From an uncultured Gammaproteobacteria bacterium (GTDB lineage Bacteria > Patescibacteriota > Microgenomatia > Levybacterales > GWA1-39-11), in contig CAYYLC010000003.1 in assembly GCA_964472415.1 (NCBI GenBank), positions 96,075 to 160,074 on the forward strand: 64,000 nucleotides of DNA, read 5' to 3'. This document shows, in pieces, positions 1-64,000 of the stretch. The position numbers were made by a program, and so were the translations under genes. How positions within the stretch are numbered: the stretch's first letter is position 1; the number at the start of each line of letters is the position of its first letter. The notes below the pieces were generated by a model that was not told the DNA's origin, searched no databases, and saw nothing but the letters and a program-made list of their open reading frames with translations.

Positions 1-999
1 CTTTGCAAGATGTGCAATTTTTGCAACAAGCACCGATTTGTTTACTTGATAAGGAAGTTGTGTAATGATGATTGCGCTCTTGCCTTGCCCAATTTCTTCG
101 ATATTTGCGATACCACGAATAATAATCTTTCCACGTCCAGTTTGATATGTATTAACTATTTCTGTTTGATCATAAATTGCTCCACCTGTTGGAAAATCTG
201 GTCCCTTTATAAATTCTAGAAGCTCATCGATTGTGACATTTGATGTTAGCGTTACTTTTTTACTGAGATAGTCCCCTTCCTCGATTGTTTGATAGGCAGG
301 CGTTTGCGCATCATTTGCCTCCCTCTCTTCCTCTTCAGCAATCTCATTAGCTGCTTCTTTCGGACTCTCTGCGTCTACCGTAATTTCTGCATTAAATTCA
401 GTTTTTGTGATCGTATATAGTACTGCATCCACTACCTCGCCCAGATTATGAGGTGGGATTTTTGTGGCCATACCGACTGCGATTCCTTCAGATCCAGAGA
501 GTAAAAGGTTTGGAATTTTTGCTGGCAGATACATTGGTTCTTTCATGGTGCCATCAAAATTATCGGTAAACTCTACCGTTTCTTTTTCTAAATCTTGGAG
601 CATTTCCATGGCAAGTGGCATGAGTTTTGCCTCAGTGTAACGCATAGCGGCTGGTGGATCTCCATCTACTGAGCCGAAGTTTCCTTGGCCGTTTACAAGC
701 GGATATCGCATGGAGAAATCTTGCGCGAGACGCACTAATGCATCGTAGATTGGGCCATCTCCATGCGGATGATATTTTCCCATTGCTTCTCCGACGATCT
801 TAGCGCTCTTTGCAAATTTCGCCTGTGGAGAAAGATTCATATCAGACATCGCATATAAAATTCTGCGGTGTACCGGTTTTAATCCATCACGAATATCAGG
901 AAGTGCACGAGAGACGATAACACTCATCGCATAGTCTAGATATGCTTTTTTCGCCTCTTTTGCGATCTCAACTACTTCTAGTTTTCCAATATCTTGCAT
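1..999 (-). CDS. gyrA: DNA gyrase subunit A, N-terminal part (runs off the window edge)
   Basis: Reverse-complement translation from the ATG at 999-997 gives [51 protein letters not shown]...GKYHPHGD...GQGNFGS, the canonical GyrA N-terminus with the active-site region. There is no stop in the window, so the ORF track does not list it. Confidence 0.9.
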
Positions 1000-1059
1000 A
1001 TTAATTTAAATAAATACTAGCCAATAGGTAATATGTATTTATTACCTATTTACTATTAT

Positions 1060-1572
1060 CTACTTAGCATTTTTTATTCCGTTTTCGATTTCTTTTACTG
1101 CTGCATCTTTTTCAGCCCAGCCTTTTACTCGTACCCATTTCCCTTCATCCAAATCCTTGTATCGTTCAAAGAAGTGTTTGATTTTATTCTTAATATTTTC
1201 AGGGATGTCGTCTAGATTCGACAAATTTCCATATGTGATATCGCCAGTTACAGCCGGAACCGCAACCACTTTATTATCGAGTCCGCTCTCGTCTTCCATC
1301 TCAAGAAGAGCAATTGGCTTTGCAGCCAAGATTACTCCCGGCATAACAGACTGCTCAGAAAGAATCAGTACATCTACTGGATCTCCGTCTCCGGAAAGTG
1401 TTCCTGGAACGAATCCATAATTACATGGATAATTCATAGTTGTCATTCCAAATCTGTCTACAGCAATCATTCCAGATTCTTTGTCAAATTCGTATTTTAC
1501 ATTTGTGTCCTTAGGGATTTCAATGATAACATTTACTTCCCCAGGCGCCTTTTTTCCGTATGATATCTTCAT
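1060..1572 (-). CDS. ppa: inorganic pyrophosphatase (family I)
   Basis: 170-aa ORF; EIPKDTNVKYEFDKESGMIAVDRF...DGDPVDVLIL match the soluble PPase family. Confidence 0.85.
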   Translation of the reverse strand: MKISYGKKAPGEVNVIIEIPKDTNVKYEFDKESGMIAVDRFGMTTMNYPCNYGFVPGTLSGDGDPVDVLILSEQSVMPGVILAAKPIALLEMEDESGLDNKVVAVPAVTGDITYGNLSNLDDIPENIKNKIKHFFERYKDLDEGKWVRVKGWAEKDAAVKEIENGIKNAK

Positions 1573-1596
1573 GTAAATAAATTCACCTCCTTTTTA

Positions 1597-3576
<1,980 letters not shown>

Positions 3577-3689
3577 TTACCCGTACAAAAGTCAAAGCGT
3601 AAGGTCTAGTTTTTCCTATGCCAATGGGCTAAATGAATGATTATTTTTCTGATTACTATTCTAGAAGAGGATACGCTCAAATGAGCATG

Positions 3690-3760
3690 AAAAAACCACC
3701 TCTTGAATTAACATCACTACTCTACTGAGTAGCAATCCCACGAGTGTGGGAAGAGGTGGT
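3690..3760 (-). terminator. rho-independent terminator (long composite hairpin) downstream of the 3807-4376 gene
   Basis: Inverted repeat ccacctctt (3696-3704) / aagaggtgg (3751-3759) encloses two inner hairpins (ctac-tga-gtag, cccac-gagt-gtggg). On the minus strand it is followed by a T6 run (A6 at 3690-3695 on plus), 47 nt after the stop of the 3807-4376 ORF. Confidence 0.5.
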
Positions 3761-3806
3761 TGGTTTGGAGGAGCGAGTGCGAAGGCGCACAGGATTTTTG
3801 CTCTGT

Positions 3807-4376
3807 TTACGAGCCTGTATGTGTTGATTGCGTGCCTGAGTGCGCAATTGATATGTCTTTGGCGTATGCATCCTCAGCTATCAGTATGCGCTGAACAAGA
3901 TCCTGCCGTAATTCCGATGAAAAATTACCAGAAGAGATTGCTTGGTATGCAGCTTTTATGATAGCCTCAAATGCCTTTTCATGATCTTCGGAGAGATATA
4001 TTCTTCGCTCTACCATTCGTAAGGTTTCATCCCGAGCTCTGCTTACTTGATAATCGTTGTTTGATAGCCAGTCTGGGAAATTACTTACTGTGAAGGAACG
4101 ACCAGGTATCGGAGGTGTGAGAGATGTTTTTAGTATTTTGTCTACTTGGGGCATGATCATGATCCAAAGTAGTACTACTAGCATAGTACCGATAAGATGC
4201 CAGAAAACAAATTCGCTATCTGGCGTGTCTATAATTGTCTTAATTCCGAAGCCACCAAAGAACCATGTCCCTGGAACTATTAGGAAACAGAAGAAGCGTT
4301 TGTTGTTTCTTGCACTTTCTTTTTGCCAATCCATTTGAAGTGATTCAAGTGCACTCATCCTTATTGTTTCTGACAT
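3807..4376 (-). CDS. hypothetical membrane protein (two TM segments plus a cytoplasmic domain)
   Basis: 189-aa ORF with hydrophobic stretches FFCFLIVPGTWFFGGFGI and LIGTMLVVLLWIMIM; followed by a terminator; no recognisable family. Confidence 0.5.
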   Translation of the reverse strand: MSETIRMSALESLQMDWQKESARNNKRFFCFLIVPGTWFFGGFGIKTIIDTPDSEFVFWHLIGTMLVVLLWIMIMPQVDKILKTSLTPPIPGRSFTVSNFPDWLSNNDYQVSRARDETLRMVERRIYLSEDHEKAFEAIIKAAYQAISSGNFSSELRQDLVQRILIAEDAYAKDISIAHSGTQSTHTGS

Positions 4377-4490
4377 TGCTTTCCTCCAATTGTAAATGTT
4401 CTTTTGCGATGGGTATTTCGGCGATTGAAATACGTCACAAGTGCACAGATTATACTAGATTATAGGATTATAAATCAACAAGAATTTTAA

Positions 4491-5693
4491 CTACTGGATT
4501 TGGGAAATGAGGCCATAAATAGGGGTAATTACTGCCATAATTAAGAATGCGACTGAAACTCCGAGTACGATAATGAGGATCGGTTCAATTGCGGTGGTAA
4601 GATTTTTTACTTTTAGATCAAGATCTCTTGCGAAATACTCTGAGACTTTTAGAAGACTTTCATCAATTTTTCCTGTAGCTTCTCCTACTTTCACCATCTG
4701 GACCATGATGGGTGGGAAGACTTTTTGATTCTCGAGCGCCAAAGAAAGTCCTGCGCCCTTTTCCACCATAGTTGCGGCATTGAGAAGGGATGTGCGGTAG
4801 TATACGTTTCCAGAAACATCTGCTGCGATCCTGATGGCAGAAATGAGTGATGAACCGGACGACACAAGGAGTGAGAGAGTCCGTGATATTTCATCAAATG
4901 ATGAGAGTTTGACAATATCTCCGAATACTGGCATTTTGAGTTTTATTTTATCTATTATTTTCACCCCTGCAGGAGTTTTTGAATATTTTCGTAAAAATAT
5001 AGCACCGCTGATTATCCCAATGATAAGGAGCGGAAGAAAGGTCCGGGTAAGGTTTGATGAGGTAACGACGATTTTTGTCATAAGTGGAAGTTCCAGATCG
5101 AGACTTTCGTATAAGTCTCCGAGTTGTGGAATTACAAATATATTCATAAGAATGATTACGACAAATACTCCTGATACGATGATAGCTGGATAGAAAAGTG
5201 CTGATCTGACACGTTTTTTTGTCTCCTCAGACTTTTCCATATTATCAGCAAGACGAACCAAGACTTTATCTAGGAGCCCGCCCTCTTCTGCTGCTTTTAT
5301 GAGAGAAATATATACATTTGAAAAAATTTCATGGTGTCTTTCGAGCGCTTCGGAGAGCGCCCTTCCTTCTGAGATGTCTGCTATTAGCTCATCTATAAGT
5401 TTTTTCATTGTAGGCTTCTCAGCTTGTTTTTGAAGAAGAGTAAGAGATTCTATGAGCGTGAGTCCGGTGAGCGTCATGGAGGAAAGTTGACGGGTAAATA
5501 TCACGATATCAGCATTTGTCACCCGATTAAAATATGACAAAATAGTGGACTGATTTTTCTCTAACGACTCAATCTTTATGGGGGTGAGATTTTTTTTCCG
5601 AAGGTACTCTACTACATCCTTTTCATTGCCTGCCTCGATTTGCCCGATTTGTTTTTTTCCATCAGAAAGTGCTGCTGTGTATTTAAATTCCAT
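4491..5693 (-). CDS. pilC: type IV pilus assembly platform protein PilC (GspF family)
   Basis: 400 aa with two T2SSF-like repeats and three TM regions; sits next to pilT and pilB. Confidence 0.85.
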   Translation of the reverse strand: MEFKYTAALSDGKKQIGQIEAGNEKDVVEYLRKKNLTPIKIESLEKNQSTILSYFNRVTNADIVIFTRQLSSMTLTGLTLIESLTLLQKQAEKPTMKKLIDELIADISEGRALSEALERHHEIFSNVYISLIKAAEEGGLLDKVLVRLADNMEKSEETKKRVRSALFYPAIIVSGVFVVIILMNIFVIPQLGDLYESLDLELPLMTKIVVTSSNLTRTFLPLLIIGIISGAIFLRKYSKTPAGVKIIDKIKLKMPVFGDIVKLSSFDEISRTLSLLVSSGSSLISAIRIAADVSGNVYYRTSLLNAATMVEKGAGLSLALENQKVFPPIMVQMVKVGEATGKIDESLLKVSEYFARDLDLKVKNLTTAIEPILIIVLGVSVAFLIMAVITPIYGLISQIQ

Positions 5694-5694
5694 A

Positions 5695-6774
5695 TTATCC
5701 GAGCAATTTATTGAACAATTCCTGCCTTAAAACATAGCTCTTTGCAATTTCAAGTGTCACAACGCCATTTCGGACAAGTGTAGCAAGAGATGCCTCCATG
5801 GTATTCATCCCAGCATCTGTTGAGGTTTCCAGAATAGAATCTATTAAGTGTGTTTTCGCTTCACGAATATTTGATCTGATAGCATTATTTGCAACAAGAA
5901 TCTCCGTAGCGACAACTCGGGTTCCATTGATGCTTGGGATGAGTCTTTGAGAGATTATGCCAGCGAGTGCTGAGGATAGTTGAATTCGAGCCTGATTTTG
6001 CTGATTTTCCGGGAATGTATCGATAATTCTATCGATGCTTTGAGAGGCAGAATTTGTATGAAGCGTAGAAAATACGAGATGCCCAGTTTCGGCAATGGTG
6101 ATTGCTGATGCGATACTTTCTGGGTCTCGCATTTCCCCAATAACTACCACATTTGGGTCCTCGCGCAAAATACTTTTCAGGGCCTCATTCCATGAGTGGG
6201 TGTCCTGTCCTATCTCACGTTGTGATATGATGCTCTTTCCTTTGGGGTATACATATTCTATTGGATCTTCTATAGTAATAATATTTTCAGACCTCGTCAT
6301 GTTTATCTCATTTACCATTGAAGCGATTGTGGTAGTTTTTCCGTGTCCAGTCGGCCCTGCAATAAGTACAAAGCCTTGACGAAATCCAGAAAATGTGTGG
6401 CATATTTTCGGGAGATGAAGTTCTTCTATTGTTTTGACTGTTGCAGGAAGGAGCCTGAGAGATGCGGCCATTGTGCCTCTTTGGAAAAATGCGTTGATCC
6501 TGAATCGTCCGCGGTCTCCATAGTTCCCATCTCCAAATCCATATGAGAAATCAATACTTCTATTTGCGATGAATATGTCCTTTTGCTGCTCTGTGAGAAG
6601 TTCAAGTATGAGTCGTCGTGTAAGCTCTTTTGGGAGCTCGGGGTAATTCTCAAGCTGACGAAGTAACCCATTGATTCGAAGGATTGGCTTAGATCCTGCG
6701 ACGATATGGAGATCTGATGCATGATTATTAATGGTTTGATTGAGTAAATCGTGAATAGAAATATTTGCTTCCAT
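5695..6774 (-). CDS. pilT: twitching-motility (retraction) ATPase PilT
   Basis: 359 aa; Walker A GPTGHGKTTT, Walker B VVVIGEMRD, GHLVFSTLHTNSA His box; PilT-length protein with no N-terminal GSPII domain. Confidence 0.9.
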   Translation of the reverse strand: MEANISIHDLLNQTINNHASDLHIVAGSKPILRINGLLRQLENYPELPKELTRRLILELLTEQQKDIFIANRSIDFSYGFGDGNYGDRGRFRINAFFQRGTMAASLRLLPATVKTIEELHLPKICHTFSGFRQGFVLIAGPTGHGKTTTIASMVNEINMTRSENIITIEDPIEYVYPKGKSIISQREIGQDTHSWNEALKSILREDPNVVVIGEMRDPESIASAITIAETGHLVFSTLHTNSASQSIDRIIDTFPENQQNQARIQLSSALAGIISQRLIPSINGTRVVATEILVANNAIRSNIREAKTHLIDSILETSTDAGMNTMEASLATLVRNGVVTLEIAKSYVLRQELFNKLLG

Positions 6775-6851
6775 ATTGAGATTAATTTTTAACTATTAGG
6801 TTCAGATTTTCAGATATTTTATAATTTGTATTTATCATAATTTTCACATTG

Positions 6852-8663
6852 TTATTCCTGAGCAACTCGGAGAATCTCATCAATTGTTGTTTGTCCATCG
6901 AGTACTTTCAAATAACCGTCCTGTTTCATTGTGATCATCCCTTCAGCACGGGCTTGCTTCTCAAGAGTTGCACTATCTGCGCGTTGCAAGATAAGCCTTG
7001 CGAGTGCTTCGGAAATGGGCATTACTTCAAAGACTCCAATTCGCCCCAAAAACCCTGAATGTCCGCATTTTTCGCATCCTGTTCCTTTATATAACTTTAC
7101 CGCACTGTCTGCTACTTGTGGCATTAGCTCTCCAAGTATTTTTCTGATTTCTGCAACTATTTCTCGGGGTGGTGTGTAGTTTGTTTTACAATCCGGACAG
7201 ATTTTTCGTGCAATCCTTTGACCAAGGCTTGCGGTGATGGTGGATGCGAGAAGAAATGTTTCTGCTCCCATGTCAATGAGTCGTGGGAGTGCTCCGGCCG
7301 CATTTGAGGTATGAAGTGTAGAGAATACAAGATGTCCAGTAAGCGCAGCTTGAATCGCGAGTTCTGTTGTTTCTTGATCTCGAATTTCTCCTACCAGGAT
7401 AATGTTTGGGTCTTGACGAAGAAATGATCGAAGTCCTGATGCGAAGGTTAGGCCTACTTCAGGGTTTATCTGGACCTGATTAGCTCCATGAATCTGGTAT
7501 TCTATTGGATCTTCAAGCGTGAGGATATTTACTCTTGTAGTGTTAAGTTTTGAAAGTACGGAATACAAAGTGGTAGTTTTCCCTGATCCAGTTGGTCCAC
7601 AGACGAGAATGATTCCGTGCGGTCTAAGGATTGCAGCTTCTAGGGTACGCAAGGATGGACCAGTTAGTCCGAGCTCCTGTAGTGTAGGCACACCGCCCGA
7701 TTTTTTCAAAAGTCGCATGACGATTTTTTCGCCGAACGCTGCAGGGAGTGAGCTAACACGAAGATCTACTTCTTCTTGACCAACTTTGAAATTAAATCTC
7801 CCATCCTGAGGAGTCCTGTGTTCATCAATCTTCATCCCAGATAGAATTTTGATTCGAGAAATTACTGCCTCGCGGACTCCTACTGGGAGCGAGAGCCGTT
7901 CATATAAAATTCCATCAATTCGATATCTTACACGGATTCTATCTGCTTGAGGTTCTATATGAACATCAGAAGCACGACTTTTTACTGCATATTCTAGAAT
8001 TGTTGATACGATTTTTGCGATTGGTGCTTCTTTAATGACTGACGAAATCGTGTCCTTATCAAATGTTTTTACTTTTTGGATTTGCTCGCTTTCTTTGAGT
8101 GCAGCCTTTACTTCTCCAACGAGCCCGAAGCTGTATTGCGTTTGGATTGCATTGTTAATTTCACTCGGTACTCCTTGGAAGGTTTTTATTTGCATTCCGC
8201 TTTTTTGAGAGATAAAGCTAATTGCTTCAAGATCTGAAGGATTACTCATGACAACTGAGAGCATTTTGGTATTTGGATCAATTGCAAATGGAATCAAGCG
8301 AAAACGCTCTGCAACGGATTTTGGAATTGCCCCCAATGCTTCTGGAGAAAATGGAAGTGTCGAAACTGATGCAAATGCTATCCCATATAGTTTGCTTCGG
8401 GCCTCATAATATTGTTCTTCTGGGACAATTTGCGCATCGAGGATAAGTTTGTCGACGGCAATATTTCGCTTTAGCGCCTCAACCTTTAGTTGTTCAACTT
8501 GTTCAGGACGCAAAATCCCATCAACGACCAGAACGTCGCCGACGTTGCGCGTGGCATTTGTGGGGCTATGCGCAGGATTCACGGTTTTGTTTCCCACAGG
8601 ATTATTTTGGGCAGGTTGTTGCACTCTATAATCGTATTCGATAGAATGCTTGCAGTCAACCAT
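6852..8663 (-). CDS. pilB: type IV pilus assembly ATPase PilB (GspE family)
   Basis: 603 aa; N-terminal GSPII-like domain, Walker A GPTGSGKTTT, ILVGEIRD, GHLVFSTLHT, tetracysteine CPDC...CEKCGHSG. Confidence 0.9.
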   Translation of the reverse strand: MVDCKHSIEYDYRVQQPAQNNPVGNKTVNPAHSPTNATRNVGDVLVVDGILRPEQVEQLKVEALKRNIAVDKLILDAQIVPEEQYYEARSKLYGIAFASVSTLPFSPEALGAIPKSVAERFRLIPFAIDPNTKMLSVVMSNPSDLEAISFISQKSGMQIKTFQGVPSEINNAIQTQYSFGLVGEVKAALKESEQIQKVKTFDKDTISSVIKEAPIAKIVSTILEYAVKSRASDVHIEPQADRIRVRYRIDGILYERLSLPVGVREAVISRIKILSGMKIDEHRTPQDGRFNFKVGQEEVDLRVSSLPAAFGEKIVMRLLKKSGGVPTLQELGLTGPSLRTLEAAILRPHGIILVCGPTGSGKTTTLYSVLSKLNTTRVNILTLEDPIEYQIHGANQVQINPEVGLTFASGLRSFLRQDPNIILVGEIRDQETTELAIQAALTGHLVFSTLHTSNAAGALPRLIDMGAETFLLASTITASLGQRIARKICPDCKTNYTPPREIVAEIRKILGELMPQVADSAVKLYKGTGCEKCGHSGFLGRIGVFEVMPISEALARLILQRADSATLEKQARAEGMITMKQDGYLKVLDGQTTIDEILRVAQE

Positions 8664-8674
8664 TTTTAGTATAA

Positions 8675-9313
8675 ATGAGAAGTTTTATTATCACTGGAAG
8701 TAAAAAAAAACGAAATGAATTTATTCAGTCATTTATAGCTGAGGAGGAAATTCTGCCTCACGCAGTTACAGAGTATTCCGAGGATATTAAAATAAAAAAA
8801 GCCAAAGAGATTCGCATGAATCTTTTGCAGAAACACTCAGAAAAACGACTCATCGTAATCAATAGCCCGATAAACCTTCCTTCGCAGAATGCTCTTTTGA
8901 AAAGTTTTGAAGAGTTGCCAAATATGGTTTCTGTAATTATTTCTCTTGATACGTTGAATGGAGTCTTGCAGACAATGCGGTCCAGATTCTTTTTGAAGCA
9001 TTTTCTTGACGAACTATCTGTGGAAGGGCAAGAGGTGCAGCTTGCATATGATGATGTGGGGAGGCGCATTTTGGCTGCAGATAGTTTTCTTACTGCTTTG
9101 GAAGTAGACGCAAAAAGCGCAATAGATGAATTTATAAAATATTACAGGAGAGATTTTTTGAAAACTATAGCGGAGAAAGATGAGAAGATGATACGGTTAC
9201 ATTTGAGTATTTTAAAAAATCTTATAAAAACCTCTCAGCTTGTAAAGTTTAATAATGTAAATCTTCGTCTTGGAGTTGAGGCAAGTATTCTTCCAAAAGC
9301 TATTTTCAAATAA
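8675..9313 (+). CDS. DNA polymerase III delta-prime-like protein with a degenerate P-loop
   Basis: 212 aa; LIVINSPINLPSQNALLKSFEELPNMVSVIISLDTLNGVLQTMRSRF parallels the HolB/tau box VVIIDDAHxLtxxAANALLKTLEEPPxxTvFIL...LPTIxSRC. N-terminal FIITGSKKKRNEF is a degenerate Walker A. Confidence 0.6.
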   Translation: MRSFIITGSKKKRNEFIQSFIAEEEILPHAVTEYSEDIKIKKAKEIRMNLLQKHSEKRLIVINSPINLPSQNALLKSFEELPNMVSVIISLDTLNGVLQTMRSRFFLKHFLDELSVEGQEVQLAYDDVGRRILAADSFLTALEVDAKSAIDEFIKYYRRDFLKTIAEKDEKMIRLHLSILKNLIKTSQLVKFNNVNLRLGVEASILPKAIFK

Positions 9314-9352
9314 GGCTTGACAAAGATTTTTTAATATGATTAGCTAATTTTA

Positions 9353-9925
9353 ATGAAATTATCTGCTCACAAAACTCTGCAAAAAGGTTTCACACTAATC
9401 GAGCTTTTAGTCGTTATTGGAATTTTAGGAATTCTTGCGGCAGCACTTGTTGCAACTATTGACCCATTTGAGCAAATCCAAAAAGGAGAAGATTCAAAGA
9501 TAAAAAACATGGCTGTAGAATTTCATACTGGTCTTGTCCGCTACTACACTACTCATGGATCATTCCCTTGGAATGATGTTAATAGTGATAACACAGATTG
9601 TACCGCACTTGGAGCAGGTGCTATTGATGCACTCACGTTGAATGCAAATGGCATGATTGATTGTCTAGAGGGTTCGAGTTATAGCTTGATAGACGATGGT
9701 GAGCTGAAGGCTGCATTCACCAGTAATGAGAATGATCTTGCAGAGGTTCATGTAAGCTGGGATCCATCAAATGGAAGTGATGTGGTGATATGTTTTGCTC
9801 CGGTATCGAAAGCTCAAAAGGCATCATCTGAAACGAAATATAACGACGATGGAACTGATGCGGATCCAAATGTTTGCCCAGATGCGGATGTAGCTGATGG
9901 TACCTGTTACTGGTGTACTCGATAA
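9353..9925 (+). CDS. pilA: type IV pilin (probable major pilin) with class III signal peptide
   Basis: Leader MKLSAHKTLQKG followed by FTLIELLVVIGILGILAA (prepilin cleavage/methylation motif with E+5); 190 aa; four Cys in the C-terminal half. Confidence 0.8.
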   Translation: MKLSAHKTLQKGFTLIELLVVIGILGILAAALVATIDPFEQIQKGEDSKIKNMAVEFHTGLVRYYTTHGSFPWNDVNSDNTDCTALGAGAIDALTLNANGMIDCLEGSSYSLIDDGELKAAFTSNENDLAEVHVSWDPSNGSDVVICFAPVSKAQKASSETKYNDDGTDADPNVCPDADVADGTCYWCTR

Positions 9926-10701
9926 ACTTGAATCTTCTCTCTTTTTTTCAATATTCTATAATTTTTCTTTTTGGGATTTGCCTAGGAAGCTTTCTGAATG
10001 TTGTGATTGATCGTTTTGCGACGAATCGTTCAGTTCTAAAAGGAAGATCGTATTGCGAGCACTGTAAGAGGACACTCTCAGCTATTGATTTGGTTCCGAT
10101 TTTTTCCTTCCTATTTCTTCAAGGAAAATGTAGATCTTGTAATAAAAAAATCCCACTGAGATTATTTTTGGTGGAACTTTTGGGGGGAGCCACTCTTCTG
10201 TATTTGTTTTACCAGTATTTCTTTTTAAACATAGCAAGTTTTATCGTATTATCAATAATTATTTTCATATTCATTGCAATATTTTTTATTGATTTAGAAT
10301 TTGGAATAATACCTGATAAATTGAGTATTCCTTTGACAATCTTTTCTGTCATATATGTTTTAATTTCTGGGAATAACCTATATATTCATGTGTTTGCGGC
10401 ATTCGGATCACTTCTCTTTTTCATGTGTCTATTTTTTCTTACAAAAGGACGAGGTATGGGGTTTGGGGATGTGAAGATTTCATTTGCGCTTGGCATGATT
10501 CTCGGATTCCCTTTAGTAGTTTATGGTCTTTATTTGGCTTTCTTGACAGGTGCTATAGTCTCAATCATACTGGTATTATGGAAAAAGAAGAGCTTCAAAA
10601 AAAGCACCGTCCCATTCGGACCATTTCTCGTGGGATCCACTCTATTTACCATGTTTTTCTCAGATATTTTTATCCACCCTCTTATAAGAATTCTTTTTTG
10701 A
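9913..10701 (+). CDS. pilD: prepilin peptidase (A24 family)
   Basis: 262 aa; N-terminal CxxC...CxxC zinc motif (CEHCKRTL...CRSCNKKI), multiple TM helices, GFGDVK catalytic aspartate box. Confidence 0.9.
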   Translation: MYSINLNLLSFFQYSIIFLFGICLGSFLNVVIDRFATNRSVLKGRSYCEHCKRTLSAIDLVPIFSFLFLQGKCRSCNKKIPLRLFLVELLGGATLLYLFYQYFFLNIASFIVLSIIIFIFIAIFFIDLEFGIIPDKLSIPLTIFSVIYVLISGNNLYIHVFAAFGSLLFFMCLFFLTKGRGMGFGDVKISFALGMILGFPLVVYGLYLAFLTGAIVSIILVLWKKKSFKKSTVPFGPFLVGSTLFTMFFSDIFIHPLIRILF

Positions 10702-11300
10702 GTTCATTGTTAATTGGTTCACATTTTTCAATTCGTAGTGCTCGATCCCAGAAAGGCTTTACTCTTATAGAGATTATTACTGCACTTGGAGTCTTAGCAG
10801 TTCTTGCCTCAATTGCACTTGTTGTGATTAACCCAGTAGCGCAATTCCAGAAAGCACAAGACGCGAGAAGGAAAAGTGATCTTGCACAAATTCAACGTGC
10901 ATTAGAGGCGTATTATCAAGATTTCGGACAATACCCTTCTTTTACTGGTTGTTGTCAGACAAGTAGCCCTGGAGAATTTCCATTTACCATAAACACTGGC
11001 GAAGGAGATCGAAATGATGCTATTGAGTGGGGAACGACGTGGGCGCCTTATATGGACATACTTCCTGTCGATCCAAATTCAAGCAAATTTTATGTATATT
11101 GGTCGGATGCAAATAACGGATTTCAAACATATAGAATTTATGCATCTTTGGATAGAGGTGACTCAGATCCAGACGCTTGTAATAATGGATTAGCATGTAG
11201 TTCTGTTCCTATCCCGGATGGGTCTTCTGCCCAGCTTACTTGTGGATTATCCGGTCAGATATGTAGTTATGGAGTAACGAGTCCGAATGTTTCACCCTAG
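10698..11300 (+). CDS. GspG/PulG-like pseudopilin; start codon uncertain (no in-frame ATG before the prepilin motif)
   Basis: Prepilin motif RSARSQKG|FTLIEIITALGVLAVLA, then DARRKSDLAQIQRALEAYY (GspG signature). The ORF-track ORF 10425-11300 overlaps pilD in another frame. Only TTG (10698, 10707) or ATT (10731) are available after the pilD stop at 10699-10701. Confidence 0.65.
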   Translation: MSSLLIGSHFSIRSARSQKGFTLIEIITALGVLAVLASIALVVINPVAQFQKAQDARRKSDLAQIQRALEAYYQDFGQYPSFTGCCQTSSPGEFPFTINTGEGDRNDAIEWGTTWAPYMDILPVDPNSSKFYVYWSDANNGFQTYRIYASLDRGDSDPDACNNGLACSSVPIPDGSSAQLTCGLSGQICSYGVTSPNVSP

Positions 11301-11327
11301 GATGGAATATCATGGTATGATAATTAT

Positions 11328-11762
11328 ATGAGAAAAAGAAATGGATTTACCCTCATCGAGCTTCTCGTGGTAATTTCTGTTATTGCTATTTTGACAACAC
11401 TTCTGATGGCAAATTTTGTAGGAATTAGGCAGCGCGGGAGAGACGGTCAGAGAAAATCAAATCTTTATAATATGCAATCTGCCTTAGAGTTGTATCGTGC
11501 GGATGTGGGAGCATATCCTGAAAGTGGTGCATTTCCAGGATGCGGACAGCAACTTGCGAACGGAGATGCCATATATATGCAAGAAGTTCCTTGCGATCCT
11601 ACGGGTGATGAGGTGGATTATGACTATGAAAGTTTAGATGGAATTTCATATATTATTATTGCGTGCTTAGAGAATGAGAATGACTCTGATCGCGATGATG
11701 CGGATATGTATGCTCAGAGTAATTGTGATACCCCAGCATCTTTTACCTTGACAAATCCGTAA
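11328..11762 (+). CDS. GspG-like pseudopilin / minor pilin
   Basis: MRKRNG|FTLIELLVVISVIAILT leader and N-terminal helix, then RQRGRDGQRKSNLYNMQSALELY. Confidence 0.8.
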   Translation: MRKRNGFTLIELLVVISVIAILTTLLMANFVGIRQRGRDGQRKSNLYNMQSALELYRADVGAYPESGAFPGCGQQLANGDAIYMQEVPCDPTGDEVDYDYESLDGISYIIIACLENENDSDRDDADMYAQSNCDTPASFTLTNP

Positions 11763-11811
11763 AAAATTATGGGTTTAGAGTGGAGAATTGGAAATTAGAA
11801 TTACATGAAAA

Positions 11812-12396
11812 ATGGGAATATTACGAAAGAAATTATTACAGATAAAGGATACATTCTCTTCTCGTTTTTTTCAAATCTTAGTTCTTAACTCTCAGCTTCA
11901 AAAAGGCTTTACTATTATTGAGCTTTTGGTAGTGATTACTCTCGTAGGTGTTGTTTCTGGTGTCGGGATATTTTCACTCGTTAATTACGGAAATACTCAG
12001 ACTATTGAACAAGCTGTGAGTAATATAAAAGGGATTTTTGAAGAGGCAAAATTTAATGCTATCTCTTCTGTTCGAATATCTATGGACGATGATGGGCAGG
12101 CGCTTAACTGTGCCGGTGATTTAACATCATATCGTGTAGATATAATTCCTTCGTCAGAAATTCCTGATAGGTTTGTGCTTTTCATGGAATGTGAAGGAGG
12201 ATTTGATCAAGTGAGGACGTATGCTCTGCCGAATAATGTAGACTTAGGGGTTGAAACGACGTGTGATGAGATAACCTATGAATCGGTAGATTTAGTGGCA
12301 TCTGAGCTGAATGGCCTTCCTTGTTATATCGAAGTAGTAGGATTTGGTCAGGAAAAACTGATAGAAATAGATGAGCTTGGAAACGTTAGGATCTAA
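11812..12396 (+). CDS. minor pilin / pseudopilin; true start may lie downstream of the annotated ATG
   Basis: Internal QKG|FTIIELLVVITLVGVVSG prepilin motif preceded by a 31-aa N-terminal extension. Confidence 0.6.
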   Translation: MGILRKKLLQIKDTFSSRFFQILVLNSQLQKGFTIIELLVVITLVGVVSGVGIFSLVNYGNTQTIEQAVSNIKGIFEEAKFNAISSVRISMDDDGQALNCAGDLTSYRVDIIPSSEIPDRFVLFMECEGGFDQVRTYALPNNVDLGVETTCDEITYESVDLVASELNGLPCYIEVVGFGQEKLIEIDELGNVRI

Positions 12397-12398
12397 TA

Positions 12399-12896
12399 AT
12401 GAAAAAAAATGAACGAGGCTCTACATTAATTGAAGCAGTGGTGGCATTAGGTGCGGTTTTTATGATAGTTGCAGCACTTTCTATAGTGATTGTTAATTCT
12501 ATCAATAATTCCCGCTATGTAAAAGATCAGAACCTTGCAAATAAATATGCGCAACAAGGAATGGAATTTGCGCGGAAACTCGCTTCAGATGATGTAAATT
12601 TGTTTGCTGATTATTCCGGGGTGTATGCATATGATGAGGATTCTTTGTCATTGACTCCAGGCGAGAGCGCTATAGTTAATGTAGGTAATTCTCATATCCG
12701 AAATATAGATTTTAGAAATGATGAAGAACCGTGTATTAATACGAATGATCCAAGTAGTCCAGGATTAGATCTTAAGAAGGTAACTGTTACAGTGTCTTGG
12801 TCCAGCGGGAGGTGCCCCTCTGATGAAAGATTTTGTCATCAGACGATACAGGTCTCCTGCATTCCGTATGAAAAAAATGAGTTATCACAACCATAA
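12399..12896 (+). CDS. minor pilin (prepilin-type N-terminus)
   Basis: MKKNERG|STLIEAVVALGAVFMIVAAL; 165 aa. Confidence 0.65.
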   Translation: MKKNERGSTLIEAVVALGAVFMIVAALSIVIVNSINNSRYVKDQNLANKYAQQGMEFARKLASDDVNLFADYSGVYAYDEDSLSLTPGESAIVNVGNSHIRNIDFRNDEEPCINTNDPSSPGLDLKKVTVTVSWSSGRCPSDERFCHQTIQVSCIPYEKNELSQP

Positions 12897-12897
12897 A

Positions 12898-13446
12898 ATG
12901 AGAGATAGTCGTGGATATACTGTCGTGGAGCTTCTTGCGGTAGTAACGATTCTCGTTCTCATAACTGGCGTTGTTGCAGCGCTTATAACTCAGACTTTAC
13001 GTGGGACTAGTAGAACAAAAATAACGAATCAAGTTGCTCAAGCTGGAAGCTATGTTACGAGTGTAATCTCCGCGAGTGTAATCTCCGCAGAGAATATTGT
13101 CTCCATAAATGGACAGGAGATCGTGGATTGTACTGGAAATCCTTCTGGACAATCTATTGAGATCTTTATGTCTGAAGAGCGAGGGGTTATAGAATATGCG
13201 TGCATGGATGACACGATCGCTTCTGGGAGCGTTTCTTTGATAGATACTAATAGTTTGCGTATAGATACGACAAATCAGAACGCCTGTTACTTCCGATGTT
13301 CACAGCCGCCGGATGACCCCTACTCTCCTCCATTTATCGAGTTCGGATTTACTATAACGCAAAAAAATGAGAATGTACTTTTTGAAAACCGAGAATCGGC
13401 ACCATTTCAGACTTCTGCATTGATGCGAAATTATCACCCAAATTAA
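12898..13446 (+). CDS. minor pilin (prepilin-type N-terminus)
   Basis: ATG at 12898 gives MRDSRG|YTVVELLAVVTILVLITG. The ORF-track start at 12823 overlaps the upstream gene; 12898 is in the same frame and directly follows its stop. Confidence 0.65.
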   Translation: MRDSRGYTVVELLAVVTILVLITGVVAALITQTLRGTSRTKITNQVAQAGSYVTSVISASVISAENIVSINGQEIVDCTGNPSGQSIEIFMSEERGVIEYACMDDTIASGSVSLIDTNSLRIDTTNQNACYFRCSQPPDDPYSPPFIEFGFTITQKNENVLFENRESAPFQTSALMRNYHPN

Positions 13447-13501
13447 CCTCTATTTTCCTTGACTTTGAATCTCTGAGCACGCTATTATAAAAGTAGTAGT
13501 T

Positions 13502-14338
13502 ATGTATCACAAAAGCTCAGAGCGTGGACAAATTCTCCTTATTGTGGTGATTACTATGATTGTAGCGCTCACTGTTGGGCTTTCAATTGCTGCGCGGACA
13601 GTTACTGAATTACGCCTTTCTCGTCAGAATGAAGAATCACAGCGTGCGTTTAATGCGGCAGAGGCTGGGATAGATAGGGTTTTGCAAGAAGGTGGAGAGA
13701 TTGTTCTCAGTCAGGAGCTTGGAAATAATGCAGATTTTCAAGTAAGCGCAGTTGAATATGCTGGGGCGCAGTTGATGCTTAATAATGGTGATATTGTGGA
13801 TCAAGATGTGGGAGCTGATGTATGGCTTTCAAGTTATCCAGACTATACAGATCAAATTGCAAATGCACAGCTTTCGATTTATTGGGGCGGAGAGGATCAG
13901 GTGAATTGTACGGCTACTTCAGAAGTTCGCCCTGCGCTTGAGGTTGTAGTTCTTCAGGGGAATGTATTAAATCCTACCATTGAGAAATATTTATATGACA
14001 CGTGTCCTACGAATTCGCGAACGCTTGGAACACTTATGGGAAGTAGTTATGATGTCTATACGGTTGCAGGGATTCCTGGACAGACATTTCGAAATCGTAC
14101 CAGTGCACCAATCTCTATAACAAATGGAATTATCATGAAAATTATTCCGCTTTATAACTCGACAAAAATTGCAGTGGTTGCGACGGATTCTTCAGGAACG
14201 CCCTTAGCGCTCCCTTCTCAGGGCTCGGTGATTGAATCTACTGGTACATCTGGTGAAACGATTCGAAAAATTACTTACTATCAATCGTATCCCCAGCTGC
14301 CACTTGAGGTATTCCCATATAGTATTATTTCACAATGA
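13502..14338 (+). CDS. PilX-like minor pilin
   Basis: N-terminal hydrophobic helix ERGQILLIVVITMIVALTVGL followed by RAFNAAEAGIDRVL, resembling the PilX N-terminal domain. Confidence 0.55.
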   Translation: MYHKSSERGQILLIVVITMIVALTVGLSIAARTVTELRLSRQNEESQRAFNAAEAGIDRVLQEGGEIVLSQELGNNADFQVSAVEYAGAQLMLNNGDIVDQDVGADVWLSSYPDYTDQIANAQLSIYWGGEDQVNCTATSEVRPALEVVVLQGNVLNPTIEKYLYDTCPTNSRTLGTLMGSSYDVYTVAGIPGQTFRNRTSAPISITNGIIMKIIPLYNSTKIAVVATDSSGTPLALPSQGSVIESTGTSGETIRKITYYQSYPQLPLEVFPYSIISQ

Positions 14339-15366
14339 AAAGTAACTCGTTTGGTTTAGACATAGGAAGCACTACGATAAAAGCGGCGAAATTCCGCAAA
14401 AGCGGAAGTGGAATAGAGATTGAGGCGATCGGTATGGGCTCGTCTCCTGAGAGGGGAATATTGTCTGATTCTCAGGGTGATTTAGACGCACTATCCCGTC
14501 GTATCAAAGAGATTATTACAGAAGCAAAAATTTCCGCATCAGAAGTTTCAGTTTCTCTGCCGGACAATCAAGTTTATACGAAAATCATTGATATGCCACC
14601 GCTTTCCGAGCGAGAACTTTCTGCATCTCTGAAGTATGAAATGGAGCAATATATTCCGCTTCCACTCGAGCAAGTAAGAACAGATTGGCAGATTTTAGGA
14701 ACAAGCACGAAAAATGGTCAGTCTTTGACGAGTGTGTTTCTTGTAGCAGCACCCCTTACTCTTTTAGATAAATACGAAAAAGTAATTGAGCATGCAGGAT
14801 ATTTTGCAGCAGGTATTGAGACAGAGATGATCTCAGTGTATCGAGCGCTCTACCCGCTCTTACATAATCCAGCACCAAGTGTTGTGGTTCATATGGGGGC
14901 TACCACGACGAGCATTTCAGTAATAAAGAATGGGGTGATTCTTATGGTCTTTACTATTGATCAGGGAGGACTTTCTATAACTCGCGCAATTTCCTCAGAT
15001 TTAGGGATTGATATCACTCAAGCAGAGTCATTTAAGAAAGTATATGGGCTCAATAAGGAAACGTTTGAAGGGAAGATTGGGAAGTCCCTTTTCCCGATTC
15101 TGGATTCTATTATGGGAGATGTTCGAAAGGCGATGTTGATGTATCGTGAGAAATCAAATAACGAAGAAATCAATCAAATCGTTTTATCCGGTGGTACTGC
15201 ACAGCTTCCGGGAATTGATGTGTATTTTACGAATCAGTTAAGTATCCAGGTGGTTTTGGGAAATGCGTTCCAAATTTATAATATAGGAAAAGTTCCTGAT
15301 GAGTTACTTCGTGAAGCACCATCCTTTAATACTGTTGTTGGACTTGGGATAAAAGAGCTTGTATGA
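14335..15366 (+). CDS. pilM: type IV pilus assembly protein PilM (actin-like ATPase)
   Basis: 343 aa; FGLDIGSTTIKAA N-terminus and actin/FtsA fold motifs (GGTAQLPG); overlaps both neighbouring genes by 4 bp. Confidence 0.85.
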   Translation: MKSNSFGLDIGSTTIKAAKFRKSGSGIEIEAIGMGSSPERGILSDSQGDLDALSRRIKEIITEAKISASEVSVSLPDNQVYTKIIDMPPLSERELSASLKYEMEQYIPLPLEQVRTDWQILGTSTKNGQSLTSVFLVAAPLTLLDKYEKVIEHAGYFAAGIETEMISVYRALYPLLHNPAPSVVVHMGATTTSISVIKNGVILMVFTIDQGGLSITRAISSDLGIDITQAESFKKVYGLNKETFEGKIGKSLFPILDSIMGDVRKAMLMYREKSNNEEINQIVLSGGTAQLPGIDVYFTNQLSIQVVLGNAFQIYNIGKVPDELLREAPSFNTVVGLGIKELV

Positions 15367-15902
15367 AAAATTCCATAAATCTTGTTTCAAAACGGCAGGC
15401 GCCGAACCGTTTTCATAAGCGATTTTTTATAGCTGGATTGAGTTTTTTTTCTGTAACCTTTCTTCTTTCAGTAGGAGTTATTGGATATCAATTTCTGCTT
15501 TCAGAACAACTTGCCACGCTTAAGTCTGAAGAATCCGTACTGATTTCCCAAGTAAATAGTGATCCGGAGAAGAAAATAAAGTTTTTGACAATTCGTGAGC
15601 GACTAACTGAGATACAAAAAGTTATAGCGCGTCGCCAAGATGTCAATTCGCGGATCAATGCGATATCAGAAGTGGTTCCTGGAGATATTGGAATTAATGT
15701 TATAGAGGGTGATGAAGAGGAGATGCGGGTGCGAGTAGCTGCTGATAATCTGTCTTCTTTGAATAACTTGATTGAGGAACGGATTGAAGAGTTTGCGTTG
15801 GAGCAAGGAAAAACAGTTAAAAGGATTGAGATGACAAGTTTTGGCCTTAACTCTAACTCACTCCTGTACGAGGCGACATTTGTGATAGAGTTTAATTCAT
15901 AA
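15363..15902 (+). CDS. pilN: PilN-like bitopic inner-membrane protein
   Basis: 179 aa; single N-terminal TM segment then a coiled-coil/periplasmic domain; position between pilM and pilO. Confidence 0.6.
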   Translation: MKNSINLVSKRQAPNRFHKRFFIAGLSFFSVTFLLSVGVIGYQFLLSEQLATLKSEESVLISQVNSDPEKKIKFLTIRERLTEIQKVIARRQDVNSRINAISEVVPGDIGINVIEGDEEEMRVRVAADNLSSLNNLIEERIEEFALEQGKTVKRIEMTSFGLNSNSLLYEATFVIEFNS

Positions 15903-16555
15903 TGGATAGACAAATACGAAAATATTATCGACGACATAAAAAAGATTTGGCTTCATTGGCACTTGTTTTTGCTGGAATTATCATGTTTTTCTGGATTATT
16001 TTGCCACAAATTGGAGAGGTTTCTGATACAAGATCAAATATTAGTACGCAAGAACAAACAAATGCTGACCTGTATGAATCTAGTCAAACGCTTACTGCGC
16101 TTAACCCCCAACAATTAGATGTTGATTTCGAGCTTGTAATGGGAATTCTTCCAGCACAGAAAAGTGTCGGGAGGATATTTGAAGCATTAACACTCGCCTC
16201 AGGAAGATCTAATGTAGAGATTGGAAGCCTTAACGTGCAAGTTGGAAACGTCTATTCTACTGATCAATCAGTAGTTCAACGTGGAGCAGTTGATGGTGTA
16301 CCACTCCTTAATATGTTGGTACGGGTTACCGGTTCAGGCACGCAAGATTTAACGGAGTTTGCTAACATGCTTTATGAGACAGGGCCAATTGTTGGAATAA
16401 ATTCAGTGGGAATCTCAGGAAGCGAAGGTAGGTATGATTTAGATTTTTATTTTAAACCGATAAATGAAAAAGCATTTGAAGCACAGACAATTGTTACTCC
16501 TTTGACTTCTCAGCAGCGCGAGCTTCTGACAACACTTGATTCGTGGATTCGCTAA
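15902..16555 (+). CDS. pilO: PilO-like bitopic membrane protein
   Basis: 217 aa; N-terminal TM LASLALVFAGIIMFFWIIL then a periplasmic domain; last gene of the pilMNO block. Confidence 0.55.
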   Translation: MDRQIRKYYRRHKKDLASLALVFAGIIMFFWIILPQIGEVSDTRSNISTQEQTNADLYESSQTLTALNPQQLDVDFELVMGILPAQKSVGRIFEALTLASGRSNVEIGSLNVQVGNVYSTDQSVVQRGAVDGVPLLNMLVRVTGSGTQDLTEFANMLYETGPIVGINSVGISGSEGRYDLDFYFKPINEKAFEAQTIVTPLTSQQRELLTTLDSWIR

Positions 16556-17228
16556 TATCAGGGCGTATAATTTTAGTGAGTTGAAGCGCTTGTTTTTCAC
16601 GAAATTCTTTTACATTTGCATCGTGCCCACTGAGAAGTACTTCAGGAACCCGCTTTTCATCATATACTTCAGGACGTGTATATTGGGCGTGTTCTAGAAT
16701 TCTTCCATGAGAGGATTGAGAGAACGATTCATATTCTGTTGCATGTTCTTTTTTTAGAACATGAGGAATAAGTCTTGTTACGGAATCAACTACGCTCATT
16801 GCAGGGATTTCTCCCCCTGTTAGGATGTAATCTCCTATAGAAATTGAAAAATCTACGTAGTTTTTTATTCGCTCATCAAAGCCTTCATATCGTCCACAGA
16901 CTAAAATTAAATGGTCGAGTTTTGAAAAACTTTCTGCGATAGATTGGGAGTATGGCTCTCCTTTCGCATCAAATATTGCAACTTTCTCATTTCCTTTATG
17001 AAGCTTCGTAGACTTTATTGCGTTATGAAGAACATCTACCCTTAGTACCATCCCTACTCCTCCGCCGTATGGCTTGTCATCCACTATTTGGTGTGGGCCT
17101 ATTCCAAATTTCCTGAGATTAATAAATTCTATCTGAATCCTGTTTTCTTTTAGTGCACGGGAGAGAATTGAATGATTAAATACACCGTCGAACATTTCGG
17201 GAAACAACGTGATAATGGAGAAGCGCAT
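16494..17228 (-). CDS. trmD: tRNA (guanine37-N1)-methyltransferase
   Basis: 244 aa; ITLFPEMF, GGGVGMVL, ILVCGRYEGFDER, ILTGGE motifs. Confidence 0.9.
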   Translation of the reverse strand: MRFSIITLFPEMFDGVFNHSILSRALKENRIQIEFINLRKFGIGPHQIVDDKPYGGGVGMVLRVDVLHNAIKSTKLHKGNEKVAIFDAKGEPYSQSIAESFSKLDHLILVCGRYEGFDERIKNYVDFSISIGDYILTGGEIPAMSVVDSVTRLIPHVLKKEHATEYESFSQSSHGRILEHAQYTRPEVYDEKRVPEVLLSGHDANVKEFREKQALQLTKIIRPDISESTNQVLSEARAAEKSKE

Positions 17229-17236
17229 GGAGAAGT

Positions 17237-17467
17237 TTATTTCTCTTTAATTTCTAAATCGACGAATACATTTTCTTTCATTGCTTTTACTTTAAGAAGC
17301 TGCTTCATGGCATTGATTACTTTTCCTTCTTTTCCGATAATTCTCCCGATTTCACTTTGGGGTGCAAAAATCGTAAATACTGTAGCGTCGTTTTCTTCAC
17401 GCGATTCAACAGTTATTTCACTTTCTGGAAATAAGGAATCAAGAATGTGTTTAAGCAGTTGTTCCAT
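17237..17467 (-). CDS. KH-domain RNA-binding protein (UPF0109 / YlqC-like)
   Basis: 76 aa; GRIIGKEGKVINAMKQLL KH motif; canonical position between rpsP and trmD. Confidence 0.8.
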   Translation of the reverse strand: MEQLLKHILDSLFPESEITVESREENDATVFTIFAPQSEIGRIIGKEGKVINAMKQLLKVKAMKENVFVDLEIKEK

Positions 17468-17714
17468 TTTGTTTTGCGTATTTATTATTATAGAGCTTAT
17501 TGTCTACGCTTGGAGTAACTTTTGCACCTTTTGAAATCCAGTAATCGACTTTTTTCTGGTCTACCTCTTTTATCACATTGTTTACGGTTTTTTCGTAGTA
17601 TCCGAGGATGTCAACAGGCTTACCGTCCCGTCTGCTTCTTTTCTCACGAACAACCAAGCGATATTTTCGCTCACCCTTTCGACCAACTTGTGCAAATCTA
17701 ATTACTAATGACAT
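17451..17714 (-). CDS. rpsP: 30S ribosomal protein S16
   Basis: MSLVIRFAQVGRKGERKYRLVV...DILGYY matches S16. Confidence 0.9.
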   Translation of the reverse strand: MSLVIRFAQVGRKGERKYRLVVREKRSRRDGKPVDILGYYEKTVNNVIKEVDQKKVDYWISKGAKVTPSVDNKLYNNKYAKQNGTTA

Positions 17715-17769
17715 AAGGCTGATAGTTTATCATGTTTAAGATTGTTTTTCAATTCAAACATCTGCGAAA

Positions 17770-18429
17770 CTACTTCAAAATTTGAAGTGCATTCTGTGCT
17801 GACTTCTTTTCTGCTTCTTGCTTCGATTTCCCCATTCCCTGCGAAAGAAGTTTATCTTCAAGATATACGCCTACGGTATATGTTTTATCATGATCTGGTC
17901 CTTCTTCCTTGAGTACTTCATATTGGGGGGAGACTTTGTACTTTTCTTGGAGAATTTCTTGGAGGTGACTCTTTGGATCCTTGAGCCCTTTTACTTGAAT
18001 AATTTCATCGATTGCCATGAGAATCGTTTCAGTGACAAATTTTTCTGCCACTTCAATTCCTTGATCAAGATACAGTGCGCCGAGAACCGCTTCATAGGTG
18101 TTGGCAAGAATGGTTTTACTTTCTCGACCGCCACTTTCTTCCTCTCCGTGGGATAGTTTGAGTTGTTCTCCAAGGCCCAGTCGCTTTGATACCTCGTAAA
18201 GTGTTTCAGTGTTTGTAAGCACTGAGCGAAGGCTCGTAAGTTCTCCTTCTTTGCGATCTGCATATTTGTTGTAGATGTATGAGGAGACGATATATGACAG
18301 GACGCTATCACCTAAAAATTCTAGCCGTTCGTTTGATTCTGTTGTTTTATTTGATTCGTTTAGGTATGACCTGTGGGTAAATGCAAGTTCAAATAAGTCG
18401 TTATTTCTAAATTTTGGTACGTTAATCAT
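17770..18429 (-). CDS. rnc: ribonuclease III
   Basis: ERLEFLGDSVL RNase III signature and C-terminal dsRBD (GMGKSKQEAEKKSAQNAL). Confidence 0.9.
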   Translation of the reverse strand: MINVPKFRNNDLFELAFTHRSYLNESNKTTESNERLEFLGDSVLSYIVSSYIYNKYADRKEGELTSLRSVLTNTETLYEVSKRLGLGEQLKLSHGEEESGGRESKTILANTYEAVLGALYLDQGIEVAEKFVTETILMAIDEIIQVKGLKDPKSHLQEILQEKYKVSPQYEVLKEEGPDHDKTYTVGVYLEDKLLSQGMGKSKQEAEKKSAQNALQILK

Positions 18430-18778
18430 CTTTTTTTATAAGCTTTCCGAGTGCTCCGTTTACAAATCCAGGGGAAGACTCTCCGCCATATTCTTTTGCC
18501 AACTCTATTGCCTCATCTATTATAACTTTTGGTGGCTCCTTTTTTTCAAACTCTATTTCATAGACTCCTAAGCGAAGCACTGCTAGGTCGATTTTATTGA
18601 TTTTATCAACAGGAAATTCGGGTGCAATTTTTTGGATTCTTGTATCAATTTCAGAAAGTTTTTCTAGGATCGCTTTTACCTTGGGACTATTTGCCTTTTG
18701 TGATAAAAAACTTTGAGAGAAAAGATTTTCGACTGCTTCTTGACGTACTTTATGTCGTGGATCGCTTGCTGTCTTCAT
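18422..18778 (-). CDS. nusB: transcription antitermination factor NusB
   Basis: 118 aa; RHKVRQEAVENLF...DLAVLRLGVYEI...IDEAIELAKEYGGESSPGFVNGALGKL matches the NusB family. Confidence 0.8.
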   Translation of the reverse strand: MKTASDPRHKVRQEAVENLFSQSFLSQKANSPKVKAILEKLSEIDTRIQKIAPEFPVDKINKIDLAVLRLGVYEIEFEKKEPPKVIIDEAIELAKEYGGESSPGFVNGALGKLIKKDD

Positions 18779-18783
18779 GCACT

Positions 18784-18908
18784 TAGACTAGTTTTCGCTT
18801 TTTTGCATTTGATAGCTTATGGGCAAGATCAACTAAGCTCAATTTAATGCTTGAGCGTCGTTTCCCGCGCCGTGCGGATGAATGGCGTCGTTTTGGTTCT
18901 TGTGGCAT
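18784..18908 (-). CDS. rpmF: 50S ribosomal protein L32-like gene, out of frame with its own ATG and Shine-Dalgarno (apparent 1-nt frameshift)
   Basis: Frame +2 of the minus strand reads ...ATEPKRRHSSARRGKRRSSIKLSLVDLAHKLSNAKKRKLV*, matching the L32 N-terminal signature PKRRTSKARRxxRRSH. The only ATG (18908-18906, preceded by AGGAGG at 8-nt spacing) is in frame 0 and terminates after 22 aa. Inserting one G after the ATG would give MATEPKRR.... Confidence 0.45.
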
Positions 18909-18922
18909 AACATCTACCTCCT

Positions 18923-20935
18923 CTAATCAGGTGATACTTTTTGTATTATAGTAGATTCTACCTCTTCACGCAATAGTTTGTACTCATCAAGTTCCTTTAT
19001 GAGTTTTTCTGCATCCTGTTTTACGAGATTTATCAGATCTTTATCAAATATTGACGCGAATTTGAACTCTACTCTTCCGTGTTGTGCAGTCCCATAGATA
19101 TTTCCCGGACCTCTGAGTTGCAAGTCTATTTCGGAAAGTTCAGGACCAGAAAAAATCTTTTCAAGCGATTTGAGTCTCATCTGTGCGGGAGGATTCATGT
19201 TATCTGAAAAAAGCAGACAGAACGATTCTCTTTCTCCTCGCCCTACACGCCCACGCATTTGGTGAAGCTGCGAGAGTCCGAATCTGTCTGCACCCTCTAT
19301 TACCATGATTGTCGCATTTGGAATATCAATTCCTACTTCTACCACGGGAGTAGTGACGAGAATATCAAATTTTTTATCCTTAAATTCTTCTAGTACGGTG
19401 TTTTTTTCGCTAGTCTTCATTTTTCCGTGAAGAAGTCCAAGCCTATATCTTTTGAATGGGCCGTTTTTCAGTCTATTAAATTCTTCGGTGGCGGCTTTTA
19501 TCGTGGTCATATTTTCAGACACATCGATAAATGGACAGACGATAAACACCTGATCTCCAGTTGTAATTTTCTCTTTTATCCATTCATAGCTACTTTTTCG
19601 TTTCTCATCAGGGACGAGCCATGTTTTGATAGTTTTACGGCCTTTGGGCATTTCATCCAGGAGTGATACATCCAAATCTCCATACGCTGTCAAAAGAATT
19701 GTTCGTGGAATAGGGGTCGCGGTCATAGAGAGCACGTGGGGAGACTTCCCTTTCTCGCGTAAAATAGCACGCTGCTCGACTCCAAATCTTTGCTGCTCAT
19801 CAATAATTACTAATCCCAAATTTTTAAAATCTACTTTTTTATGGATGAGTGCGTGAGTTCCTATGGCGATATCAAATTCATTGTGTTTTTTTGTGCTGGA
19901 TGTAAAAAGTTCTACGCGAATTCCCAGTGGCGAAAGAAGTTTTCCAATTGTTTTGTAATGTTGTTCAGCAAGAATTCCTGTAGGTGCCATGAACGCGGTT
20001 TGAAATCCATTGAGGTATGTGAGATATGCAGAGATCGCTGCAACGATGGTTTTCCCTGAGCCTACATCTCCTTCGAGCAATCTATTCATGGGCTTATTTT
20101 TTTGCAGATCGAGAAAGATGTTATTTATTGCTGATCTCTGTGCATTTGTCAGATCAAACGGAAGAGATTTTATAAGTTCATCAATTTTTGATTGATGTTT
20201 TTTAACCGTGAATTTATTTGCGGTGAGCGTCTTGTTCCAGTTCTCTTTTATTTTGAGACTGGAGAGGTGCTTGATGAGAATTTCTTCATAGGAAAGTCTT
20301 AATTTTGCTTTCTGAACGTCCTCTATTTTTTTTGGAAAGTGAATTGTTCGGACTGCATGTTCCATGGATAGTAGGTTGTGTTTTTTTAAAAATTCTTCAG
20401 GAATTACGTCTGTAAATTCTATGCTCGTGCCGAGCTGTTCAAAGACCCTATTTCGAATCCATTTAGAGGAAAGGCCTCGCGTTTCGCTATAAACAGGAAC
20501 AATATTCGTGATATGGATAGGATTTTTATTTTCCTTCACGAGTTCGTATTCTTTTACTGAGATTGATTTTTTGTGTCCGAATTGTTTTACTTTTCCCGCA
20601 ATACGGAGAGTAGTTCCTTCGTTGATTACACGGGTGAGATATGTTTGGTTAAACCAAACGCACTCTATTTCTCCTGTTTCATCCCAGATGACTGCTTTTT
20701 GGATGGTGAATTTATTGCGAGTATACTGATTTTCCATTTTTGCGACTTTTCCTTGGATAACAGCATCTTGTTCATGATGGACTTCGCGGATGGGTTTGGG
20801 ATCGGGGTATCTTTCGTATCGCGTTGGTGGATAGTAAAACAAATCCTTAAGAGTTTGTATTCCGAGTTTTTCGAGCGGTTTTTTCTTTGCTTTATAGACA
20901 AAGCCTAAGAGTCCTACCGAAGTTGAAAGTTGCAT
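18923..20935 (-). CDS. recG: ATP-dependent DNA helicase RecG
   Basis: 670 aa; wedge/OB N-terminal domain, helicase motif I GDVGSGKT, DEQQRFGV (DExH), C-terminal helicase motifs. Confidence 0.9.
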   Translation of the reverse strand: MQLSTSVGLLGFVYKAKKKPLEKLGIQTLKDLFYYPPTRYERYPDPKPIREVHHEQDAVIQGKVAKMENQYTRNKFTIQKAVIWDETGEIECVWFNQTYLTRVINEGTTLRIAGKVKQFGHKKSISVKEYELVKENKNPIHITNIVPVYSETRGLSSKWIRNRVFEQLGTSIEFTDVIPEEFLKKHNLLSMEHAVRTIHFPKKIEDVQKAKLRLSYEEILIKHLSSLKIKENWNKTLTANKFTVKKHQSKIDELIKSLPFDLTNAQRSAINNIFLDLQKNKPMNRLLEGDVGSGKTIVAAISAYLTYLNGFQTAFMAPTGILAEQHYKTIGKLLSPLGIRVELFTSSTKKHNEFDIAIGTHALIHKKVDFKNLGLVIIDEQQRFGVEQRAILREKGKSPHVLSMTATPIPRTILLTAYGDLDVSLLDEMPKGRKTIKTWLVPDEKRKSSYEWIKEKITTGDQVFIVCPFIDVSENMTTIKAATEEFNRLKNGPFKRYRLGLLHGKMKTSEKNTVLEEFKDKKFDILVTTPVVEVGIDIPNATIMVIEGADRFGLSQLHQMRGRVGRGERESFCLLFSDNMNPPAQMRLKSLEKIFSGPELSEIDLQLRGPGNIYGTAQHGRVEFKFASIFDKDLINLVKQDAEKLIKELDEYKLLREEVESTIIQKVSPD

Positions 20936-20938
20936 TGA

Positions 20939-21052
20939 TTAGTACAGTCCTGCGCCGGGAAGGAATGGTAATATGAGTGATGCTATCATTGCAAGAATGA
21001 GAATTATTGCAAAGATTTTCCAAAACCACTTATTTTTCCTGATAAAATTCAT
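20939..21052 (-). CDS. small hydrophobic protein (37 aa), not in the ORF track
   Basis: Reverse-complement ORF MNFIRKNKWFWKIFAIILILAMIASLILPFLPGAGLY* fills the recG-tyrS gap exactly; single predicted TM helix. Confidence 0.3.
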   Translation of the reverse strand: MNFIRKNKWFWKIFAIILILAMIASLILPFLPGAGLY

Positions 21053-21054
21053 AG

Positions 21055-22215
21055 TTATTTTATAATTACTTCTCGATAATTTCGCTTTCCGATTTTTAGG
21101 ATACCATTTCTAGAAATATTTGTCGAAAGCTCAGCTTTATCATCGTTAAATGTTACTCCACCCTGCTCTATCAGTCTTTTTCCTTCAGATTTACTTTCTG
21201 TTAGATTATTTCTTATCAAGAAATCAAGTATTGAGATTCCAGACTGAGTTTCAATTCTTTCTATATTTTCTGGTATTTCTTTGTTCTGAACTGTTTTTTC
21301 GAAATGCTCGTGTGCTTCTTTTGCCGCTCTTTCGTCATATAGTTCTGAAACTATTGTGTATGCTAATTTTTTCTTTAATTCCATGGGGCTTGCCTGAAGT
21401 TCAGATTCGTACGATTTAATTTCTTCCGTTGAGATATCTGTTGCGAGAGTAAAATATTGGATAATTACATCATCGGTTATAGACATAAGCTTCCCGAACA
21501 TATCAGATGCAGTATCTGTCAGCCAGATTGCATTCCCCCAGGTTTTGCTCATTTTGCGCCCGTCAGTACCCGAGAGAAATTCCATAGTTATGATAAAGCT
21601 TTCCTTTTTATCTTTCAAGAGAGATCTTCCTGCTTGCATGTTAAATGTTTGGTCAGTGCCACCGATTTGCAAATCGGTATCCAAAGTATAGCTATCATAG
21701 CCTTGCATAATAGGATATATAGTTTCAAGGAGTCCTACGCTTTTTCCATCAGTTAAACGTTTTTTTATAAGTTCTCTAGAAATAAAATCATTCAGGGAAA
21801 ACTTTCCTACAAGCTTTATTACATCTTCGAATGAAAGTTTTGATAGCCATTCGCTGTTAAATTTAATCGTGATTTTTTCAAAATCTATAATCTTGCTTGC
21901 TTGTTCTCTATATGTTTTGAGGTTTTCTTGAATTTGGGTATTTGTAAGCTGGGGGCGCTCGGATTCTTTGTCAGACGTGTCTCCGATTCGAGCAGTAAAA
22001 TCACCCACAAGGAAGGTAACATTGTGACCAAGCTGAGCAAATTTTTGTAGTTTGCGAAGTAAAACCGCATGCCCAAGGTGAATATTGGTGGCAGTAGGAT
22101 CTATGCCCAAATAAATATTGAGCTTTTCTCCTGAGTTTAATTTCTTCTCAAGTATTTCTCGGTTTGGTATAATATTTGCCACACCTCTTGTGAGCAAGTC
22201 TTGCATTTCGTGCAT
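21055..22215 (-). CDS. tyrS: tyrosyl-tRNA synthetase
   Basis: Class I HIGH (HLGH) and KMSKT motifs, C-terminal S4-like domain. Start trimmed to MHEMQDLLTRG (22215; alternative 22206) because the ORF-track start at 22314 overlaps the divergent PBP gene. Confidence 0.85.
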   Translation of the reverse strand: MHEMQDLLTRGVANIIPNREILEKKLNSGEKLNIYLGIDPTATNIHLGHAVLLRKLQKFAQLGHNVTFLVGDFTARIGDTSDKESERPQLTNTQIQENLKTYREQASKIIDFEKITIKFNSEWLSKLSFEDVIKLVGKFSLNDFISRELIKKRLTDGKSVGLLETIYPIMQGYDSYTLDTDLQIGGTDQTFNMQAGRSLLKDKKESFIITMEFLSGTDGRKMSKTWGNAIWLTDTASDMFGKLMSITDDVIIQYFTLATDISTEEIKSYESELQASPMELKKKLAYTIVSELYDERAAKEAHEHFEKTVQNKEIPENIERIETQSGISILDFLIRNNLTESKSEGKRLIEQGGVTFNDDKAELSTNISRNGILKIGKRNYREVIIK

Positions 22216-22275
22216 GTGCTTAATTATACTTATTTGCAACCATTTTTTGCAACGATTCCATTTTCTTAATACGTT

Positions 22276-24570
22276 ATGAAATATTACCGACCGAGACGAC
22301 GTGTAAGAGCGCAATCCAAAACTAAGGGAAAGCTCAATTCTTTGAAGCTGTTTCTGATGGGGAGAGGAATGAAATATATCTTTTTTGGGCTTATTATATT
22401 GCTTATTGTTGGGTTTATTTTTGCGCTTTGGGTAAGTCGGGATTTGCCGACGCCAGGAAAACTTACAAATCCCGACTTGAAGGATTCAACGAGAATCTTA
22501 GACAAAGATGGAGAATTGTTATTTTCATTTTTCCAGGACATTAATAGAATTTATGTAAAACTTGATGATATTCCTGTGCATCTTCGAGAGGCAACAATAG
22601 CAGTTGAAGATAAGGATTTTTATACAAATCGTGGGTTTTCAGTCACTGGTTATATGAGAGGTTTGATTATCGATCCAATATTTCGGGGGCGCGTTACTGG
22701 AGGTTCGACAATCACGCAGCAGTTGGTAAAAAATGCGCTTCTTTCTCCGGAGCGAACTGCAACCCGAAAACTAAAAGAGCTGATTCTTGCGGTTCAGGTT
22801 GATAGCCGATTTAGCAAAGATGAGATCTTGGAAATGTACCTGAATAATATTCCGTATGGTGGATCTGCAGTGGGCGTTGAAGCAGCAAGCAATCTTTATT
22901 TTGATAAGAACGCAAAAGATCTTACGCTTTCAGAGTCTGCGTTTTTAGCAGGACTTCCGCAGTCTCCCTCCTATTATTCGCCGATCGTAAGTGGTGGAAC
23001 GGCGTATATTGATCGCAGTGCGATAGTTTTGAGTCGCATGCAGGAGGATGGGTATATTAGTAAAGAAGAAGCGGAAAAGGCTCTTGCAGAAATTAAGAAT
23101 TTTACTTTTGATCAAAAAACAGGAAGTATTAAGGCGCCACATTTTGTGATGTACGTGAGACAGCTTCTCATAGATCAGTTTGGGGAAAATCTTGTGGAAA
23201 ATGGAAATCTTACTGTAACTACTACACTTGATTCCAATATTCAAGAAAAAACAGAAAAAGCAATAACGGAAGAATTTGAAAAGTTTGAGGGATATGATGT
23301 AAATAATGCAGCATCTGTTGTGTTGGATGTGGAGACAGGAGGAGTCCTTGCGATGGTTGGGAGCGTTGATTATTTCGATACAGGGAATGATGGAAATTTT
23401 AATGCTGCAACTGCACTCAGGCAGCCGGGTTCATCACTCAAGCCAATAACGTATGCTGTTGCCTTTGAAAAAGGTTATACACCAGCAACGCTTGTTATGG
23501 ATGTAAGGACGAATTTTACATCGGGTACGAATGGAGACCCAGATTATCGTCCGGTAAATTATGATGGAGAATATCGGGGACCTGTACAATTACGGTTTGC
23601 ATTGGGAAATTCTCTTAATGTACCGGCAGTAAAAATGCTTGCTCGCGTGGGGATTGAACCAGTTCTGGAGAAAGGATATGAAATGGGAATTGGTAATTGG
23701 GAACCAACTCAAAACAATCTATCAAATGTAGGATTATCTCTAGTTTTAGGAGGACGAGAGGCAACGCTTCTGGATGTGACATCTGCGTTTTCAGTTTTTG
23801 CACGAGGCGGTAAGCAAATAGATCCTCATGCGATAGAGAAGGTTGAGGATAGAAACGGAAAAACGCTCTATGCGTACGATAGGCCGAGCCCAAAGCGGGT
23901 TTTTTCTGAAGAAACTTCATTTTTGATATCCCATATATTACTTGATAATAATGCTCGCACTGCTGCATTCGGAGCGAATTCGTATCTCAATATTCCCGGT
24001 AGAACTGTGGCGGTTAAAACAGGAACGACTGATGAGAAGAAAGATAACTGGACGATCGGCTATACTCCCTCATATACTGTAGGCGTTTGGGTGGGGAATA
24101 ACGATGCGACCCCGCTCGATCCACGGATTGCATCAGGTATTACGGGTGCAACTCCCATCTGGAATAAGGTGATGCGAGGGGCCTTAGACGGTACTTCTAA
24201 CGAAGAATTTAAACAACCCGATGACGTGAAAGCAGTCGAGATTGATGCATTTTCTGGTGGAAAGCCAGTAGATGGACAGCCGACGCGCGTAGAATATTTT
24301 ATAAAAGGAACAGAGCCATCCTCTAAATCTCCGATCTATAAAACGCTTAAGCTTTCAAAGCATGATGACGGAAAGCTAGCATCTGATCACGAAGTAGAAG
24401 AAAATGATTATGACACCGGTGAGTTTGTAGTATTTGAGGAAGACGATCCAGTATCTCAGGATGGCCAGAATCGTTGGCAGGAAGCGATTGATGAATGGGT
24501 GAAAAATACCTATGCAGCAGATCAGCCACAATACTATCCCCCCACGGAAAAATCTGATTATAAGGATTGA
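22276..24570 (+). CDS. class A penicillin-binding protein (bifunctional glycosyltransferase/transpeptidase, PBP1A-like)
   Basis: GT51 motifs EATIAVEDKDFY, GGSTITQQLVKN, RKxxE; transpeptidase SSLKP (SxxK), SLN, KTGTT; N-terminal TM anchor. Actual start may be at MGRGMKYIFF or MKYIFF. Confidence 0.85.
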   Translation: MKYYRPRRRVRAQSKTKGKLNSLKLFLMGRGMKYIFFGLIILLIVGFIFALWVSRDLPTPGKLTNPDLKDSTRILDKDGELLFSFFQDINRIYVKLDDIPVHLREATIAVEDKDFYTNRGFSVTGYMRGLIIDPIFRGRVTGGSTITQQLVKNALLSPERTATRKLKELILAVQVDSRFSKDEILEMYLNNIPYGGSAVGVEAASNLYFDKNAKDLTLSESAFLAGLPQSPSYYSPIVSGGTAYIDRSAIVLSRMQEDGYISKEEAEKALAEIKNFTFDQKTGSIKAPHFVMYVRQLLIDQFGENLVENGNLTVTTTLDSNIQEKTEKAITEEFEKFEGYDVNNAASVVLDVETGGVLAMVGSVDYFDTGNDGNFNAATALRQPGSSLKPITYAVAFEKGYTPATLVMDVRTNFTSGTNGDPDYRPVNYDGEYRGPVQLRFALGNSLNVPAVKMLARVGIEPVLEKGYEMGIGNWEPTQNNLSNVGLSLVLGGREATLLDVTSAFSVFARGGKQIDPHAIEKVEDRNGKTLYAYDRPSPKRVFSEETSFLISHILLDNNARTAAFGANSYLNIPGRTVAVKTGTTDEKKDNWTIGYTPSYTVGVWVGNNDATPLDPRIASGITGATPIWNKVMRGALDGTSNEEFKQPDDVKAVEIDAFSGGKPVDGQPTRVEYFIKGTEPSSKSPIYKTLKLSKHDDGKLASDHEVEENDYDTGEFVVFEEDDPVSQDGQNRWQEAIDEWVKNTYAADQPQYYPPTEKSDYKD

Positions 24571-24614
24571 TGAATCTCTGCTTTCTGCATAAGAAATTTT
24601 TATAGAAAGGTAAC

Positions 24615-26564
24615 TTATCCTATCTTTGCTTTCAGTTTTTCCTTGAGGGTTTTTTCTAGCTCTTTTCGGATTGGTGCTACATCTTCATTTGAAAGGTTTT
24701 TCGTTCTATCCTGATAAGTTATGCGGAATGTTTTTTTATTCTCATATTCGTCAATAAGTTCTGTTTTTATAATGAGTTTATTGATAGAAAGGATGGTATC
24801 TACAATTTTTTTGTATGAACTATTATTTTTTATTTCAATTCGAATATCTTCAATTATTGGTGGATATTCCGGAATCGGGATAAATACCTTTTTATTTGTT
24901 GCATGCTGTATTAGTTCAAGAAAATCTAATTCAAAATTTACGACGTCTTCCTCCAGAAGTTCGATATCTCCAATTCGTTTATTCTCGATAAAAATATCTG
25001 CGCCTGCACCACCTTGCTGGCGTGTTCGGAAGTCGTATGAAAAAATGCCAATATCCTCAAGTAATGCCGCAAGAATCCCTTTTAAATCAAAAAACAGTGT
25101 ATCACTACTTTTTTTTATTACTCCGCTAAAATGAGGATTCTCATCGGGAAGCGTGTCAGCCCTCTTTTTATAGATGTTTGCAATCTCAAAAATACTCAGC
25201 GTATCTTGGGGATTTTTTCTTATAACTTCTAAAAGGCTTGGTACGAGAGTGGTCCTCATATATATATGATCTTCTGATAGGGGATTTGAGATTTTAACTG
25301 CTGATTCAAGTGGTCCTTCGAATAATTCTTCAGAAACCATAGAGTATGTATAGACTTCATGAAATCCCCAGTATTTCATCGCATTTTTTACTCTGTTTTC
25401 CCAATAAAATATGCCCTCTTCTATATTTTTTGCTTGCTTATTTGTTATCGGAGGAAGCGAATTGGGAATCTTGTCATATCCATAGATTCTGGCAATTTCC
25501 TCTATGACATCTTCTTCTATTTGGATATCGTTGGCCCTGAAGCTTGGTGGAGTAACATTCCAAGAAGTTTTATTGCCGACAATTTGAAATGAAAGCATGG
25601 TAAGAATTTCTTTGACAGATCTATCAGGAATTGTGGTTCCGATGATATGGTTAATGCGCTCTTTTCGAACAGGTATCTTTGCTGTCTTTATAGGGTTTGG
25701 ATACAGATCTATAATATCTCCAACAATTTTTCCGTCTGCATATTTCCTATAGAGTTCAATTCCTCGTTTGAGAGTAGGTGGAATAAGCTCTGGGTCTACT
25801 CCTTTTTCATTTAGGATTGCAGCTTCAGAACGAAGTTCTAGTGCAAGAGATGTCTTGCGGATTTTTTTTGGACTATTGTTGTTGAGGAATAGTACGATTC
25901 GTTTTGTGGTATTTGTTACAACGCTATTTTCAAGTCCCATAATACCGAGCAGATCTATGATTTCGCCTGATCCATCAATTGCCACAATATCTCCTCCTGG
26001 GAGAACATAAGTTCGCTCATCAAGTGTTTTAATGATTTCACTCTTTTCAGATTCACGAATACTAATTTTTTTGTCTTCAATCCTGTCATAGTCAAATACG
26101 TGCGCGGGGTGTCCAACTTCTCGCATGATGTAGTTCGTGATATCGATGAGATTGTTAAGAGCTCTAATACCGCTTTTCTCAAGCCGATCTTTTATAAAAT
26201 CCGGAGAGTCTTTTACTGTGACATCCATGATTACGGCAGATACTCTATTCGTGAGTTTTTCATCAATTCGAATATCGAGATGAGTACTTTTTTTTGTAGT
26301 TTTAATATTTGTTGGCAATTCTTTGAATTGTGCTGTAAAGCCATTTTGGGGCAATATTGCTGAAAGTTCTCTTGCAAGGCCTACTGCAGACATGAGATCT
26401 ACACGGTTTGTTGTAACTTCTATATCATAAAGAAAATCATTTCCTATTTTTTCTAGACGCTCTACTGAGACGCTTGCGAGAGAAAGATATTTGGAAATAT
26501 CTTTGGGTGTAGCGTTTGTGGTTATGTGATCGCGTAAAAAGCTATCCAAGATTTGTATATTCAT
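24615..26564 (-). CDS. pheT: phenylalanyl-tRNA synthetase beta subunit, short form lacking the N-terminal OB-fold tRNA-binding domain
   Basis: 649 aa; B1, B3/4, B5 and catalytic-like domains recognisable (TNRVDLMSAVGLAREL, ferredoxin-fold anticodon-binding C-terminus). Immediately downstream of pheS. Confidence 0.85.
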   Translation of the reverse strand: MNIQILDSFLRDHITTNATPKDISKYLSLASVSVERLEKIGNDFLYDIEVTTNRVDLMSAVGLARELSAILPQNGFTAQFKELPTNIKTTKKSTHLDIRIDEKLTNRVSAVIMDVTVKDSPDFIKDRLEKSGIRALNNLIDITNYIMREVGHPAHVFDYDRIEDKKISIRESEKSEIIKTLDERTYVLPGGDIVAIDGSGEIIDLLGIMGLENSVVTNTTKRIVLFLNNNSPKKIRKTSLALELRSEAAILNEKGVDPELIPPTLKRGIELYRKYADGKIVGDIIDLYPNPIKTAKIPVRKERINHIIGTTIPDRSVKEILTMLSFQIVGNKTSWNVTPPSFRANDIQIEEDVIEEIARIYGYDKIPNSLPPITNKQAKNIEEGIFYWENRVKNAMKYWGFHEVYTYSMVSEELFEGPLESAVKISNPLSEDHIYMRTTLVPSLLEVIRKNPQDTLSIFEIANIYKKRADTLPDENPHFSGVIKKSSDTLFFDLKGILAALLEDIGIFSYDFRTRQQGGAGADIFIENKRIGDIELLEEDVVNFELDFLELIQHATNKKVFIPIPEYPPIIEDIRIEIKNNSSYKKIVDTILSINKLIIKTELIDEYENKKTFRITYQDRTKNLSNEDVAPIRKELEKTLKEKLKAKIG

Positions 26565-26566
26565 AA

Positions 26567-27601
26567 TTAAAATTGCCTAAGAAACTCTATTTTATTTGAG
26601 TAAATCAGTCTGAGGTCGGGGATTTTTAGTCCTTCTTTCATCATCAGAACCCGCTCCACTCCCCAGCCAAATGCGAATCCGGAATATTCTTCAGGATCTA
26701 TTTTTCCTGCCTTTAATACATTTGGATGTACCATGCCAGCTCCACCCAGCTCAAGCCAGCCTTCTTTACAAAGCTTGCATCCTACACCATCACACATTCC
26801 ACAACTGATATCGACTTCAAATGACGGCTCGGTAAATTGAAACTGATATGGCCTGATTCGTGTAGTGCGATTTTCTCCGAAATATGATTTTGCGAAATAA
26901 TCGAGGACCCCTTTCAGATGTCCGATGGTGATATTTTTATCTACTACTAAGCCTTCAAACTGATGAAACATTTCTGTGTGTGAGATATCGCTTTGGCGGC
27001 GGTAGCATTTCGCCAGATTCAGCATATGAATTGGAAGATTCCCCTTTTCCATTTCTCGAACTTGTCCGGATGATGTGTGAGGAGTCAGAATCATTGGACC
27101 GAATTTTCTATGACGGTCGTCATCAATAAAGAATGTTTCCCATTCGTCTCTTGCCGGATGATCATCAGGGAAGTTGAGGGCTTCAAATGCATACCAGTCC
27201 CATTCTATTTCTGGGTGTCGTACTCGTGAGAATCCGATATTTTCAAATATTTTTGTAATTTCTTGGATGGCTTGTGTTACGAGGTGAAGAGATCCTATTG
27301 TGGGCTTTATCCCCGGTCTTGTGATATCTAGTTTTTCTGCGCGCGCAGTGTGTTTTCCATCTTTCAGACTCTGCTCTTTATCAGAGATTATTGTCTCAAG
27401 GGTTGTTTTTATTTCATTGGCGAGACGTCCTAATTCGGGTCTGTTTTCTTCTGGAACATCTTTGAGATTTTTTAGCTCACGGGTGAGTTTTCCCTGTCGT
27501 CCAAGAAAATCTATATAGATTTGATTTAACTCTTCGAGTGTTTCAACCCCTACTATGAGGGACATCGCTTCATTCTTTATGTTTATCAGTTCTGCTTGCA
27601 T
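26567..27601 (-). CDS. pheS: phenylalanyl-tRNA synthetase alpha subunit
   Basis: 344 aa; class II motifs (HPARD, FRxE-like, GxGxGxER) including GFAFGWGVERV. Confidence 0.9.
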   Translation of the reverse strand: MQAELINIKNEAMSLIVGVETLEELNQIYIDFLGRQGKLTRELKNLKDVPEENRPELGRLANEIKTTLETIISDKEQSLKDGKHTARAEKLDITRPGIKPTIGSLHLVTQAIQEITKIFENIGFSRVRHPEIEWDWYAFEALNFPDDHPARDEWETFFIDDDRHRKFGPMILTPHTSSGQVREMEKGNLPIHMLNLAKCYRRQSDISHTEMFHQFEGLVVDKNITIGHLKGVLDYFAKSYFGENRTTRIRPYQFQFTEPSFEVDISCGMCDGVGCKLCKEGWLELGGAGMVHPNVLKAGKIDPEEYSGFAFGWGVERVLMMKEGLKIPDLRLIYSNKIEFLRQF

Positions 27602-28004
27602 AGTATTTTATGGAGAGATCAATCATTTCTTTTGTCTCGTCAACGCATTCTAGCTTTTCAACCTCTTCTCTTGTAAGCCATTTTGCGTCATTTGTCTCTT
27701 CATCCTTCGATACGTCAATTGTATCAGAAATAGGACGTGCCAAAAAGCCGTGGAGGTGGTATATGTCAGTTGAGTATTGTTTGGATATTTTCTGGAATTT
27801 ATTTGTGGCAAGCTGAATAGTGAGACCTGTCTCTTCTCGTGCTTCGCGAATACACGCGTTAGCGATTGTCTCATCCTTCTCTACTCCACCTCCGGGGAGT
27901 TGCCACTTCATATGCATTGTAGGGTTGCTCGGGTCAAAGCGTTGCGTTAGAAGAATTTTATCGTTTTCTATAATTACAGCAAGTGCAACCTGTATGTTTC
28001 TCAT
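27570..28004 (-). CDS. NUDIX hydrolase (MutT-like)
   Basis: Nudix box GGGVEKDETIANACIREAREETGL. Confidence 0.8.
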   Translation of the reverse strand: MRNIQVALAVIIENDKILLTQRFDPSNPTMHMKWQLPGGGVEKDETIANACIREAREETGLTIQLATNKFQKISKQYSTDIYHLHGFLARPISDTIDVSKDEETNDAKWLTREEVEKLECVDETKEMIDLSIKYYASRTDKHKE

Positions 28005-28027
28005 TTTTCTATAAAAAAACCTCCCTT
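28003..28027 (-). terminator. rho-independent terminator downstream of rplT
   Basis: Hairpin aacctccc-ttag-ggaggtt at 28008-28027 followed on the minus strand by a T7 run (A7 at 28003-28009 on plus), 30 nt after the rplT stop. Confidence 0.6.
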
Positions 28028-28057
28028 AGGGAGGTTTACGCAGACGTCATTTTGCAA

Positions 28058-28411
28058 CTATTTGCTTTCAAAAGCCTGCTTCACAATGGTGGTGAATGTT
28101 TGTGGATCATTCACAATAATTCCTGCCATAGTTTTTCTATCAAGTTCAATATTTTTCTTTCTGAGCATGTTAATAAACGTGCTGTATGAATGTCCTTGTT
28201 CCTGGACCGCACCAGTGATCCGAGTTATCCAGAGGCGTCTCATATCACGTTTTCGCCTTTTTCTGCCATGAAATGAATATTGATTTGCATGCAGTACTGC
28301 TTCTTGTGCAGTCTTGATAAGTTTACTGCGTGTTCCTCTGTATCCTTTTGCAAGGCCTAGAACCTTTTTATGTTTTTGTCGGGACACTGTCCCTCGTTTT
28401 ACTCGTGCCAT
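28058..28411 (-). CDS. rplT: 50S ribosomal protein L20
   Basis: MARVKRGTVSRQKHKKVLGLAKGYRG matches the L20 N-terminus. Confidence 0.95.
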   Translation of the reverse strand: MARVKRGTVSRQKHKKVLGLAKGYRGTRSKLIKTAQEAVLHANQYSFHGRKRRKRDMRRLWITRITGAVQEQGHSYSTFINMLRKKNIELDRKTMAGIIVNDPQTFTTIVKQAFESK

Positions 28412-28417
28412 AATTTT

Positions 28418-28621
28418 TTATGCAAGTGCTAGCATTTGCTTCACTTTTTTACCAAATTTTCCGTCAAGTGTTTTCTGTTCTTTCATACGTCTTAGAGTTC
28501 TCTTGCTATGTTTTGAGCGCAAATGAGAGAGATTCTGACTTCCTCGAAGAACTTTGCCCTTTTTAGTCACCTTAAATCTATTTCGTACTGATTTTTTAAT
28601 TTTTATTTTATTTTTTGCCAT
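28418..28621 (-). CDS. rpmI: 50S ribosomal protein L35
   Basis: 67-aa lysine-rich protein MAKNKIKIKKSVRNRFKVTKKGKV in the infC-rpmI-rplT operon position. Confidence 0.9.
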   Translation of the reverse strand: MAKNKIKIKKSVRNRFKVTKKGKVLRGSQNLSHLRSKHSKRTLRRMKEQKTLDGKFGKKVKQMLALA

Positions 28622-28622
28622 T

Positions 28623-29156
28623 TTATTTTTTTGTTATTATAACAACTAATTGTCGACCTTCCATACGCATTTCACGTTCTTGTTTCGCAACGTCTTCCAG
28701 ACTATCTAAGACTTTATTCAAAACCCGTTCTCCAAGCTCCTTTTTTGTTATCTGGCGACCAGCAAATCGCACTGCAAATTTTACCTTGTCCCCTTCTGCT
28801 AAAAACTCACGAGCTTTTTTCAGTTTTATTGCTAAATCATGTTCTCCGATAAACGGTCCAAACCTGATTTGTTTAGTCTGAGAAGTTTTGGTATTTTTCT
28901 TCTCCTCCTTTTTTTTCTTATTTAAATGATACAGGAATTTGCTAAAGTCGATGATCTTTACCACTGGCGGTTTTGCTTGTGGTGCAATCTCAACCAAATC
29001 AAGTTCTTTTTCCCGTGCCATTTCTAGTGCTTCTAAAATGGCCATCACTCCAATCTGCTTATCTTCGCTATCGATAAGTCGTACCTCGCGTGCCCTAATC
29101 TGTTCGTTTTTCCGATAAAAGGGCAGATTGTTTCGTTTATTAGTTTTTCTTCTCAA
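28623..29156 (-). CDS. infC: translation initiation factor IF-3
   Basis: INEQIRAREVRLI, N- and C-domains recognisable, lysine-rich linker. infC often uses an unusual start codon, so the exact start is uncertain; overlaps the thrS end by 17 nt. Confidence 0.85.
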   Translation of the reverse strand: MRRKTNKRNNLPFYRKNEQIRAREVRLIDSEDKQIGVMAILEALEMAREKELDLVEIAPQAKPPVVKIIDFSKFLYHLNKKKKEEKKNTKTSQTKQIRFGPFIGEHDLAIKLKKAREFLAEGDKVKFAVRFAGRQITKKELGERVLNKVLDSLEDVAKQEREMRMEGRQLVVIITKK

Positions 29157-30384
29157 TGTCTTTTTTTACTTTCTCGATAAGAGATTTTAGCGCAATTCCC
29201 TTTTCTTGTTCACCGTTTCTATGTCGTACTGTCACAATGAGTTTTTCTTGTTTTCGCGCCGTTTCTTCTTCCTGACCGCCTATTATACAAATTATAGGTG
29301 CTTTTTGTAAAGTAGCGTCACGGATTTTCCCCTGCATTGTGTCATTCCTGTCGTCAAATTTTACCCGAATTCCGTTATTTTTGAGCTCGTTTGTGATTTT
29401 TTTTGCATACTCATTATTCTTCTCACTAATAGGAATTACAACTGCCTGAACAGGTGATAAAAAGAGTGGAAATGCTCCTTGGAAGTGTTCAGCAAGAATT
29501 CCAATGAATCGTTCAAATGATCCAAAAATTGCGCGATGAATCATAACAGGTCGTTTTTCCTGTCCATCATTGTCAATATATTTGAGATCAAATGCTGCTG
29601 GTTGATGGAAGTCGAGTTGTACTGTTGCAAGCTGCCATTCACGTCCTAACGAATCTTTAATATGCACATCTATCTTCGGACCGTAGAATGCGCCATCTTG
29701 CTCTTTGAGGGTGTAAGAAAGAGTGTTATCTTTTAGTGCTTGTTCGAGATCTTTTTCTGCTCTGTTCCAGTTTTCCTCCGTTCCGGCAAATTTTTCAGGG
29801 CGCGTAGCAAGTCGAAACTCATACTGAAAACCGAAACTATCATAGAATCCAATCATAGTTTTTAGGATTTTTGAGATTTCATCCTGTATCTGGTCTTCTG
29901 TTGCATAAATATGCGCATCATCCATGGTTATTTGGCGAACTCTGAGAAGTCCATTTACTTCACCAGACTTTTCTCGTCTATGAAGCCTTCCGATCTCAGA
30001 AAGCCGTAATGGAAGCTCTCGATAACTTCGTGGTCTGAACCTGTAGATCACGGTTGATTCTGGGCAATTCATAGGTTTAAGAGTATACGTCTGAGGATTT
30101 GGATCGTTTTCATCCTCTTTTATCTCCAAGTTGTACATGTTGTGATCTCCGAATTTATTCCAATGTCCGGATTGTTTGAATATCTCACTTTTAATCATGA
30201 TGGGAGTTGACGTCTCCTGATAGCCATTTTCTGCTGTAAGTTCTCTAATATATTTCTCGAGTTCTTTGAAAATAATCATGCCATTTGGTAGCCAGAACGG
30301 AGAACCAGGAGCAAGGGCGTCTGTAAAAAATAGCTCTTGTTCTTGGCCAATTTGCTTATGATCCTTTAAATTACTTGAATTCAT
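29140..30384 (-). CDS. thrS: threonyl-tRNA synthetase, catalytic core plus anticodon-binding domain only (no TGS/N2 editing domains)
   Basis: 414 aa starting MNSSNLKDHKQIGQEQELFF, which aligns with E. coli ThrRS from about residue 242 (RDHRKIGKQLDLY). Class II motifs PMNCPES, FRLATRPE..., anticodon-binding C-terminus. Only 17 bp separate it from the upstream convergent gene. Confidence 0.85.
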   Translation of the reverse strand: MNSSNLKDHKQIGQEQELFFTDALAPGSPFWLPNGMIIFKELEKYIRELTAENGYQETSTPIMIKSEIFKQSGHWNKFGDHNMYNLEIKEDENDPNPQTYTLKPMNCPESTVIYRFRPRSYRELPLRLSEIGRLHRREKSGEVNGLLRVRQITMDDAHIYATEDQIQDEISKILKTMIGFYDSFGFQYEFRLATRPEKFAGTEENWNRAEKDLEQALKDNTLSYTLKEQDGAFYGPKIDVHIKDSLGREWQLATVQLDFHQPAAFDLKYIDNDGQEKRPVMIHRAIFGSFERFIGILAEHFQGAFPLFLSPVQAVVIPISEKNNEYAKKITNELKNNGIRVKFDDRNDTMQGKIRDATLQKAPIICIIGGQEEETARKQEKLIVTVRHRNGEQEKGIALKSLIEKVKKDIEKKN

Positions 30385-30401
30385 TTGAGGGTGTTATTGT
30401 A

Positions 30402-30656
30402 TCACAGGTTGGGATTATTATTCTGAACGAAATTTACGATATCGACTATAAAACTTCCGATAATGGGAACATAGTCAATTCGTGCGATGAGAAAAGAACC
30501 TATGGCAAGAATTATGCTTACTCCGACAGTTACCCCTAGTCCCCAGGCGATTCCTCCAATAAAATTATCTCTAAGAATTTTCTTCAGTGATTTATGGGAT
30601 GCTTCGTCTACTTTCTGCATAGCTTCATTGTACCGAAAGTCCAAGCTTGCTATCAA
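30402..30656 (-). CDS. small membrane protein (84 aa), hypothetical
   Basis: Two hydrophobic helices (GGIAWGLGVTVGVSIILAIGSFLIA; VPIIGSFIVDIV). Confidence 0.4.
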   Translation of the reverse strand: MIASLDFRYNEAMQKVDEASHKSLKKILRDNFIGGIAWGLGVTVGVSIILAIGSFLIARIDYVPIIGSFIVDIVNFVQNNNPNL

Positions 30657-31206
30657 TAGCTTGCATGGATGAAAGCACTATTTGGATGAAATTTTTAATA
30701 GGAATGCCGAGTGATTTTTCGCATTGATAAATTTGTGCTCGGGGAACATTTTCTGCAAAAGATGCATCTTGCAGTTTCTGGAAAACGATATCCGCATTGA
30801 GATCTGTAAGTTTCTTGTCGGAAAGCTTGAGTGCGCAATATACGATAAATCCCGTTAATTCATCACAAGTATATAGTGCCCAGTCCATGGGAGTTTTTGG
30901 CTCTATTTTTGTGTAAGCATAATTATGTGCTTTGATTGCATGCATAATGTGCGGAGGAATTTGGTCTTTCATTTTTTCTTCCAGATATAACGTGTGTTTT
31001 TCTGGATTCTTTCTGGTTAATTCATAGTCTGCGTCGTGGAGGAGTCCGGTAATCCCCCACTCTTCTTCATTTTGCGGAATATTGGTTTGCTGCGAAAAGG
31101 AGACTGCAAGCGCACGCATTGCTGCTTCTACGGCCAAATGATGACGAATAAGACTCTGAGATTGGGTGTAGACAGTGAGGGTTTGGTATGCGCTTTCTCG
31201 TGTCAC
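30625..31206 (-). CDS. HD-domain phosphohydrolase
   Basis: H...HD motif LLHDADYE plus downstream His residues; 193 aa. Confidence 0.7.
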   Translation of the reverse strand: MTRESAYQTLTVYTQSQSLIRHHLAVEAAMRALAVSFSQQTNIPQNEEEWGITGLLHDADYELTRKNPEKHTLYLEEKMKDQIPPHIMHAIKAHNYAYTKIEPKTPMDWALYTCDELTGFIVYCALKLSDKKLTDLNADIVFQKLQDASFAENVPRAQIYQCEKSLGIPIKNFIQIVLSSMQAIDSKLGLSVQ

Positions 31207-31246
31207 TTACTTAGTATAGCAATTATTCATAGACTGTTATAGTGTG

Positions 31247-31320
31247 TGGACTTAAGAGGATTCGAACCTCTGGCCTTTGCAATGTCAATGCAACGCTCTA
31301 ACCAACTGAGCTATAAGTCC
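31247..31320 (-). tRNA. tRNA-Val (anticodon GAC)
   Basis: Reverse complement ggacttatagctcagttggttagagcgttgcattgacattgcaaaggccagaggttcgaatcctcttaagtcca: 7-bp acceptor, GCTC/GAGC D-stem, anticodon loop ttGACat, GGTTCGAATCC T-loop. CCA not encoded. Confidence 0.85.
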
Positions 31321-31537
31321 AGCATCAGAATTGATTTTATGTGTCTGTTTACTGTAGCTCGATAGAATTCATTATTTATCACCTTTTTTCTTTGAATATT
31401 AAATATTCAATAATCAGAGTGCAAGTAATCTACAGAATACGAATCTCTGGTATTTTAACAGATCGAAATTTATCCGACAATCTTTACTATTTTTAGATAT
31501 CATGTCTTATTTTTTCAGTATTAAGCAATTGCTTTTG

Positions 31538-31565
31538 TTGACACGAGAGATTTTTTTGTTACAAT
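31538..31565 (+). promoter_or_regulatory. near-consensus sigma70-type promoter (TTGACA - 16 nt - TACAAT)
   Basis: ttgaca at 31538-31543 and tacaat at 31560-31565 with a 16-nt spacer, in a 540-bp intergenic region. Confidence 0.5.
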
Positions 31566-31657
31566 AATCTTAATGAGAAAAAATTGTTCATACATGTTCG
31601 GACGCGCCCTAGTGATTACGCACTAGGGAGTTTTCCGTGTGGAATAATTTTTTTATC

Positions 31658-31688
31658 GGAACTCCCTTACAGAAGGGAGTTTTTTTAT
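31658..31688 (+). terminator. rho-independent terminator (plus strand), about 95-115 nt downstream of the 31538 promoter
   Basis: ggaactccctt-acag-aagggagtt followed by tttttttat; an upstream T-run is also present. Confidence 0.55.
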
Positions 31689-31864
31689 GGGATAAAATCC
31701 TATAAGCACTTTGACATATCTTGTGATGATGCTTTGTTCTCCCCGCGTGGGACATAAAAAAGTCTTGCGCTGGGGGAACGAAAGCACAAAAAAGTCACAC
31801 TGATGGGCCGGTGAGAATCGGTAGTAGGCAATATTCGATACGAGAGAGCCAAATTGGAGGAGTT

Positions 31865-32248
31865 ATGTCCACAATGCAAGCAATGGGTATAAAAGCAGTT
31901 GATCTCGAAAGCCTTGTTGTCTTACTGAATGAGCCAAGTATTGTATATGATTTTTCTCAAAGAAAAGGTTTTATTCAGTGGAAAAATAGTTATCGCGTAA
32001 TTCTTCGGCAAAACAGTAATGGGCGAGATTGTCATGTACGCGTGTATCTTCCGGGAATGGAAACGTTGATGGAAGGTGAAACACTCTCTGTGAGAGCAAG
32101 AGGCGACGTACACTTTACTGATATGAAATACTACCGTGATTCGCGATGTTTTTCTGCGAAAGTAATTGGTAGGAATCAGGGCGAGCTCCAGTTCGAATCT
32201 ATAGTTCTTTCAGATCCACTACGCTCTTTCCGTAAGAAAGGGCGATAA
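31865..32248 (+). CDS. hypothetical protein, paralog A of a tandem pair (GC-rich block)
   Basis: ATG at 31865 preceded by ggagg; 127 aa. DCHVRVYLPGMETLMEGETLSVRARG and CFSAKVIGRNQGELQFE align with the neighbouring gene. The ORF-track start at 31811 is probably an extension. Confidence 0.5.
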   Translation: MSTMQAMGIKAVDLESLVVLLNEPSIVYDFSQRKGFIQWKNSYRVILRQNSNGRDCHVRVYLPGMETLMEGETLSVRARGDVHFTDMKYYRDSRCFSAKVIGRNQGELQFESIVLSDPLRSFRKKGR

Positions 32249-32319
32249 AGTCTTATGTTGTTGGGCTGATTTATTCAGTAGCGACCGAGTTTGCGCATAT
32301 AGCGCGAGAGGAGATTGGA

Positions 32320-32769
32320 ATGTCATTAGTCACCGCTCAGACAGAAATCGATTTGGAGAAAGTCGCTTTCAACCTCAACAGGAAGAATCTTTTATATGAT
32401 CTTTCTTCGAATCGGAAAGTAGACTTTACTCTTGATGAGTTCCTTGAGTTTGAGGGAGTGCAGGTGGTAAAGGATGTAAATGATCCTTATCTCTGCCATG
32501 TTCGACTGGTGATCCGGCCTGAATATAAGATGCCTGTAGGCTTCACCCTTGCGGTGAAGATTGGGCCGAGACATCCTATTAGTCGAATGTCCTATTTTCA
32601 TGAGTGGAATAATCTCCATTGCAGGGGGAAGCTGCCGAGAAGCAAAGTAGGAAGCCTCGAATTTGAGGTTGTAGAAACCCATGCAGCGCGGAAGCGCTAC
32701 AATGGACCAGAAGCGTATCAATGCCGCCAGAGGGCGCGCGAGCTTCCGCAATACTCTCATCATTACTAA
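32320..32769 (+). CDS. hypothetical protein, paralog B
   Basis: 149 aa; LCHVRLVIRPEYKMPVGFTLAVKIGP and CRGKLPRSKVGSLEFE align with paralog A (shared DLE, YD(F/L)S, CHVR(V/L), TL(S/A)V(R/K), G(E/S)L(Q/E)FE). Confidence 0.5.
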   Translation: MSLVTAQTEIDLEKVAFNLNRKNLLYDLSSNRKVDFTLDEFLEFEGVQVVKDVNDPYLCHVRLVIRPEYKMPVGFTLAVKIGPRHPISRMSYFHEWNNLHCRGKLPRSKVGSLEFEVVETHAARKRYNGPEAYQCRQRARELPQYSHHY

Positions 32770-32899
32770 CGCGAAAGCGTTTTCATCACAAGATACGTCC
32801 CTTAGGGGATAGGAAGATTTTAGGTAGTGCATCATAAGCACTTTGCACGCTTTTTATGCGCAGCCTTTCATATCTTTCTATCCCCTTCATTCTAAAGCC

Positions 32900-33271
32900 A
32901 TGAAAGAAAGAGAATACATAGAGCCAGATATGCGGATTGTAAATCCGAATAATCCCGCTTGTTCCTTGGATATTTATGCCTACTCGAATTCTCATTTAAA
33001 AAATAGCAATGGAGAAAGGATCCGCGAAAAGGATTTGACTACCCGTTCAGGGGAACTCTATGAAGGAGTAAGTATTGCATTTGGTGCGTGGAATAATCCA
33101 GAATGTGAAAATGAAGATATGAGAGAAAAAGTAGTTCGCTCCGGTTTTGCGCCAGAGCTCCATACTACTCCTCAGGCGATTGACTCAGTTCTTCAGAAGG
33201 CGCGTGTCCTTATGGAAGAGTGTCCGTATAGAGATGGGGCACGGTGTAAGCAGAATTATCGAGAGTCATAG
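32900..33271 (+). CDS. hypothetical protein
   Basis: ORF 32843-33271; start probably MKEREYIEPDMRIV at 32900; acidic and Cys-containing; no recognisable family. Confidence 0.4.
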   Translation: MKEREYIEPDMRIVNPNNPACSLDIYAYSNSHLKNSNGERIREKDLTTRSGELYEGVSIAFGAWNNPECENEDMREKVVRSGFAPELHTTPQAIDSVLQKARVLMEECPYRDGARCKQNYRES

Positions 33272-33466
33272 ATTGTCTTCAATGCCAGGTGCAAGTTCTT
33301 TTGGAGCATATTGGAGCCAGCTATCAAGTTCATTTCTAACTTCTTCTACCAGTCCTGGAGTAGGCTCATGAGGATAGTCTTGAATCCAATCACTTAAAAC
33401 GTCGCGTGCGCTTTCTATTCTTCTGAAGTCTTCAATTTTTTCGTTATGATAGTTTCCTCGTTCCAT
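33266..33466 (-). CDS. hypothetical small acidic protein (66 aa)
   Basis: ORF convergent with and overlapping the end of the previous gene by 6 nt; high coding-like GC3. Confidence 0.3.
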   Translation of the reverse strand: MERGNYHNEKIEDFRRIESARDVLSDWIQDYPHEPTPGLVEEVRNELDSWLQYAPKELAPGIEDNL

Positions 33467-33552
33467 AAGTATAAATAACTTTAATTTTAGGTTTCAAAAA
33501 TCGCGATACTCGTCTTTTAGTAAGTTTTTTTATCCGCGTTTATCAGATTTAT

Positions 33553-34173
33553 TTACCCCGATTGTCGCGCAATAGCCCGTTCATTATTTAATGTAAAACT
33601 GGTGCCATGTTTTTTGCTCATAGCCATATATTGTTTTTCTTGTTTCCTATTGTTTACCATAGCGCCGAGCGTATTTACTTCTTCCATTTTTTCTCGAGTG
33701 TTTCTAATAGTTAAAAATACCCATTCATAGAAATTGAGATGATATTTTCCTGGCTTTTCAGGAGTTTGTTGAGTGTTAATTTCTGTAAACACCATTTCCA
33801 TTTCTGCAGAGGCGTCTTTGAGTTTTTTGATCTCTATTCGGATTTCTTCAATCTGCATGCTAAGTTGCTGTTGCTCTTCATGGTTTTGCTTGCTTGGGGC
33901 TGCAAGAATTTCTTGAAAGTACGCCCGATGCTCAGCGCTTGGAGATTTTTTCTCTTGTTCTTGTTTAGGTTTTTCCCCTCCAAGCTCTACTTCATTTCCT
34001 TCTGTTAGACTTCCTTCTATTCCAAAGACTTGATGTTCAGCATCTATTGTGCTTTCTTTTAGTTGGCTTACTGCGGTTTTGTGAGTATCATCAAATATTT
34101 TTCTCAGCCCTGAGGTTAGATTTGCACCAGCTTCTGCAAGACTTGCGCCAATGATAGTGTTATCAGATTTCAT
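33553..34173 (-). CDS. hypothetical protein (206 aa, coiled-coil / Gln-Glu-rich)
   Basis: Long ORF with no recognisable motif; central EEQQQLSMQIEEIRIEIKKLK coiled coil. Confidence 0.4.
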   Translation of the reverse strand: MKSDNTIIGASLAEAGANLTSGLRKIFDDTHKTAVSQLKESTIDAEHQVFGIEGSLTEGNEVELGGEKPKQEQEKKSPSAEHRAYFQEILAAPSKQNHEEQQQLSMQIEEIRIEIKKLKDASAEMEMVFTEINTQQTPEKPGKYHLNFYEWVFLTIRNTREKMEEVNTLGAMVNNRKQEKQYMAMSKKHGTSFTLNNERAIARQSG

Positions 34174-34205
34174 GGCCCTTATTATAGAATATTAGGCTCT
34201 TTTTT

Positions 34206-35093
34206 TCAAATTTGAGTGAGGAAATCAATAGTTTTTTGCTGTCTTATAATACTTGCGACGAGATACGGATTTTGCATAATTTCTTGTTGTTGTTCTTTGT
34301 CTCCAATTTTTCCTATTGCATTCGCGATATCTTCTTCATTTACTGTGATTTTTTCTACTTCAGCAACTTTTCTCAGGAAGAATTCAAGTTTAATATCTCG
34401 CTCTGCGCGGTTTCTGTACTCCTTGCGCATATCTTCTCCGGTGATTTTTTTGCTTTCTAAATATTGTTCAAGTGTCATTCCGAGCATTTTTATTTCATCA
34501 ATCATTTGTGATAAAAGTCGTGATACTTCACGCTCAATAATAACATTGGGTATTGTGATTTTTGCTTGAGAGAGTCCTGCAGTAATAACAGCATCAATAG
34601 ATGGCTTTTGAGGCTCCTTGTCTTTCTCAGTAACGATTTTTCCTTTTGCATTGAGGTCTTGGATTGCCTTTTTGTACTCTCTAAGTTCGACCTTTGGCTC
34701 TTCGGCGACTTCTGCGCTAAATCGTAGATCATGATTGAACTCATATGCCTCAATATGAATCTGTGGAGTTATGATTGGTTGCAATTTGTGCTTTTCTACC
34801 GCTTCTTTATATGCATTCGTTACAAGTTCTTTCAGAACCTCTTCTTTGAGTGCTTCTTGGGAAACGTTTTTTTTCGCAACTTCTTTTGGTGCCATTCCCT
34901 TTCGAAATCCTGGAACAGTCACTCGTTTTATGAACTCATCTTCTCGTTTTTCATACTCTTTTTTCACGAGATCTTTTGAGACTGTGATATTAAGTTCTAT
35001 TGTGCCGTCCTTTTTACGAATAAGCTCCTTTTTTGGTTCTTCAGCCTGAGCTTTTTGAGTTTTTTTGGGAGTAGTTTTTTTTGTTTCAGCCAT
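34206..35093 (-). CDS. tig: trigger factor lacking the FKBP-type PPIase domain
   Basis: N-terminal ribosome-binding signature VPGFRKGMAPKEV (TF box GFRxGxxP) after a Lys-rich 20-aa extension. C-terminal TF domain (EREVSRLLSQMIDEI...RNRAERDIKLEFFLRKVAEVEKITV). 295 aa against about 430 for canonical TF. Confidence 0.75.
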   Translation of the reverse strand: MAETKKTTPKKTQKAQAEEPKKELIRKKDGTIELNITVSKDLVKKEYEKREDEFIKRVTVPGFRKGMAPKEVAKKNVSQEALKEEVLKELVTNAYKEAVEKHKLQPIITPQIHIEAYEFNHDLRFSAEVAEEPKVELREYKKAIQDLNAKGKIVTEKDKEPQKPSIDAVITAGLSQAKITIPNVIIEREVSRLLSQMIDEIKMLGMTLEQYLESKKITGEDMRKEYRNRAERDIKLEFFLRKVAEVEKITVNEEDIANAIGKIGDKEQQQEIMQNPYLVASIIRQQKTIDFLTQI

Positions 35094-35211
35094 TTGGATA
35101 TTGTAACAAATTATTTCTTGAGTTCAAGGCTTCCTTGAAAAATGCTCTTGAGATGATTTCTCCATTGTGAATTGTTGGAGCTTTATTTCCCCAACATCCA
35201 TAAATAGTTCA

Positions 35212-35844
35212 TTATGTTATGTCAGGAAGATTCTTAAGTTTAACCCCATTGTATTCAAAATAGTTTGCGCCTTGATATGCGCCGCTTGTGTTAAGTTGAT
35301 TTTTCTGCTCGAAAATTTTATAAGTTAGCGGTGAAAGCTTCCAAACTTGCCCTCCATGTTCAGCCTCTCGCTCACCAACTATTTTTGCAGTTATGTCTTT
35401 ATCGGATATAAATGTAATTACGTCTCCGTTTTTCAATCCTTTTCGGTAAAAACTAAACAAAGCTCCTTGTTTTCTTGCTTCTGAAACCTCGTCAAATTCT
35501 TTTTCTTTATCTATGTTTTTTGGATAAATAATCTTACCTTCAAAAGATAGAAGTAATTGCTTAGCTACTTCGTAATCTAATGCAAATAATTCACTATCTC
35601 CGATGCGTTGTTTGCTGAATACATCATGTAATAGATTTTCTTTATCCTGGTAATCTTCGACTTCAATGGCAAAAAATCGCTTAAGCCCTGAAACATTATA
35701 GTACCCGTTTGATTCTAGAAAACGCATTCGCTCCTGATAATTGTTTGTCCCTGTCTGCCCAATTTTAAGCAGACCCGAAACAGCCGTTGTCATTATGTAG
35801 ATAATGCCTTTTGTCATTGCTGTAATTTGAGGTTTAGTAGACAA
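35212..35844 (-). CDS. T5orf172 (GIY-YIG-like) / DUF4357 family protein
   Basis: GIIYIMTTAVSGLLKIGQTGTNNYQERMRFLES resembles the T5orf172 domain; C-terminal region resembles DUF4357; lies next to a tRNA. Confidence 0.5.
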   Translation of the reverse strand: MSTKPQITAMTKGIIYIMTTAVSGLLKIGQTGTNNYQERMRFLESNGYYNVSGLKRFFAIEVEDYQDKENLLHDVFSKQRIGDSELFALDYEVAKQLLLSFEGKIIYPKNIDKEKEFDEVSEARKQGALFSFYRKGLKNGDVITFISDKDITAKIVGEREAEHGGQVWKLSPLTYKIFEQKNQLNTSGAYQGANYFEYNGVKLKNLPDIT

Positions 35845-35862
35845 ATTTTATGTAGCTTATTG

Positions 35863-35943
35863 TGCCCGGGAAAGGACTTGAACCTTCACACCTTTCGGTA
35901 CTGGTTCCTAAAACCAGCGCGTCTACCATTTCACCACCCGGGC
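35863..35943 (-). tRNA. tRNA-Leu (anticodon UAG), class II with long variable arm
   Basis: Reverse complement gcccgggtggtgaaatggtagacgcgctggttttaggaaccagtaccgaaaggtgtgaaggttcaagtcctttcccgggca: acceptor gcccggg/cccgggc, anticodon loop ttTAGga, variable arm taccgaaaggtgtg. Confidence 0.85.
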
Positions 35944-35984
35944 ATCGTAGGAATTATACTATGCACAAGTAAGTGATTTCCACC

Positions 35985-36527
35985 TTAGATAGTAATTTCT
36001 ACTTCATTTTTAAGAATATCTATATACTCTTTTTCAATAGAATTTATGAAAGAATTTACTCGCACTGCCCACGTAGGAGATTCAGCATAAATTGGCCCAA
36101 TAGTCCATACAGTATCTGCTCCACGGTCATAATACCGAGATTTTAGTGATTGGGTAATCGTATCAATACCATGTTCCCAAGATTCAAAGTAAATATATCC
36201 TCCACCCCACCCATATGCATTATAGGAGTTTGGCATTAGGTGTTTTCCAAATCCAGATTCAAGCCCAGAGATTGCAGGGAGAAGTTTCCAGTCCACGCCA
36301 TTTTTATCAGCAAGTGCAACATATGCTGGAGCAGCTGATTTTAGTGGTGAATTGTATCGCTCGAACACCTTTTCAAGTGCCTGAACGCGGATATCATCAC
36401 GAGGAGCGATCTCGCTTCCAATTGCAAGCTGCGCCGAAGCAGTCTGTTGTAGTTGATGTGCGTTTACCTTTTGCGGCATAAGAATTGCTGCAAAAAGAAT
36501 AATTGCTATGATTACAATTTTTTTCAT
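35985..36527 (-). CDS. secreted glucosaminidase-domain (FlgJ-like) peptidoglycan hydrolase, paralog 1
   Basis: Signal peptide MKKIVIIAIILFAAILMPQKVNA (start at 36527; ORF-track start 36566). LLPAISGLESGFGKH...NAYGWG resembles the glucosaminidase signature (ESGWG...NN(L/Y)FGI). Confidence 0.55.
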   Translation of the reverse strand: MKKIVIIAIILFAAILMPQKVNAHQLQQTASAQLAIGSEIAPRDDIRVQALEKVFERYNSPLKSAAPAYVALADKNGVDWKLLPAISGLESGFGKHLMPNSYNAYGWGGGYIYFESWEHGIDTITQSLKSRYYDRGADTVWTIGPIYAESPTWAVRVNSFINSIEKEYIDILKNEVEITI

Positions 36528-36661
36528 ACAGTGTCCCGTCTCCGGGAAGTTTTTGTAACTGTTCAAGCTTTCTCAGTACATGAAAAAACTTGAGGATTCC
36601 AAAAACTGTATTGGGGAAAAAGTAGAAGGGTCTAAATATAGATTTACTATATTCAGACCAT

Positions 36662-36698
36662 AAAAAAATCCTAAAGTAGTTTTGGGCTACCTTAGGAC
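36662..36698 (-). terminator. rho-independent terminator downstream of the 36777-37361 gene
   Basis: Hairpin cctaaagtag-ttttggg-ctaccttagg (one mismatch) with a T7 run on the minus strand (A7 at 36662-36668 on plus). Confidence 0.5.
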
Positions 36699-36776
36699 CT
36701 GTTGCGTATTGTATCAGTTGACTATAGGTTTGTCAAGGGGTAAAACTACGGGATGTAGTGCCAATTTTGAGGCTAA

Positions 36777-37361
36777 TTAGAGATGTGTGGATATCTGTCC
36801 CATTACAAAATTAACTGTTTCTGCCCAGGATCCATTACTTACCGGGTTGTATTTTTTCATAATTTCCTCAGGACTTACAAGTCCGATTCCTACATATCGT
36901 TCTCCGAGTCCTTTTGAGACTGTAGTTATTGCCTCTGGGTAATCAGTGAAATAGGTAGTCTTTCCTCCGTAAATTCCATACCCCCAACAATTATGTGAGT
37001 GCTTGGGGATTTTATGGCATAAAGTACTTTCCTTCATAGCAATAGCTGGTACGAGTCTGTAATCTAACCCATGCTTATCAGCTTCTGTAACTATCAGCTC
37101 GGCATATGGTTTGAGGGGAGAATCATAGCGTGCAAAAAATTCTTCAAGTGCGGTGATTCTACTATCTGATGTAGTGATCATTCCATTTATCTCACGTGTC
37201 TCTTCTGGGAGTGCTTGGTATTTCGGTTTTTCAGCATAAATAATTGTTTTATGGAGGCTGTTAGAGCTAAATAGTGTCGTTAGAAGCGCTGCAGTGAGGA
37301 TTATAAAAACCAAGAATGAGCTTATGAAGTACCCTGCTATAAAAGCAATTCTCTTACCCAT
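36777..37361 (-). CDS. membrane-anchored glucosaminidase-domain peptidoglycan hydrolase, paralog 2
   Basis: N-terminal TM IAFIAGYFISSFLVFIILTAALLTTLF. ALEEFFARYDSPLKPYAELIVTEADKHGLDYRLVPAIAMKES...NCWGYG aligns with paralog 1 (ALEKVFERYNSPLKSAAPAYVALADKNGVDWKLLPAISGLES...NAYGWG). Confidence 0.55.
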   Translation of the reverse strand: MGKRIAFIAGYFISSFLVFIILTAALLTTLFSSNSLHKTIIYAEKPKYQALPEETREINGMITTSDSRITALEEFFARYDSPLKPYAELIVTEADKHGLDYRLVPAIAMKESTLCHKIPKHSHNCWGYGIYGGKTTYFTDYPEAITTVSKGLGERYVGIGLVSPEEIMKKYNPVSNGSWAETVNFVMGQISTHL

Positions 37362-37487
37362 ACTTTAATCTGTCATTTTCACGATTTAAAGTCAAGGTGT
37401 AAGACTACTAAAAACTGTTACATACTAATAGTTTACAATATTAAACAATTGTTTTGAGGTATGAATATTGATACAATTTGAGGGTAA

Positions 37488-37571
37488 GCCGGAGTGGCGA
37501 AATGGTAGACGCGCAGTGTTCAGAACGCTGTATCCTTTGCGGATGTGGAGGTTCGAGTCCTCTCTTCGGTA
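37488..37571 (+). tRNA. tRNA-Leu (anticodon CAG), class II
   Basis: gccggagtggcgaaatggtagacgcgcagtgttcagaacgctgtatcctttgcggatgtggaggttcgagtcctctcttcggta: acceptor with two G-U pairs, anticodon loop ttCAGaa, long variable arm, GGTTCGAGTCC T-loop. Confidence 0.8.
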
Positions 37572-37702
37572 CACTAAAGCCTAAGCTTTTTGACAGATTA
37601 TTTGGCTGGATTTTTTATAACTTAAAGATTATGGGGGATTTCTACCTGTATATTTGAGTTTTAAATCTTGCGAGCATACTAAAAGTTTATTATGATAAGT
37701 GT

Positions 37703-38017
37703 ATGGCGAAGGAATTTAGTCATTCAATTCGAACCGCTTACTTCTACCTCTTTTCTGCAATTGGCGTAATTCTTCTCATAGTTGGCGTTTTTAAATTATC
37801 AGACTTTACGGTAAAGCAGGTATTTTTAGATGAGTACTATCTTCCATACGAATCTGGGCGATGTAATTATCCACAGCCTCGTGAACAGTGCATGGAAGAG
37901 CTTAAGCGGGAACGAGATCTTAAAGAAGTGACCGATGTTTCAAGCTCAATTACATTTATTGTCGTTGGGTTATTGCTTTTTGGGTTTCATTATAAGAAAG
38001 CACGAAAGCTTTCTTAA
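37703..38017 (+). CDS. small membrane protein (104 aa, two TM segments, Cys pair)
   Basis: TM1 AYFYLFSAIGVILLIVGVF, TM2 ITFIVVGLLLFGF; lies between tRNAs. Confidence 0.4.
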   Translation: MAKEFSHSIRTAYFYLFSAIGVILLIVGVFKLSDFTVKQVFLDEYYLPYESGRCNYPQPREQCMEELKRERDLKEVTDVSSSITFIVVGLLLFGFHYKKARKLS

Positions 38018-38061
38018 TCTTGAGATTTAGCTTAAAATTCTCTATACTACTCTAGTCTTTT

Positions 38062-38134
38062 GCCGAGATTGCCAAGTTGGTCAAGGCGCGTGTCTGAAGA
38101 ACACGTTATCCGGGTTCGATTCCTGGTCTCGGCA
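38062..38134 (+). tRNA. tRNA-Phe (anticodon GAA)
   Basis: gccgagattgccaagttggtcaaggcgcgtgtctgaagaacacgttatccgggttcgattcctggtctcggca: acceptor gccgaga/tctcggc, anticodon loop ctGAAga. Confidence 0.85.
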
Positions 38135-38349
38135 CAGCGAAATTTCAAGACCTCTATTTTTCGCTCTGATGAAATCAGAGCTTCAGTATCCGGTCTGAAA
38201 TTTCGCCCCTTAATCCCGCTGTGCGGGATTACAGAAATGTTTTGCATTTTTGAGAAGTCGAGAATTTTAATTTTCGAAATAAGGAATAGTGACGAAGGGT
38301 AAAGATTTTAAATTTATTTAAAACCGCCAAGCGAGGTCCATGAGGACGC

Positions 38350-38421
38350 GCGGGAATAGCTCAGTGGTAGAGCGTCTCGTTGCCAACGAGAAGGTCGAGG
38401 GTTCGAACCCCTTTTCCCGCT
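38350..38421 (+). tRNA. tRNA-Gly (anticodon GCC)
   Basis: gcgggaatagctcagtggtagagcgtctcgttgccaacgagaaggtcgagggttcgaaccccttttcccgct: acceptor gcgggaa/ttcccgc, anticodon loop ttGCCaa, discriminator U. Confidence 0.85.
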
Positions 38422-38756
38422 CCGAAATCAGAAGTATTTGTTTCTGTACTCCAAATTCATTGATCATCCTCTATTTTTAGTATAAAAGCGGTAGCTTTGT
38501 GGTTATAATAAAAAGTTATAGGATTGTATTAAGACACACCACTAGATAGGTTTTATTCTTGTAGTGTTTACTAGTATTAGTTATTGAGTTTTTGTAAAAA
38601 ATCTATTCCTCTATAAGCTTGGGGGCAAGTTTTCGCTCCTTAATATAACTGAGAAGCACAAGTGCCAAAAAAATAAAGGAGAATATTTATTCCGGAAATT
38701 CCCACCATCTCTGATGTTAAGGGTTTAGTCAGAGATAAATAATCTAAATCGATTAG

Positions 38757-38830
38757 TGGACGATGAGGGATTTGAACCCCCGACACCCTCGGTGTAAACG
38801 AGGTGCTCTAGCCAGCTGAGCTAATCGTCC
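38757..38830 (-). tRNA. tRNA-Val (anticodon UAC)
   Basis: Reverse complement ggacgattagctcagctggctagagcacctcgtttacaccgagggtgtcgggggttcaaatccctcatcgtcca: anticodon loop ttTACac. Confidence 0.85.
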
Positions 38831-39021
38831 GAATTTCGGGAATGGATTTCGTACGGTTCATTTATGATACATCATAAATTGCGCCATTTTCATCATTCCT
38901 CCTTTATTCAAAAATACTTACGCATTTTTCAGAGTCACCCCGTTTAATGGGATGAGGTAGCAAGCTGACAAGTGTGTTCGAATCTAATCGAACTAAGCAT
39001 AAAGGTCTTGCCAGTTTTGCG

Positions 39022-39103
39022 GTGGGCTTGAGAGGACTCGAACCTCCACACCTTACGGCACAGCCACCTCAAGACTGCGTGTATACCAATTTCACCACAA
39101 GCC
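39022..39103 (-). tRNA. tRNA-Leu (anticodon GAG), class II
   Basis: Reverse complement gggcttgtggtgaaattggtatacacgcagtcttgaggtggctgtgccgtaaggtgtggaggttcgagtcctctcaagccca: anticodon loop ttGAGgt, long variable arm. Confidence 0.8.
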
Positions 39104-39240
39104 CGACTTACTTTCATATTGTAGCAAAAAATTATGAGAAAACAATTATATCCTATAAGACTTGACAAATAAATAAATATCATTACAATGTAACTTTTAA
39201 GGCTTTTTGAAAAGTTTTTGAAATACTGTATAAATAGATT

Positions 39241-39681
39241 ATGAGAATAACAAGCCCAGCATTTGGTCATAACGAAATGATACCTGCAGAATATACGTGT
39301 GATGGGGAGGATGTTAATCCAACACTTATGTTTGAGGATGTTCCAGAGGATATTAAGTCTCTTGCGCTTATTGTGGATGATCCTGATGCTCCAGGAAAAA
39401 CCTGGACTCACTGGATAGTTCTGAATATTTCTCCTGATGCAGATGGGATACATGAGGATTCTGTGCCTGAGGAGAGTATCTTAGTGATGAATGACTTCGG
39501 AAGTACTCATTGGGGCGGTCCGTGTCCGCCACGAGGTATTCATAGGTATAGATTTAAGCTTTATGCGCTTGATGGAGAGCCTGAGTTTGAAGAAGATATG
39601 ACGATCCTGGAGATAGAAGAAGCAATAAAACCTCATGTAGTCGAAGAGGCAATGCTTATTGGGCTTTATACAAGAGAGTAG
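39241..39681 (+). CDS. YbhB/YbcL-family phosphatidylethanolamine-binding protein (PEBP)
   Basis: 146 aa; DPDAP...HW and GGPCPP...HRY motifs typical of bacterial PEBP. Confidence 0.75.
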   Translation: MRITSPAFGHNEMIPAEYTCDGEDVNPTLMFEDVPEDIKSLALIVDDPDAPGKTWTHWIVLNISPDADGIHEDSVPEESILVMNDFGSTHWGGPCPPRGIHRYRFKLYALDGEPEFEEDMTILEIEEAIKPHVVEEAMLIGLYTRE

Positions 39682-39715
39682 ATACCCCCTTGATTGATCT
39701 TATTATATTTTTCCT

Positions 39716-40828
39716 ATGAAATTTCTTAATAAAAAAATTATTGGTATCGGTTTGCTTGGAGTGTTTTTATTTGCAGGTGGAATTATTTATTTTTCTGAAA
39801 AATTAAATAACGTTGATAAAGTTCAAAATGAAAAAAAATCTTTTAGAGAAGATGTTCTCTCCTCCCCTACGCCATCTGATGTTGAGATACAAATACCCGA
39901 GCGTTTTATCATTCCCATGAGACATCATACTTTTCAAACGTTTAACAATTGTGGTCCAGCGACTCTTTCTATGGCGCTTTCTTATTGGGATGTGAATATT
40001 TCTCAGCACGAATTAGGGAATATTTTGAGGCCATATCAGGTGGCGAAAGGAGATAATGATGATAAATCTGTAACGTTAGAAGAGGTTGCACGTCAAGCAG
40101 AGGTGTATGGATTGCATGCCTATCTTAGGCCAAATGGTACTCTAGAAAAGATAGAAAAATTCATTTCTCAAGAAATTCCCGTAGTGACACGTACTCGGTT
40201 AGAGCCTCATGAGGATATTGGACATTACCGAATAATTCGGGGATATGATAGAAATGCCCATGAGATTATTCAGGACGATTCACTTCAGGGAAAAGATTTA
40301 CGGTATTCTTATGGGGAATTTATTACATTGTGGCAGCCGTTTAATTATGAATATCTACTTATCGTTCCAGAAGAAAAAAAGGAAATCGTTGAGAAAATTC
40401 TTGGTGAAGAGCTTAGTGAGAGGGCTGCGTGGGAGAATGCGCTTTCTCGTATTGAAGCTGAAATTCAAGAAAATTCAGATAATTGGCATTTGATTTTTGC
40501 AAAATCTCGGGTTCATTATTATCTTGAGGAATACGAGAAATCTATCGAAGAATTTGAAAAAGTAGAAGATAGGATTTCTTTCCGGACCCTCTGGTATCAA
40601 ATTGAGCCGATAAAGAGTTATTATGAATTGAGGCGATATGAGAAGGTGTTTCAGATTACTGATGCAATTCTCAATAATCAAAATCGTGCGTTTTCAGAGC
40701 TTTATTACATTCGCGGTCAAATGTATTTAGATCAGGGAGATACGGCCCTTGCTCGAGGTGAGTTTGAGAATGCAGTGCGGTATAAAAATAACTATACTCC
40801 CGCAATTGAGATGCTTAAAAATCTCTAA
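39716..40828 (+). CDS. membrane-anchored peptidase C39-like domain protein with C-terminal TPR repeats
   Basis: N-terminal TM; [17 protein letters not shown] (papain-like C39 Cys box) with later His (HYRIIRGYD); C-terminal TPR-like repeats ([27 protein letters not shown]). Confidence 0.6.
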
Positions 40829-42579
40829 AATTCGCTAATAATTTTTTCTTCAGAAATATGGAACCAGAAAAATCTATGACCAGTAAGAGTAAGGAAGTAT
40901 TTTTCGTCTGTAACTGTCGGAAATACGATTTCTCCATTCATCTCAAAGAGATTTAATCCTTTATATTCCGATAGATCTATTTCACAGTATTGCGCGCGTC
41001 GAGATAAATTATAGACACAGAGAATTGTGTCATCTTTATATTCTCGAATGAACGCAAAGATTGCTTTATTTCCGGTTTCAAGAGCTTGGAACGTTCCTCT
41101 TCCAAATGCCTTCGTCTTGCGCCTTACTTTTAGTCGAATCTTTACCCAATTGAGGAAAGAATATGGCATTTTCTCCTCTGTTCGTACATTGAGTGTTTCA
41201 TAATGATATGCTGGGTTTGTGATGGGTGGTAGATAGCAGTGTTCAGGGTCTGCTATAGAAAATCCAGCATTGAGATCGGAACTCCATTGCATAGGTGTTC
41301 TCACACCATTTCTATCTCCGAGAAATACGTTATCCCCCATTCCCAGCTCATCTCCGTAGTACATTACTGGACTTCCGGGAAGTGTAAGGAGCATTCCTGT
41401 GAGGAGCTCCATGGTAAGTTGGTCATTGTCTACGAGTGGCGCAAGTCTTCGTCTAATTCCTACATTTATTTTCATTTTCGGGTGTTTTGCGTATTCCATA
41501 TACATGAAGTCTCGCTCTTCATCTGTTACCATTTCAAGAGTTAGCTCGTCATGATTTCTTAAGAAAGTTGCCCATTGGGAATTTTTCGGAAGGTCTCTGG
41601 TCTGCTCCAGAATGTCTTCAATTGCAGTTTTGTCCTTTTTTGCAAGGGAAAGATAGATCCGTGGCATAAGCGGGAAATTAAATGCCATGTGGAACTCCGG
41701 GTTTTCGTTATCACCAAAGTATGGGATTGTTTCGGAGGGGATCTGGTTTGCTTCAGCAAGAAGAATTTTTCCAGGGTATTTTTCATCCATCATGCGTCTA
41801 ACGTCTTTGAAAAACTCGTGCGTTTCAGGAAGATTTTCTCCAGATGTCCCTTCTCGCTCAAATAAATACGGCACAGCATCACATCTCATTCCATCAAGTC
41901 CAAGGTCCATCCAGAAGCTAATAATCTTTTTCATTTCCTCGCGCACCTCTGGGTTGTCATAATTAAGATCTGGTTGATTGCTAAAAAATCTATGCCAGAA
42001 GTATTGTTTCGCTTCAGGATCCCAAGTCCAGTTAGAGGTCTCAGTGTCGGTGAAAATGATCCGAATATCTTTATATTTTTTATCATCATCTGCCCAAACA
42101 AACCAATTTCTCTTTGGACTATTTCTATCGGTACGTGCTTCCTTGAACCAGCTATGTTCATTTGATACGTGGTTAAATACCATATCGGAGATAATGCGGA
42201 GTCCTCTGTTGTGTGCTTCCTCTGTAAATTTTTTGAAGTCATCAAGTGTTCCTAGGTCAGGGTGAATATTATAAAAATCAGACACGTCGTATCCGTCGTC
42301 TTTAAGAGGTGAGGGGAAAAATGGGAGAAGCCAGATGCAGTCTATTCCCAGGCTCTGGAGATAGTCGAGTTTTTGAGTGAGTCCTGTAAAATCTCCTATT
42401 CCATCCCCATTGCTATCAAAAAATGTTCTCACATGTAGCTCATAAAAAACCGCGTCTTTATACCATAAGTCATCTTCTATATTTTTTTCTATAAGCTTTT
42501 CATCTAGCTCTCCGGGGGACATTCTAGACATACGAACACTATACCATCTCGAATGCGTTTCGTCATCATATAATTCCAA
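40825..42579 (-). CDS. treS: GH13 trehalose synthase / maltose alpha-D-glucosyltransferase (TreS-like)
   Basis: 584 aa; GH13 motifs [60 protein letters not shown]. Confidence 0.75.
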
Positions 42580-42655
42580 TAATGATGTCTTCCTTGAAGC
42601 TGGGGTGCGTTTTTACTATAATTTACGGGTCCCACACTAAATATGGGTGCGTTTT

Positions 42656-42726
42656 TGCCGAGTCGTCTAATGGTAGGACAACGGACTTTGGATCCGTTTA
42701 TTCTGGTTCGAATCCAGGCTCGGCAG
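42656..42726 (+). tRNA. tRNA-Gln (anticodon UUG)
   Basis: tgccgagtcgtctaatggtaggacaacggactttggatccgtttattctggttcgaatccaggctcggcag: U1-A72 first pair and 3-bp D-stem typical of bacterial tRNA-Gln; anticodon loop ctTTGga. Confidence 0.8.
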
Positions 42727-44409
42727 CATGATTCTACTGATAGGCTGATAATCGATCAAATTGCTTGTTATTACGGCCTTTTCTGTAGGTTCTAACGCAA
42801 ATATAATGTCCTCGATTTCTCTCTTTGCTTTCTCTATAAGAAAATATGGCCTATCTCCTGAGATTTGGAGGCTTCGATCTAGAATTGTTAGGTTCGAACC
42901 AAGTTTTGACAAAATATAGGTTTTGGTTCTAACGTCACCTGTTTCAAACTGATATTTGGCACTGCAAGCGAAGTTAAATGTCTCTTTTGACTGGAAATAC
43001 CACTCCTCTTGTTTCTTGTCCACTGAGTCAATTTGCTTCATGACATCTTTTCTCTCTTTTAGTAGTCTTTCTTCCTCATCATCGTAGAACTTCTGCATTT
43101 CAGTACCATTCGTGACGTTTTCTCTTGAGATTCTAAGTCTCGTAAGCCGCGCAAGCGCTTTATCACAGTTTTCCATCTGTTTTACAAGGTTTTCTTTAAT
43201 ACTTCTAATGTCTGTTTCTTCTTTATCATTTAGTTCATTTAAGTGATCTATGCACCAATCGCGGAACTCTTCCGTTAATTCAAATTTGTTAAGCTCTGTT
43301 TTGATCTTATCTTCAAGATTTTTCAGTGTCACACTACCTTGAGAACAAGTCTTAGTAACTCTTTTTGTGCAGTGGTAGAACACATAATGCAGCAACTTTG
43401 GATTTTTCATTTCCTCAATTAAAGTGCCACATTTAGGACAAGCATTTGTCAGTTTTCCTTTATGGAACTTTTGCTTACAAGTTGAGCAGATTATTTGCAT
43501 CTTTTCCTCAGCAGTCACACTTCCGTCACATTCACCACATTTGAGAACATGCTTATATGCGAATTCATGTCGTGCCATACGTGGCTTGCCTTTGCGTCCT
43601 AAACGCACCTGTAGTGTGTCAAATTCATCTTCAGTGAGCATTGGCTTATGTGTTCCAAATACTTCTCCTTCAGATCGCACCATGAGGCCATAATAGTAAC
43701 TATCTGTGAGGATTCTGTACCATCCAGATTTTGCCATTGGCAAACCGCCTTTACTTCCTCTTGCTCTTGATCTAAATTTCCATTTGTTATTTAGAACATC
43801 TAATGCTTCCATTGGAGTATAAGTTCCATCAATAATCAATCTCATTGCATTTTGCAGTAATGGAAATCTTTCCTCATCCACGCCTATTTTCTTTTCCTTG
43901 GTGGCTTCATCATAGTAGTTGAAGTATCCTGGCTTGGCAGGGCCGATCCATTTTTTAAGGTTGTGGAATATGTAATGGTTACCACGCTTCACATTCTTAC
44001 TCAGATTCCTGGAGTATTGGTTTGCCATTCCAAAATGAATTTGCAGAATAAGGTGATCTGAATCCTGTGTGTATCTTTCACCGTCAGTACTTCGAATTTC
44101 TTGAAGCTTTCCATCTTGTAACAGCTGGAGAAGATGTCCACCTTCCATTGGATTGCGGCACAGTCTGTCTGGCTTCCAAGTAAGAATTGCATTTATCTTA
44201 CGAGCCTCAATGAGTTCAATCATTTTTGTGAACTCTGGCCTATTGTTTGGCTTATATGCAGATTTTGACTCTTGGAAGATATGAGTAACTGTCAAATTGT
44301 CTCTATCAACTGCTTTTTTACACTCCTCATTCTGCTCGTTAATAGACATCGCCTGTTTCTCTTTTGACTCTGATGACTTTCTTGAATATTGTGCGTATAC
44401 TAGTTTCAT
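42667..44409 (-). CDS. large serine recombinase (resolvase/invertase N-domain, recombinase domain, zinc ribbon)
   Basis: 580 aa; N-terminal catalytic region VYAQYSRKSSESKEKQ...IDRLCR; CGECDGS...CSTC and CPKCG zinc ribbon; coiled-coil C-terminus. The 3' end of the ORF runs into tRNA-Gln on the opposite strand. Confidence 0.8.
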   Translation of the reverse strand: MKLVYAQYSRKSSESKEKQAMSINEQNEECKKAVDRDNLTVTHIFQESKSAYKPNNRPEFTKMIELIEARKINAILTWKPDRLCRNPMEGGHLLQLLQDGKLQEIRSTDGERYTQDSDHLILQIHFGMANQYSRNLSKNVKRGNHYIFHNLKKWIGPAKPGYFNYYDEATKEKKIGVDEERFPLLQNAMRLIIDGTYTPMEALDVLNNKWKFRSRARGSKGGLPMAKSGWYRILTDSYYYGLMVRSEGEVFGTHKPMLTEDEFDTLQVRLGRKGKPRMARHEFAYKHVLKCGECDGSVTAEEKMQIICSTCKQKFHKGKLTNACPKCGTLIEEMKNPKLLHYVFYHCTKRVTKTCSQGSVTLKNLEDKIKTELNKFELTEEFRDWCIDHLNELNDKEETDIRSIKENLVKQMENCDKALARLTRLRISRENVTNGTEMQKFYDDEEERLLKERKDVMKQIDSVDKKQEEWYFQSKETFNFACSAKYQFETGDVRTKTYILSKLGSNLTILDRSLQISGDRPYFLIEKAKREIEDIIFALEPTEKAVITSNLIDYQPISRIMLPSLDSNQNKRIQSPLSYH

Positions 44410-44451
44410 TTTCTAAATTCTCCTATATATAAATTTTACCGCTATTTGAGG

Positions 44452-44970
44452 CTAAAAGTCAGCCTTTTCTGTTCGTAATGGTTTATCTTTCCAATTCATT
44501 TGCTTTATAAGTTTCTTTCTCCATACTTCATATTTCGCTTGACTCATCTTTTCATTTCGTTTTATTCCATTTGTATTATTAGTAGGAAGTATATTTCCTG
44601 GATGGAGTGGAACTTTAGTTCCTAAATGAGAGGAATTTCCATTCCTAATGCTTGAACCACTTTTTGCTTTTGAAGGTAAATCTCTTGTACTCTTCAAATT
44701 CCTGTGAACTGTATATGTATTCACTCGATTCCATCCTTCTCTTTTTATTTCAATCAATCCTTCCTTTTTTAGTTGCTTTAATAGAATTCTAATGTTTCTA
44801 TCACCGCATCCTAAAATTGCAGCAAGTGTTGTTTGTCCAGGAAAGCATGACTCTTTTTGATAACAATGTTTGAGCAATACAATGTATAAGAATCTTGCTT
44901 GAACTGAGAGCTGAGACACATCTAATAGTTCGTTTGGAACCATAGTAAAGTTTTTGCGTTTCATATTCAT
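44452..44970 (-). CDS. winged-helix HTH protein (replication-initiator or transcriptional-regulator-like)
   Basis: 172 aa; FTMVPNELLD...LSVQARFLYIVLLKHCYQKESCFPGQTTLAAILGCGDRNIRILLKQLKKEGLIEI resembles phage/plasmid replication HTH domains. Confidence 0.5.
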   Translation of the reverse strand: MNMKRKNFTMVPNELLDVSQLSVQARFLYIVLLKHCYQKESCFPGQTTLAAILGCGDRNIRILLKQLKKEGLIEIKREGWNRVNTYTVHRNLKSTRDLPSKAKSGSSIRNGNSSHLGTKVPLHPGNILPTNNTNGIKRNEKMSQAKYEVWRKKLIKQMNWKDKPLRTEKADF

Positions 44971-45133
44971 TTTTTTGGAATTGGTTTATAGATCAACTTG
45001 AAAAATTCCAACAACTCAACACCAAGTTCATTGGCCTGTTCATCACTTAGCTGAATACCAAACTTTAGGAAGTAAATTACCTTGAATTCGTCGATTGCTT
45101 TTTTGCTCAGTCTCATCATGTCTACATTGTGTT

Positions 45134-45147
45134 AGAAATGATGGAAC
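45134..45147 (+). repeat. island motif copy (agaAATGATGGAAc), partial
   Basis: Matches the AATGATGGAA core of the motif; opens an 18-codon ORF MMELKELQ.... Confidence 0.35.
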
Positions 45148-45186
45148 TTAAAGAGCTACAGAAAGTTGGAGATTATTTGTACACCA

Positions 45187-45960
45187 CTATTTGAGAAGAT
45201 TTTTGTATCTGCGGACTGCTTGTTTTACCATTTCATACTCTGGAATTGCATATCTATTGCGGTTCTTCTCATATTCCAATCTATTGGCCGGTGATGTTGC
45301 GGATAAGGCAATATCTGTATATCCTATGCCTTCAATATTCATCCAATACCATTCACGATCTCGTCTGAAATTGCCAGCCTTCCTATTCTTCATTCGATAG
45401 TAGTAGTTAAGTAACTTCATATGAGATTCAAAGATGTCAGGTACATTCTTTTCAAAGACTTCCTGTACATCTTTAAGTGTTGTCATTGGAGTTATGACAA
45501 TTTTTACTTCAGGTAAATCTGTATATTCTGGAGGCTTGGGTGGATCAGTTGGTTCTACTTCAATCTTTGTGTGTTGATAGCTGAAATCTCCAACAACACC
45601 ACACGCTAAAGCAAACTGAATTATCTGAGTGAAATATCCAGGCTTTTTGAATCTTTTGCATAGCTCTACTGAATCTTCTTCAAACTTCCAGAATGGCCTA
45701 TTTGTACTTCTCCATTCAAAATCTTTTGTGTCTTCAAGTGTTTGAATATCTTCATCTAGCAGTTTTATTGTCCACTTCATGAATTCCGATTCTGACATTA
45801 ACGAATTTATTCCATGCTTCTTTCTGTATTCAGGAAGCAGTCTCAGAAACTCTGGCTTATCAACAAGTAGTGCAACATCCATGTATGCAATATCATTGGT
45901 ACATTTGATGTCTATCTTTAAGTCCAGCAAATCTTTATTGTCTGCAATTCTCATTCTCAT
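45187..45960 (-). CDS. hypothetical protein (257 aa), island-borne
   Basis: Long ORF upstream of the HTH gene; no recognisable motifs. Confidence 0.4.
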   Translation of the reverse strand: MRMRIADNKDLLDLKIDIKCTNDIAYMDVALLVDKPEFLRLLPEYRKKHGINSLMSESEFMKWTIKLLDEDIQTLEDTKDFEWRSTNRPFWKFEEDSVELCKRFKKPGYFTQIIQFALACGVVGDFSYQHTKIEVEPTDPPKPPEYTDLPEVKIVITPMTTLKDVQEVFEKNVPDIFESHMKLLNYYYRMKNRKAGNFRRDREWYWMNIEGIGYTDIALSATSPANRLEYEKNRNRYAIPEYEMVKQAVRRYKNLLK

Positions 45961-46210
45961 CTTTATTTTACTTGATGGGGGTGGCCATTTTACATGGAAG
46001 GATTATAACCAATTTGGTTAGATGCCTCTAAAATTTGCACCTATGCTGGTTAATATCTCAGCTTATGTAGAGTACCAAAGAATATTTATGCAGAGATATA
46101 AAAGCAGCATGTGAGCATTTGCTCTTACTCTTTTCATTTAAGGCTAGGAACTCTTTCAAGACTCTCTGTTATTAGAGGAAATCATTATTTCTAATAGGTG
46201 AATTATCTAC

Positions 46211-46234
46211 TTTTAATCAGGAATGATGGAATGT
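46211..46234 (+). repeat. island motif copy ttttaatcaggaatgatggaatgt
   Basis: Its ATGATGG provides the ATG of the 46223 Xis-like ORF. Confidence 0.5.
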
Positions 46235-46480
46235 TTAATCTCTGGTATTTTGATGTTCAATTTAGTACAATTAAGCTCAACTAATATGAACGCAGAGCTT
46301 GAAGAGCTTATATCTATCCAAGAGGCAGCAAGGATTTTGAATGTCAACGTTCAAACTCTGAGGAGATGGGACAGAACAGGTGTTCTCAAAGCAGTTCGTG
46401 TAGGTACTCGGAAAGGTGTTGGTGACAGACGATACCGCAAGAGTGATATTGAGGCTTATTTGTCACGAAATAAAAAATAA
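46223..46480 (+). CDS. excisionase/MerR-like HTH DNA-binding protein
   Basis: ISIQEAARILNVNVQTLRRWDRTGVLKAVRVGTRKGVGDRRYRKSDIEAYL is a helix-turn-helix of the Xis/MerR (HTH_17) type. Start could be the internal MNAELEE at 46289. Confidence 0.6.
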   Translation: MMECLISGILMFNLVQLSSTNMNAELEELISIQEAARILNVNVQTLRRWDRTGVLKAVRVGTRKGVGDRRYRKSDIEAYLSRNKK

Positions 46481-46504
46481 GCACCAAAGAGAATTAAGAA
46501 AATT

Positions 46505-47413
46505 ATGGCATTATTTACAATTACTAATAATAAGGCATCGAAAATTGCACCGATTAAAGTTGGGCTGGAGAAAGATGTACAAAAGATATTCGAAGAGAAT
46601 CTAAATGAGATTTTGAATATAACTTTTCTTGCCACTGAATACTCTACAAGTTTTGGAGGGAGAATTGATTCTCTCGGAATTGATAATAATGGTGCACCAG
46701 TCATTATTGAATATAAACGTAACCATAATGACAATGTAATCAACCAAGGCCTTTCATATCTTCGATGGTTACTAGATCATAAAGCAGATTTTGATGTATT
46801 AGCACATAAAGTAAATCCAGAAATTGAGATTGACTGGAATTCTCCACGAGTCATTTGTGTGGCTGAGAGTTATAACAAATTTGATCTGGATACTGTTGAA
46901 CTTCTTCCAATTAACATTGAACTTTTGAGATATAAAATTTATCAAAACAATCTCCTACTAGTAGAGCCAGAAACACAACAAAAAGTACGTATCTCAACCT
47001 CAAAAATTTTCAATAAAGAAAAACAAGAGAAATCAATTGGAGAAAAAGTCACTTACAAATTAGAGGATCATCTATCTGGTATCAGTTCGAAAGCAAAGGA
47101 AATATTTGAAGAGGTAAATGAAAAAATTGTTGCACTTGATGAGTCAATTATTGTTGAGCCAAAAGCGAAATATATTGCCTATAAATTGACAACAAATTTT
47201 GTTGATATTGTTGTAAAGCAATACGGCCTCAAAATTTTTCTAAATGTTCCAAGTGGTGAACTGAATGATCCTCATGGTATGGCACGTGATCTCACAAAGC
47301 CAAAACCTATTGGACACTGGGGTAATGGAGACTACGAAGTAAAAATTGAAACACAAGAGGATATAGAAAAAGTATTTGATCTAATCAAGCAAAGTTATTC
47401 ATTCAATAAATAA
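46505..47413 (+). CDS. PD-(D/E)xK-type nuclease (restriction-endonuclease-like N-domain with DUF5655-like C-terminal region), candidate R subunit
   Basis: GRIDSLGIDNNGAPVIIEYKR is a D...(D/E)xK core. The stop at 47413 lies 3 bp from the methyltransferase start (translational coupling). Confidence 0.5.
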   Translation: MALFTITNNKASKIAPIKVGLEKDVQKIFEENLNEILNITFLATEYSTSFGGRIDSLGIDNNGAPVIIEYKRNHNDNVINQGLSYLRWLLDHKADFDVLAHKVNPEIEIDWNSPRVICVAESYNKFDLDTVELLPINIELLRYKIYQNNLLLVEPETQQKVRISTSKIFNKEKQEKSIGEKVTYKLEDHLSGISSKAKEIFEEVNEKIVALDESIIVEPKAKYIAYKLTTNFVDIVVKQYGLKIFLNVPSGELNDPHGMARDLTKPKPIGHWGNGDYEVKIETQEDIEKVFDLIKQSYSFNK

Positions 47414-47415
47414 AT

Positions 47416-48504
47416 ATGAGTTCAAAATCATTAAATTCAAATTTACACAAAGCAAGTAAAGCAAAAAAGGATGAGTTTTATACTCAACTTACAGATATTG
47501 AAAAAGAGCTTCGACACTATAAAGATCAATTCAAAGGCAAAGTTGTTTACTGCAACTGTGATGATCCTTTCGAAAGTAACTTCTTCAAATACTTCGCTTC
47601 CAATTTCAACGCACTAGGACTTAAAAAACTAATAACTACTAGTTTTTCAGGCTCACCAATCACTGGAAAGCAACTTTCTCTATTGGACATGGAAGGACTA
47701 AAACCTAAAGGAAAACAGCCATTCAAGATTGAGATTACTAATGTACCAGACAAGAATACTGATGGTGCTATCGACTTAACAGATGTGGAATGGCTATTAA
47801 AACAAGACACGAATGTATCCACTCCTCTTAAAGAAAGCGGAGACTTTAGAAGTGAAGAATGTATAGACTTACTCAAGCAATCAGATATTGTGGTAACTAA
47901 TCCACCATTCTCACTCTTTCGAGAATATATTGCTCAACTTATTGAGTATGAAAAAAAGTTTTTGATTATCGGAAATTTGAATGGAATAAGCTATCAAGAA
48001 ATATTTAAGTTAATCCAAGGCAATAGGCTTTGGCTAGGTTACAATAATGGACACAAAACTTACTTAGTTCCAGATTATTATGAGCAAAAGAATATATATG
48101 TCGGTGAGGATGGTAAAAAGTATGCCAAAATGGGAAATACAGGATGGTTTACAAATCTAGATATTAGCAAACGTCACGAAATGCTTACTCTTTATAAAAG
48201 ATATAATCCGCAAGACTTTCCACAGTACGACAACTATGACGCAATTGAAGTATCAAAAGTATTAGAAATTCCGTTAGATTATAATGGCATTATGGGTGTG
48301 CCAGTAACATTTCTTGACAAATATAATCCAGAACAATTTGAAATATTAGGGATTACTGATAGAAATCCTAAGAGCAAATATAGAACAAAAATGTATACCA
48401 AGGCTGACTCACCAATGTATAACGACTTAAACAGACGTGCAGCAATTAAATTTGATGGTAAATTAAAACCTACATATGCTCGATTGCTGATAAAGAAAAA
48501 ATGA
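47416..48504 (+). CDS. N6-adenine (or N4-cytosine) DNA methyltransferase
   Basis: DEFYTQL N-terminal motif, catalytic motif IV VVTNPPFS (NPPF), candidate AdoMet-binding region KVVYCNCDDPFES. Confidence 0.7.
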   Translation: MSSKSLNSNLHKASKAKKDEFYTQLTDIEKELRHYKDQFKGKVVYCNCDDPFESNFFKYFASNFNALGLKKLITTSFSGSPITGKQLSLLDMEGLKPKGKQPFKIEITNVPDKNTDGAIDLTDVEWLLKQDTNVSTPLKESGDFRSEECIDLLKQSDIVVTNPPFSLFREYIAQLIEYEKKFLIIGNLNGISYQEIFKLIQGNRLWLGYNNGHKTYLVPDYYEQKNIYVGEDGKKYAKMGNTGWFTNLDISKRHEMLTLYKRYNPQDFPQYDNYDAIEVSKVLEIPLDYNGIMGVPVTFLDKYNPEQFEILGITDRNPKSKYRTKMYTKADSPMYNDLNRRAAIKFDGKLKPTYARLLIKKK

Positions 48505-48505
48505 T

Positions 48506-49609
48506 ATGAAAATTGAATTACACAAAATAAAAGTTCGTGAAGTGGTTGAAGGATACAAAGACAATGCTGAAGAAGGTGTTGTAGGATATGGTGGCGAACT
48601 TGATATTCGCCCTAAGTATCAGCGTGAATTCGTTTACAAAGACGCTCAGCGTGATGCAGTGATAGATACTGTCAAGAATGGCTTTCCTCTTAATGTCATG
48701 TATTGGGTAGTGCGTGAAGATGGTGGATATGAAGTCCTTGATGGACAGCAACGCACAATCTCGCTTGCACAATATGTAAATGGAGACTTTTCCATAGACT
48801 TTAATGGTAGGCTGGCAATGTTTCATAACTTAACTCCAGAAGAACAAAACCAGATTTTAGATTATGAGTTGATGATCTACTTTTGTGAAGGTACAGACAA
48901 AGAACGCCTTGATTGGTTTAGGATCATTAACATTGCTGGTGAGAAATTAACAGATCAAGAATTGAGAAATGCAGTATATACAGGGCCATGGCTTTCTGAC
49001 GCAAAACTTAAATTCAGTAAATCAAATTGCGTAGCATATCTTCTTTCAAATGACGGAGGTGCGTTACTCTCTGGATCACCAATAAGACAGGAATATTTAG
49101 AAACAGTACTTTCGTGGATCAATAATGGTGCAATTGAGGATTATATGGCACGTCATCAACATGATGAAAATGCCGATGAGCTATGGAATTATTTTCAAGA
49201 AGTAATCGCTTGGGTGAGAAAAACATTCTCAAACTACAGAAGAGAGATGGCAAGCGTGAATTGGGGTGAACTATACAATCAATTCAAGGATCATGAACTA
49301 AATCCTGAAAAACTGGAAGCTGAAATAAAAGTACTCATGCAGGATGAAGATGTTACAAAAAAGAGCGGTATTTATCCTTACGTTTTGACTCGTCTTGAAA
49401 AATATCTATCTATTAGAGCTTTTACTGACAAAATGAGACGAGAGGCATATGAGAGGCAAAATGGCGTATGTCCATTCTGCAAAAATAAATTTGAAATTGA
49501 AGAAATGGAAGCAGATCATATTACTCCATGGCATGAAGGTGGAAAAACAACTGCTGACAACTGTCAAATGCTTTGCAAACAAGATAATAGAACAAAATCT
49601 GGTGTGTAA
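48506..49609 (+). CDS. DUF262 (ParB/GmrS-like NTPase) - HNH endonuclease fusion, GmrSD-like candidate type IV or modification-dependent nuclease
   Basis: N-terminal DUF262 with DGQQRT motif; C-terminal HNH CPFCKNKFEIEEMEADHITPWHEGGKTTADNCQMLCKQDN. Start 2 bp after the methyltransferase stop. Confidence 0.65.
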   Translation: MKIELHKIKVREVVEGYKDNAEEGVVGYGGELDIRPKYQREFVYKDAQRDAVIDTVKNGFPLNVMYWVVREDGGYEVLDGQQRTISLAQYVNGDFSIDFNGRLAMFHNLTPEEQNQILDYELMIYFCEGTDKERLDWFRIINIAGEKLTDQELRNAVYTGPWLSDAKLKFSKSNCVAYLLSNDGGALLSGSPIRQEYLETVLSWINNGAIEDYMARHQHDENADELWNYFQEVIAWVRKTFSNYRREMASVNWGELYNQFKDHELNPEKLEAEIKVLMQDEDVTKKSGIYPYVLTRLEKYLSIRAFTDKMRREAYERQNGVCPFCKNKFEIEEMEADHITPWHEGGKTTADNCQMLCKQDNRTKSGV

Positions 49610-49656
49610 GTTGTATTGAATTAAAAATATGCTAAATCTGCCTATTATTACGAATA

Positions 49657-51273
49657 ATGAAAATATCGAAAATTATTGTTCAGAACTATAGATCAATTGA
49701 AAGGGTTGAGGTTAATCCAAGCAAATTTTCCATCTTTATCGGACAAAACAATCACGGCAAAACAAATTTCTTTGAGGCAATTGAATGGTTCTACAATTCC
49801 AAGTCATCAAATGAAGAAGAATATTGTAGAAAAGATTCAGACAATAAAATTCAAGTTGAGATAACTTTTGATGATGTTCTAGAAACAGACATTGAAAAAC
49901 TTACTTCTGATACCAATAAAACTAAAATTAGAAATATTTTGAATGGCTCTACTTCATTCTCTGTAATCAAATCAAGTACAGATCATAAAAGAAAATACTT
50001 TGTTAATGGTGAAGATAAAGGTAATCCTCAAGGACTAGACACTGCCATCAATGAATTTTTACCTAAGCTCGAATATGTTAATACTTCAATAAGATTAAAT
50101 GACGTTTCAAAATACAAAGACAGAAATCCTATTGGAACAATGCTTTCTGGCGTTCTCACTGCCATTATTGAAACATCACAAGACTACATTGAATTTAAGC
50201 AAACCTTCACAAAGTTATTTGACAATGCAGACTCAGAAGTTAGAAAAGAGCTTGATAAGTTAGGCGGACAAGTTGAAGTATATCTTCAGAAACAATTTCC
50301 AGGTGATACTAAGGTAAAGTTTGGTGTTAATCCACCTCATTTTACTGACTTATTAAAAAGTTTTGATACATCAATAAATGATGGAATTGAAACAACTGCT
50401 GAGGCAAAAGGTGATGGTATGCAAAGAGCAATAATGCTTTCAATTATCCAAGCATTTGCTGACTATCGTAAGAAGCAAATTGGTGGTGGAACTTTTCTGT
50501 TTATGATTGATGAAGCGGAATTGCACCTTCATCCAACTGCACAACGTTCTCTAAAGAATGCCTTATTAGACATATGTCAAACAGATCAAGTACTGGTAAA
50601 TACTCACTCCTCTGTTTTGGTTGTTGATAACAATGAACTTCAGAAGATTTTCAAGGTTGAAAAAACTGATGGAGTAACAAATATAGATGAGGTTGATGAT
50701 CTTGAGAAGATAAACATTATCTTCGAATTACTTGGTGGAAGTCCTTCCGATCTATTATTGCCAAGGAACTTTCTAATAGTAGAAGGAAAATGTGAATACG
50801 AATTCATCAAAATCATTATTGAACGTTATTATCGTGACAAATTTGATGGAATTAAGGTTTTATTTGCTGGAGGTGACTTGGATGAGCAAGAATCATCATT
50901 GCTCGCAGTCCACAAACTCTTTAATCCATTAGCTGGATCAGACAATCCAATTTATAAGGAAAGAGCTATTGTTTTAATAGACAAGCAAAATGGAGATCAG
51001 CAACATAAATTTGAAGCTTTTAAGCAAGGTTATCCTTATTTATTCAGCAATAATCATGTTTTTGAATTAACTACTACAACTCTGGAAGAATATTATCCAG
51101 ATGCATATAAGAAGAATGCTGCTGAGATCGCTCAACTGCAAGCAGACAGAAAAAAAGTTGAATATGCTAAAGAAGTTGCGTCAAAGATTACACAAGAGGA
51201 ATTTGAAAATGATATGCAGATAATATTCCAAGCACTTACTAAGTGTAATGAATGCGCTTTTAATCCGAAATAA
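49657..51273 (+). CDS. OLD-family protein: ABC/AAA_15-type ATPase with C-terminal TOPRIM-like nuclease region
   Basis: IVQNYRSIE...FIGQNNHGKTNFFEAIEWF (GxNxxGKT Walker A of the OLD/AAA_15 type), Q-loop region, Walker B/D-loop FLFMIDEAELHLHP, then FLIVEGKCEYEFI...VLIDKQNGD consistent with the TOPRIM conserved Glu and DxD. Confidence 0.7.
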   Translation: MKISKIIVQNYRSIERVEVNPSKFSIFIGQNNHGKTNFFEAIEWFYNSKSSNEEEYCRKDSDNKIQVEITFDDVLETDIEKLTSDTNKTKIRNILNGSTSFSVIKSSTDHKRKYFVNGEDKGNPQGLDTAINEFLPKLEYVNTSIRLNDVSKYKDRNPIGTMLSGVLTAIIETSQDYIEFKQTFTKLFDNADSEVRKELDKLGGQVEVYLQKQFPGDTKVKFGVNPPHFTDLLKSFDTSINDGIETTAEAKGDGMQRAIMLSIIQAFADYRKKQIGGGTFLFMIDEAELHLHPTAQRSLKNALLDICQTDQVLVNTHSSVLVVDNNELQKIFKVEKTDGVTNIDEVDDLEKINIIFELLGGSPSDLLLPRNFLIVEGKCEYEFIKIIIERYYRDKFDGIKVLFAGGDLDEQESSLLAVHKLFNPLAGSDNPIYKERAIVLIDKQNGDQQHKFEAFKQGYPYLFSNNHVFELTTTTLEEYYPDAYKKNAAEIAQLQADRKKVEYAKEVASKITQEEFENDMQIIFQALTKCNECAFNPK

Positions 51274-51276
51274 ATT

Positions 51277-52032
51277 ATGTCTCAATACTACAATCCAAAT
51301 CGAAAAAGAAACCTGTACGATCCTCACTCACCTGAGTTATTCCGCTTGAGTCGAGGAAAGATTGATAACTTCATCAATTGTCCACGGTGTTTTTATTTGG
51401 ACAGGCGTCTTGGTGTTGGACAGCCGCCAGGTTATCCATTTTCGCTCAATTCTGCAGTTGATAAGCTCTTGAAGAAAGAATTTGATGTTCATAGAGTAAA
51501 TGGCTCAAAACATCCACTGTGCGATAAATATGGTGTTGATGCAGTTCCGCTATCACACGATAAGATTGATGAATGGCGTGACTCTTTAAGAGGTGGAATT
51601 ACAGTTCACATTGACAGCACGAATGTTGTCATTACTGGTGGCGTGGATGATATTTGGATTTCACCAGAAGGTGAATACATTATTGTTGACTACAAGGCCA
51701 CATCTAAAGATGGTGAAGTATCACTGGATGCTGACTGGCAAATTGGATATAAGCGGCAAATGGAAATATATCAATGGCTTTTTAGGAAAAATGGCTTCAA
51801 AGTGGCTGATACTGGATATTTTGTCTACTGTAATGGAAATACTGACAAAGAAGCATTTGATGGAATGCTTGAATTTGAGATCAAACTCATTCCATACACT
51901 GGTAACACAGATTGGGTAGAAAAGACGATCCTGGACGCAATCAGGTGCCTCCAGAGCGATGTTTTACCTGAGCCTGGACAGGATTGTGACTTTTGTAAAT
52001 ACAGACAAGCTGTGAAGGAATTTGAAGATTAA
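51277..52032 (+). CDS. Cas4/RecB-like PD-(D/E)xK nuclease with four Cys (CxxC at each end)
   Basis: NCPRCFYLD (N-terminal CxxC), GGVDDIW...EGEYIIVDYKAT (D...E...DxK), KRQMEIYQWL (QxxxY motif of the RecB nuclease family), C-terminal CDFCKY. Start 3 bp after the OLD-like gene stop. Confidence 0.65.
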   Translation: MSQYYNPNRKRNLYDPHSPELFRLSRGKIDNFINCPRCFYLDRRLGVGQPPGYPFSLNSAVDKLLKKEFDVHRVNGSKHPLCDKYGVDAVPLSHDKIDEWRDSLRGGITVHIDSTNVVITGGVDDIWISPEGEYIIVDYKATSKDGEVSLDADWQIGYKRQMEIYQWLFRKNGFKVADTGYFVYCNGNTDKEAFDGMLEFEIKLIPYTGNTDWVEKTILDAIRCLQSDVLPEPGQDCDFCKYRQAVKEFED

Positions 52033-52139
52033 ATAGGGCTGGGTCGTGGTGAAAACACCACCTCGGCTTGTTCCGCTGACACCTTAAATCAATTTGCTAC
52101 ATCACGCCTCGCTGGTGTTTTTACCACATTTCTTAATAG

Positions 52140-52166
52140 TTTTAATCATAATGATGGAATTCATCC
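52140..52166 (+). repeat. island motif copy ttttaatcataatgatggaattcatcc
   Basis: Lies between the Cas4-like gene and the small membrane peptide gene. Confidence 0.5.
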
Positions 52167-52207
52167 TGTCATTTGAGATACTATTGAATAAGTAAGGAGG
52201 TGAAAGT

Positions 52208-52396
52208 ATGAATTTTAAGAAATTTGACATGATAGATATTGGATTCACTAAGCTTTCGGTTATGTGTTTCACTTTATTTGCTGTTTCTGCATTTCCAGGA
52301 CTCGCTGAATGGATCACAAACACATCTTGGATGCTATTTCTAGTCGTGAGCCTAGTATTTGCCATCAAACCAGTTATGAAGGTATTCAAGAAGTAG
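52208..52396 (+). CDS. small membrane peptide (62 aa)
   Basis: Strong RBS taaggaggtgaaagt-ATG; two hydrophobic helices; immediately upstream of the CPBP protease gene. Confidence 0.5.
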   Translation: MNFKKFDMIDIGFTKLSVMCFTLFAVSAFPGLAEWITNTSWMLFLVVSLVFAIKPVMKVFKK

Positions 52397-52420
52397 TTTT
52401 AATCAGAAATGATGAAATTG
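52397..52420 (+). repeat. island motif copy ttttaatcagaaatgatgaaattg
   Basis: 33 bp upstream of the CPBP protease start. Confidence 0.5.
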
Positions 52421-52452
52421 AACTGGTTTTGATATACTTTCATTATTAACAA

Positions 52453-53334
52453 ATGAAATTATCTAAGTATCAGCTACCTATTTTCTTCTTCCTTGCTTTT
52501 GCCATCACTTGGACTGCGCAAATCACAGCATATTTATATGCATTTCCAAACGACATAAATCTTACCAATGAATCCAATTTCCTAAATTTTGTGAATATTG
52601 GCGGTTTGCCGCCTGGCTTTCTTCCATACTTGCTTCTTTTCTCCTTCTCTTTCGGGCCAACGGTTGCTGGAATCATTGTTACTTACTGGTTTTATGGCAA
52701 TAAAGGCATGCGAGGAATACTTGATCAACTATTCGCGATTAGATTGCCTGGTAAATGGTATTTATTGGCAATAACAATTCCAGTTGGACTTGTACTTGCA
52801 AGCCTTTTGCTAGGCTTTGTCTTAAGTGGCTTTCAGTCAATTCAGTATGAGTTTCTTGTTCCATTGTCTCTATTTATTCCATTCTTCCTGTATATGACTA
52901 TATTTACAGGACTTGCGGAGGAAGTTGGTTGGCGAGGATATGCGCTTCCACAGCTTCAAAAAAAATATACTGCTGAGAAAGCAAGCTGGATATTAGGTAT
53001 TGCATGGGGACTTTGGCATTTACCTGTAAATCTGATGGTGCCATTTCTGTCAGGCAATTTACAAATACCATATATTGTGATGATCCTACTCGCGTTAACT
53101 CTTGGTATTGCAGGTTGGACAATTGTCCTTACATGGTTTTATAACAACACAAAGAGTCTCTTTCTCATCATATTCATTCATGGATTTATGAATACACTTC
53201 AGTCATATCTCATATTGTCCTCTAACAATCAGATTGCACCTATGCTTTATGGCATACTGCCATGGATAGTAGCAACATATCTTTTGAAAAAGTACGGAGG
53301 TAAGACACTATTGGTTCCTTCGAATAAACAGTGA
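52453..53334 (+). CDS. CPBP-family intramembrane glutamic protease (CAAX protease / Abi domain)
   Basis: Multi-TM protein with EEVGWRGY (EExxxR), FxxxH (LWHL) and HGFMN motifs. Confidence 0.75.
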   Translation: MKLSKYQLPIFFFLAFAITWTAQITAYLYAFPNDINLTNESNFLNFVNIGGLPPGFLPYLLLFSFSFGPTVAGIIVTYWFYGNKGMRGILDQLFAIRLPGKWYLLAITIPVGLVLASLLLGFVLSGFQSIQYEFLVPLSLFIPFFLYMTIFTGLAEEVGWRGYALPQLQKKYTAEKASWILGIAWGLWHLPVNLMVPFLSGNLQIPYIVMILLALTLGIAGWTIVLTWFYNNTKSLFLIIFIHGFMNTLQSYLILSSNNQIAPMLYGILPWIVATYLLKKYGGKTLLVPSNKQ

Positions 53335-53346
53335 AATTCAATAACT

Positions 53347-53802
53347 ATGAATATAAAAAGCCTTTGGAGTAAAATAAACAGTCGATTACAGAAACAGTGG
53401 ATTGCGTGCAGACTGGTATCAGATAGGAAAAGTGTTCAATATGGCATTCGCTTTAGCTATCCGCTCTTCATAGCAATTGTATTAATAAGTATATTTCTGG
53501 AAAATCCTTTTATATTACTATTTGCTGCTCTGATTGCTTTTTTTGGCATGAAATTACCATTACATCCTTTTGACTATGTTTATAGCTATGGAATTGCGAA
53601 GCTAATAGGAGTTAATAAAATACCTGGTAGAGGATCAGAGTTGCAGGTTAACAGTATTGTGGCGCTTATATTTACCTTGTTTGTAAGTGTTTTGATACTT
53701 TTTAGAGTTCCAATCAATTATTCTATGCTTGCTATTATTTATCTTGTGAGCAATATCTTCATACTTGGAATGTTCTTGATAAAGAAGGATTCAAGGAAGT
53801 AA
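53347..53802 (+). CDS. hypothetical polytopic membrane protein (151 aa)
   Basis: Four hydrophobic segments; follows the CPBP gene by 12 bp. Confidence 0.4.
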   Translation: MNIKSLWSKINSRLQKQWIACRLVSDRKSVQYGIRFSYPLFIAIVLISIFLENPFILLFAALIAFFGMKLPLHPFDYVYSYGIAKLIGVNKIPGRGSELQVNSIVALIFTLFVSVLILFRVPINYSMLAIIYLVSNIFILGMFLIKKDSRK

Positions 53803-53816
53803 TAAACCAAGTCGCT

Positions 53817-53912
53817 TTTAATCAGCAGTGATGGAATTCATCAAAAACTAGGCTGAAAAGCAGGTTGGAATGGTTGTTTTGTATTGATAAAATAGGTTCT
53901 AACAGCGTCTAC
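53817..53912 (+). repeat. ~95-bp direct repeat, left copy (ttttaatcagcagtgatggaattcatc ... aatggttgttttgtattgataaaataggttctaacagcgtct)
   Basis: Contains the island motif plus a second conserved block; a similar copy lies at 56008-56092 on the other side of the surface-protein gene. Confidence 0.6.
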
Positions 53913-53974
53913 TAGACACAGCTGAGTAAGCTTTCAAGCCTTGGTTACATTTGGCTAATCTAAAGAGGCATACT

Positions 53975-55924
53975 TTAACATCCTACCCTTAGTACTTGCC
54001 CTATGTTAAGAAGCGTAGAGCTTAGGTTATTTTTCTGCATTAAATCTGAGTATTTGGTACCTGATTCTAGGTTTTGGGAGGCGATAGTCCACAGATTGTC
54101 TCCTGGCTGCACCACATAATCCTGACATTCTTTTACAGACACTGTCGTTGCTTCCAGATCACCATTTCCACTGCCTGCATTAGTTACTCGTCTAGGAAAT
54201 ACAGACAAAATTCTCGATACAAAGTTTTTGTAATACGATGTTGCTTTTGATGACGAGTTACTCGTTGTTGCTGTCATTGTATTTCCCCACTCTCCAGGCA
54301 TGCAGCCGTTGCCACCTCTGACTACGAATGAATACTTAGAATTAGGAGATAAGGCATTAACAGTATACGAAAGCACTCCATTTGATACTCCTGTTTCAAA
54401 CTCTACTCCATACATATTAGTACTTTCTCCATTCCCATAAGCGATGAAGTACTTATGTGCATCTGATATAGGTGCAAAGTAAAGAGTGGCTTGTGTATTA
54501 TTCGTATCTATTTGGAAAAGATTAGGTGTGTTCAGTGGCCTAGTATCTGCGCACGTTGGAGCTGATGGTGAGGAAATGTCAGGTGACGAATTAGTGTTGT
54601 TTGATTGTAGTATAGGTTTGGGTGTAGGTGTACTGGTAGGTTCAGGTGTGGGAGTATTTGTCGGAGTTAGCGTTGGAGATGGAGTACCGGTTGGCGTTGG
54701 CGTCGGAGAATTTGTCGGTGTTGGGGTAGGTGTATTGGTTGGAGTTGGTGTGGGAGTAGTCTCAGGAGCGTCCTCTTCCAATGCAAATTTCAGATTGTTG
54801 TTGGTATTATCATAGTAGCTGATTCTGGCAAACCCGTCACTGCCCACCGCCAGAGAAGCGGGCAACCCTACATCTCCGTCTGCATCAACAATGCTGGTTT
54901 CTTTCTGTGTACAGTCATCATTAGCACATCTAATAAACTTGAGATCAGAGTTAGTATGATCTCGATAAGCTATCCTTGCATAGCCATCATCTCCTACTGC
55001 AATGGACGTATGTAGCCCTACAAATCCGTCTGAATCAAGGGTTGCAATATTACTTTCTGAACAATCAGCATTGGTGCATTGTGCAAATTTGAGATCGCCA
55101 TTTGTCCCATCATAGTAGCTGATTTTAGCAAAACCGTCACTGCCCATGGCAAGGGAAAGATGCGATCCTACGCCTCCTGAGTCAACAGTGGAGACATTTT
55201 TATTTGAACAATCGGCATTGGTGCATTGTAAAAATTTGAAATCATCAGTTATCTCATCGTAGTAGCTGATTCTGGCAAAACCGTCACTGTTCAAGGCAAG
55301 GGAGGAATAATATGGGTACGCACCTGAGTCAAGGGTTGCAACGTTACTTTCTGAACAATCGGCATTGGTGCACTGAGCAAACATCAATAGAGTATTCATG
55401 AATTCAAAATACAGAATCCGCGCAAAGCCGTCACTGCCCATGGCAATGGAAGGGTACCACTCCGTATTACGTTCAGGATCTATGGCGGTGACAGACTTTG
55501 ATGAACAATCGGCATTAGTACACGCGATTAAATACATCTCTTCAAATATAGATTTAGAATAGACGATCCGAGCAAATCCATCGTTACCCATGGCGAGGGA
55601 GTTATTTTGGACCTGTAATAACCCGCCCGTGTCAAACCACGATAATCCTGTGGCAACCGTGGTGATATTTTTTTCTGAACAATCGGCATTGGTGCACTGA
55701 ACAAATTTCAGCTCAGCAGTAACAAAGTCAGTATAGACGATCCGAGCAAATCCATCGTTACCCATGGCGAGGGAAATATCTTCTCCTATATCGCTAACCG
55801 AGTCAACAGCTTCAATTTTCCAGGCACTGGCGGCATTGACCGGCTGCGTAGGTAGAAACGAAGTACTCAAAAGTGAGATGAGAAAGAATGCTATGGTGAA
55901 AATGCTGAATAATTTTTTTTGCAT
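53975..55924 (-). CDS. secreted surface protein: signal peptide, seven ~47-aa CTNADCS repeats, Pro/Thr-rich linker, beta-rich domain, C-terminal LysM
   Basis: MQKKLFSIFTIAFFLISLLS signal. Seven repeats of consensus LAMGxDGFARIxYxDxxxxDLKFxQCTNADCSxxNxxTxDSxG. The 54590-54780 DNA is a PT-repeat (TPTPTPTNTPTPTPTNSPTPTPTG...). C-terminal YVVQPGDNLWTIASQ...LNIGQVLRV is LysM. Confidence 0.7.
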   Translation of the reverse strand: MQKKLFSIFTIAFFLISLLSTSFLPTQPVNAASAWKIEAVDSVSDIGEDISLAMGNDGFARIVYTDFVTAELKFVQCTNADCSEKNITTVATGLSWFDTGGLLQVQNNSLAMGNDGFARIVYSKSIFEEMYLIACTNADCSSKSVTAIDPERNTEWYPSIAMGSDGFARILYFEFMNTLLMFAQCTNADCSESNVATLDSGAYPYYSSLALNSDGFARISYYDEITDDFKFLQCTNADCSNKNVSTVDSGGVGSHLSLAMGSDGFAKISYYDGTNGDLKFAQCTNADCSESNIATLDSDGFVGLHTSIAVGDDGYARIAYRDHTNSDLKFIRCANDDCTQKETSIVDADGDVGLPASLAVGSDGFARISYYDNTNNNLKFALEEDAPETTPTPTPTNTPTPTPTNSPTPTPTGTPSPTLTPTNTPTPEPTSTPTPKPILQSNNTNSSPDISSPSAPTCADTRPLNTPNLFQIDTNNTQATLYFAPISDAHKYFIAYGNGESTNMYGVEFETGVSNGVLSYTVNALSPNSKYSFVVRGGNGCMPGEWGNTMTATTSNSSSKATSYYKNFVSRILSVFPRRVTNAGSGNGDLEATTVSVKECQDYVVQPGDNLWTIASQNLESGTKYSDLMQKNNLSSTLLNIGQVLRVGC

Positions 55925-56007
55925 AGCATAAAGGATGACTCATATTAAGTCTAACGATTATCACGTTTTTGAGTCAACCTTTTCAGGCAAATAAGCTAAT
56001 AAAAGGG

Positions 56008-56092
56008 ACATCATCAGGAACGATGGAAACCAAAAGAATACTCACAAAAATGGTTGTTTCATATTGATAAAATAGGTTCTAACACTGTCTGC
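56008..56092 (+). repeat. ~90-bp direct repeat, right copy (catcaggaacgatggaaacc ... aatggttgtttcatattgataaaataggttctaacactgtct)
   Basis: About 75-80 percent identical to 53817-53912; the block ATTGATAAAATAGGTTCTAACA is identical in both. Confidence 0.6.
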
Positions 56093-56276
56093 CAAGCACA
56101 ACAAAGCCCATCAACACCGCTGCTGTTTGTAATTTACGATACTGAAAAACTTCTGGAAATAGAATAGAATCATTCCATGACTACTTTTTCCTATTTATTA
56201 TAGGTAGCTTATTGTTACTCGTGTTTTTAATCTATCTATCATATTTCTAAATAGATAAATTAAGGAGGTGATACAT

Positions 56277-56660
56277 ATGACAGGATACACAATTAATATA
56301 AAAGAAAAAACCTTACAGAACGAAAATTTTCGTGAAGTTTTGCATACCTCACGATATAGTCAGTTGGTAGTAATGAGCCTTTTGCCAAATGAAGAGATTG
56401 GTATGGAGGTGCATGACGTTGTTGATCAATTTATACGCATTGAACAAGGAGAAGCAAAGGCAATTTTAAATGGAGAAGAATTTGTGTTCTCAGACGGCAT
56501 GGCAATAGTTGTTCCAGCAGGAGCTGAGCATAATATCATTAATACATCTTCTGAGAATAAGCTCAAGCTTTATACTATTTATAGTCCGGCTGATCATAGA
56601 GATAAAACTATACACAAGACAAAGCAGGATGCACTAAGTGACGAACACGATCATGTATAA
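56277..56660 (+). CDS. cupin-domain protein
   Basis: AAGGAGG 8 nt upstream of the ATG at 56277 (the ORF track begins at a GTG at 56268). Cupin motifs G(X)5HxH-like (EIGMEVHDVVDQF) and PAGAEHNIIN. Confidence 0.7.
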   Translation: MTGYTINIKEKTLQNENFREVLHTSRYSQLVVMSLLPNEEIGMEVHDVVDQFIRIEQGEAKAILNGEEFVFSDGMAIVVPAGAEHNIINTSSENKLKLYTIYSPADHRDKTIHKTKQDALSDEHDHV

Positions 56661-56716
56661 AAGCTAACTTTTGAGAGTATTGTTAAGATTGAGTCGGGTT
56701 TCTGTTGCTGTTTTTT

Positions 56717-57028
56717 CTACTGGATATCTTTTCGCTTGCTGAGTACATGTCGGACTGAAGGGCTAATCTTTTTGTCAGTTCGATGAATACAGCCGATCCA
56801 ACAACAAGGCCTCCGTTTTCCTTCCTTTAGCTCTCTAATTGTTCTTTTAACGTGCTCATCGCGTGTTTCTTGCTTTTTTACAAAAGTAACCCAGCATATC
56901 CACTCATTACGCGCGAGTGGCGTAAGACTTTCCCATGCAGTGAGTGCTTTTATATCAGACCTTAGCGCTTTCTGTAGATCTGAAGGTGCTTTGTGTGCAA
57001 CGCCGTTTGAGATGTCTGTATTATTCAT
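56717..57028 (-). CDS. YdeI/OmdA-family protein (bacteriocin-protection-associated domain)
   Basis: LKALTAWESLTPLARNEWICWVTFVKKQETRDEHVKRTIRELKEGK resembles the OmdA/YdeI domain. Confidence 0.5.
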   Translation of the reverse strand: MNNTDISNGVAHKAPSDLQKALRSDIKALTAWESLTPLARNEWICWVTFVKKQETRDEHVKRTIRELKEGKRRPCCWIGCIHRTDKKISPSVRHVLSKRKDIQ

Positions 57029-57165
57029 AAAATTGTTTTAAGCTATATCACGCTTTTTTTATAATACCGTTGAGTAGATTTCAGCGTACAGATTCGATGT
57101 TTTTCCGGAAATCTTGTTTCATGACAGTTTTTATTTTACCATAGGATAGCGAGAGGTTTTTATAT

Positions 57166-57516
57166 ATGATACTTTTGAAACGAATTTACGAGAAGGCAGA
57201 GAAAAACGATGGATATAGAATACTTGTTGATAGATTGTGGCCCCGCGGAGTTTCTCGAGAGAACGCAAAAATTGACTTGTGGTTAAAGGAAGTTGCGCCT
57301 AGTGATAGTTTGCGCAAATGGTTCAATCATGATGTAGATAAATGGAGTGAATTTAAAAAGAAATACAGGGAAGAACTTAAGAAAAACAATAGTTTTTTTG
57401 AAGAATTGCAAGCCTACCAAAAGAAGCACAAAGTCATTACATTGCTCTATGGTGCAAAAGATACTTCACATAATCAAGCAATAATCCTTCAGGAATTATT
57501 GGAAAAAGAATCATAG
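57166..57516 (+). CDS. DUF488-family protein
   Basis: ILVDRLWPRGVSRE...LWLKEVAPS..LRKWFNHD..KWSEFKKKY matches DUF488 signatures. Confidence 0.6.
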   Translation: MILLKRIYEKAEKNDGYRILVDRLWPRGVSRENAKIDLWLKEVAPSDSLRKWFNHDVDKWSEFKKKYREELKKNNSFFEELQAYQKKHKVITLLYGAKDTSHNQAIILQELLEKES

Positions 57517-57661
57517 TTTCGTAAAAATATGGGGATTTATCGTTCAGCTATTAACGCATTATTTTCTTGATAACCTTAAAAAGGCATATCGCACACATTT
57601 TTTTGTGTTAGGTGCTTTTTAGTCATTTGATAGTTTAGGTAAATATCCCTTATACTTTTGT

Positions 57662-58729
57662 GTGATGCCTGATTCTCATTTATTGTTGAAATCTATAAAG
57701 GACGCATTTCTCATAGATTTGTCTGCTTCTGCAAAAGGAGAAAAAACCTCTCTTGTATTTGAAAAAACTATTTTTCCTGATTCTCAAACTAGAAAAGAAG
57801 AAGCTATTCAGGTGATGGTAATTGGTGGGACAAACTTCTCTGAAGCATTAGTAGAAAAGGCTGAGGATATGAGAGTACGAGAGTTTAGTGAGCAGAAAGA
57901 ATTTCAGATGTTTAGAAGTGCAGATGATATATTTTCTTTAATTCTAGAAAACCTTCGACCAGATATTTCTCACCTTGCAATAAATTTTGCCTATCCTATG
58001 AAAAACGTTATGCGGAAAGGTAGAATTGATGGGATTCTTACAAAAGAAGTGAAGGGGCATGCGTTTAAAGATGCTTTGGGAAAACCTCTAGGTGCACAGA
58101 TAGAAAATTTTATTTTTCAAAAAACGCAGCGAGTCATAAAGATTGCGGTAGCAAATGACGCATTGTGCCTTCTTCTTTCTGGTCTGTCTTCTGCACCTCG
58201 TGATCAATTAGTAGGAGTAGTTGTGGGTACTGGTTATAATATGGGATTTTTTCTTGATAAGGACACAATGGTGAATTTAGAAGCAGGACGATTTGATCAG
58301 TTTCCTGCAAGTGAGTCGGGAAAAATGATAATGCGTGATATCCATTCTAGTGTATTAAGAAAGTTTGAGATGGAAGTTTCCGGTGCATATCTATATCGTC
58401 ATTTTAATTATTTAGTACTCAATAATGCGGTTGCTCATAAAAAAATTAGTTCTACTTATGAGCTTTTCCAAATAGCATTTGGAGAGAGAGATGCAGTTCA
58501 GGAAATCGCCTACACACTGATAAAGCGTTCTGCTGGATTTGTAGCAGCTCAAATTTCTGGAATGGCAGAGTTTAAGAATTCTGACATAGCAGTAATATTT
58601 GAAGGGAGTCTTCTTACGCAGCAATATGTAAATATGATGAGTGAGGTTATCCCTGAATTAACAAAATTCACAGTTCATTTTTACAAAATAAAAGATAGTT
58701 CAATTGTTGGCGGTGCCAATCTTCTCTAG
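57662..58729 (+). CDS. hexokinase-family sugar kinase (eukaryotic-type hexokinase fold)
   Basis: MVIGGTNFSEALV (as in hexokinase LAxDLGGTNFRV) and VVGTGYNMGFF (as in GTGTNACY). Confidence 0.5.
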   Translation: MMPDSHLLLKSIKDAFLIDLSASAKGEKTSLVFEKTIFPDSQTRKEEAIQVMVIGGTNFSEALVEKAEDMRVREFSEQKEFQMFRSADDIFSLILENLRPDISHLAINFAYPMKNVMRKGRIDGILTKEVKGHAFKDALGKPLGAQIENFIFQKTQRVIKIAVANDALCLLLSGLSSAPRDQLVGVVVGTGYNMGFFLDKDTMVNLEAGRFDQFPASESGKMIMRDIHSSVLRKFEMEVSGAYLYRHFNYLVLNNAVAHKKISSTYELFQIAFGERDAVQEIAYTLIKRSAGFVAAQISGMAEFKNSDIAVIFEGSLLTQQYVNMMSEVIPELTKFTVHFYKIKDSSIVGGANLL

Positions 58730-58743
58730 GGAGATTTGGAGAC

Positions 58744-58911
58744 TTACGCTGCATCCCGCTCGCCTTCTGCTGGAGGTGCACTCATCATATCTTGCTCATC
58801 TTCTGTAGCGCCGACTTCTTCTGCACTACTCTCTGGATGTGCTCTCTTGTGATGTGTTGCGTGTTCTTCTTCGGTTGAAAATTCTGCTCCGCAATTCGGA
58901 CATTTAACCAT
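58744..58911 (-). CDS. small zinc-ribbon protein (55 aa), not in the ORF track
   Basis: Reverse complement: ggagggagg RBS, then ATG ... MVKCPNCGAEFSTEEEHATHHKRAHPESSAEEVGATEDEQDMMSAPPAEGERDAA*; CPNC...H...H zinc-finger-like N-terminus and acidic tail. Confidence 0.45.
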   Translation of the reverse strand: MVKCPNCGAEFSTEEEHATHHKRAHPESSAEEVGATEDEQDMMSAPPAEGERDAA

Positions 58912-59043
58912 ATTGTTTATATACCTCCCTCCTTTCTTAAAAGATTCTCTTTATTCTAAATATGCAGGATGAAAATTTCATAAACATACGGGGATAGTTT
59001 TGTAAGAGCGTTTTTTTAATATGTATTTCCATGGTATAAAGGA

Positions 59044-60648
59044 GTGGTACAGTTTATGGAGTCTGATTGGAAACTAAATTCAGTTATTTATCAAATTTAC
59101 CCCAGAACCTTTCAAGATAGTAATAATGATGGGATTGGGGATCTGCCGGGAATAATTTCTCGCCTCGATTATATAAAAAATTTGGGAGTGACTGCGATAT
59201 GGCTTTCCCCAATTTATCGCTCTCCACAGATAGACTTTGGATATGATGTTTCTGATTATAAAGATATTGACCCGATCTTTGGAACGCTTGCAGATTTTGA
59301 ACGTTTAGTACAGGAGTGTAAAGAGCGAAAACTCCAGATTTTAATGGACTATATTCCAAATCATACGTCATCTCAGCATCCCTGGTTTCAAGAATCTCGG
59401 AGTTCAAAAAATAATCTTAAGAGTGACTGGTATATCTGGGGAGATGCAGGAAGAAATGGTGAGGCGCCTAACAATTGGCTTTCAGTGTTTGGGGGATCTG
59501 CTTGGGAATTTGATGAAGCTCGTCAGCAGTATTATTTGCATACATTTGATAAATCACAACCAGATCTAAACTGGCGAAATCCGGATGTGCAAGAGGAAAT
59601 GTTTGATGTCCTCAGGTTTTGGATGGATAAAGGTGTTGATGGATTTCGAGTTGATGTGCCCTACCATATCTTTAAAGATCCATTACTTCGTGACGAATCT
59701 CCGAATCCCGACTATGCGGAGGGGGTGCATAATTTCTTTAATAGTTTGCACCATGTTCACACAGCGTGGCTTCCAGAGTCTATGGAGATGATGAGGCAAT
59801 TTGCGGAAGTTTTGCAAGAATATAAAAATAAATTTATGGTAGCAGAGGCTTGGGGAGAGATCTCTGACTTGATAAAGTTATCCAACACAGTAGGATGGAG
59901 ATATTTTGTGCCATTTAATTTCTCACTGATCACACTCCCCTGGCGCGCTGATGTGCATAAAGAATTTATTGATATGTACGATTCTGAATTGGGAGGTGGA
60001 TATCTTCCTTGTTATGTTTTAGGGAATCATGATACGTCGCGTATTGCCTCTAGAGTCGGGCAAAAGCAAGCGCGTGTAGGAGCGCTTCTTCAGTTGACAT
60101 TACGGGGGCTTCCATTTATTTATAATGGTGAGGAATTGGGGATGATAGACGGAGAAATTTCAAGAGAAATGATAAAGGACATTTTTGAAATAAATTCTCC
60201 CGGACTTGGTTTAGGGCGCGATCCGCAAAGAACTCCTATGCAGTGGGATGATACAAATAATGCCGGTTTTTCTACCCATATTCCATGGCTTCCTGTGGGG
60301 AGTAGTTATAGGTTCATCAATGTAAAAACTCAGGAAGAGGATCCCCATTCTATGCTCTCTCTTTATAAGCTTCTTATACATATAAGGAACCAGCATGGAG
60401 CTTTACGTGAGGGAAACTATGTAAAAATTCCACAACCACAGAAAGATATTTTTGCATTTATTCGTGAAAAAGATGCAAGCAGAGTTTTAGTGCTTGCGAA
60501 CTTTTCGAAGAAAAATATATCCATTTCTCTTGATTTTCATAAAGCACGAATGATTTGCAATACATCTTTGACTGGATTGCAGGAATCGGTTGACTTAAAT
60601 AATTTTATTGTAAAAGCGGATGAGGGGTATGTTTTTGTTCTTGAATAA
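59044..60648 (+). CDS. GH13 alpha-glucosidase (oligo-1,6-glucosidase / trehalose-6-phosphate hydrolase-like)
   Basis: VIYQIYPRTFQDSNNDGIGDLPGI, DYIPNHTS, GFRVDV, EAW, GNHD GH13 regions; 534 aa. Likely start at MESDWK. Confidence 0.8.
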   Translation: MVQFMESDWKLNSVIYQIYPRTFQDSNNDGIGDLPGIISRLDYIKNLGVTAIWLSPIYRSPQIDFGYDVSDYKDIDPIFGTLADFERLVQECKERKLQILMDYIPNHTSSQHPWFQESRSSKNNLKSDWYIWGDAGRNGEAPNNWLSVFGGSAWEFDEARQQYYLHTFDKSQPDLNWRNPDVQEEMFDVLRFWMDKGVDGFRVDVPYHIFKDPLLRDESPNPDYAEGVHNFFNSLHHVHTAWLPESMEMMRQFAEVLQEYKNKFMVAEAWGEISDLIKLSNTVGWRYFVPFNFSLITLPWRADVHKEFIDMYDSELGGGYLPCYVLGNHDTSRIASRVGQKQARVGALLQLTLRGLPFIYNGEELGMIDGEISREMIKDIFEINSPGLGLGRDPQRTPMQWDDTNNAGFSTHIPWLPVGSSYRFINVKTQEEDPHSMLSLYKLLIHIRNQHGALREGNYVKIPQPQKDIFAFIREKDASRVLVLANFSKKNISISLDFHKARMICNTSLTGLQESVDLNNFIVKADEGYVFVLE

Positions 60649-60682
60649 TTGTCCGCATGGTAGAATGACTGCGGTATAAATG

Positions 60683-62317
60683 CTACTTGCTTTCAAACCA
60701 CCGGAAGCCGTATCCGGAAAGCGTTAAATTTCCATTTTTTCTTATCTTCGAATACTTTTTATTACTAAAGAATTCTTTCATTTCTAGCTTTTCGATCTCT
60801 GGAATAGTAACTTTGGCCTCATTTTTCGAAAAATTTGTAATCATAATAGTTGTATGTCCTTCCCATACGTATGAAATAATAAATATGCTTTCATGATGAC
60901 TATTGATAAGCGCTGATTCTCCATACCCTATTTCTTTGTGTTTTTTGACTGTTTTTATGAGTTGCTTGATATGGTTTAAAAGGGAGGAGTCATTTTTTAA
61001 TTGTTTTTCTACATTAACTTTCTGATACCTATAATCACCTTCAGAAATAATTCCTCTTATGAGAGTGCTTGGGTGAGAATCAGAGAAGTTCGCATTTATA
61101 CTATCATTCCATTGCATAGGCGTTCTTACTGAAACTCTTTCTGGAAGTCGCAAGTCGTCACCCATTCCTATTTCGTCTCCGTACAGTATCATTTGTGCCC
61201 CAGGAAGAGAAAATAATAAGCTATATGCCATTTTAAGCCTATTTAAATTTCCCTCAAACATAGGTGCAAGTCTTCGTCTGATTCCGCGATTGTATACAAT
61301 CATTCCATCTGTCGGGGCAAAAGTCCCGAAAACCCTTTTCTGCTCCCTTTTCGATAGTTGCTCAATGTTTAACTCATCGTGATTTCTCAAAAAATCTACC
61401 CACTGTGCACCTGATGGAGGAGTTGGTAATTTTTTCATGAAATCATACAATGGTTTCGTTTTTTTGTCTGCAAATGAAAGGAATATATAGCGATTCAATA
61501 GGAAGTTATACATAAGATCCATTCGTTTCCCATTCCCGAAAAACAAGGGAACTTTATCACTTGTTACGTCAGCTTCTCCGAGCAGAATTGCATCAGGATT
61601 TTTTTCCTTAATATGCTTGTTCCACCGATCCATCACCAAATCTGCATCAGGCACTTCTGTTCCCGGAAGTCCTTTCCTCTCAAACATAAACGTTGCAGCA
61701 TCTATGCGGAATCCCGCAATGCCAAATTCCATCCAGAAATCCATAATTTTCTCAATTTCATGTTGTACCTTGGGATTTGCGATATTAAGATCTGGTTGGA
61801 AGTGATAAAAACTATGATGATAGAATAGTTTTGATTCTCCATTAAACTGCCAAACGCCTGCCTCTATGCTCGGAAATGCACTCTCCATTTGGATGCCATC
61901 AGGAATTTTATCTGTCCAGACATAGTAGTTGCGGTATTTAGAGTTTGGATTTTTACTTGCCTCTTCAAACCATGGATGTTGATCCGATGTGTGATGAACA
62001 ACTAAATCAATAATTACTTTTATCCCAAATCTTTCAGCCTCTTTTACAAATGTTTTAAACTCTCCGAGTGTTCCGAGCCTTGGGTCAATATTGTAATAAT
62101 CAGTTACGTCGTATCCATTATCTCGGCCACCCGAGGGATGAAATGGAAGCAGCCAGATACAGTCAATTCCGAGATTTTTTAAGTAGGGAAGTTTCATGGT
62201 GAGCCCTACGAAGTCTCCTATTCCATCACTATTTCCATCCTTAAATACTTCTACGATTACTGCGTAGAACACAGCGTTTTGGTACCATTGGTGCTCTAGA
62301 GAGTTATTATCCGACAT
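60683..62317 (-). CDS. GH13 enzyme, TreS-like / amylosucrase-like paralog
   Basis: 544 aa; [56 protein letters not shown]; parallels the 40825-42579 protein. Confidence 0.75.
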   Translation of the reverse strand: MSDNNSLEHQWYQNAVFYAVIVEVFKDGNSDGIGDFVGLTMKLPYLKNLGIDCIWLLPFHPSGGRDNGYDVTDYYNIDPRLGTLGEFKTFVKEAERFGIKVIIDLVVHHTSDQHPWFEEASKNPNSKYRNYYVWTDKIPDGIQMESAFPSIEAGVWQFNGESKLFYHHSFYHFQPDLNIANPKVQHEIEKIMDFWMEFGIAGFRIDAATFMFERKGLPGTEVPDADLVMDRWNKHIKEKNPDAILLGEADVTSDKVPLFFGNGKRMDLMYNFLLNRYIFLSFADKKTKPLYDFMKKLPTPPSGAQWVDFLRNHDELNIEQLSKREQKRVFGTFAPTDGMIVYNRGIRRRLAPMFEGNLNRLKMAYSLLFSLPGAQMILYGDEIGMGDDLRLPERVSVRTPMQWNDSINANFSDSHPSTLIRGIISEGDYRYQKVNVEKQLKNDSSLLNHIKQLIKTVKKHKEIGYGESALINSHHESIFIISYVWEGHTTIMITNFSKNEAKVTIPEIEKLEMKEFFSNKKYSKIRKNGNLTLSGYGFRWFESK

Positions 62318-62444
62318 ACGTTATTGTTGATAGAAGTGTGTTTTTCCCATCGTGCCAATGTAATTTACATTGTATCACAATAAAATCATGGGAGAGCGAT
62401 TTCATGAATGCGTGGTAATTATTATTGATTGAAAAAGGGTTCGG

Positions 62445-63380
62445 TCAAATCTTTTTTGGGAAAATAACCGATAGCAACATGGAAATACCGAGTGCAAGCA
62501 TAATAATTGCAAATGAAATTATGGATGAGATGTGGATACCAAAAATATCTATCAACATTTTTCCACCGATAAATATGAGAATGAATGCGAGACCTTTTTG
62601 AAGGTGGTGGAATTTGAGTAACACGTTTTCTAAGAGAAAGAAAAGTGCACGAAGTCCGAGAACAGCGAAGATGTTTGATGTAAATATAATGAATGGATCT
62701 TGGGAGATTGCAAATGCTGCCGGAATAGAATCAATCGCAAAAATAATATCTGTTGTTTCAACGAGTAGGACGATAAGAAAAAGAATGGTGAAATATTTTT
62801 TTCCGTTTTCTTTCAATATAAATTTCCCAGCATGATGTGTTGTGGTAAAAGGAAGATATTTTTTTGCAAGACGTACTACTTTATTTTTCTCAAAATCTAT
62901 ATGCTCCTCCTTTTTATCTTTAAAGAGTTTTAGTCCAGTATAGATAAGAAGTGCTCCAAAGATATATAAGACCCAGTGGAATTGGCTAATAATGAGTGCG
63001 CCAACTCCGATAAATATCGCACGAAATACAATGGCACCCATGATTCCCCAGAACAATACTTTGTGGTGATATTTTTCCTCAATTTTGAAAAAATTGAAAA
63101 TGAGCGCAATTACAAAGAGGTTGTCGACGGATAACATCTTCTCTGTGACATAGGCACTCATAAAGTCTGCTGCCATGCTTTGTCCCATAAAGAGAAAGAT
63201 AAGGAATGCAAAAGCAAATGCGACAGCGATCCAGAAGAGTGATTGTATGAGAGCAGATTTTGGAGGAATCTTATGTGCGCGTCGATTAAAGTATCCGAGA
63301 TCAGCAATCAAAAATCCAATGATAACGACCCCGAATAAAATTAACAGATTGTTTTGAGCGTCCATTGGGATATTATACAA
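62445..63380 (-). CDS. TerC-family integral membrane protein
   Basis: Multi-TM; SVDNLFV and TDIIFAIDSIPAAFAIS motifs typical of TerC. Confidence 0.75.
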   Translation of the reverse strand: MYNIPMDAQNNLLILFGVVIIGFLIADLGYFNRRAHKIPPKSALIQSLFWIAVAFAFAFLIFLFMGQSMAADFMSAYVTEKMLSVDNLFVIALIFNFFKIEEKYHHKVLFWGIMGAIVFRAIFIGVGALIISQFHWVLYIFGALLIYTGLKLFKDKKEEHIDFEKNKVVRLAKKYLPFTTTHHAGKFILKENGKKYFTILFLIVLLVETTDIIFAIDSIPAAFAISQDPFIIFTSNIFAVLGLRALFFLLENVLLKFHHLQKGLAFILIFIGGKMLIDIFGIHISSIISFAIIMLALGISMLLSVIFPKKI

Positions 63381-63447
63381 ACTTTGTGATAAAAATCACA
63401 TGTTCTTGAAGTAAGTTTCTCATGGGAAGAGATGTTATACTGGTTTT

Positions 63448-63618
63448 ATGAAGAGGAAAGGCTCACAGAAGAAAAATCAAAAAGAGTTTTCTATAGGCTT
63501 TGGTATTGTAGTAGGGATTATATTTGCCATGATGATGAATAATATCGCGATGGGTGTTGTCGTGGGGATTGTTTTTGCAGTAGTACTTAATGCCCTGAAA
63601 TCTCCTCGGAGAAAATAA
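63448..63618 (+). CDS. small membrane protein (56 aa), not in the ORF track
   Basis: MKRKGSQKKNQKEFSIGFGIVVGIIFAMMMNNIAMGVVVGIVFAVVLNALKSPRRK*: two Gly-zipper-like helices. Confidence 0.35.
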   Translation: MKRKGSQKKNQKEFSIGFGIVVGIIFAMMMNNIAMGVVVGIVFAVVLNALKSPRRK

Positions 63619-63680
63619 TTATTTCTTAGTGTTTTTCTAATTCCTTCAAATAACCCTTTTTGTTTGCTAGAATGGTTTTT

Positions 63681-64000
63681 ATGCCTCCAATTTTTGATAG
63701 CATAATAATGCTTTTAATAATCTTAATCGTTGCAAGGTTTATAAAGAGACGATCTATTATCCTTCAGAGGTTATTTATTCCAAGCTCTTTAGTGGCTGGG
63801 GCTATTGGGCTTATTTTAGGTCCGCAGATACTCGCAACTCTTCCGGTGGAGATCACTGACTATTGGGCGATTTTTCCGAAAAATCTTATTAATATAGTAT
63901 TTGCCGGATTATTTCTCGGGAAACATATTCCAAGTATTAGAGAGATTTGGCGTATGGCGGGACCGATGGTGGCATTTGGAAATACCCTTGCATGGGGACA
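63681..64000 (+). CDS. gltS: sodium/glutamate symporter GltS, N-terminal part (runs off the window end)
   Basis: MPPIFDSIIMLLIILIVARFIKRRSIILQRLFIPSSLVAGAIGLILGPQIL matches the GltS N-terminus. Confidence 0.6.
   Translation, partial: MPPIFDSIIMLLIILIVARFIKRRSIILQRLFIPSSLVAGAIGLILGPQILATLPVEITDYWAIFPKNLINIVFAGLFLGKHIPSIREIWRMAGPMVAFGNTLAWG

Follow-up and report, generated by a model that had tools for sequence, protein, structure and literature searches.

The gene and its modules

The window analysed here, a stretch of 64,000 nucleotides, carries on its minus strand a single real open reading frame of 649 amino acids (aa), whose product we read as a secreted, modular cell-surface protein, with slightly more confidence than doubt for this reading taken jointly with the whole explanation developed below. 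From the N-terminus, the domain order is a Sec signal peptide, seven tandem repeats of ~50 aa, a Pro/Thr (PT)-rich linker, an FN3-like region and a C-terminal LysM. An identical protein has been called on three public contigs, of which the longest falls in the 0.2-1 Mb size class and one measures 192 kb. The features of the gene and its flanks are as follows.

53975..55924, minus strand: whole coding sequence, 649 aa plus stop codon (open reading frame list)
55823..55924, minus strand: Sec-type signal peptide, aa 1-31/34 (translation read by inspection)
54773..55825, minus strand: predicted seven-bladed beta-propeller, aa 34-384 (motif positions, AF2, Foldseek and Cys co-occurrence)
54614..54772, minus strand: Pro/Thr-rich linker, aa 385-437 (translation, TRF and repeat family D4)
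54257..54559, minus strand: predicted FN3-type beta-sandwich, ~aa 456-556 (Pfam, AF2, Foldseek and conserved columns)
53978..54127, minus strand: C-terminal LysM, aa 600-649, between C600 and C649 (Pfam, PDB matches and model)
53815..53920, plus strand: downstream flanking repeat with the 16/23-nt motif ATCAGCAGTGATGGAA, a promoter-like TTGGAA-17-TGaTAAAAT and the conserved AGGTTCTAACAGCGTC
56008..56100, plus strand: upstream flanking repeat, a second copy of the composite element, 85% identical over 52 nt

By inspection of the translation, the N-terminus (MQKKLFSIFTIAFFLISLLSTSFLPTQPVNA/ASA/WK, slashes marking cleavage) reads as a Sec signal peptide, with a Lys-rich n-region, a hydrophobic core and the cleavage motifs VNA/ASA/. 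No lipobox was seen in the signal peptide by the same inspection, and the translated 649-aa protein lacks covalent anchors of the LPXTG or lipobox type. Two further reading frames were considered and rejected. The Gly/Val-rich antisense frame of 109 aa at 54486-54815 is no gene but the PT tract read in reverse, and a second 649-aa frame at 24615-26564 is PheT; a tblastn search of the 64-kb window found no paralogue of the propeller protein. The gene is monocistronic, has no partner gene in its neighbourhood and shows no conserved neighbours indicative of a pathway.

As the sequence-only reading had claimed, the linker is encoded by repetitive DNA, an imperfect 24-nt repeat (family D4, 54615-54758) for which TRF reports a period of 24 with 71% matches at 54666-54758. 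It is likely to form an extended stalk and is possibly O-glycosylated. The beta-rich domain claimed to follow it is present and has an FN3 fold in the model, with Foldseek TMt values of 0.76-0.82 to many FN3 domains and an AF2 pLDDT of ~90-95; the Pfam fn3 match (PF00041, E 1.1e-3) stays below the cutoff at 19.6 bits against 25, and several homologues pass it. Its motif RGGNGCMPGxWGN is invariant, and C458 and C541 likely form a disulfide. The C-terminal LysM named in that reading is borne out by Pfam PF01476 at aa 603-647 (E 2.3e-12, 47.1 bits against a cutoff of 20.9), by PDB LysM matches (4uz2, 4xcm) and by a model with two helices between strands 162-165 and 205-208 (pLDDT >90). The region after the linker is thus predicted with high confidence to be an FN3 sandwich followed by a beta-alpha-alpha-beta LysM. 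This FN3+LysM module is more conserved than the propeller (identity 51-76% for FN3 versus 32-43% for the propeller), and in proteins of Levybacteria and Woesebacteria it bears different heads, which is what one would expect if the anchor is shared and the binding heads are exchangeable.

In the tentative reading given below, the propeller gene would be one of three segments bracketed by the repeated 16-nt motif (ATCAGnAnYGATGGAA). The downstream repeat is directed into the gene's 3' end, antisense to it, and the upstream copy lies ~185 nt upstream of a cupin gene at 56268. The window also encodes an HTH_17 protein at 46286-46480. Exact copies of a 23-nt intergenic motif of the window are confined, within the GTDB set, to two genomes, both of Levybacteria, and the best homologues of the C-terminal module come from named Levybacteria and Woesebacteria. 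These observations support the CPR origin suggested earlier, the bacterium being tiny, groundwater-type and Levybacteria-like. The claim that the gene is carried on a mobile element is supported only in part. A large serine recombinase gene (42667-44409) abuts tRNA-Gln at ~9.6 kb from the propeller gene, homology to relatives L005-L007 stops ~11 nt past the tRNA 3' end, synteny with them breaks off at the tRNA without resuming anywhere in the window, and the genes that follow the tRNA in L005 are absent from the window. On the other side, no att-type repeat of the tRNA-Gln 3' end was found in the window, neither the att repeat search nor the comparison with L005-L007 yielded a right-hand island boundary, and homologues of the same architecture lie in ordinary chromosomal contexts.

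The predicted propeller and its sequence family

Seven DG[FY]A[RK]I motifs (aa 57, 115, 165, 214, 263, 313 and 363) mark seven blades that start at aa 51, 109, 159, 208, 257, 307 and 357. The number of repeats is as first described, but their length is 49-50 aa and not ~47 aa; blade 1 has 58 aa because of a 16-aa insertion. Repetition is visible in the DNA (147-nt period, 77% matches; repeat families D1-D3) and, with a mean blade-to-blade protein identity of 51%, is far beyond chance. From the letters alone, the repeats had been taken for either a seven-bladed propeller or a disulfide-stabilised beta-solenoid, with AlphaFold prediction proposed as a check. The AF2 model has 28 strands (7 x 4), a pLDDT of 94.1 and a pTM of 0.93, and its top Foldseek matches are seven-bladed propellers; the solenoid is thereby rejected, and the repeats are predicted with high confidence to fold as one closed seven-bladed propeller. 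In the model, an N-terminal strand (aa 34-41, KIEAVDS) completes blade 7 as its outermost, fourth strand, a 'velcro' closure. The DSxGxVGxYxS segment is the D-to-A loop and is conserved across the propeller family, and the blades have no conserved Trp.

The Cys pair said to be strictly conserved in all seven repeats is present in six, five times as exact CTNADCS and once as CANDDCT. The seventh repeat ends ...NLKFALEED and has no Cys pair because the N-terminus provides the fourth strand of this blade. All 16 Cys of the protein lie in local pairs: six CxxxxC pairs (C77/82, 135/140, 185/190, 234/239, 283/288 and 333/338), C458/C541 in the FN3 domain and C600/C649 bracketing the LysM. Across the family (945 blades from 220 proteins), both Cys are present in 718 blades and neither in 213, with one only in 14, and the pair behaves as one unit. 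In the family alignment, Cys-less blades often carry a Gly-x-x-Trp, Asp-box-like hairpin in place of the pair.

At the sequence level, nothing in Pfam, NCBIfam or the PDB accounts for the repeats. Membership of a well-known family such as NHL or YVTN, which the sequence-only reading had named as the finding that would count against it, did not emerge, as NHL, YVTN, WD40, Kelch, PQQ, SBBP and other curated propeller repeat models in Pfam and NCBIfam gave no match at E<=10. Whether queried with the protein, with a family profile or with a profile of one blade, the PDB sequences yielded nothing beyond LysM entries and designed TIM barrels such as sTIM11; the barrels are periodicity artefacts, sums of several ~6-8-bit stretches. 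Pfam matches to Ogr_Delta, IBR, PyrI_C, DUF1936 and DUF7253 were likewise rejected as family assignments: each is a sum of 10-25-residue stretches that the Cys motif or the ISYYD strand brings about, and in none is any single domain significant. A search of viral folds found nothing more specific than generic propeller domains in uncharacterised phage proteins. The literature retrieved on CPR and propellers includes the PilX2 paper discussed below but no description of the present propeller family, and the motif strings led only to unrelated texts.

A profile search of metagenomes, also proposed beforehand, showed that the family is not rare: it retrieved 37,539 protein clusters (50% identity), all unnamed, of which 15,284 score E<=1e-30. 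The names given to members in their sources are 'hypothetical' or evident mis-annotations. The repeats are therefore new in being uncurated and unnamed, but not in being unseen, since so many clusters already lie in public metagenomes and the family is faintly related to Asp-box propellers and to the final BNR_4 blade. In fold and kind the propeller is known; as a sequence family it is uncurated. Its relatives fuse it to prepilin N-termini or to collagen, PKD, SLH, PG_binding_1, LysM, T9SS sorting or sortase domains, which makes it an extracellular binding head; among the relatives are SLH-bearing forms and giants of 6,000-7,000 aa with multiple propellers. Family members P0004 and P0002 have a pilin-plus-propeller layout; P0004 has a prepilin-type N-terminus and is encoded within a type IV pilus locus beside PilC and a pilin.

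Proposed function and competing readings

We propose that the protein is a LysM-anchored, multivalent lectin-like adhesin, a functional reading that we consider somewhat more probable than its negation. LysM binds any GlcNAc-containing glycan. Here it would bind such a glycan of the cell's own peptidoglycan and so provide a non-covalent hold on the wall; a class A PBP is encoded at 22276-24570 in the window, and the organism therefore makes peptidoglycan. The wall of another cell would be an equally possible target for the LysM. Held off the wall by the FN3 domain and the ~55-aa PT stalk, the propeller would serve as a lectin-like head, whose seven near-identical blades would offer repeated sites for a glycan or other repetitive surface polymer. 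Such repetition would let the protein adhere multivalently to a substrate or to the cell of a partner or host. By analogy with lectins of this fold, the propeller likely binds sugars on another surface, and it may mediate the host attachment that the sequence-only reading thought plausible. A wider and distinctly tentative reading, which we would not expect to hold in full, is that the family constitutes an undefined, very widespread set of extracellular glycan-recognition heads that CPR bacteria mount interchangeably on type IV pilins or on FN3-LysM for host or partner recognition, and that the present gene is a flanked cassette. If the cassette reading is true, adhesin specificity would be exchanged as a cassette within a recombinase-associated variable region.

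It is unlikely that the propeller binds proteins and not glycans, as part of a structural or protein-binding envelope component such as an S-layer-like coat or a scaffold on the wall. Propellers often serve as platforms for protein interaction, the giant and SLH-bearing relatives would suit such a role, and the conserved D-to-A loop suggests structural and not ligand-specific pressure. However, the gene is monocistronic in a neighbourhood without a partner gene, the nearest structures are lectins and carbohydrate enzymes and not WD40-type scaffolds, and the gene is present in only some relatives, in differing contexts, unlike a core envelope component.

The second-tier Foldseek matches are enzymes (GH145 BT3686, PL42 rhamnose-glucuronate lyase, ulvan lyases and sialidases) and the relatives have summed weak matches to the last BNR_4 blade (PF15892), so that the propeller might be a carbohydrate-active enzyme (GH145, PL42, PL24/25 or sialidase type), tethered by LysM and cutting a polymer in the wall or capsule of the producer or of a host. 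We regard catalysis as quite unlikely, since these enzymes score below the lectins, the blades are near-identical and none stands out as a single active site, the whole protein has only four His, BNR_4 does not match the window protein at E<=10, and the pilin and collagen-stalk fusions fit binding heads better.

The orientation might also be the reverse of the one proposed, with a released or pilus-independent protein whose LysM binds peptidoglycan or chitin of a host or prey and whose propeller binds the producer or serves as an effector head. Any GlcNAc-containing glycan can be a LysM ligand, and a covalent anchor (LPXTG, lipobox) is absent. Attachment to other cells is also the way of life of the CPR bacteria studied so far (PMC11623550). 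Yet self-wall-anchored proteins of monoderm-like bacteria usually have just this layout, one C-terminal LysM behind a stalk, and one FN3+LysM module with several heads is what would be expected of a generic anchor, and we hold the reversed arrangement to be improbable.

In the adhesin that we favour, the six CxxxxC pairs would form disulfides after export, each stapling the C-D hairpin of its blade, and two further disulfides (C458-C541 and C600-C649) would lock the FN3 and LysM modules. That the pairs are metal-binding or redox sites instead, as weak Pfam matches of the Cys motifs to the zinc-knuckle families Ogr_Delta, IBR and PyrI_C might hint, is very improbable, because these matches are 10-20-residue stretches with no significant single domain, each site has two Cys only, both on one hairpin, the protein is exported, every Cys has a local partner, and the Gly-x-x-Trp hairpin stands in for the pair in many relatives, which argues for a structural role. 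The swap of an Asp-box-like hairpin for a disulfide staple would be a tidy example of propeller blade evolution.

To our knowledge, it is largely unclear how ultrasmall CPR bacteria recognise and hold partner cells. A genetic study points to a pilus-borne heptabladed propeller in CPR host binding (PMC11623550). The present analysis adds a distinct, uncurated propeller family, found on pilins or on a LysM wall anchor in different CPR genomes, as a concrete candidate for binding studies of CPR partner recognition. A curated model, which should span the two blade types (CxxxxC staple and G-x-x-W hairpin), would allow a domain to be assigned to tens of thousands of metagenomic proteins, although their function would still have to be inferred.

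Comparison with known propellers and surface proteins

Compact seven-bladed propellers resemble each other for geometric reasons. The best whole-domain structural matches of the predicted propeller are the Photorhabdus PLL/PHL/PLL2-5 seven-bladed lectins (Foldseek E 3.6e-17 to 1e-14, TM 0.72-0.79), and with 28 strands and these TM values to 5c9l, 6rg2 and 5mxe the model has the PLL-type fold. In common with these lectins it would be a compact, seven-bladed, four-stranded propeller of ~350 aa with ~48-50-aa repeats and high internal symmetry. PHL is presented, in the portion of its description drawn on here, as a multivalent propeller lectin of high internal symmetry with sites between blades (PMC5584973). 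The differences are considerable. Identity in the structural alignment is only 12-15%, no PLL/PHL sequence match was found at E<=10 (phmmer and hmmsearch with the protein and with family and blade profiles against all PDB sequences), and the Trp pairs of the fucose sites are absent from the window protein; for these three reasons the lectin analogy is one of fold and architecture. PLL lectins are, moreover, soluble oligomers with no signal peptide, stalk or LysM, and PHL has one inter-subunit disulfide, a hairpin CxxxxC staple not being among the features described in that same portion (PMC5584973).

The next Foldseek matches (the CV39L lectin, GH145, PL42, ulvan lyases and sialidases) are without exception proteins that bind carbohydrates or act on them. 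The GH145/PL42 enzymes (PDB 5mul, 5mum and 7esk), seven-bladed and carbohydrate-acting, form the second-best structural group at TM 0.65-0.71, with GH145 BT3686 at E 4e-12 and TM 0.69; unlike these and other Asp-box-type enzymes, the window protein has nearly identical blades and no evident single active site. Blades of relatives match BNR_4 weakly and repeatedly at its positions ~220-270, reaching a whole-sequence score only by summing many short sub-threshold stretches, and most relatives have no single significant stretch; the window protein itself has no such match at E<=10. The Cys-less blades of relatives carry their G-x-x-W in the C-D hairpin at the position of the Asp-box (SxDxGxTW), whereas the window protein has no Asp-box and six of its strand 3-4 hairpins read C-[TA]-N-[AD]-D-C-[ST].

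With LysM surface proteins (PF01476, for example 4uz2) the window protein shares a C-terminal LysM with a significant Pfam match and a predicted beta-alpha-alpha-beta fold. It differs in that its single LysM is bracketed by two Cys and preceded by the family-specific RGGNGCMPGxWGN FN3 module, so far found mostly in proteins of Microgenomates-type CPR. A parallel in biological setting is PilX2 of the Saccharibacterium TM7x, also a CPR bacterium. This minor type IV pilin ends in a heptabladed propeller reported to resemble PLL-type lectins, and efficient host binding requires PilX2 (PMC11623550). Both are CPR surface proteins presenting a heptabladed propeller, in the window protein a predicted one, and P0004 and P0002 share the pilin-plus-propeller layout of PilX2. 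The PilX2 propeller belongs to another sequence family, being described as built of RCC1 repeats, and PilX2 is anchored by its pilin helix, whereas the window protein would be anchored by its LysM.

Domain order and predicted fold of the propeller protein

The propeller protein (649 aa) is encoded by a single long ORF on the minus strand (53975-55924). Its N-terminus (MQKKLFSIFTIAFFLISLLSTSFLPTQPVNA-ASA-WK) has the charged, hydrophobic and AXA order of a Sec signal peptide and shows no lipobox Cys. A motif scan found DG[FY]A[RK]I seven times (aa 57, 115, 165, 214, 263, 313 and 363) and C[TA]N[AD]DC[ST] only six times (aa 77, 135, 185, 234, 283 and 333). The seven repeats described in the sequence-only reading therefore stand, but the Cys pair it placed in all of them does not: there are six pairs for seven blades. 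The unit is 49-50 aa long (58 aa in blade 1), blades share on average 51% pairwise identity (range 32-76%), and the DNA beneath them has a period of 147 nt with 77% matches (repeat families D1-D3). These repeats are genuine and far beyond chance. After them come a PT linker (aa 385-437; an imperfect 24-nt DNA repeat at 54615-54758, 71% matches), a below-threshold fn3 match (Pfam, aa 472-550) and a LysM domain (Pfam, aa 603-647, E 2.3e-12); both linker and C-terminal LysM had been recognized correctly from the DNA. One further ORF lies across the linker:

54486-54815, plus strand, antisense ORF of 109 aa, Gly/Val-rich, opposite the PT linker

We rejected it as a gene, as it is a by-product of repetitive ACN/CCN codons.

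The domain order is shown; the folds are high-confidence predictions. Using an alignment of the propeller region with 61 homologues (A1), AlphaFold2 returned 28 strands arranged as seven blades of four (pLDDT 94.1, pTM 0.93). The earlier guess of a seven-bladed propeller was thus right, and the beta-solenoid offered beside it is rejected by the model. Strand one (aa 34-41, KIEAVDS) resembles the fourth strand of other blades (…ATLDS…), and repeat 7 ends after its third strand (…NLKFALEED). In the model, blade 7 is completed by aa 34-41 in a 3+1 'velcro' closure, which would explain why repeat 7 lacks the C-D hairpin and the Cys pair. The C-terminal 210 aa, modeled from 16 sequences (A3, pLDDT 82), form an FN3-type sandwich, about 20 disordered aa and a beta-alpha-alpha-beta LysM. 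Many FN3 domains match the sandwich in Foldseek (TMt 0.76-0.82), which gives the beta-rich domain previously noted after the linker a predicted identity.

In the modeled blades other than blade 7, the first Cys ends strand C and the second follows five residues later, just before strand D. An HMM of the seven blades found 1,364 blades in 258 collected proteins (modal spacing 50-51 aa); among 945 full-length blades from 220 proteins, 718 carry both Cys, 213 neither and 14 only one. This coupling, together with the i/i+5 hairpin spacing, the presence of an export signal and the fact that each of the 16 Cys has a local partner, argues for CxxxxC pairs as disulfide staples, the rival reading being that these Cys are metal or redox sites.

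A large family outside the curated databases

Searches of the repeats against Pfam-A and NCBIfam gave nothing at E<=10: no WD40, Kelch or BNR, and neither NHL nor YVTN, the matches that the sequence-only reading had named as counting against a new repeat family. Sequence searches of all PDB chains with the protein, a family profile and a single-blade profile yielded no propeller relative; designed TIM barrels among the matches were artefactual, and LysM entries were the sole others. On these comparisons the repeat is absent from Pfam-A and NCBIfam and no solved structure is related to it in sequence, yet it belongs to a very large existing family with a known fold. The claim of novelty consequently holds for curation only. 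A word-indexed search recovered at least 212 homologues (best 49-57% identity), and an exhaustive scan of 1.84 billion representatives with a profile matched 37,539 clusters at E<=1e-3, of which 15,284 reach E<=1e-30; the matches include multi-propeller proteins of 6,000-7,000 aa. Their source names are 'hypothetical' or evident mis-annotations. The family is not specific to CPR, as its named members span Campbellbacteria, other Patescibacteria, Chloroflexota, Anaerolineae, WOR-3, Acidobacteria and Nitrospiria.

Alignment of 74 diverse blades (A5) separates two types with a common core, S-[LI]-A-x(3-4)-G-x-P/A-x-I-S-Y-Y-D-x-T-N-x-D-L-K-x-A … T-V-D-S-x-G-x-V-G-x-Y-x-S. At the C-D hairpin the first type carries A-x-C-x(4)-C; the second has a shorter hairpin that ends in G-x-x-W. 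In Asp-box propellers, SxDxGxTW occupies the C-D hairpin position (PMC9218822). Proteins with many blades of the Trp type reach the BNR_4 whole-sequence score in Pfam only by summing short sub-threshold matches at profile positions ~220-270. The family is probably faint kin of the Asp-box/sialidase supercluster and not a member of it.

In relatives the propeller is fused to prepilin-type N-termini (N_methyl), collagen repeats, PKD, SLH, PG_binding_1, LysM, T9SS sorting domains, a sortase domain and PGF-type archaeal anchors, all of them extracellular contexts. The full propeller, FN3 and LysM layout recurs in three homologues (P0010, P0058, P0110) and in a fourth, the partial protein P0122, at 51-76% identity to the window protein in FN3, 42-57% in LysM and only 32-43% in the propeller. 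The FN3+LysM module carries an invariant RGGNGCMPGxWGN motif and conserved Cys, and it also stands behind other heads in Levybacteria and Woesebacteria proteins. The pattern is that of a conserved anchor whose binding heads are exchangeable and evolve faster. Five collected proteins (P0121, P0123, P0125, P0127, P0128) have this module behind non-propeller N-terminal heads, some of which bear Asp-box-like S-x-D-x-G-x-S-W motifs.

Genomic setting and the mobile-element question

The window is chromosomal, holding gyrB, pilB, recG, a PBP1-type gene, pheT and a tRNA cluster. Adjoining the cluster is a C39-like/AvrRpt2-like papain-fold peptidase with a TPR repeat (39716-40828), conserved in relative L005 at 68% identity. 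Three contigs encode the identical propeller protein; the longest falls in the 0.2-1 Mb size class, and the one examined is 192 kb long. The best named homologues of the C-terminal module are from Levybacteria and Woesebacteria, and exact copies of the 23-nt TATTGATAAAATAGGTTCTAACA from the gene flanks occur in just two species genomes out of 185,579, each of them Levybacteria and one with a 762-kb chromosome. Both lines point to a Levybacteria-type CPR, in support of the affiliation suggested earlier; an episymbiotic lifestyle is assumed.

The earlier placement of the gene on a mobile element concerns these features:

42656-42727, tRNA-Gln(ttg), abutted and overlapped by the serine recombinase gene
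42667-44409, minus strand, serine recombinase of 580 aa, 3' end overlapping tRNA-Gln(ttg)
46286-52032, low-GC (33-36%) defence-type cluster: HTH_17 protein, DUF5655, EcoRI-family adenine methyltransferase, GmrSD_N-HNH nuclease, AAA_15/AAA_21 ATPase, PD-(D/E)XK nuclease

After the recombinase come HTH proteins and the defence cluster, past which lie CAAX protease, DUF4395, the propeller gene and then cupin, OmdA, DUF488 and hexokinase genes. Three relatives (metagenome contigs) keep the left-hand amylase (81-85% identical) and tRNA-Gln; homology stops ~11 nt beyond the tRNA 3' end, and no window gene to its right was found in them. A strain-variable region therefore starts at the tRNA, and the loss of homology there marks a hot spot for insertion. 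The window shows no att-like repeat, and comparison with the relatives gave no right-hand boundary. Carriage on a mobile element is plausible rather than demonstrated. Same-architecture homologues adjoin ATP synthase or glycolytic genes. Three alpha-amylase-family genes (40825-42579, 59044-60648, 60683-62317) and a hexokinase gene (57662-58729) flank the variable region on both sides, which hints that a starch or glycogen utilization cluster may have been split by insertion.

A composite direct repeat (53815-53920 and 56008-56100) brackets the propeller gene, with a 16-nt motif, a promoter-like element and a conserved leader in that order:

46216-46231, 52402-52417, 53821-53836 and 56013-56028, all plus strand, 16-nt ATCAGnAnYGATGGAA, core of the 23-nt repeat CTTTTAATCAGnAnTGATGGAAT
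53865-53920 and 56045-56100, and in comparison DNA L003 1207-1229 and L004 4813-4835, promoter-like TTGGAA-17-TGaTAAAAT followed by AGGTTCTAACAGCGTC

The four 16-nt copies (0.12 expected by chance) all lie inside the variable region in a single orientation and divide it in three, with the defence module in one segment, CAAX and DUF4395 in the next and the propeller gene in the last. The promoter-like element with AGGTTCTAACAGCGTC is exact in two Levybacteria genomes; its L004 copy is directly upstream of a tRNA-Ser-like sequence, and the copy at 53865 is directed antisense into the propeller gene 3' end. The repeat or its 16-nt motif may serve as an operator or a recombination site, or may be a duplication trace.

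Proposed function and comparison with known systems

We lean, with moderate confidence, towards an exported, LysM-anchored propeller acting as a multivalent lectin-like adhesin head. The protein would leave the cell via Sec and fold in oxidizing surroundings, where eight disulfides could form. LysM would hold the cell's own peptidoglycan non-covalently (the organism encodes a class A PBP), with the FN3 domain and PT stalk as spacer; the rival here is the reversed orientation. The propeller may instead be an enzyme, or the protein a structural or protein-binding component. The whole-domain Foldseek matches bear on this choice: Photorhabdus lectins PLL, PLL2-5 and PHL come first (E 3.6e-17 to 1e-14, TM 0.72-0.79, 12-15% identity), and the second rank mixes the CV39L lectin with GH145 BT3686 and its relatives, PL42 lyase, ulvan lyases and sialidases. 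The viral fold matches are to generic propellers from uncharacterized phage proteins. Our reading of the head as a lectin-like adhesin held by LysM, with glycan binding as its presumed activity, is a reasoned inference.

PHL is a 'bangle' lectin of seven blades, between which lie as many as twelve sugar sites built on Trp (PMC5584973). The window protein, in contrast, has no conserved Trp in its blades, so any binding chemistry must differ. The collected protein P0004 is a CxxxxC propeller fused to a pilin, with a class III (prepilin) leader (…RAFTLTELLV…), in a pilus locus beside PilC (T2SSF), a pilin and a Kelch-type propeller protein. On its CPR-like contig (L011 1326-9786 / L012), consecutive genes of this type IV pilus locus encode PilC, the Kelch-type propeller, P0004, two unknown proteins and a 995-aa fn3/Laminin_G_3 protein, which has the look of a set of candidate adhesins associated with the pilus. 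The P0004 layout mirrors PilX2 of TM7x (Saccharibacterium), a minor pilin whose heptabladed propeller, reported as PLL-like, is said to consist of RCC1 repeats and whose deletion halved host binding (PMC11623550). Given the RCC1 repeats, we treat PilX2 as an analogue of the propeller family, not as a demonstrated homologue.
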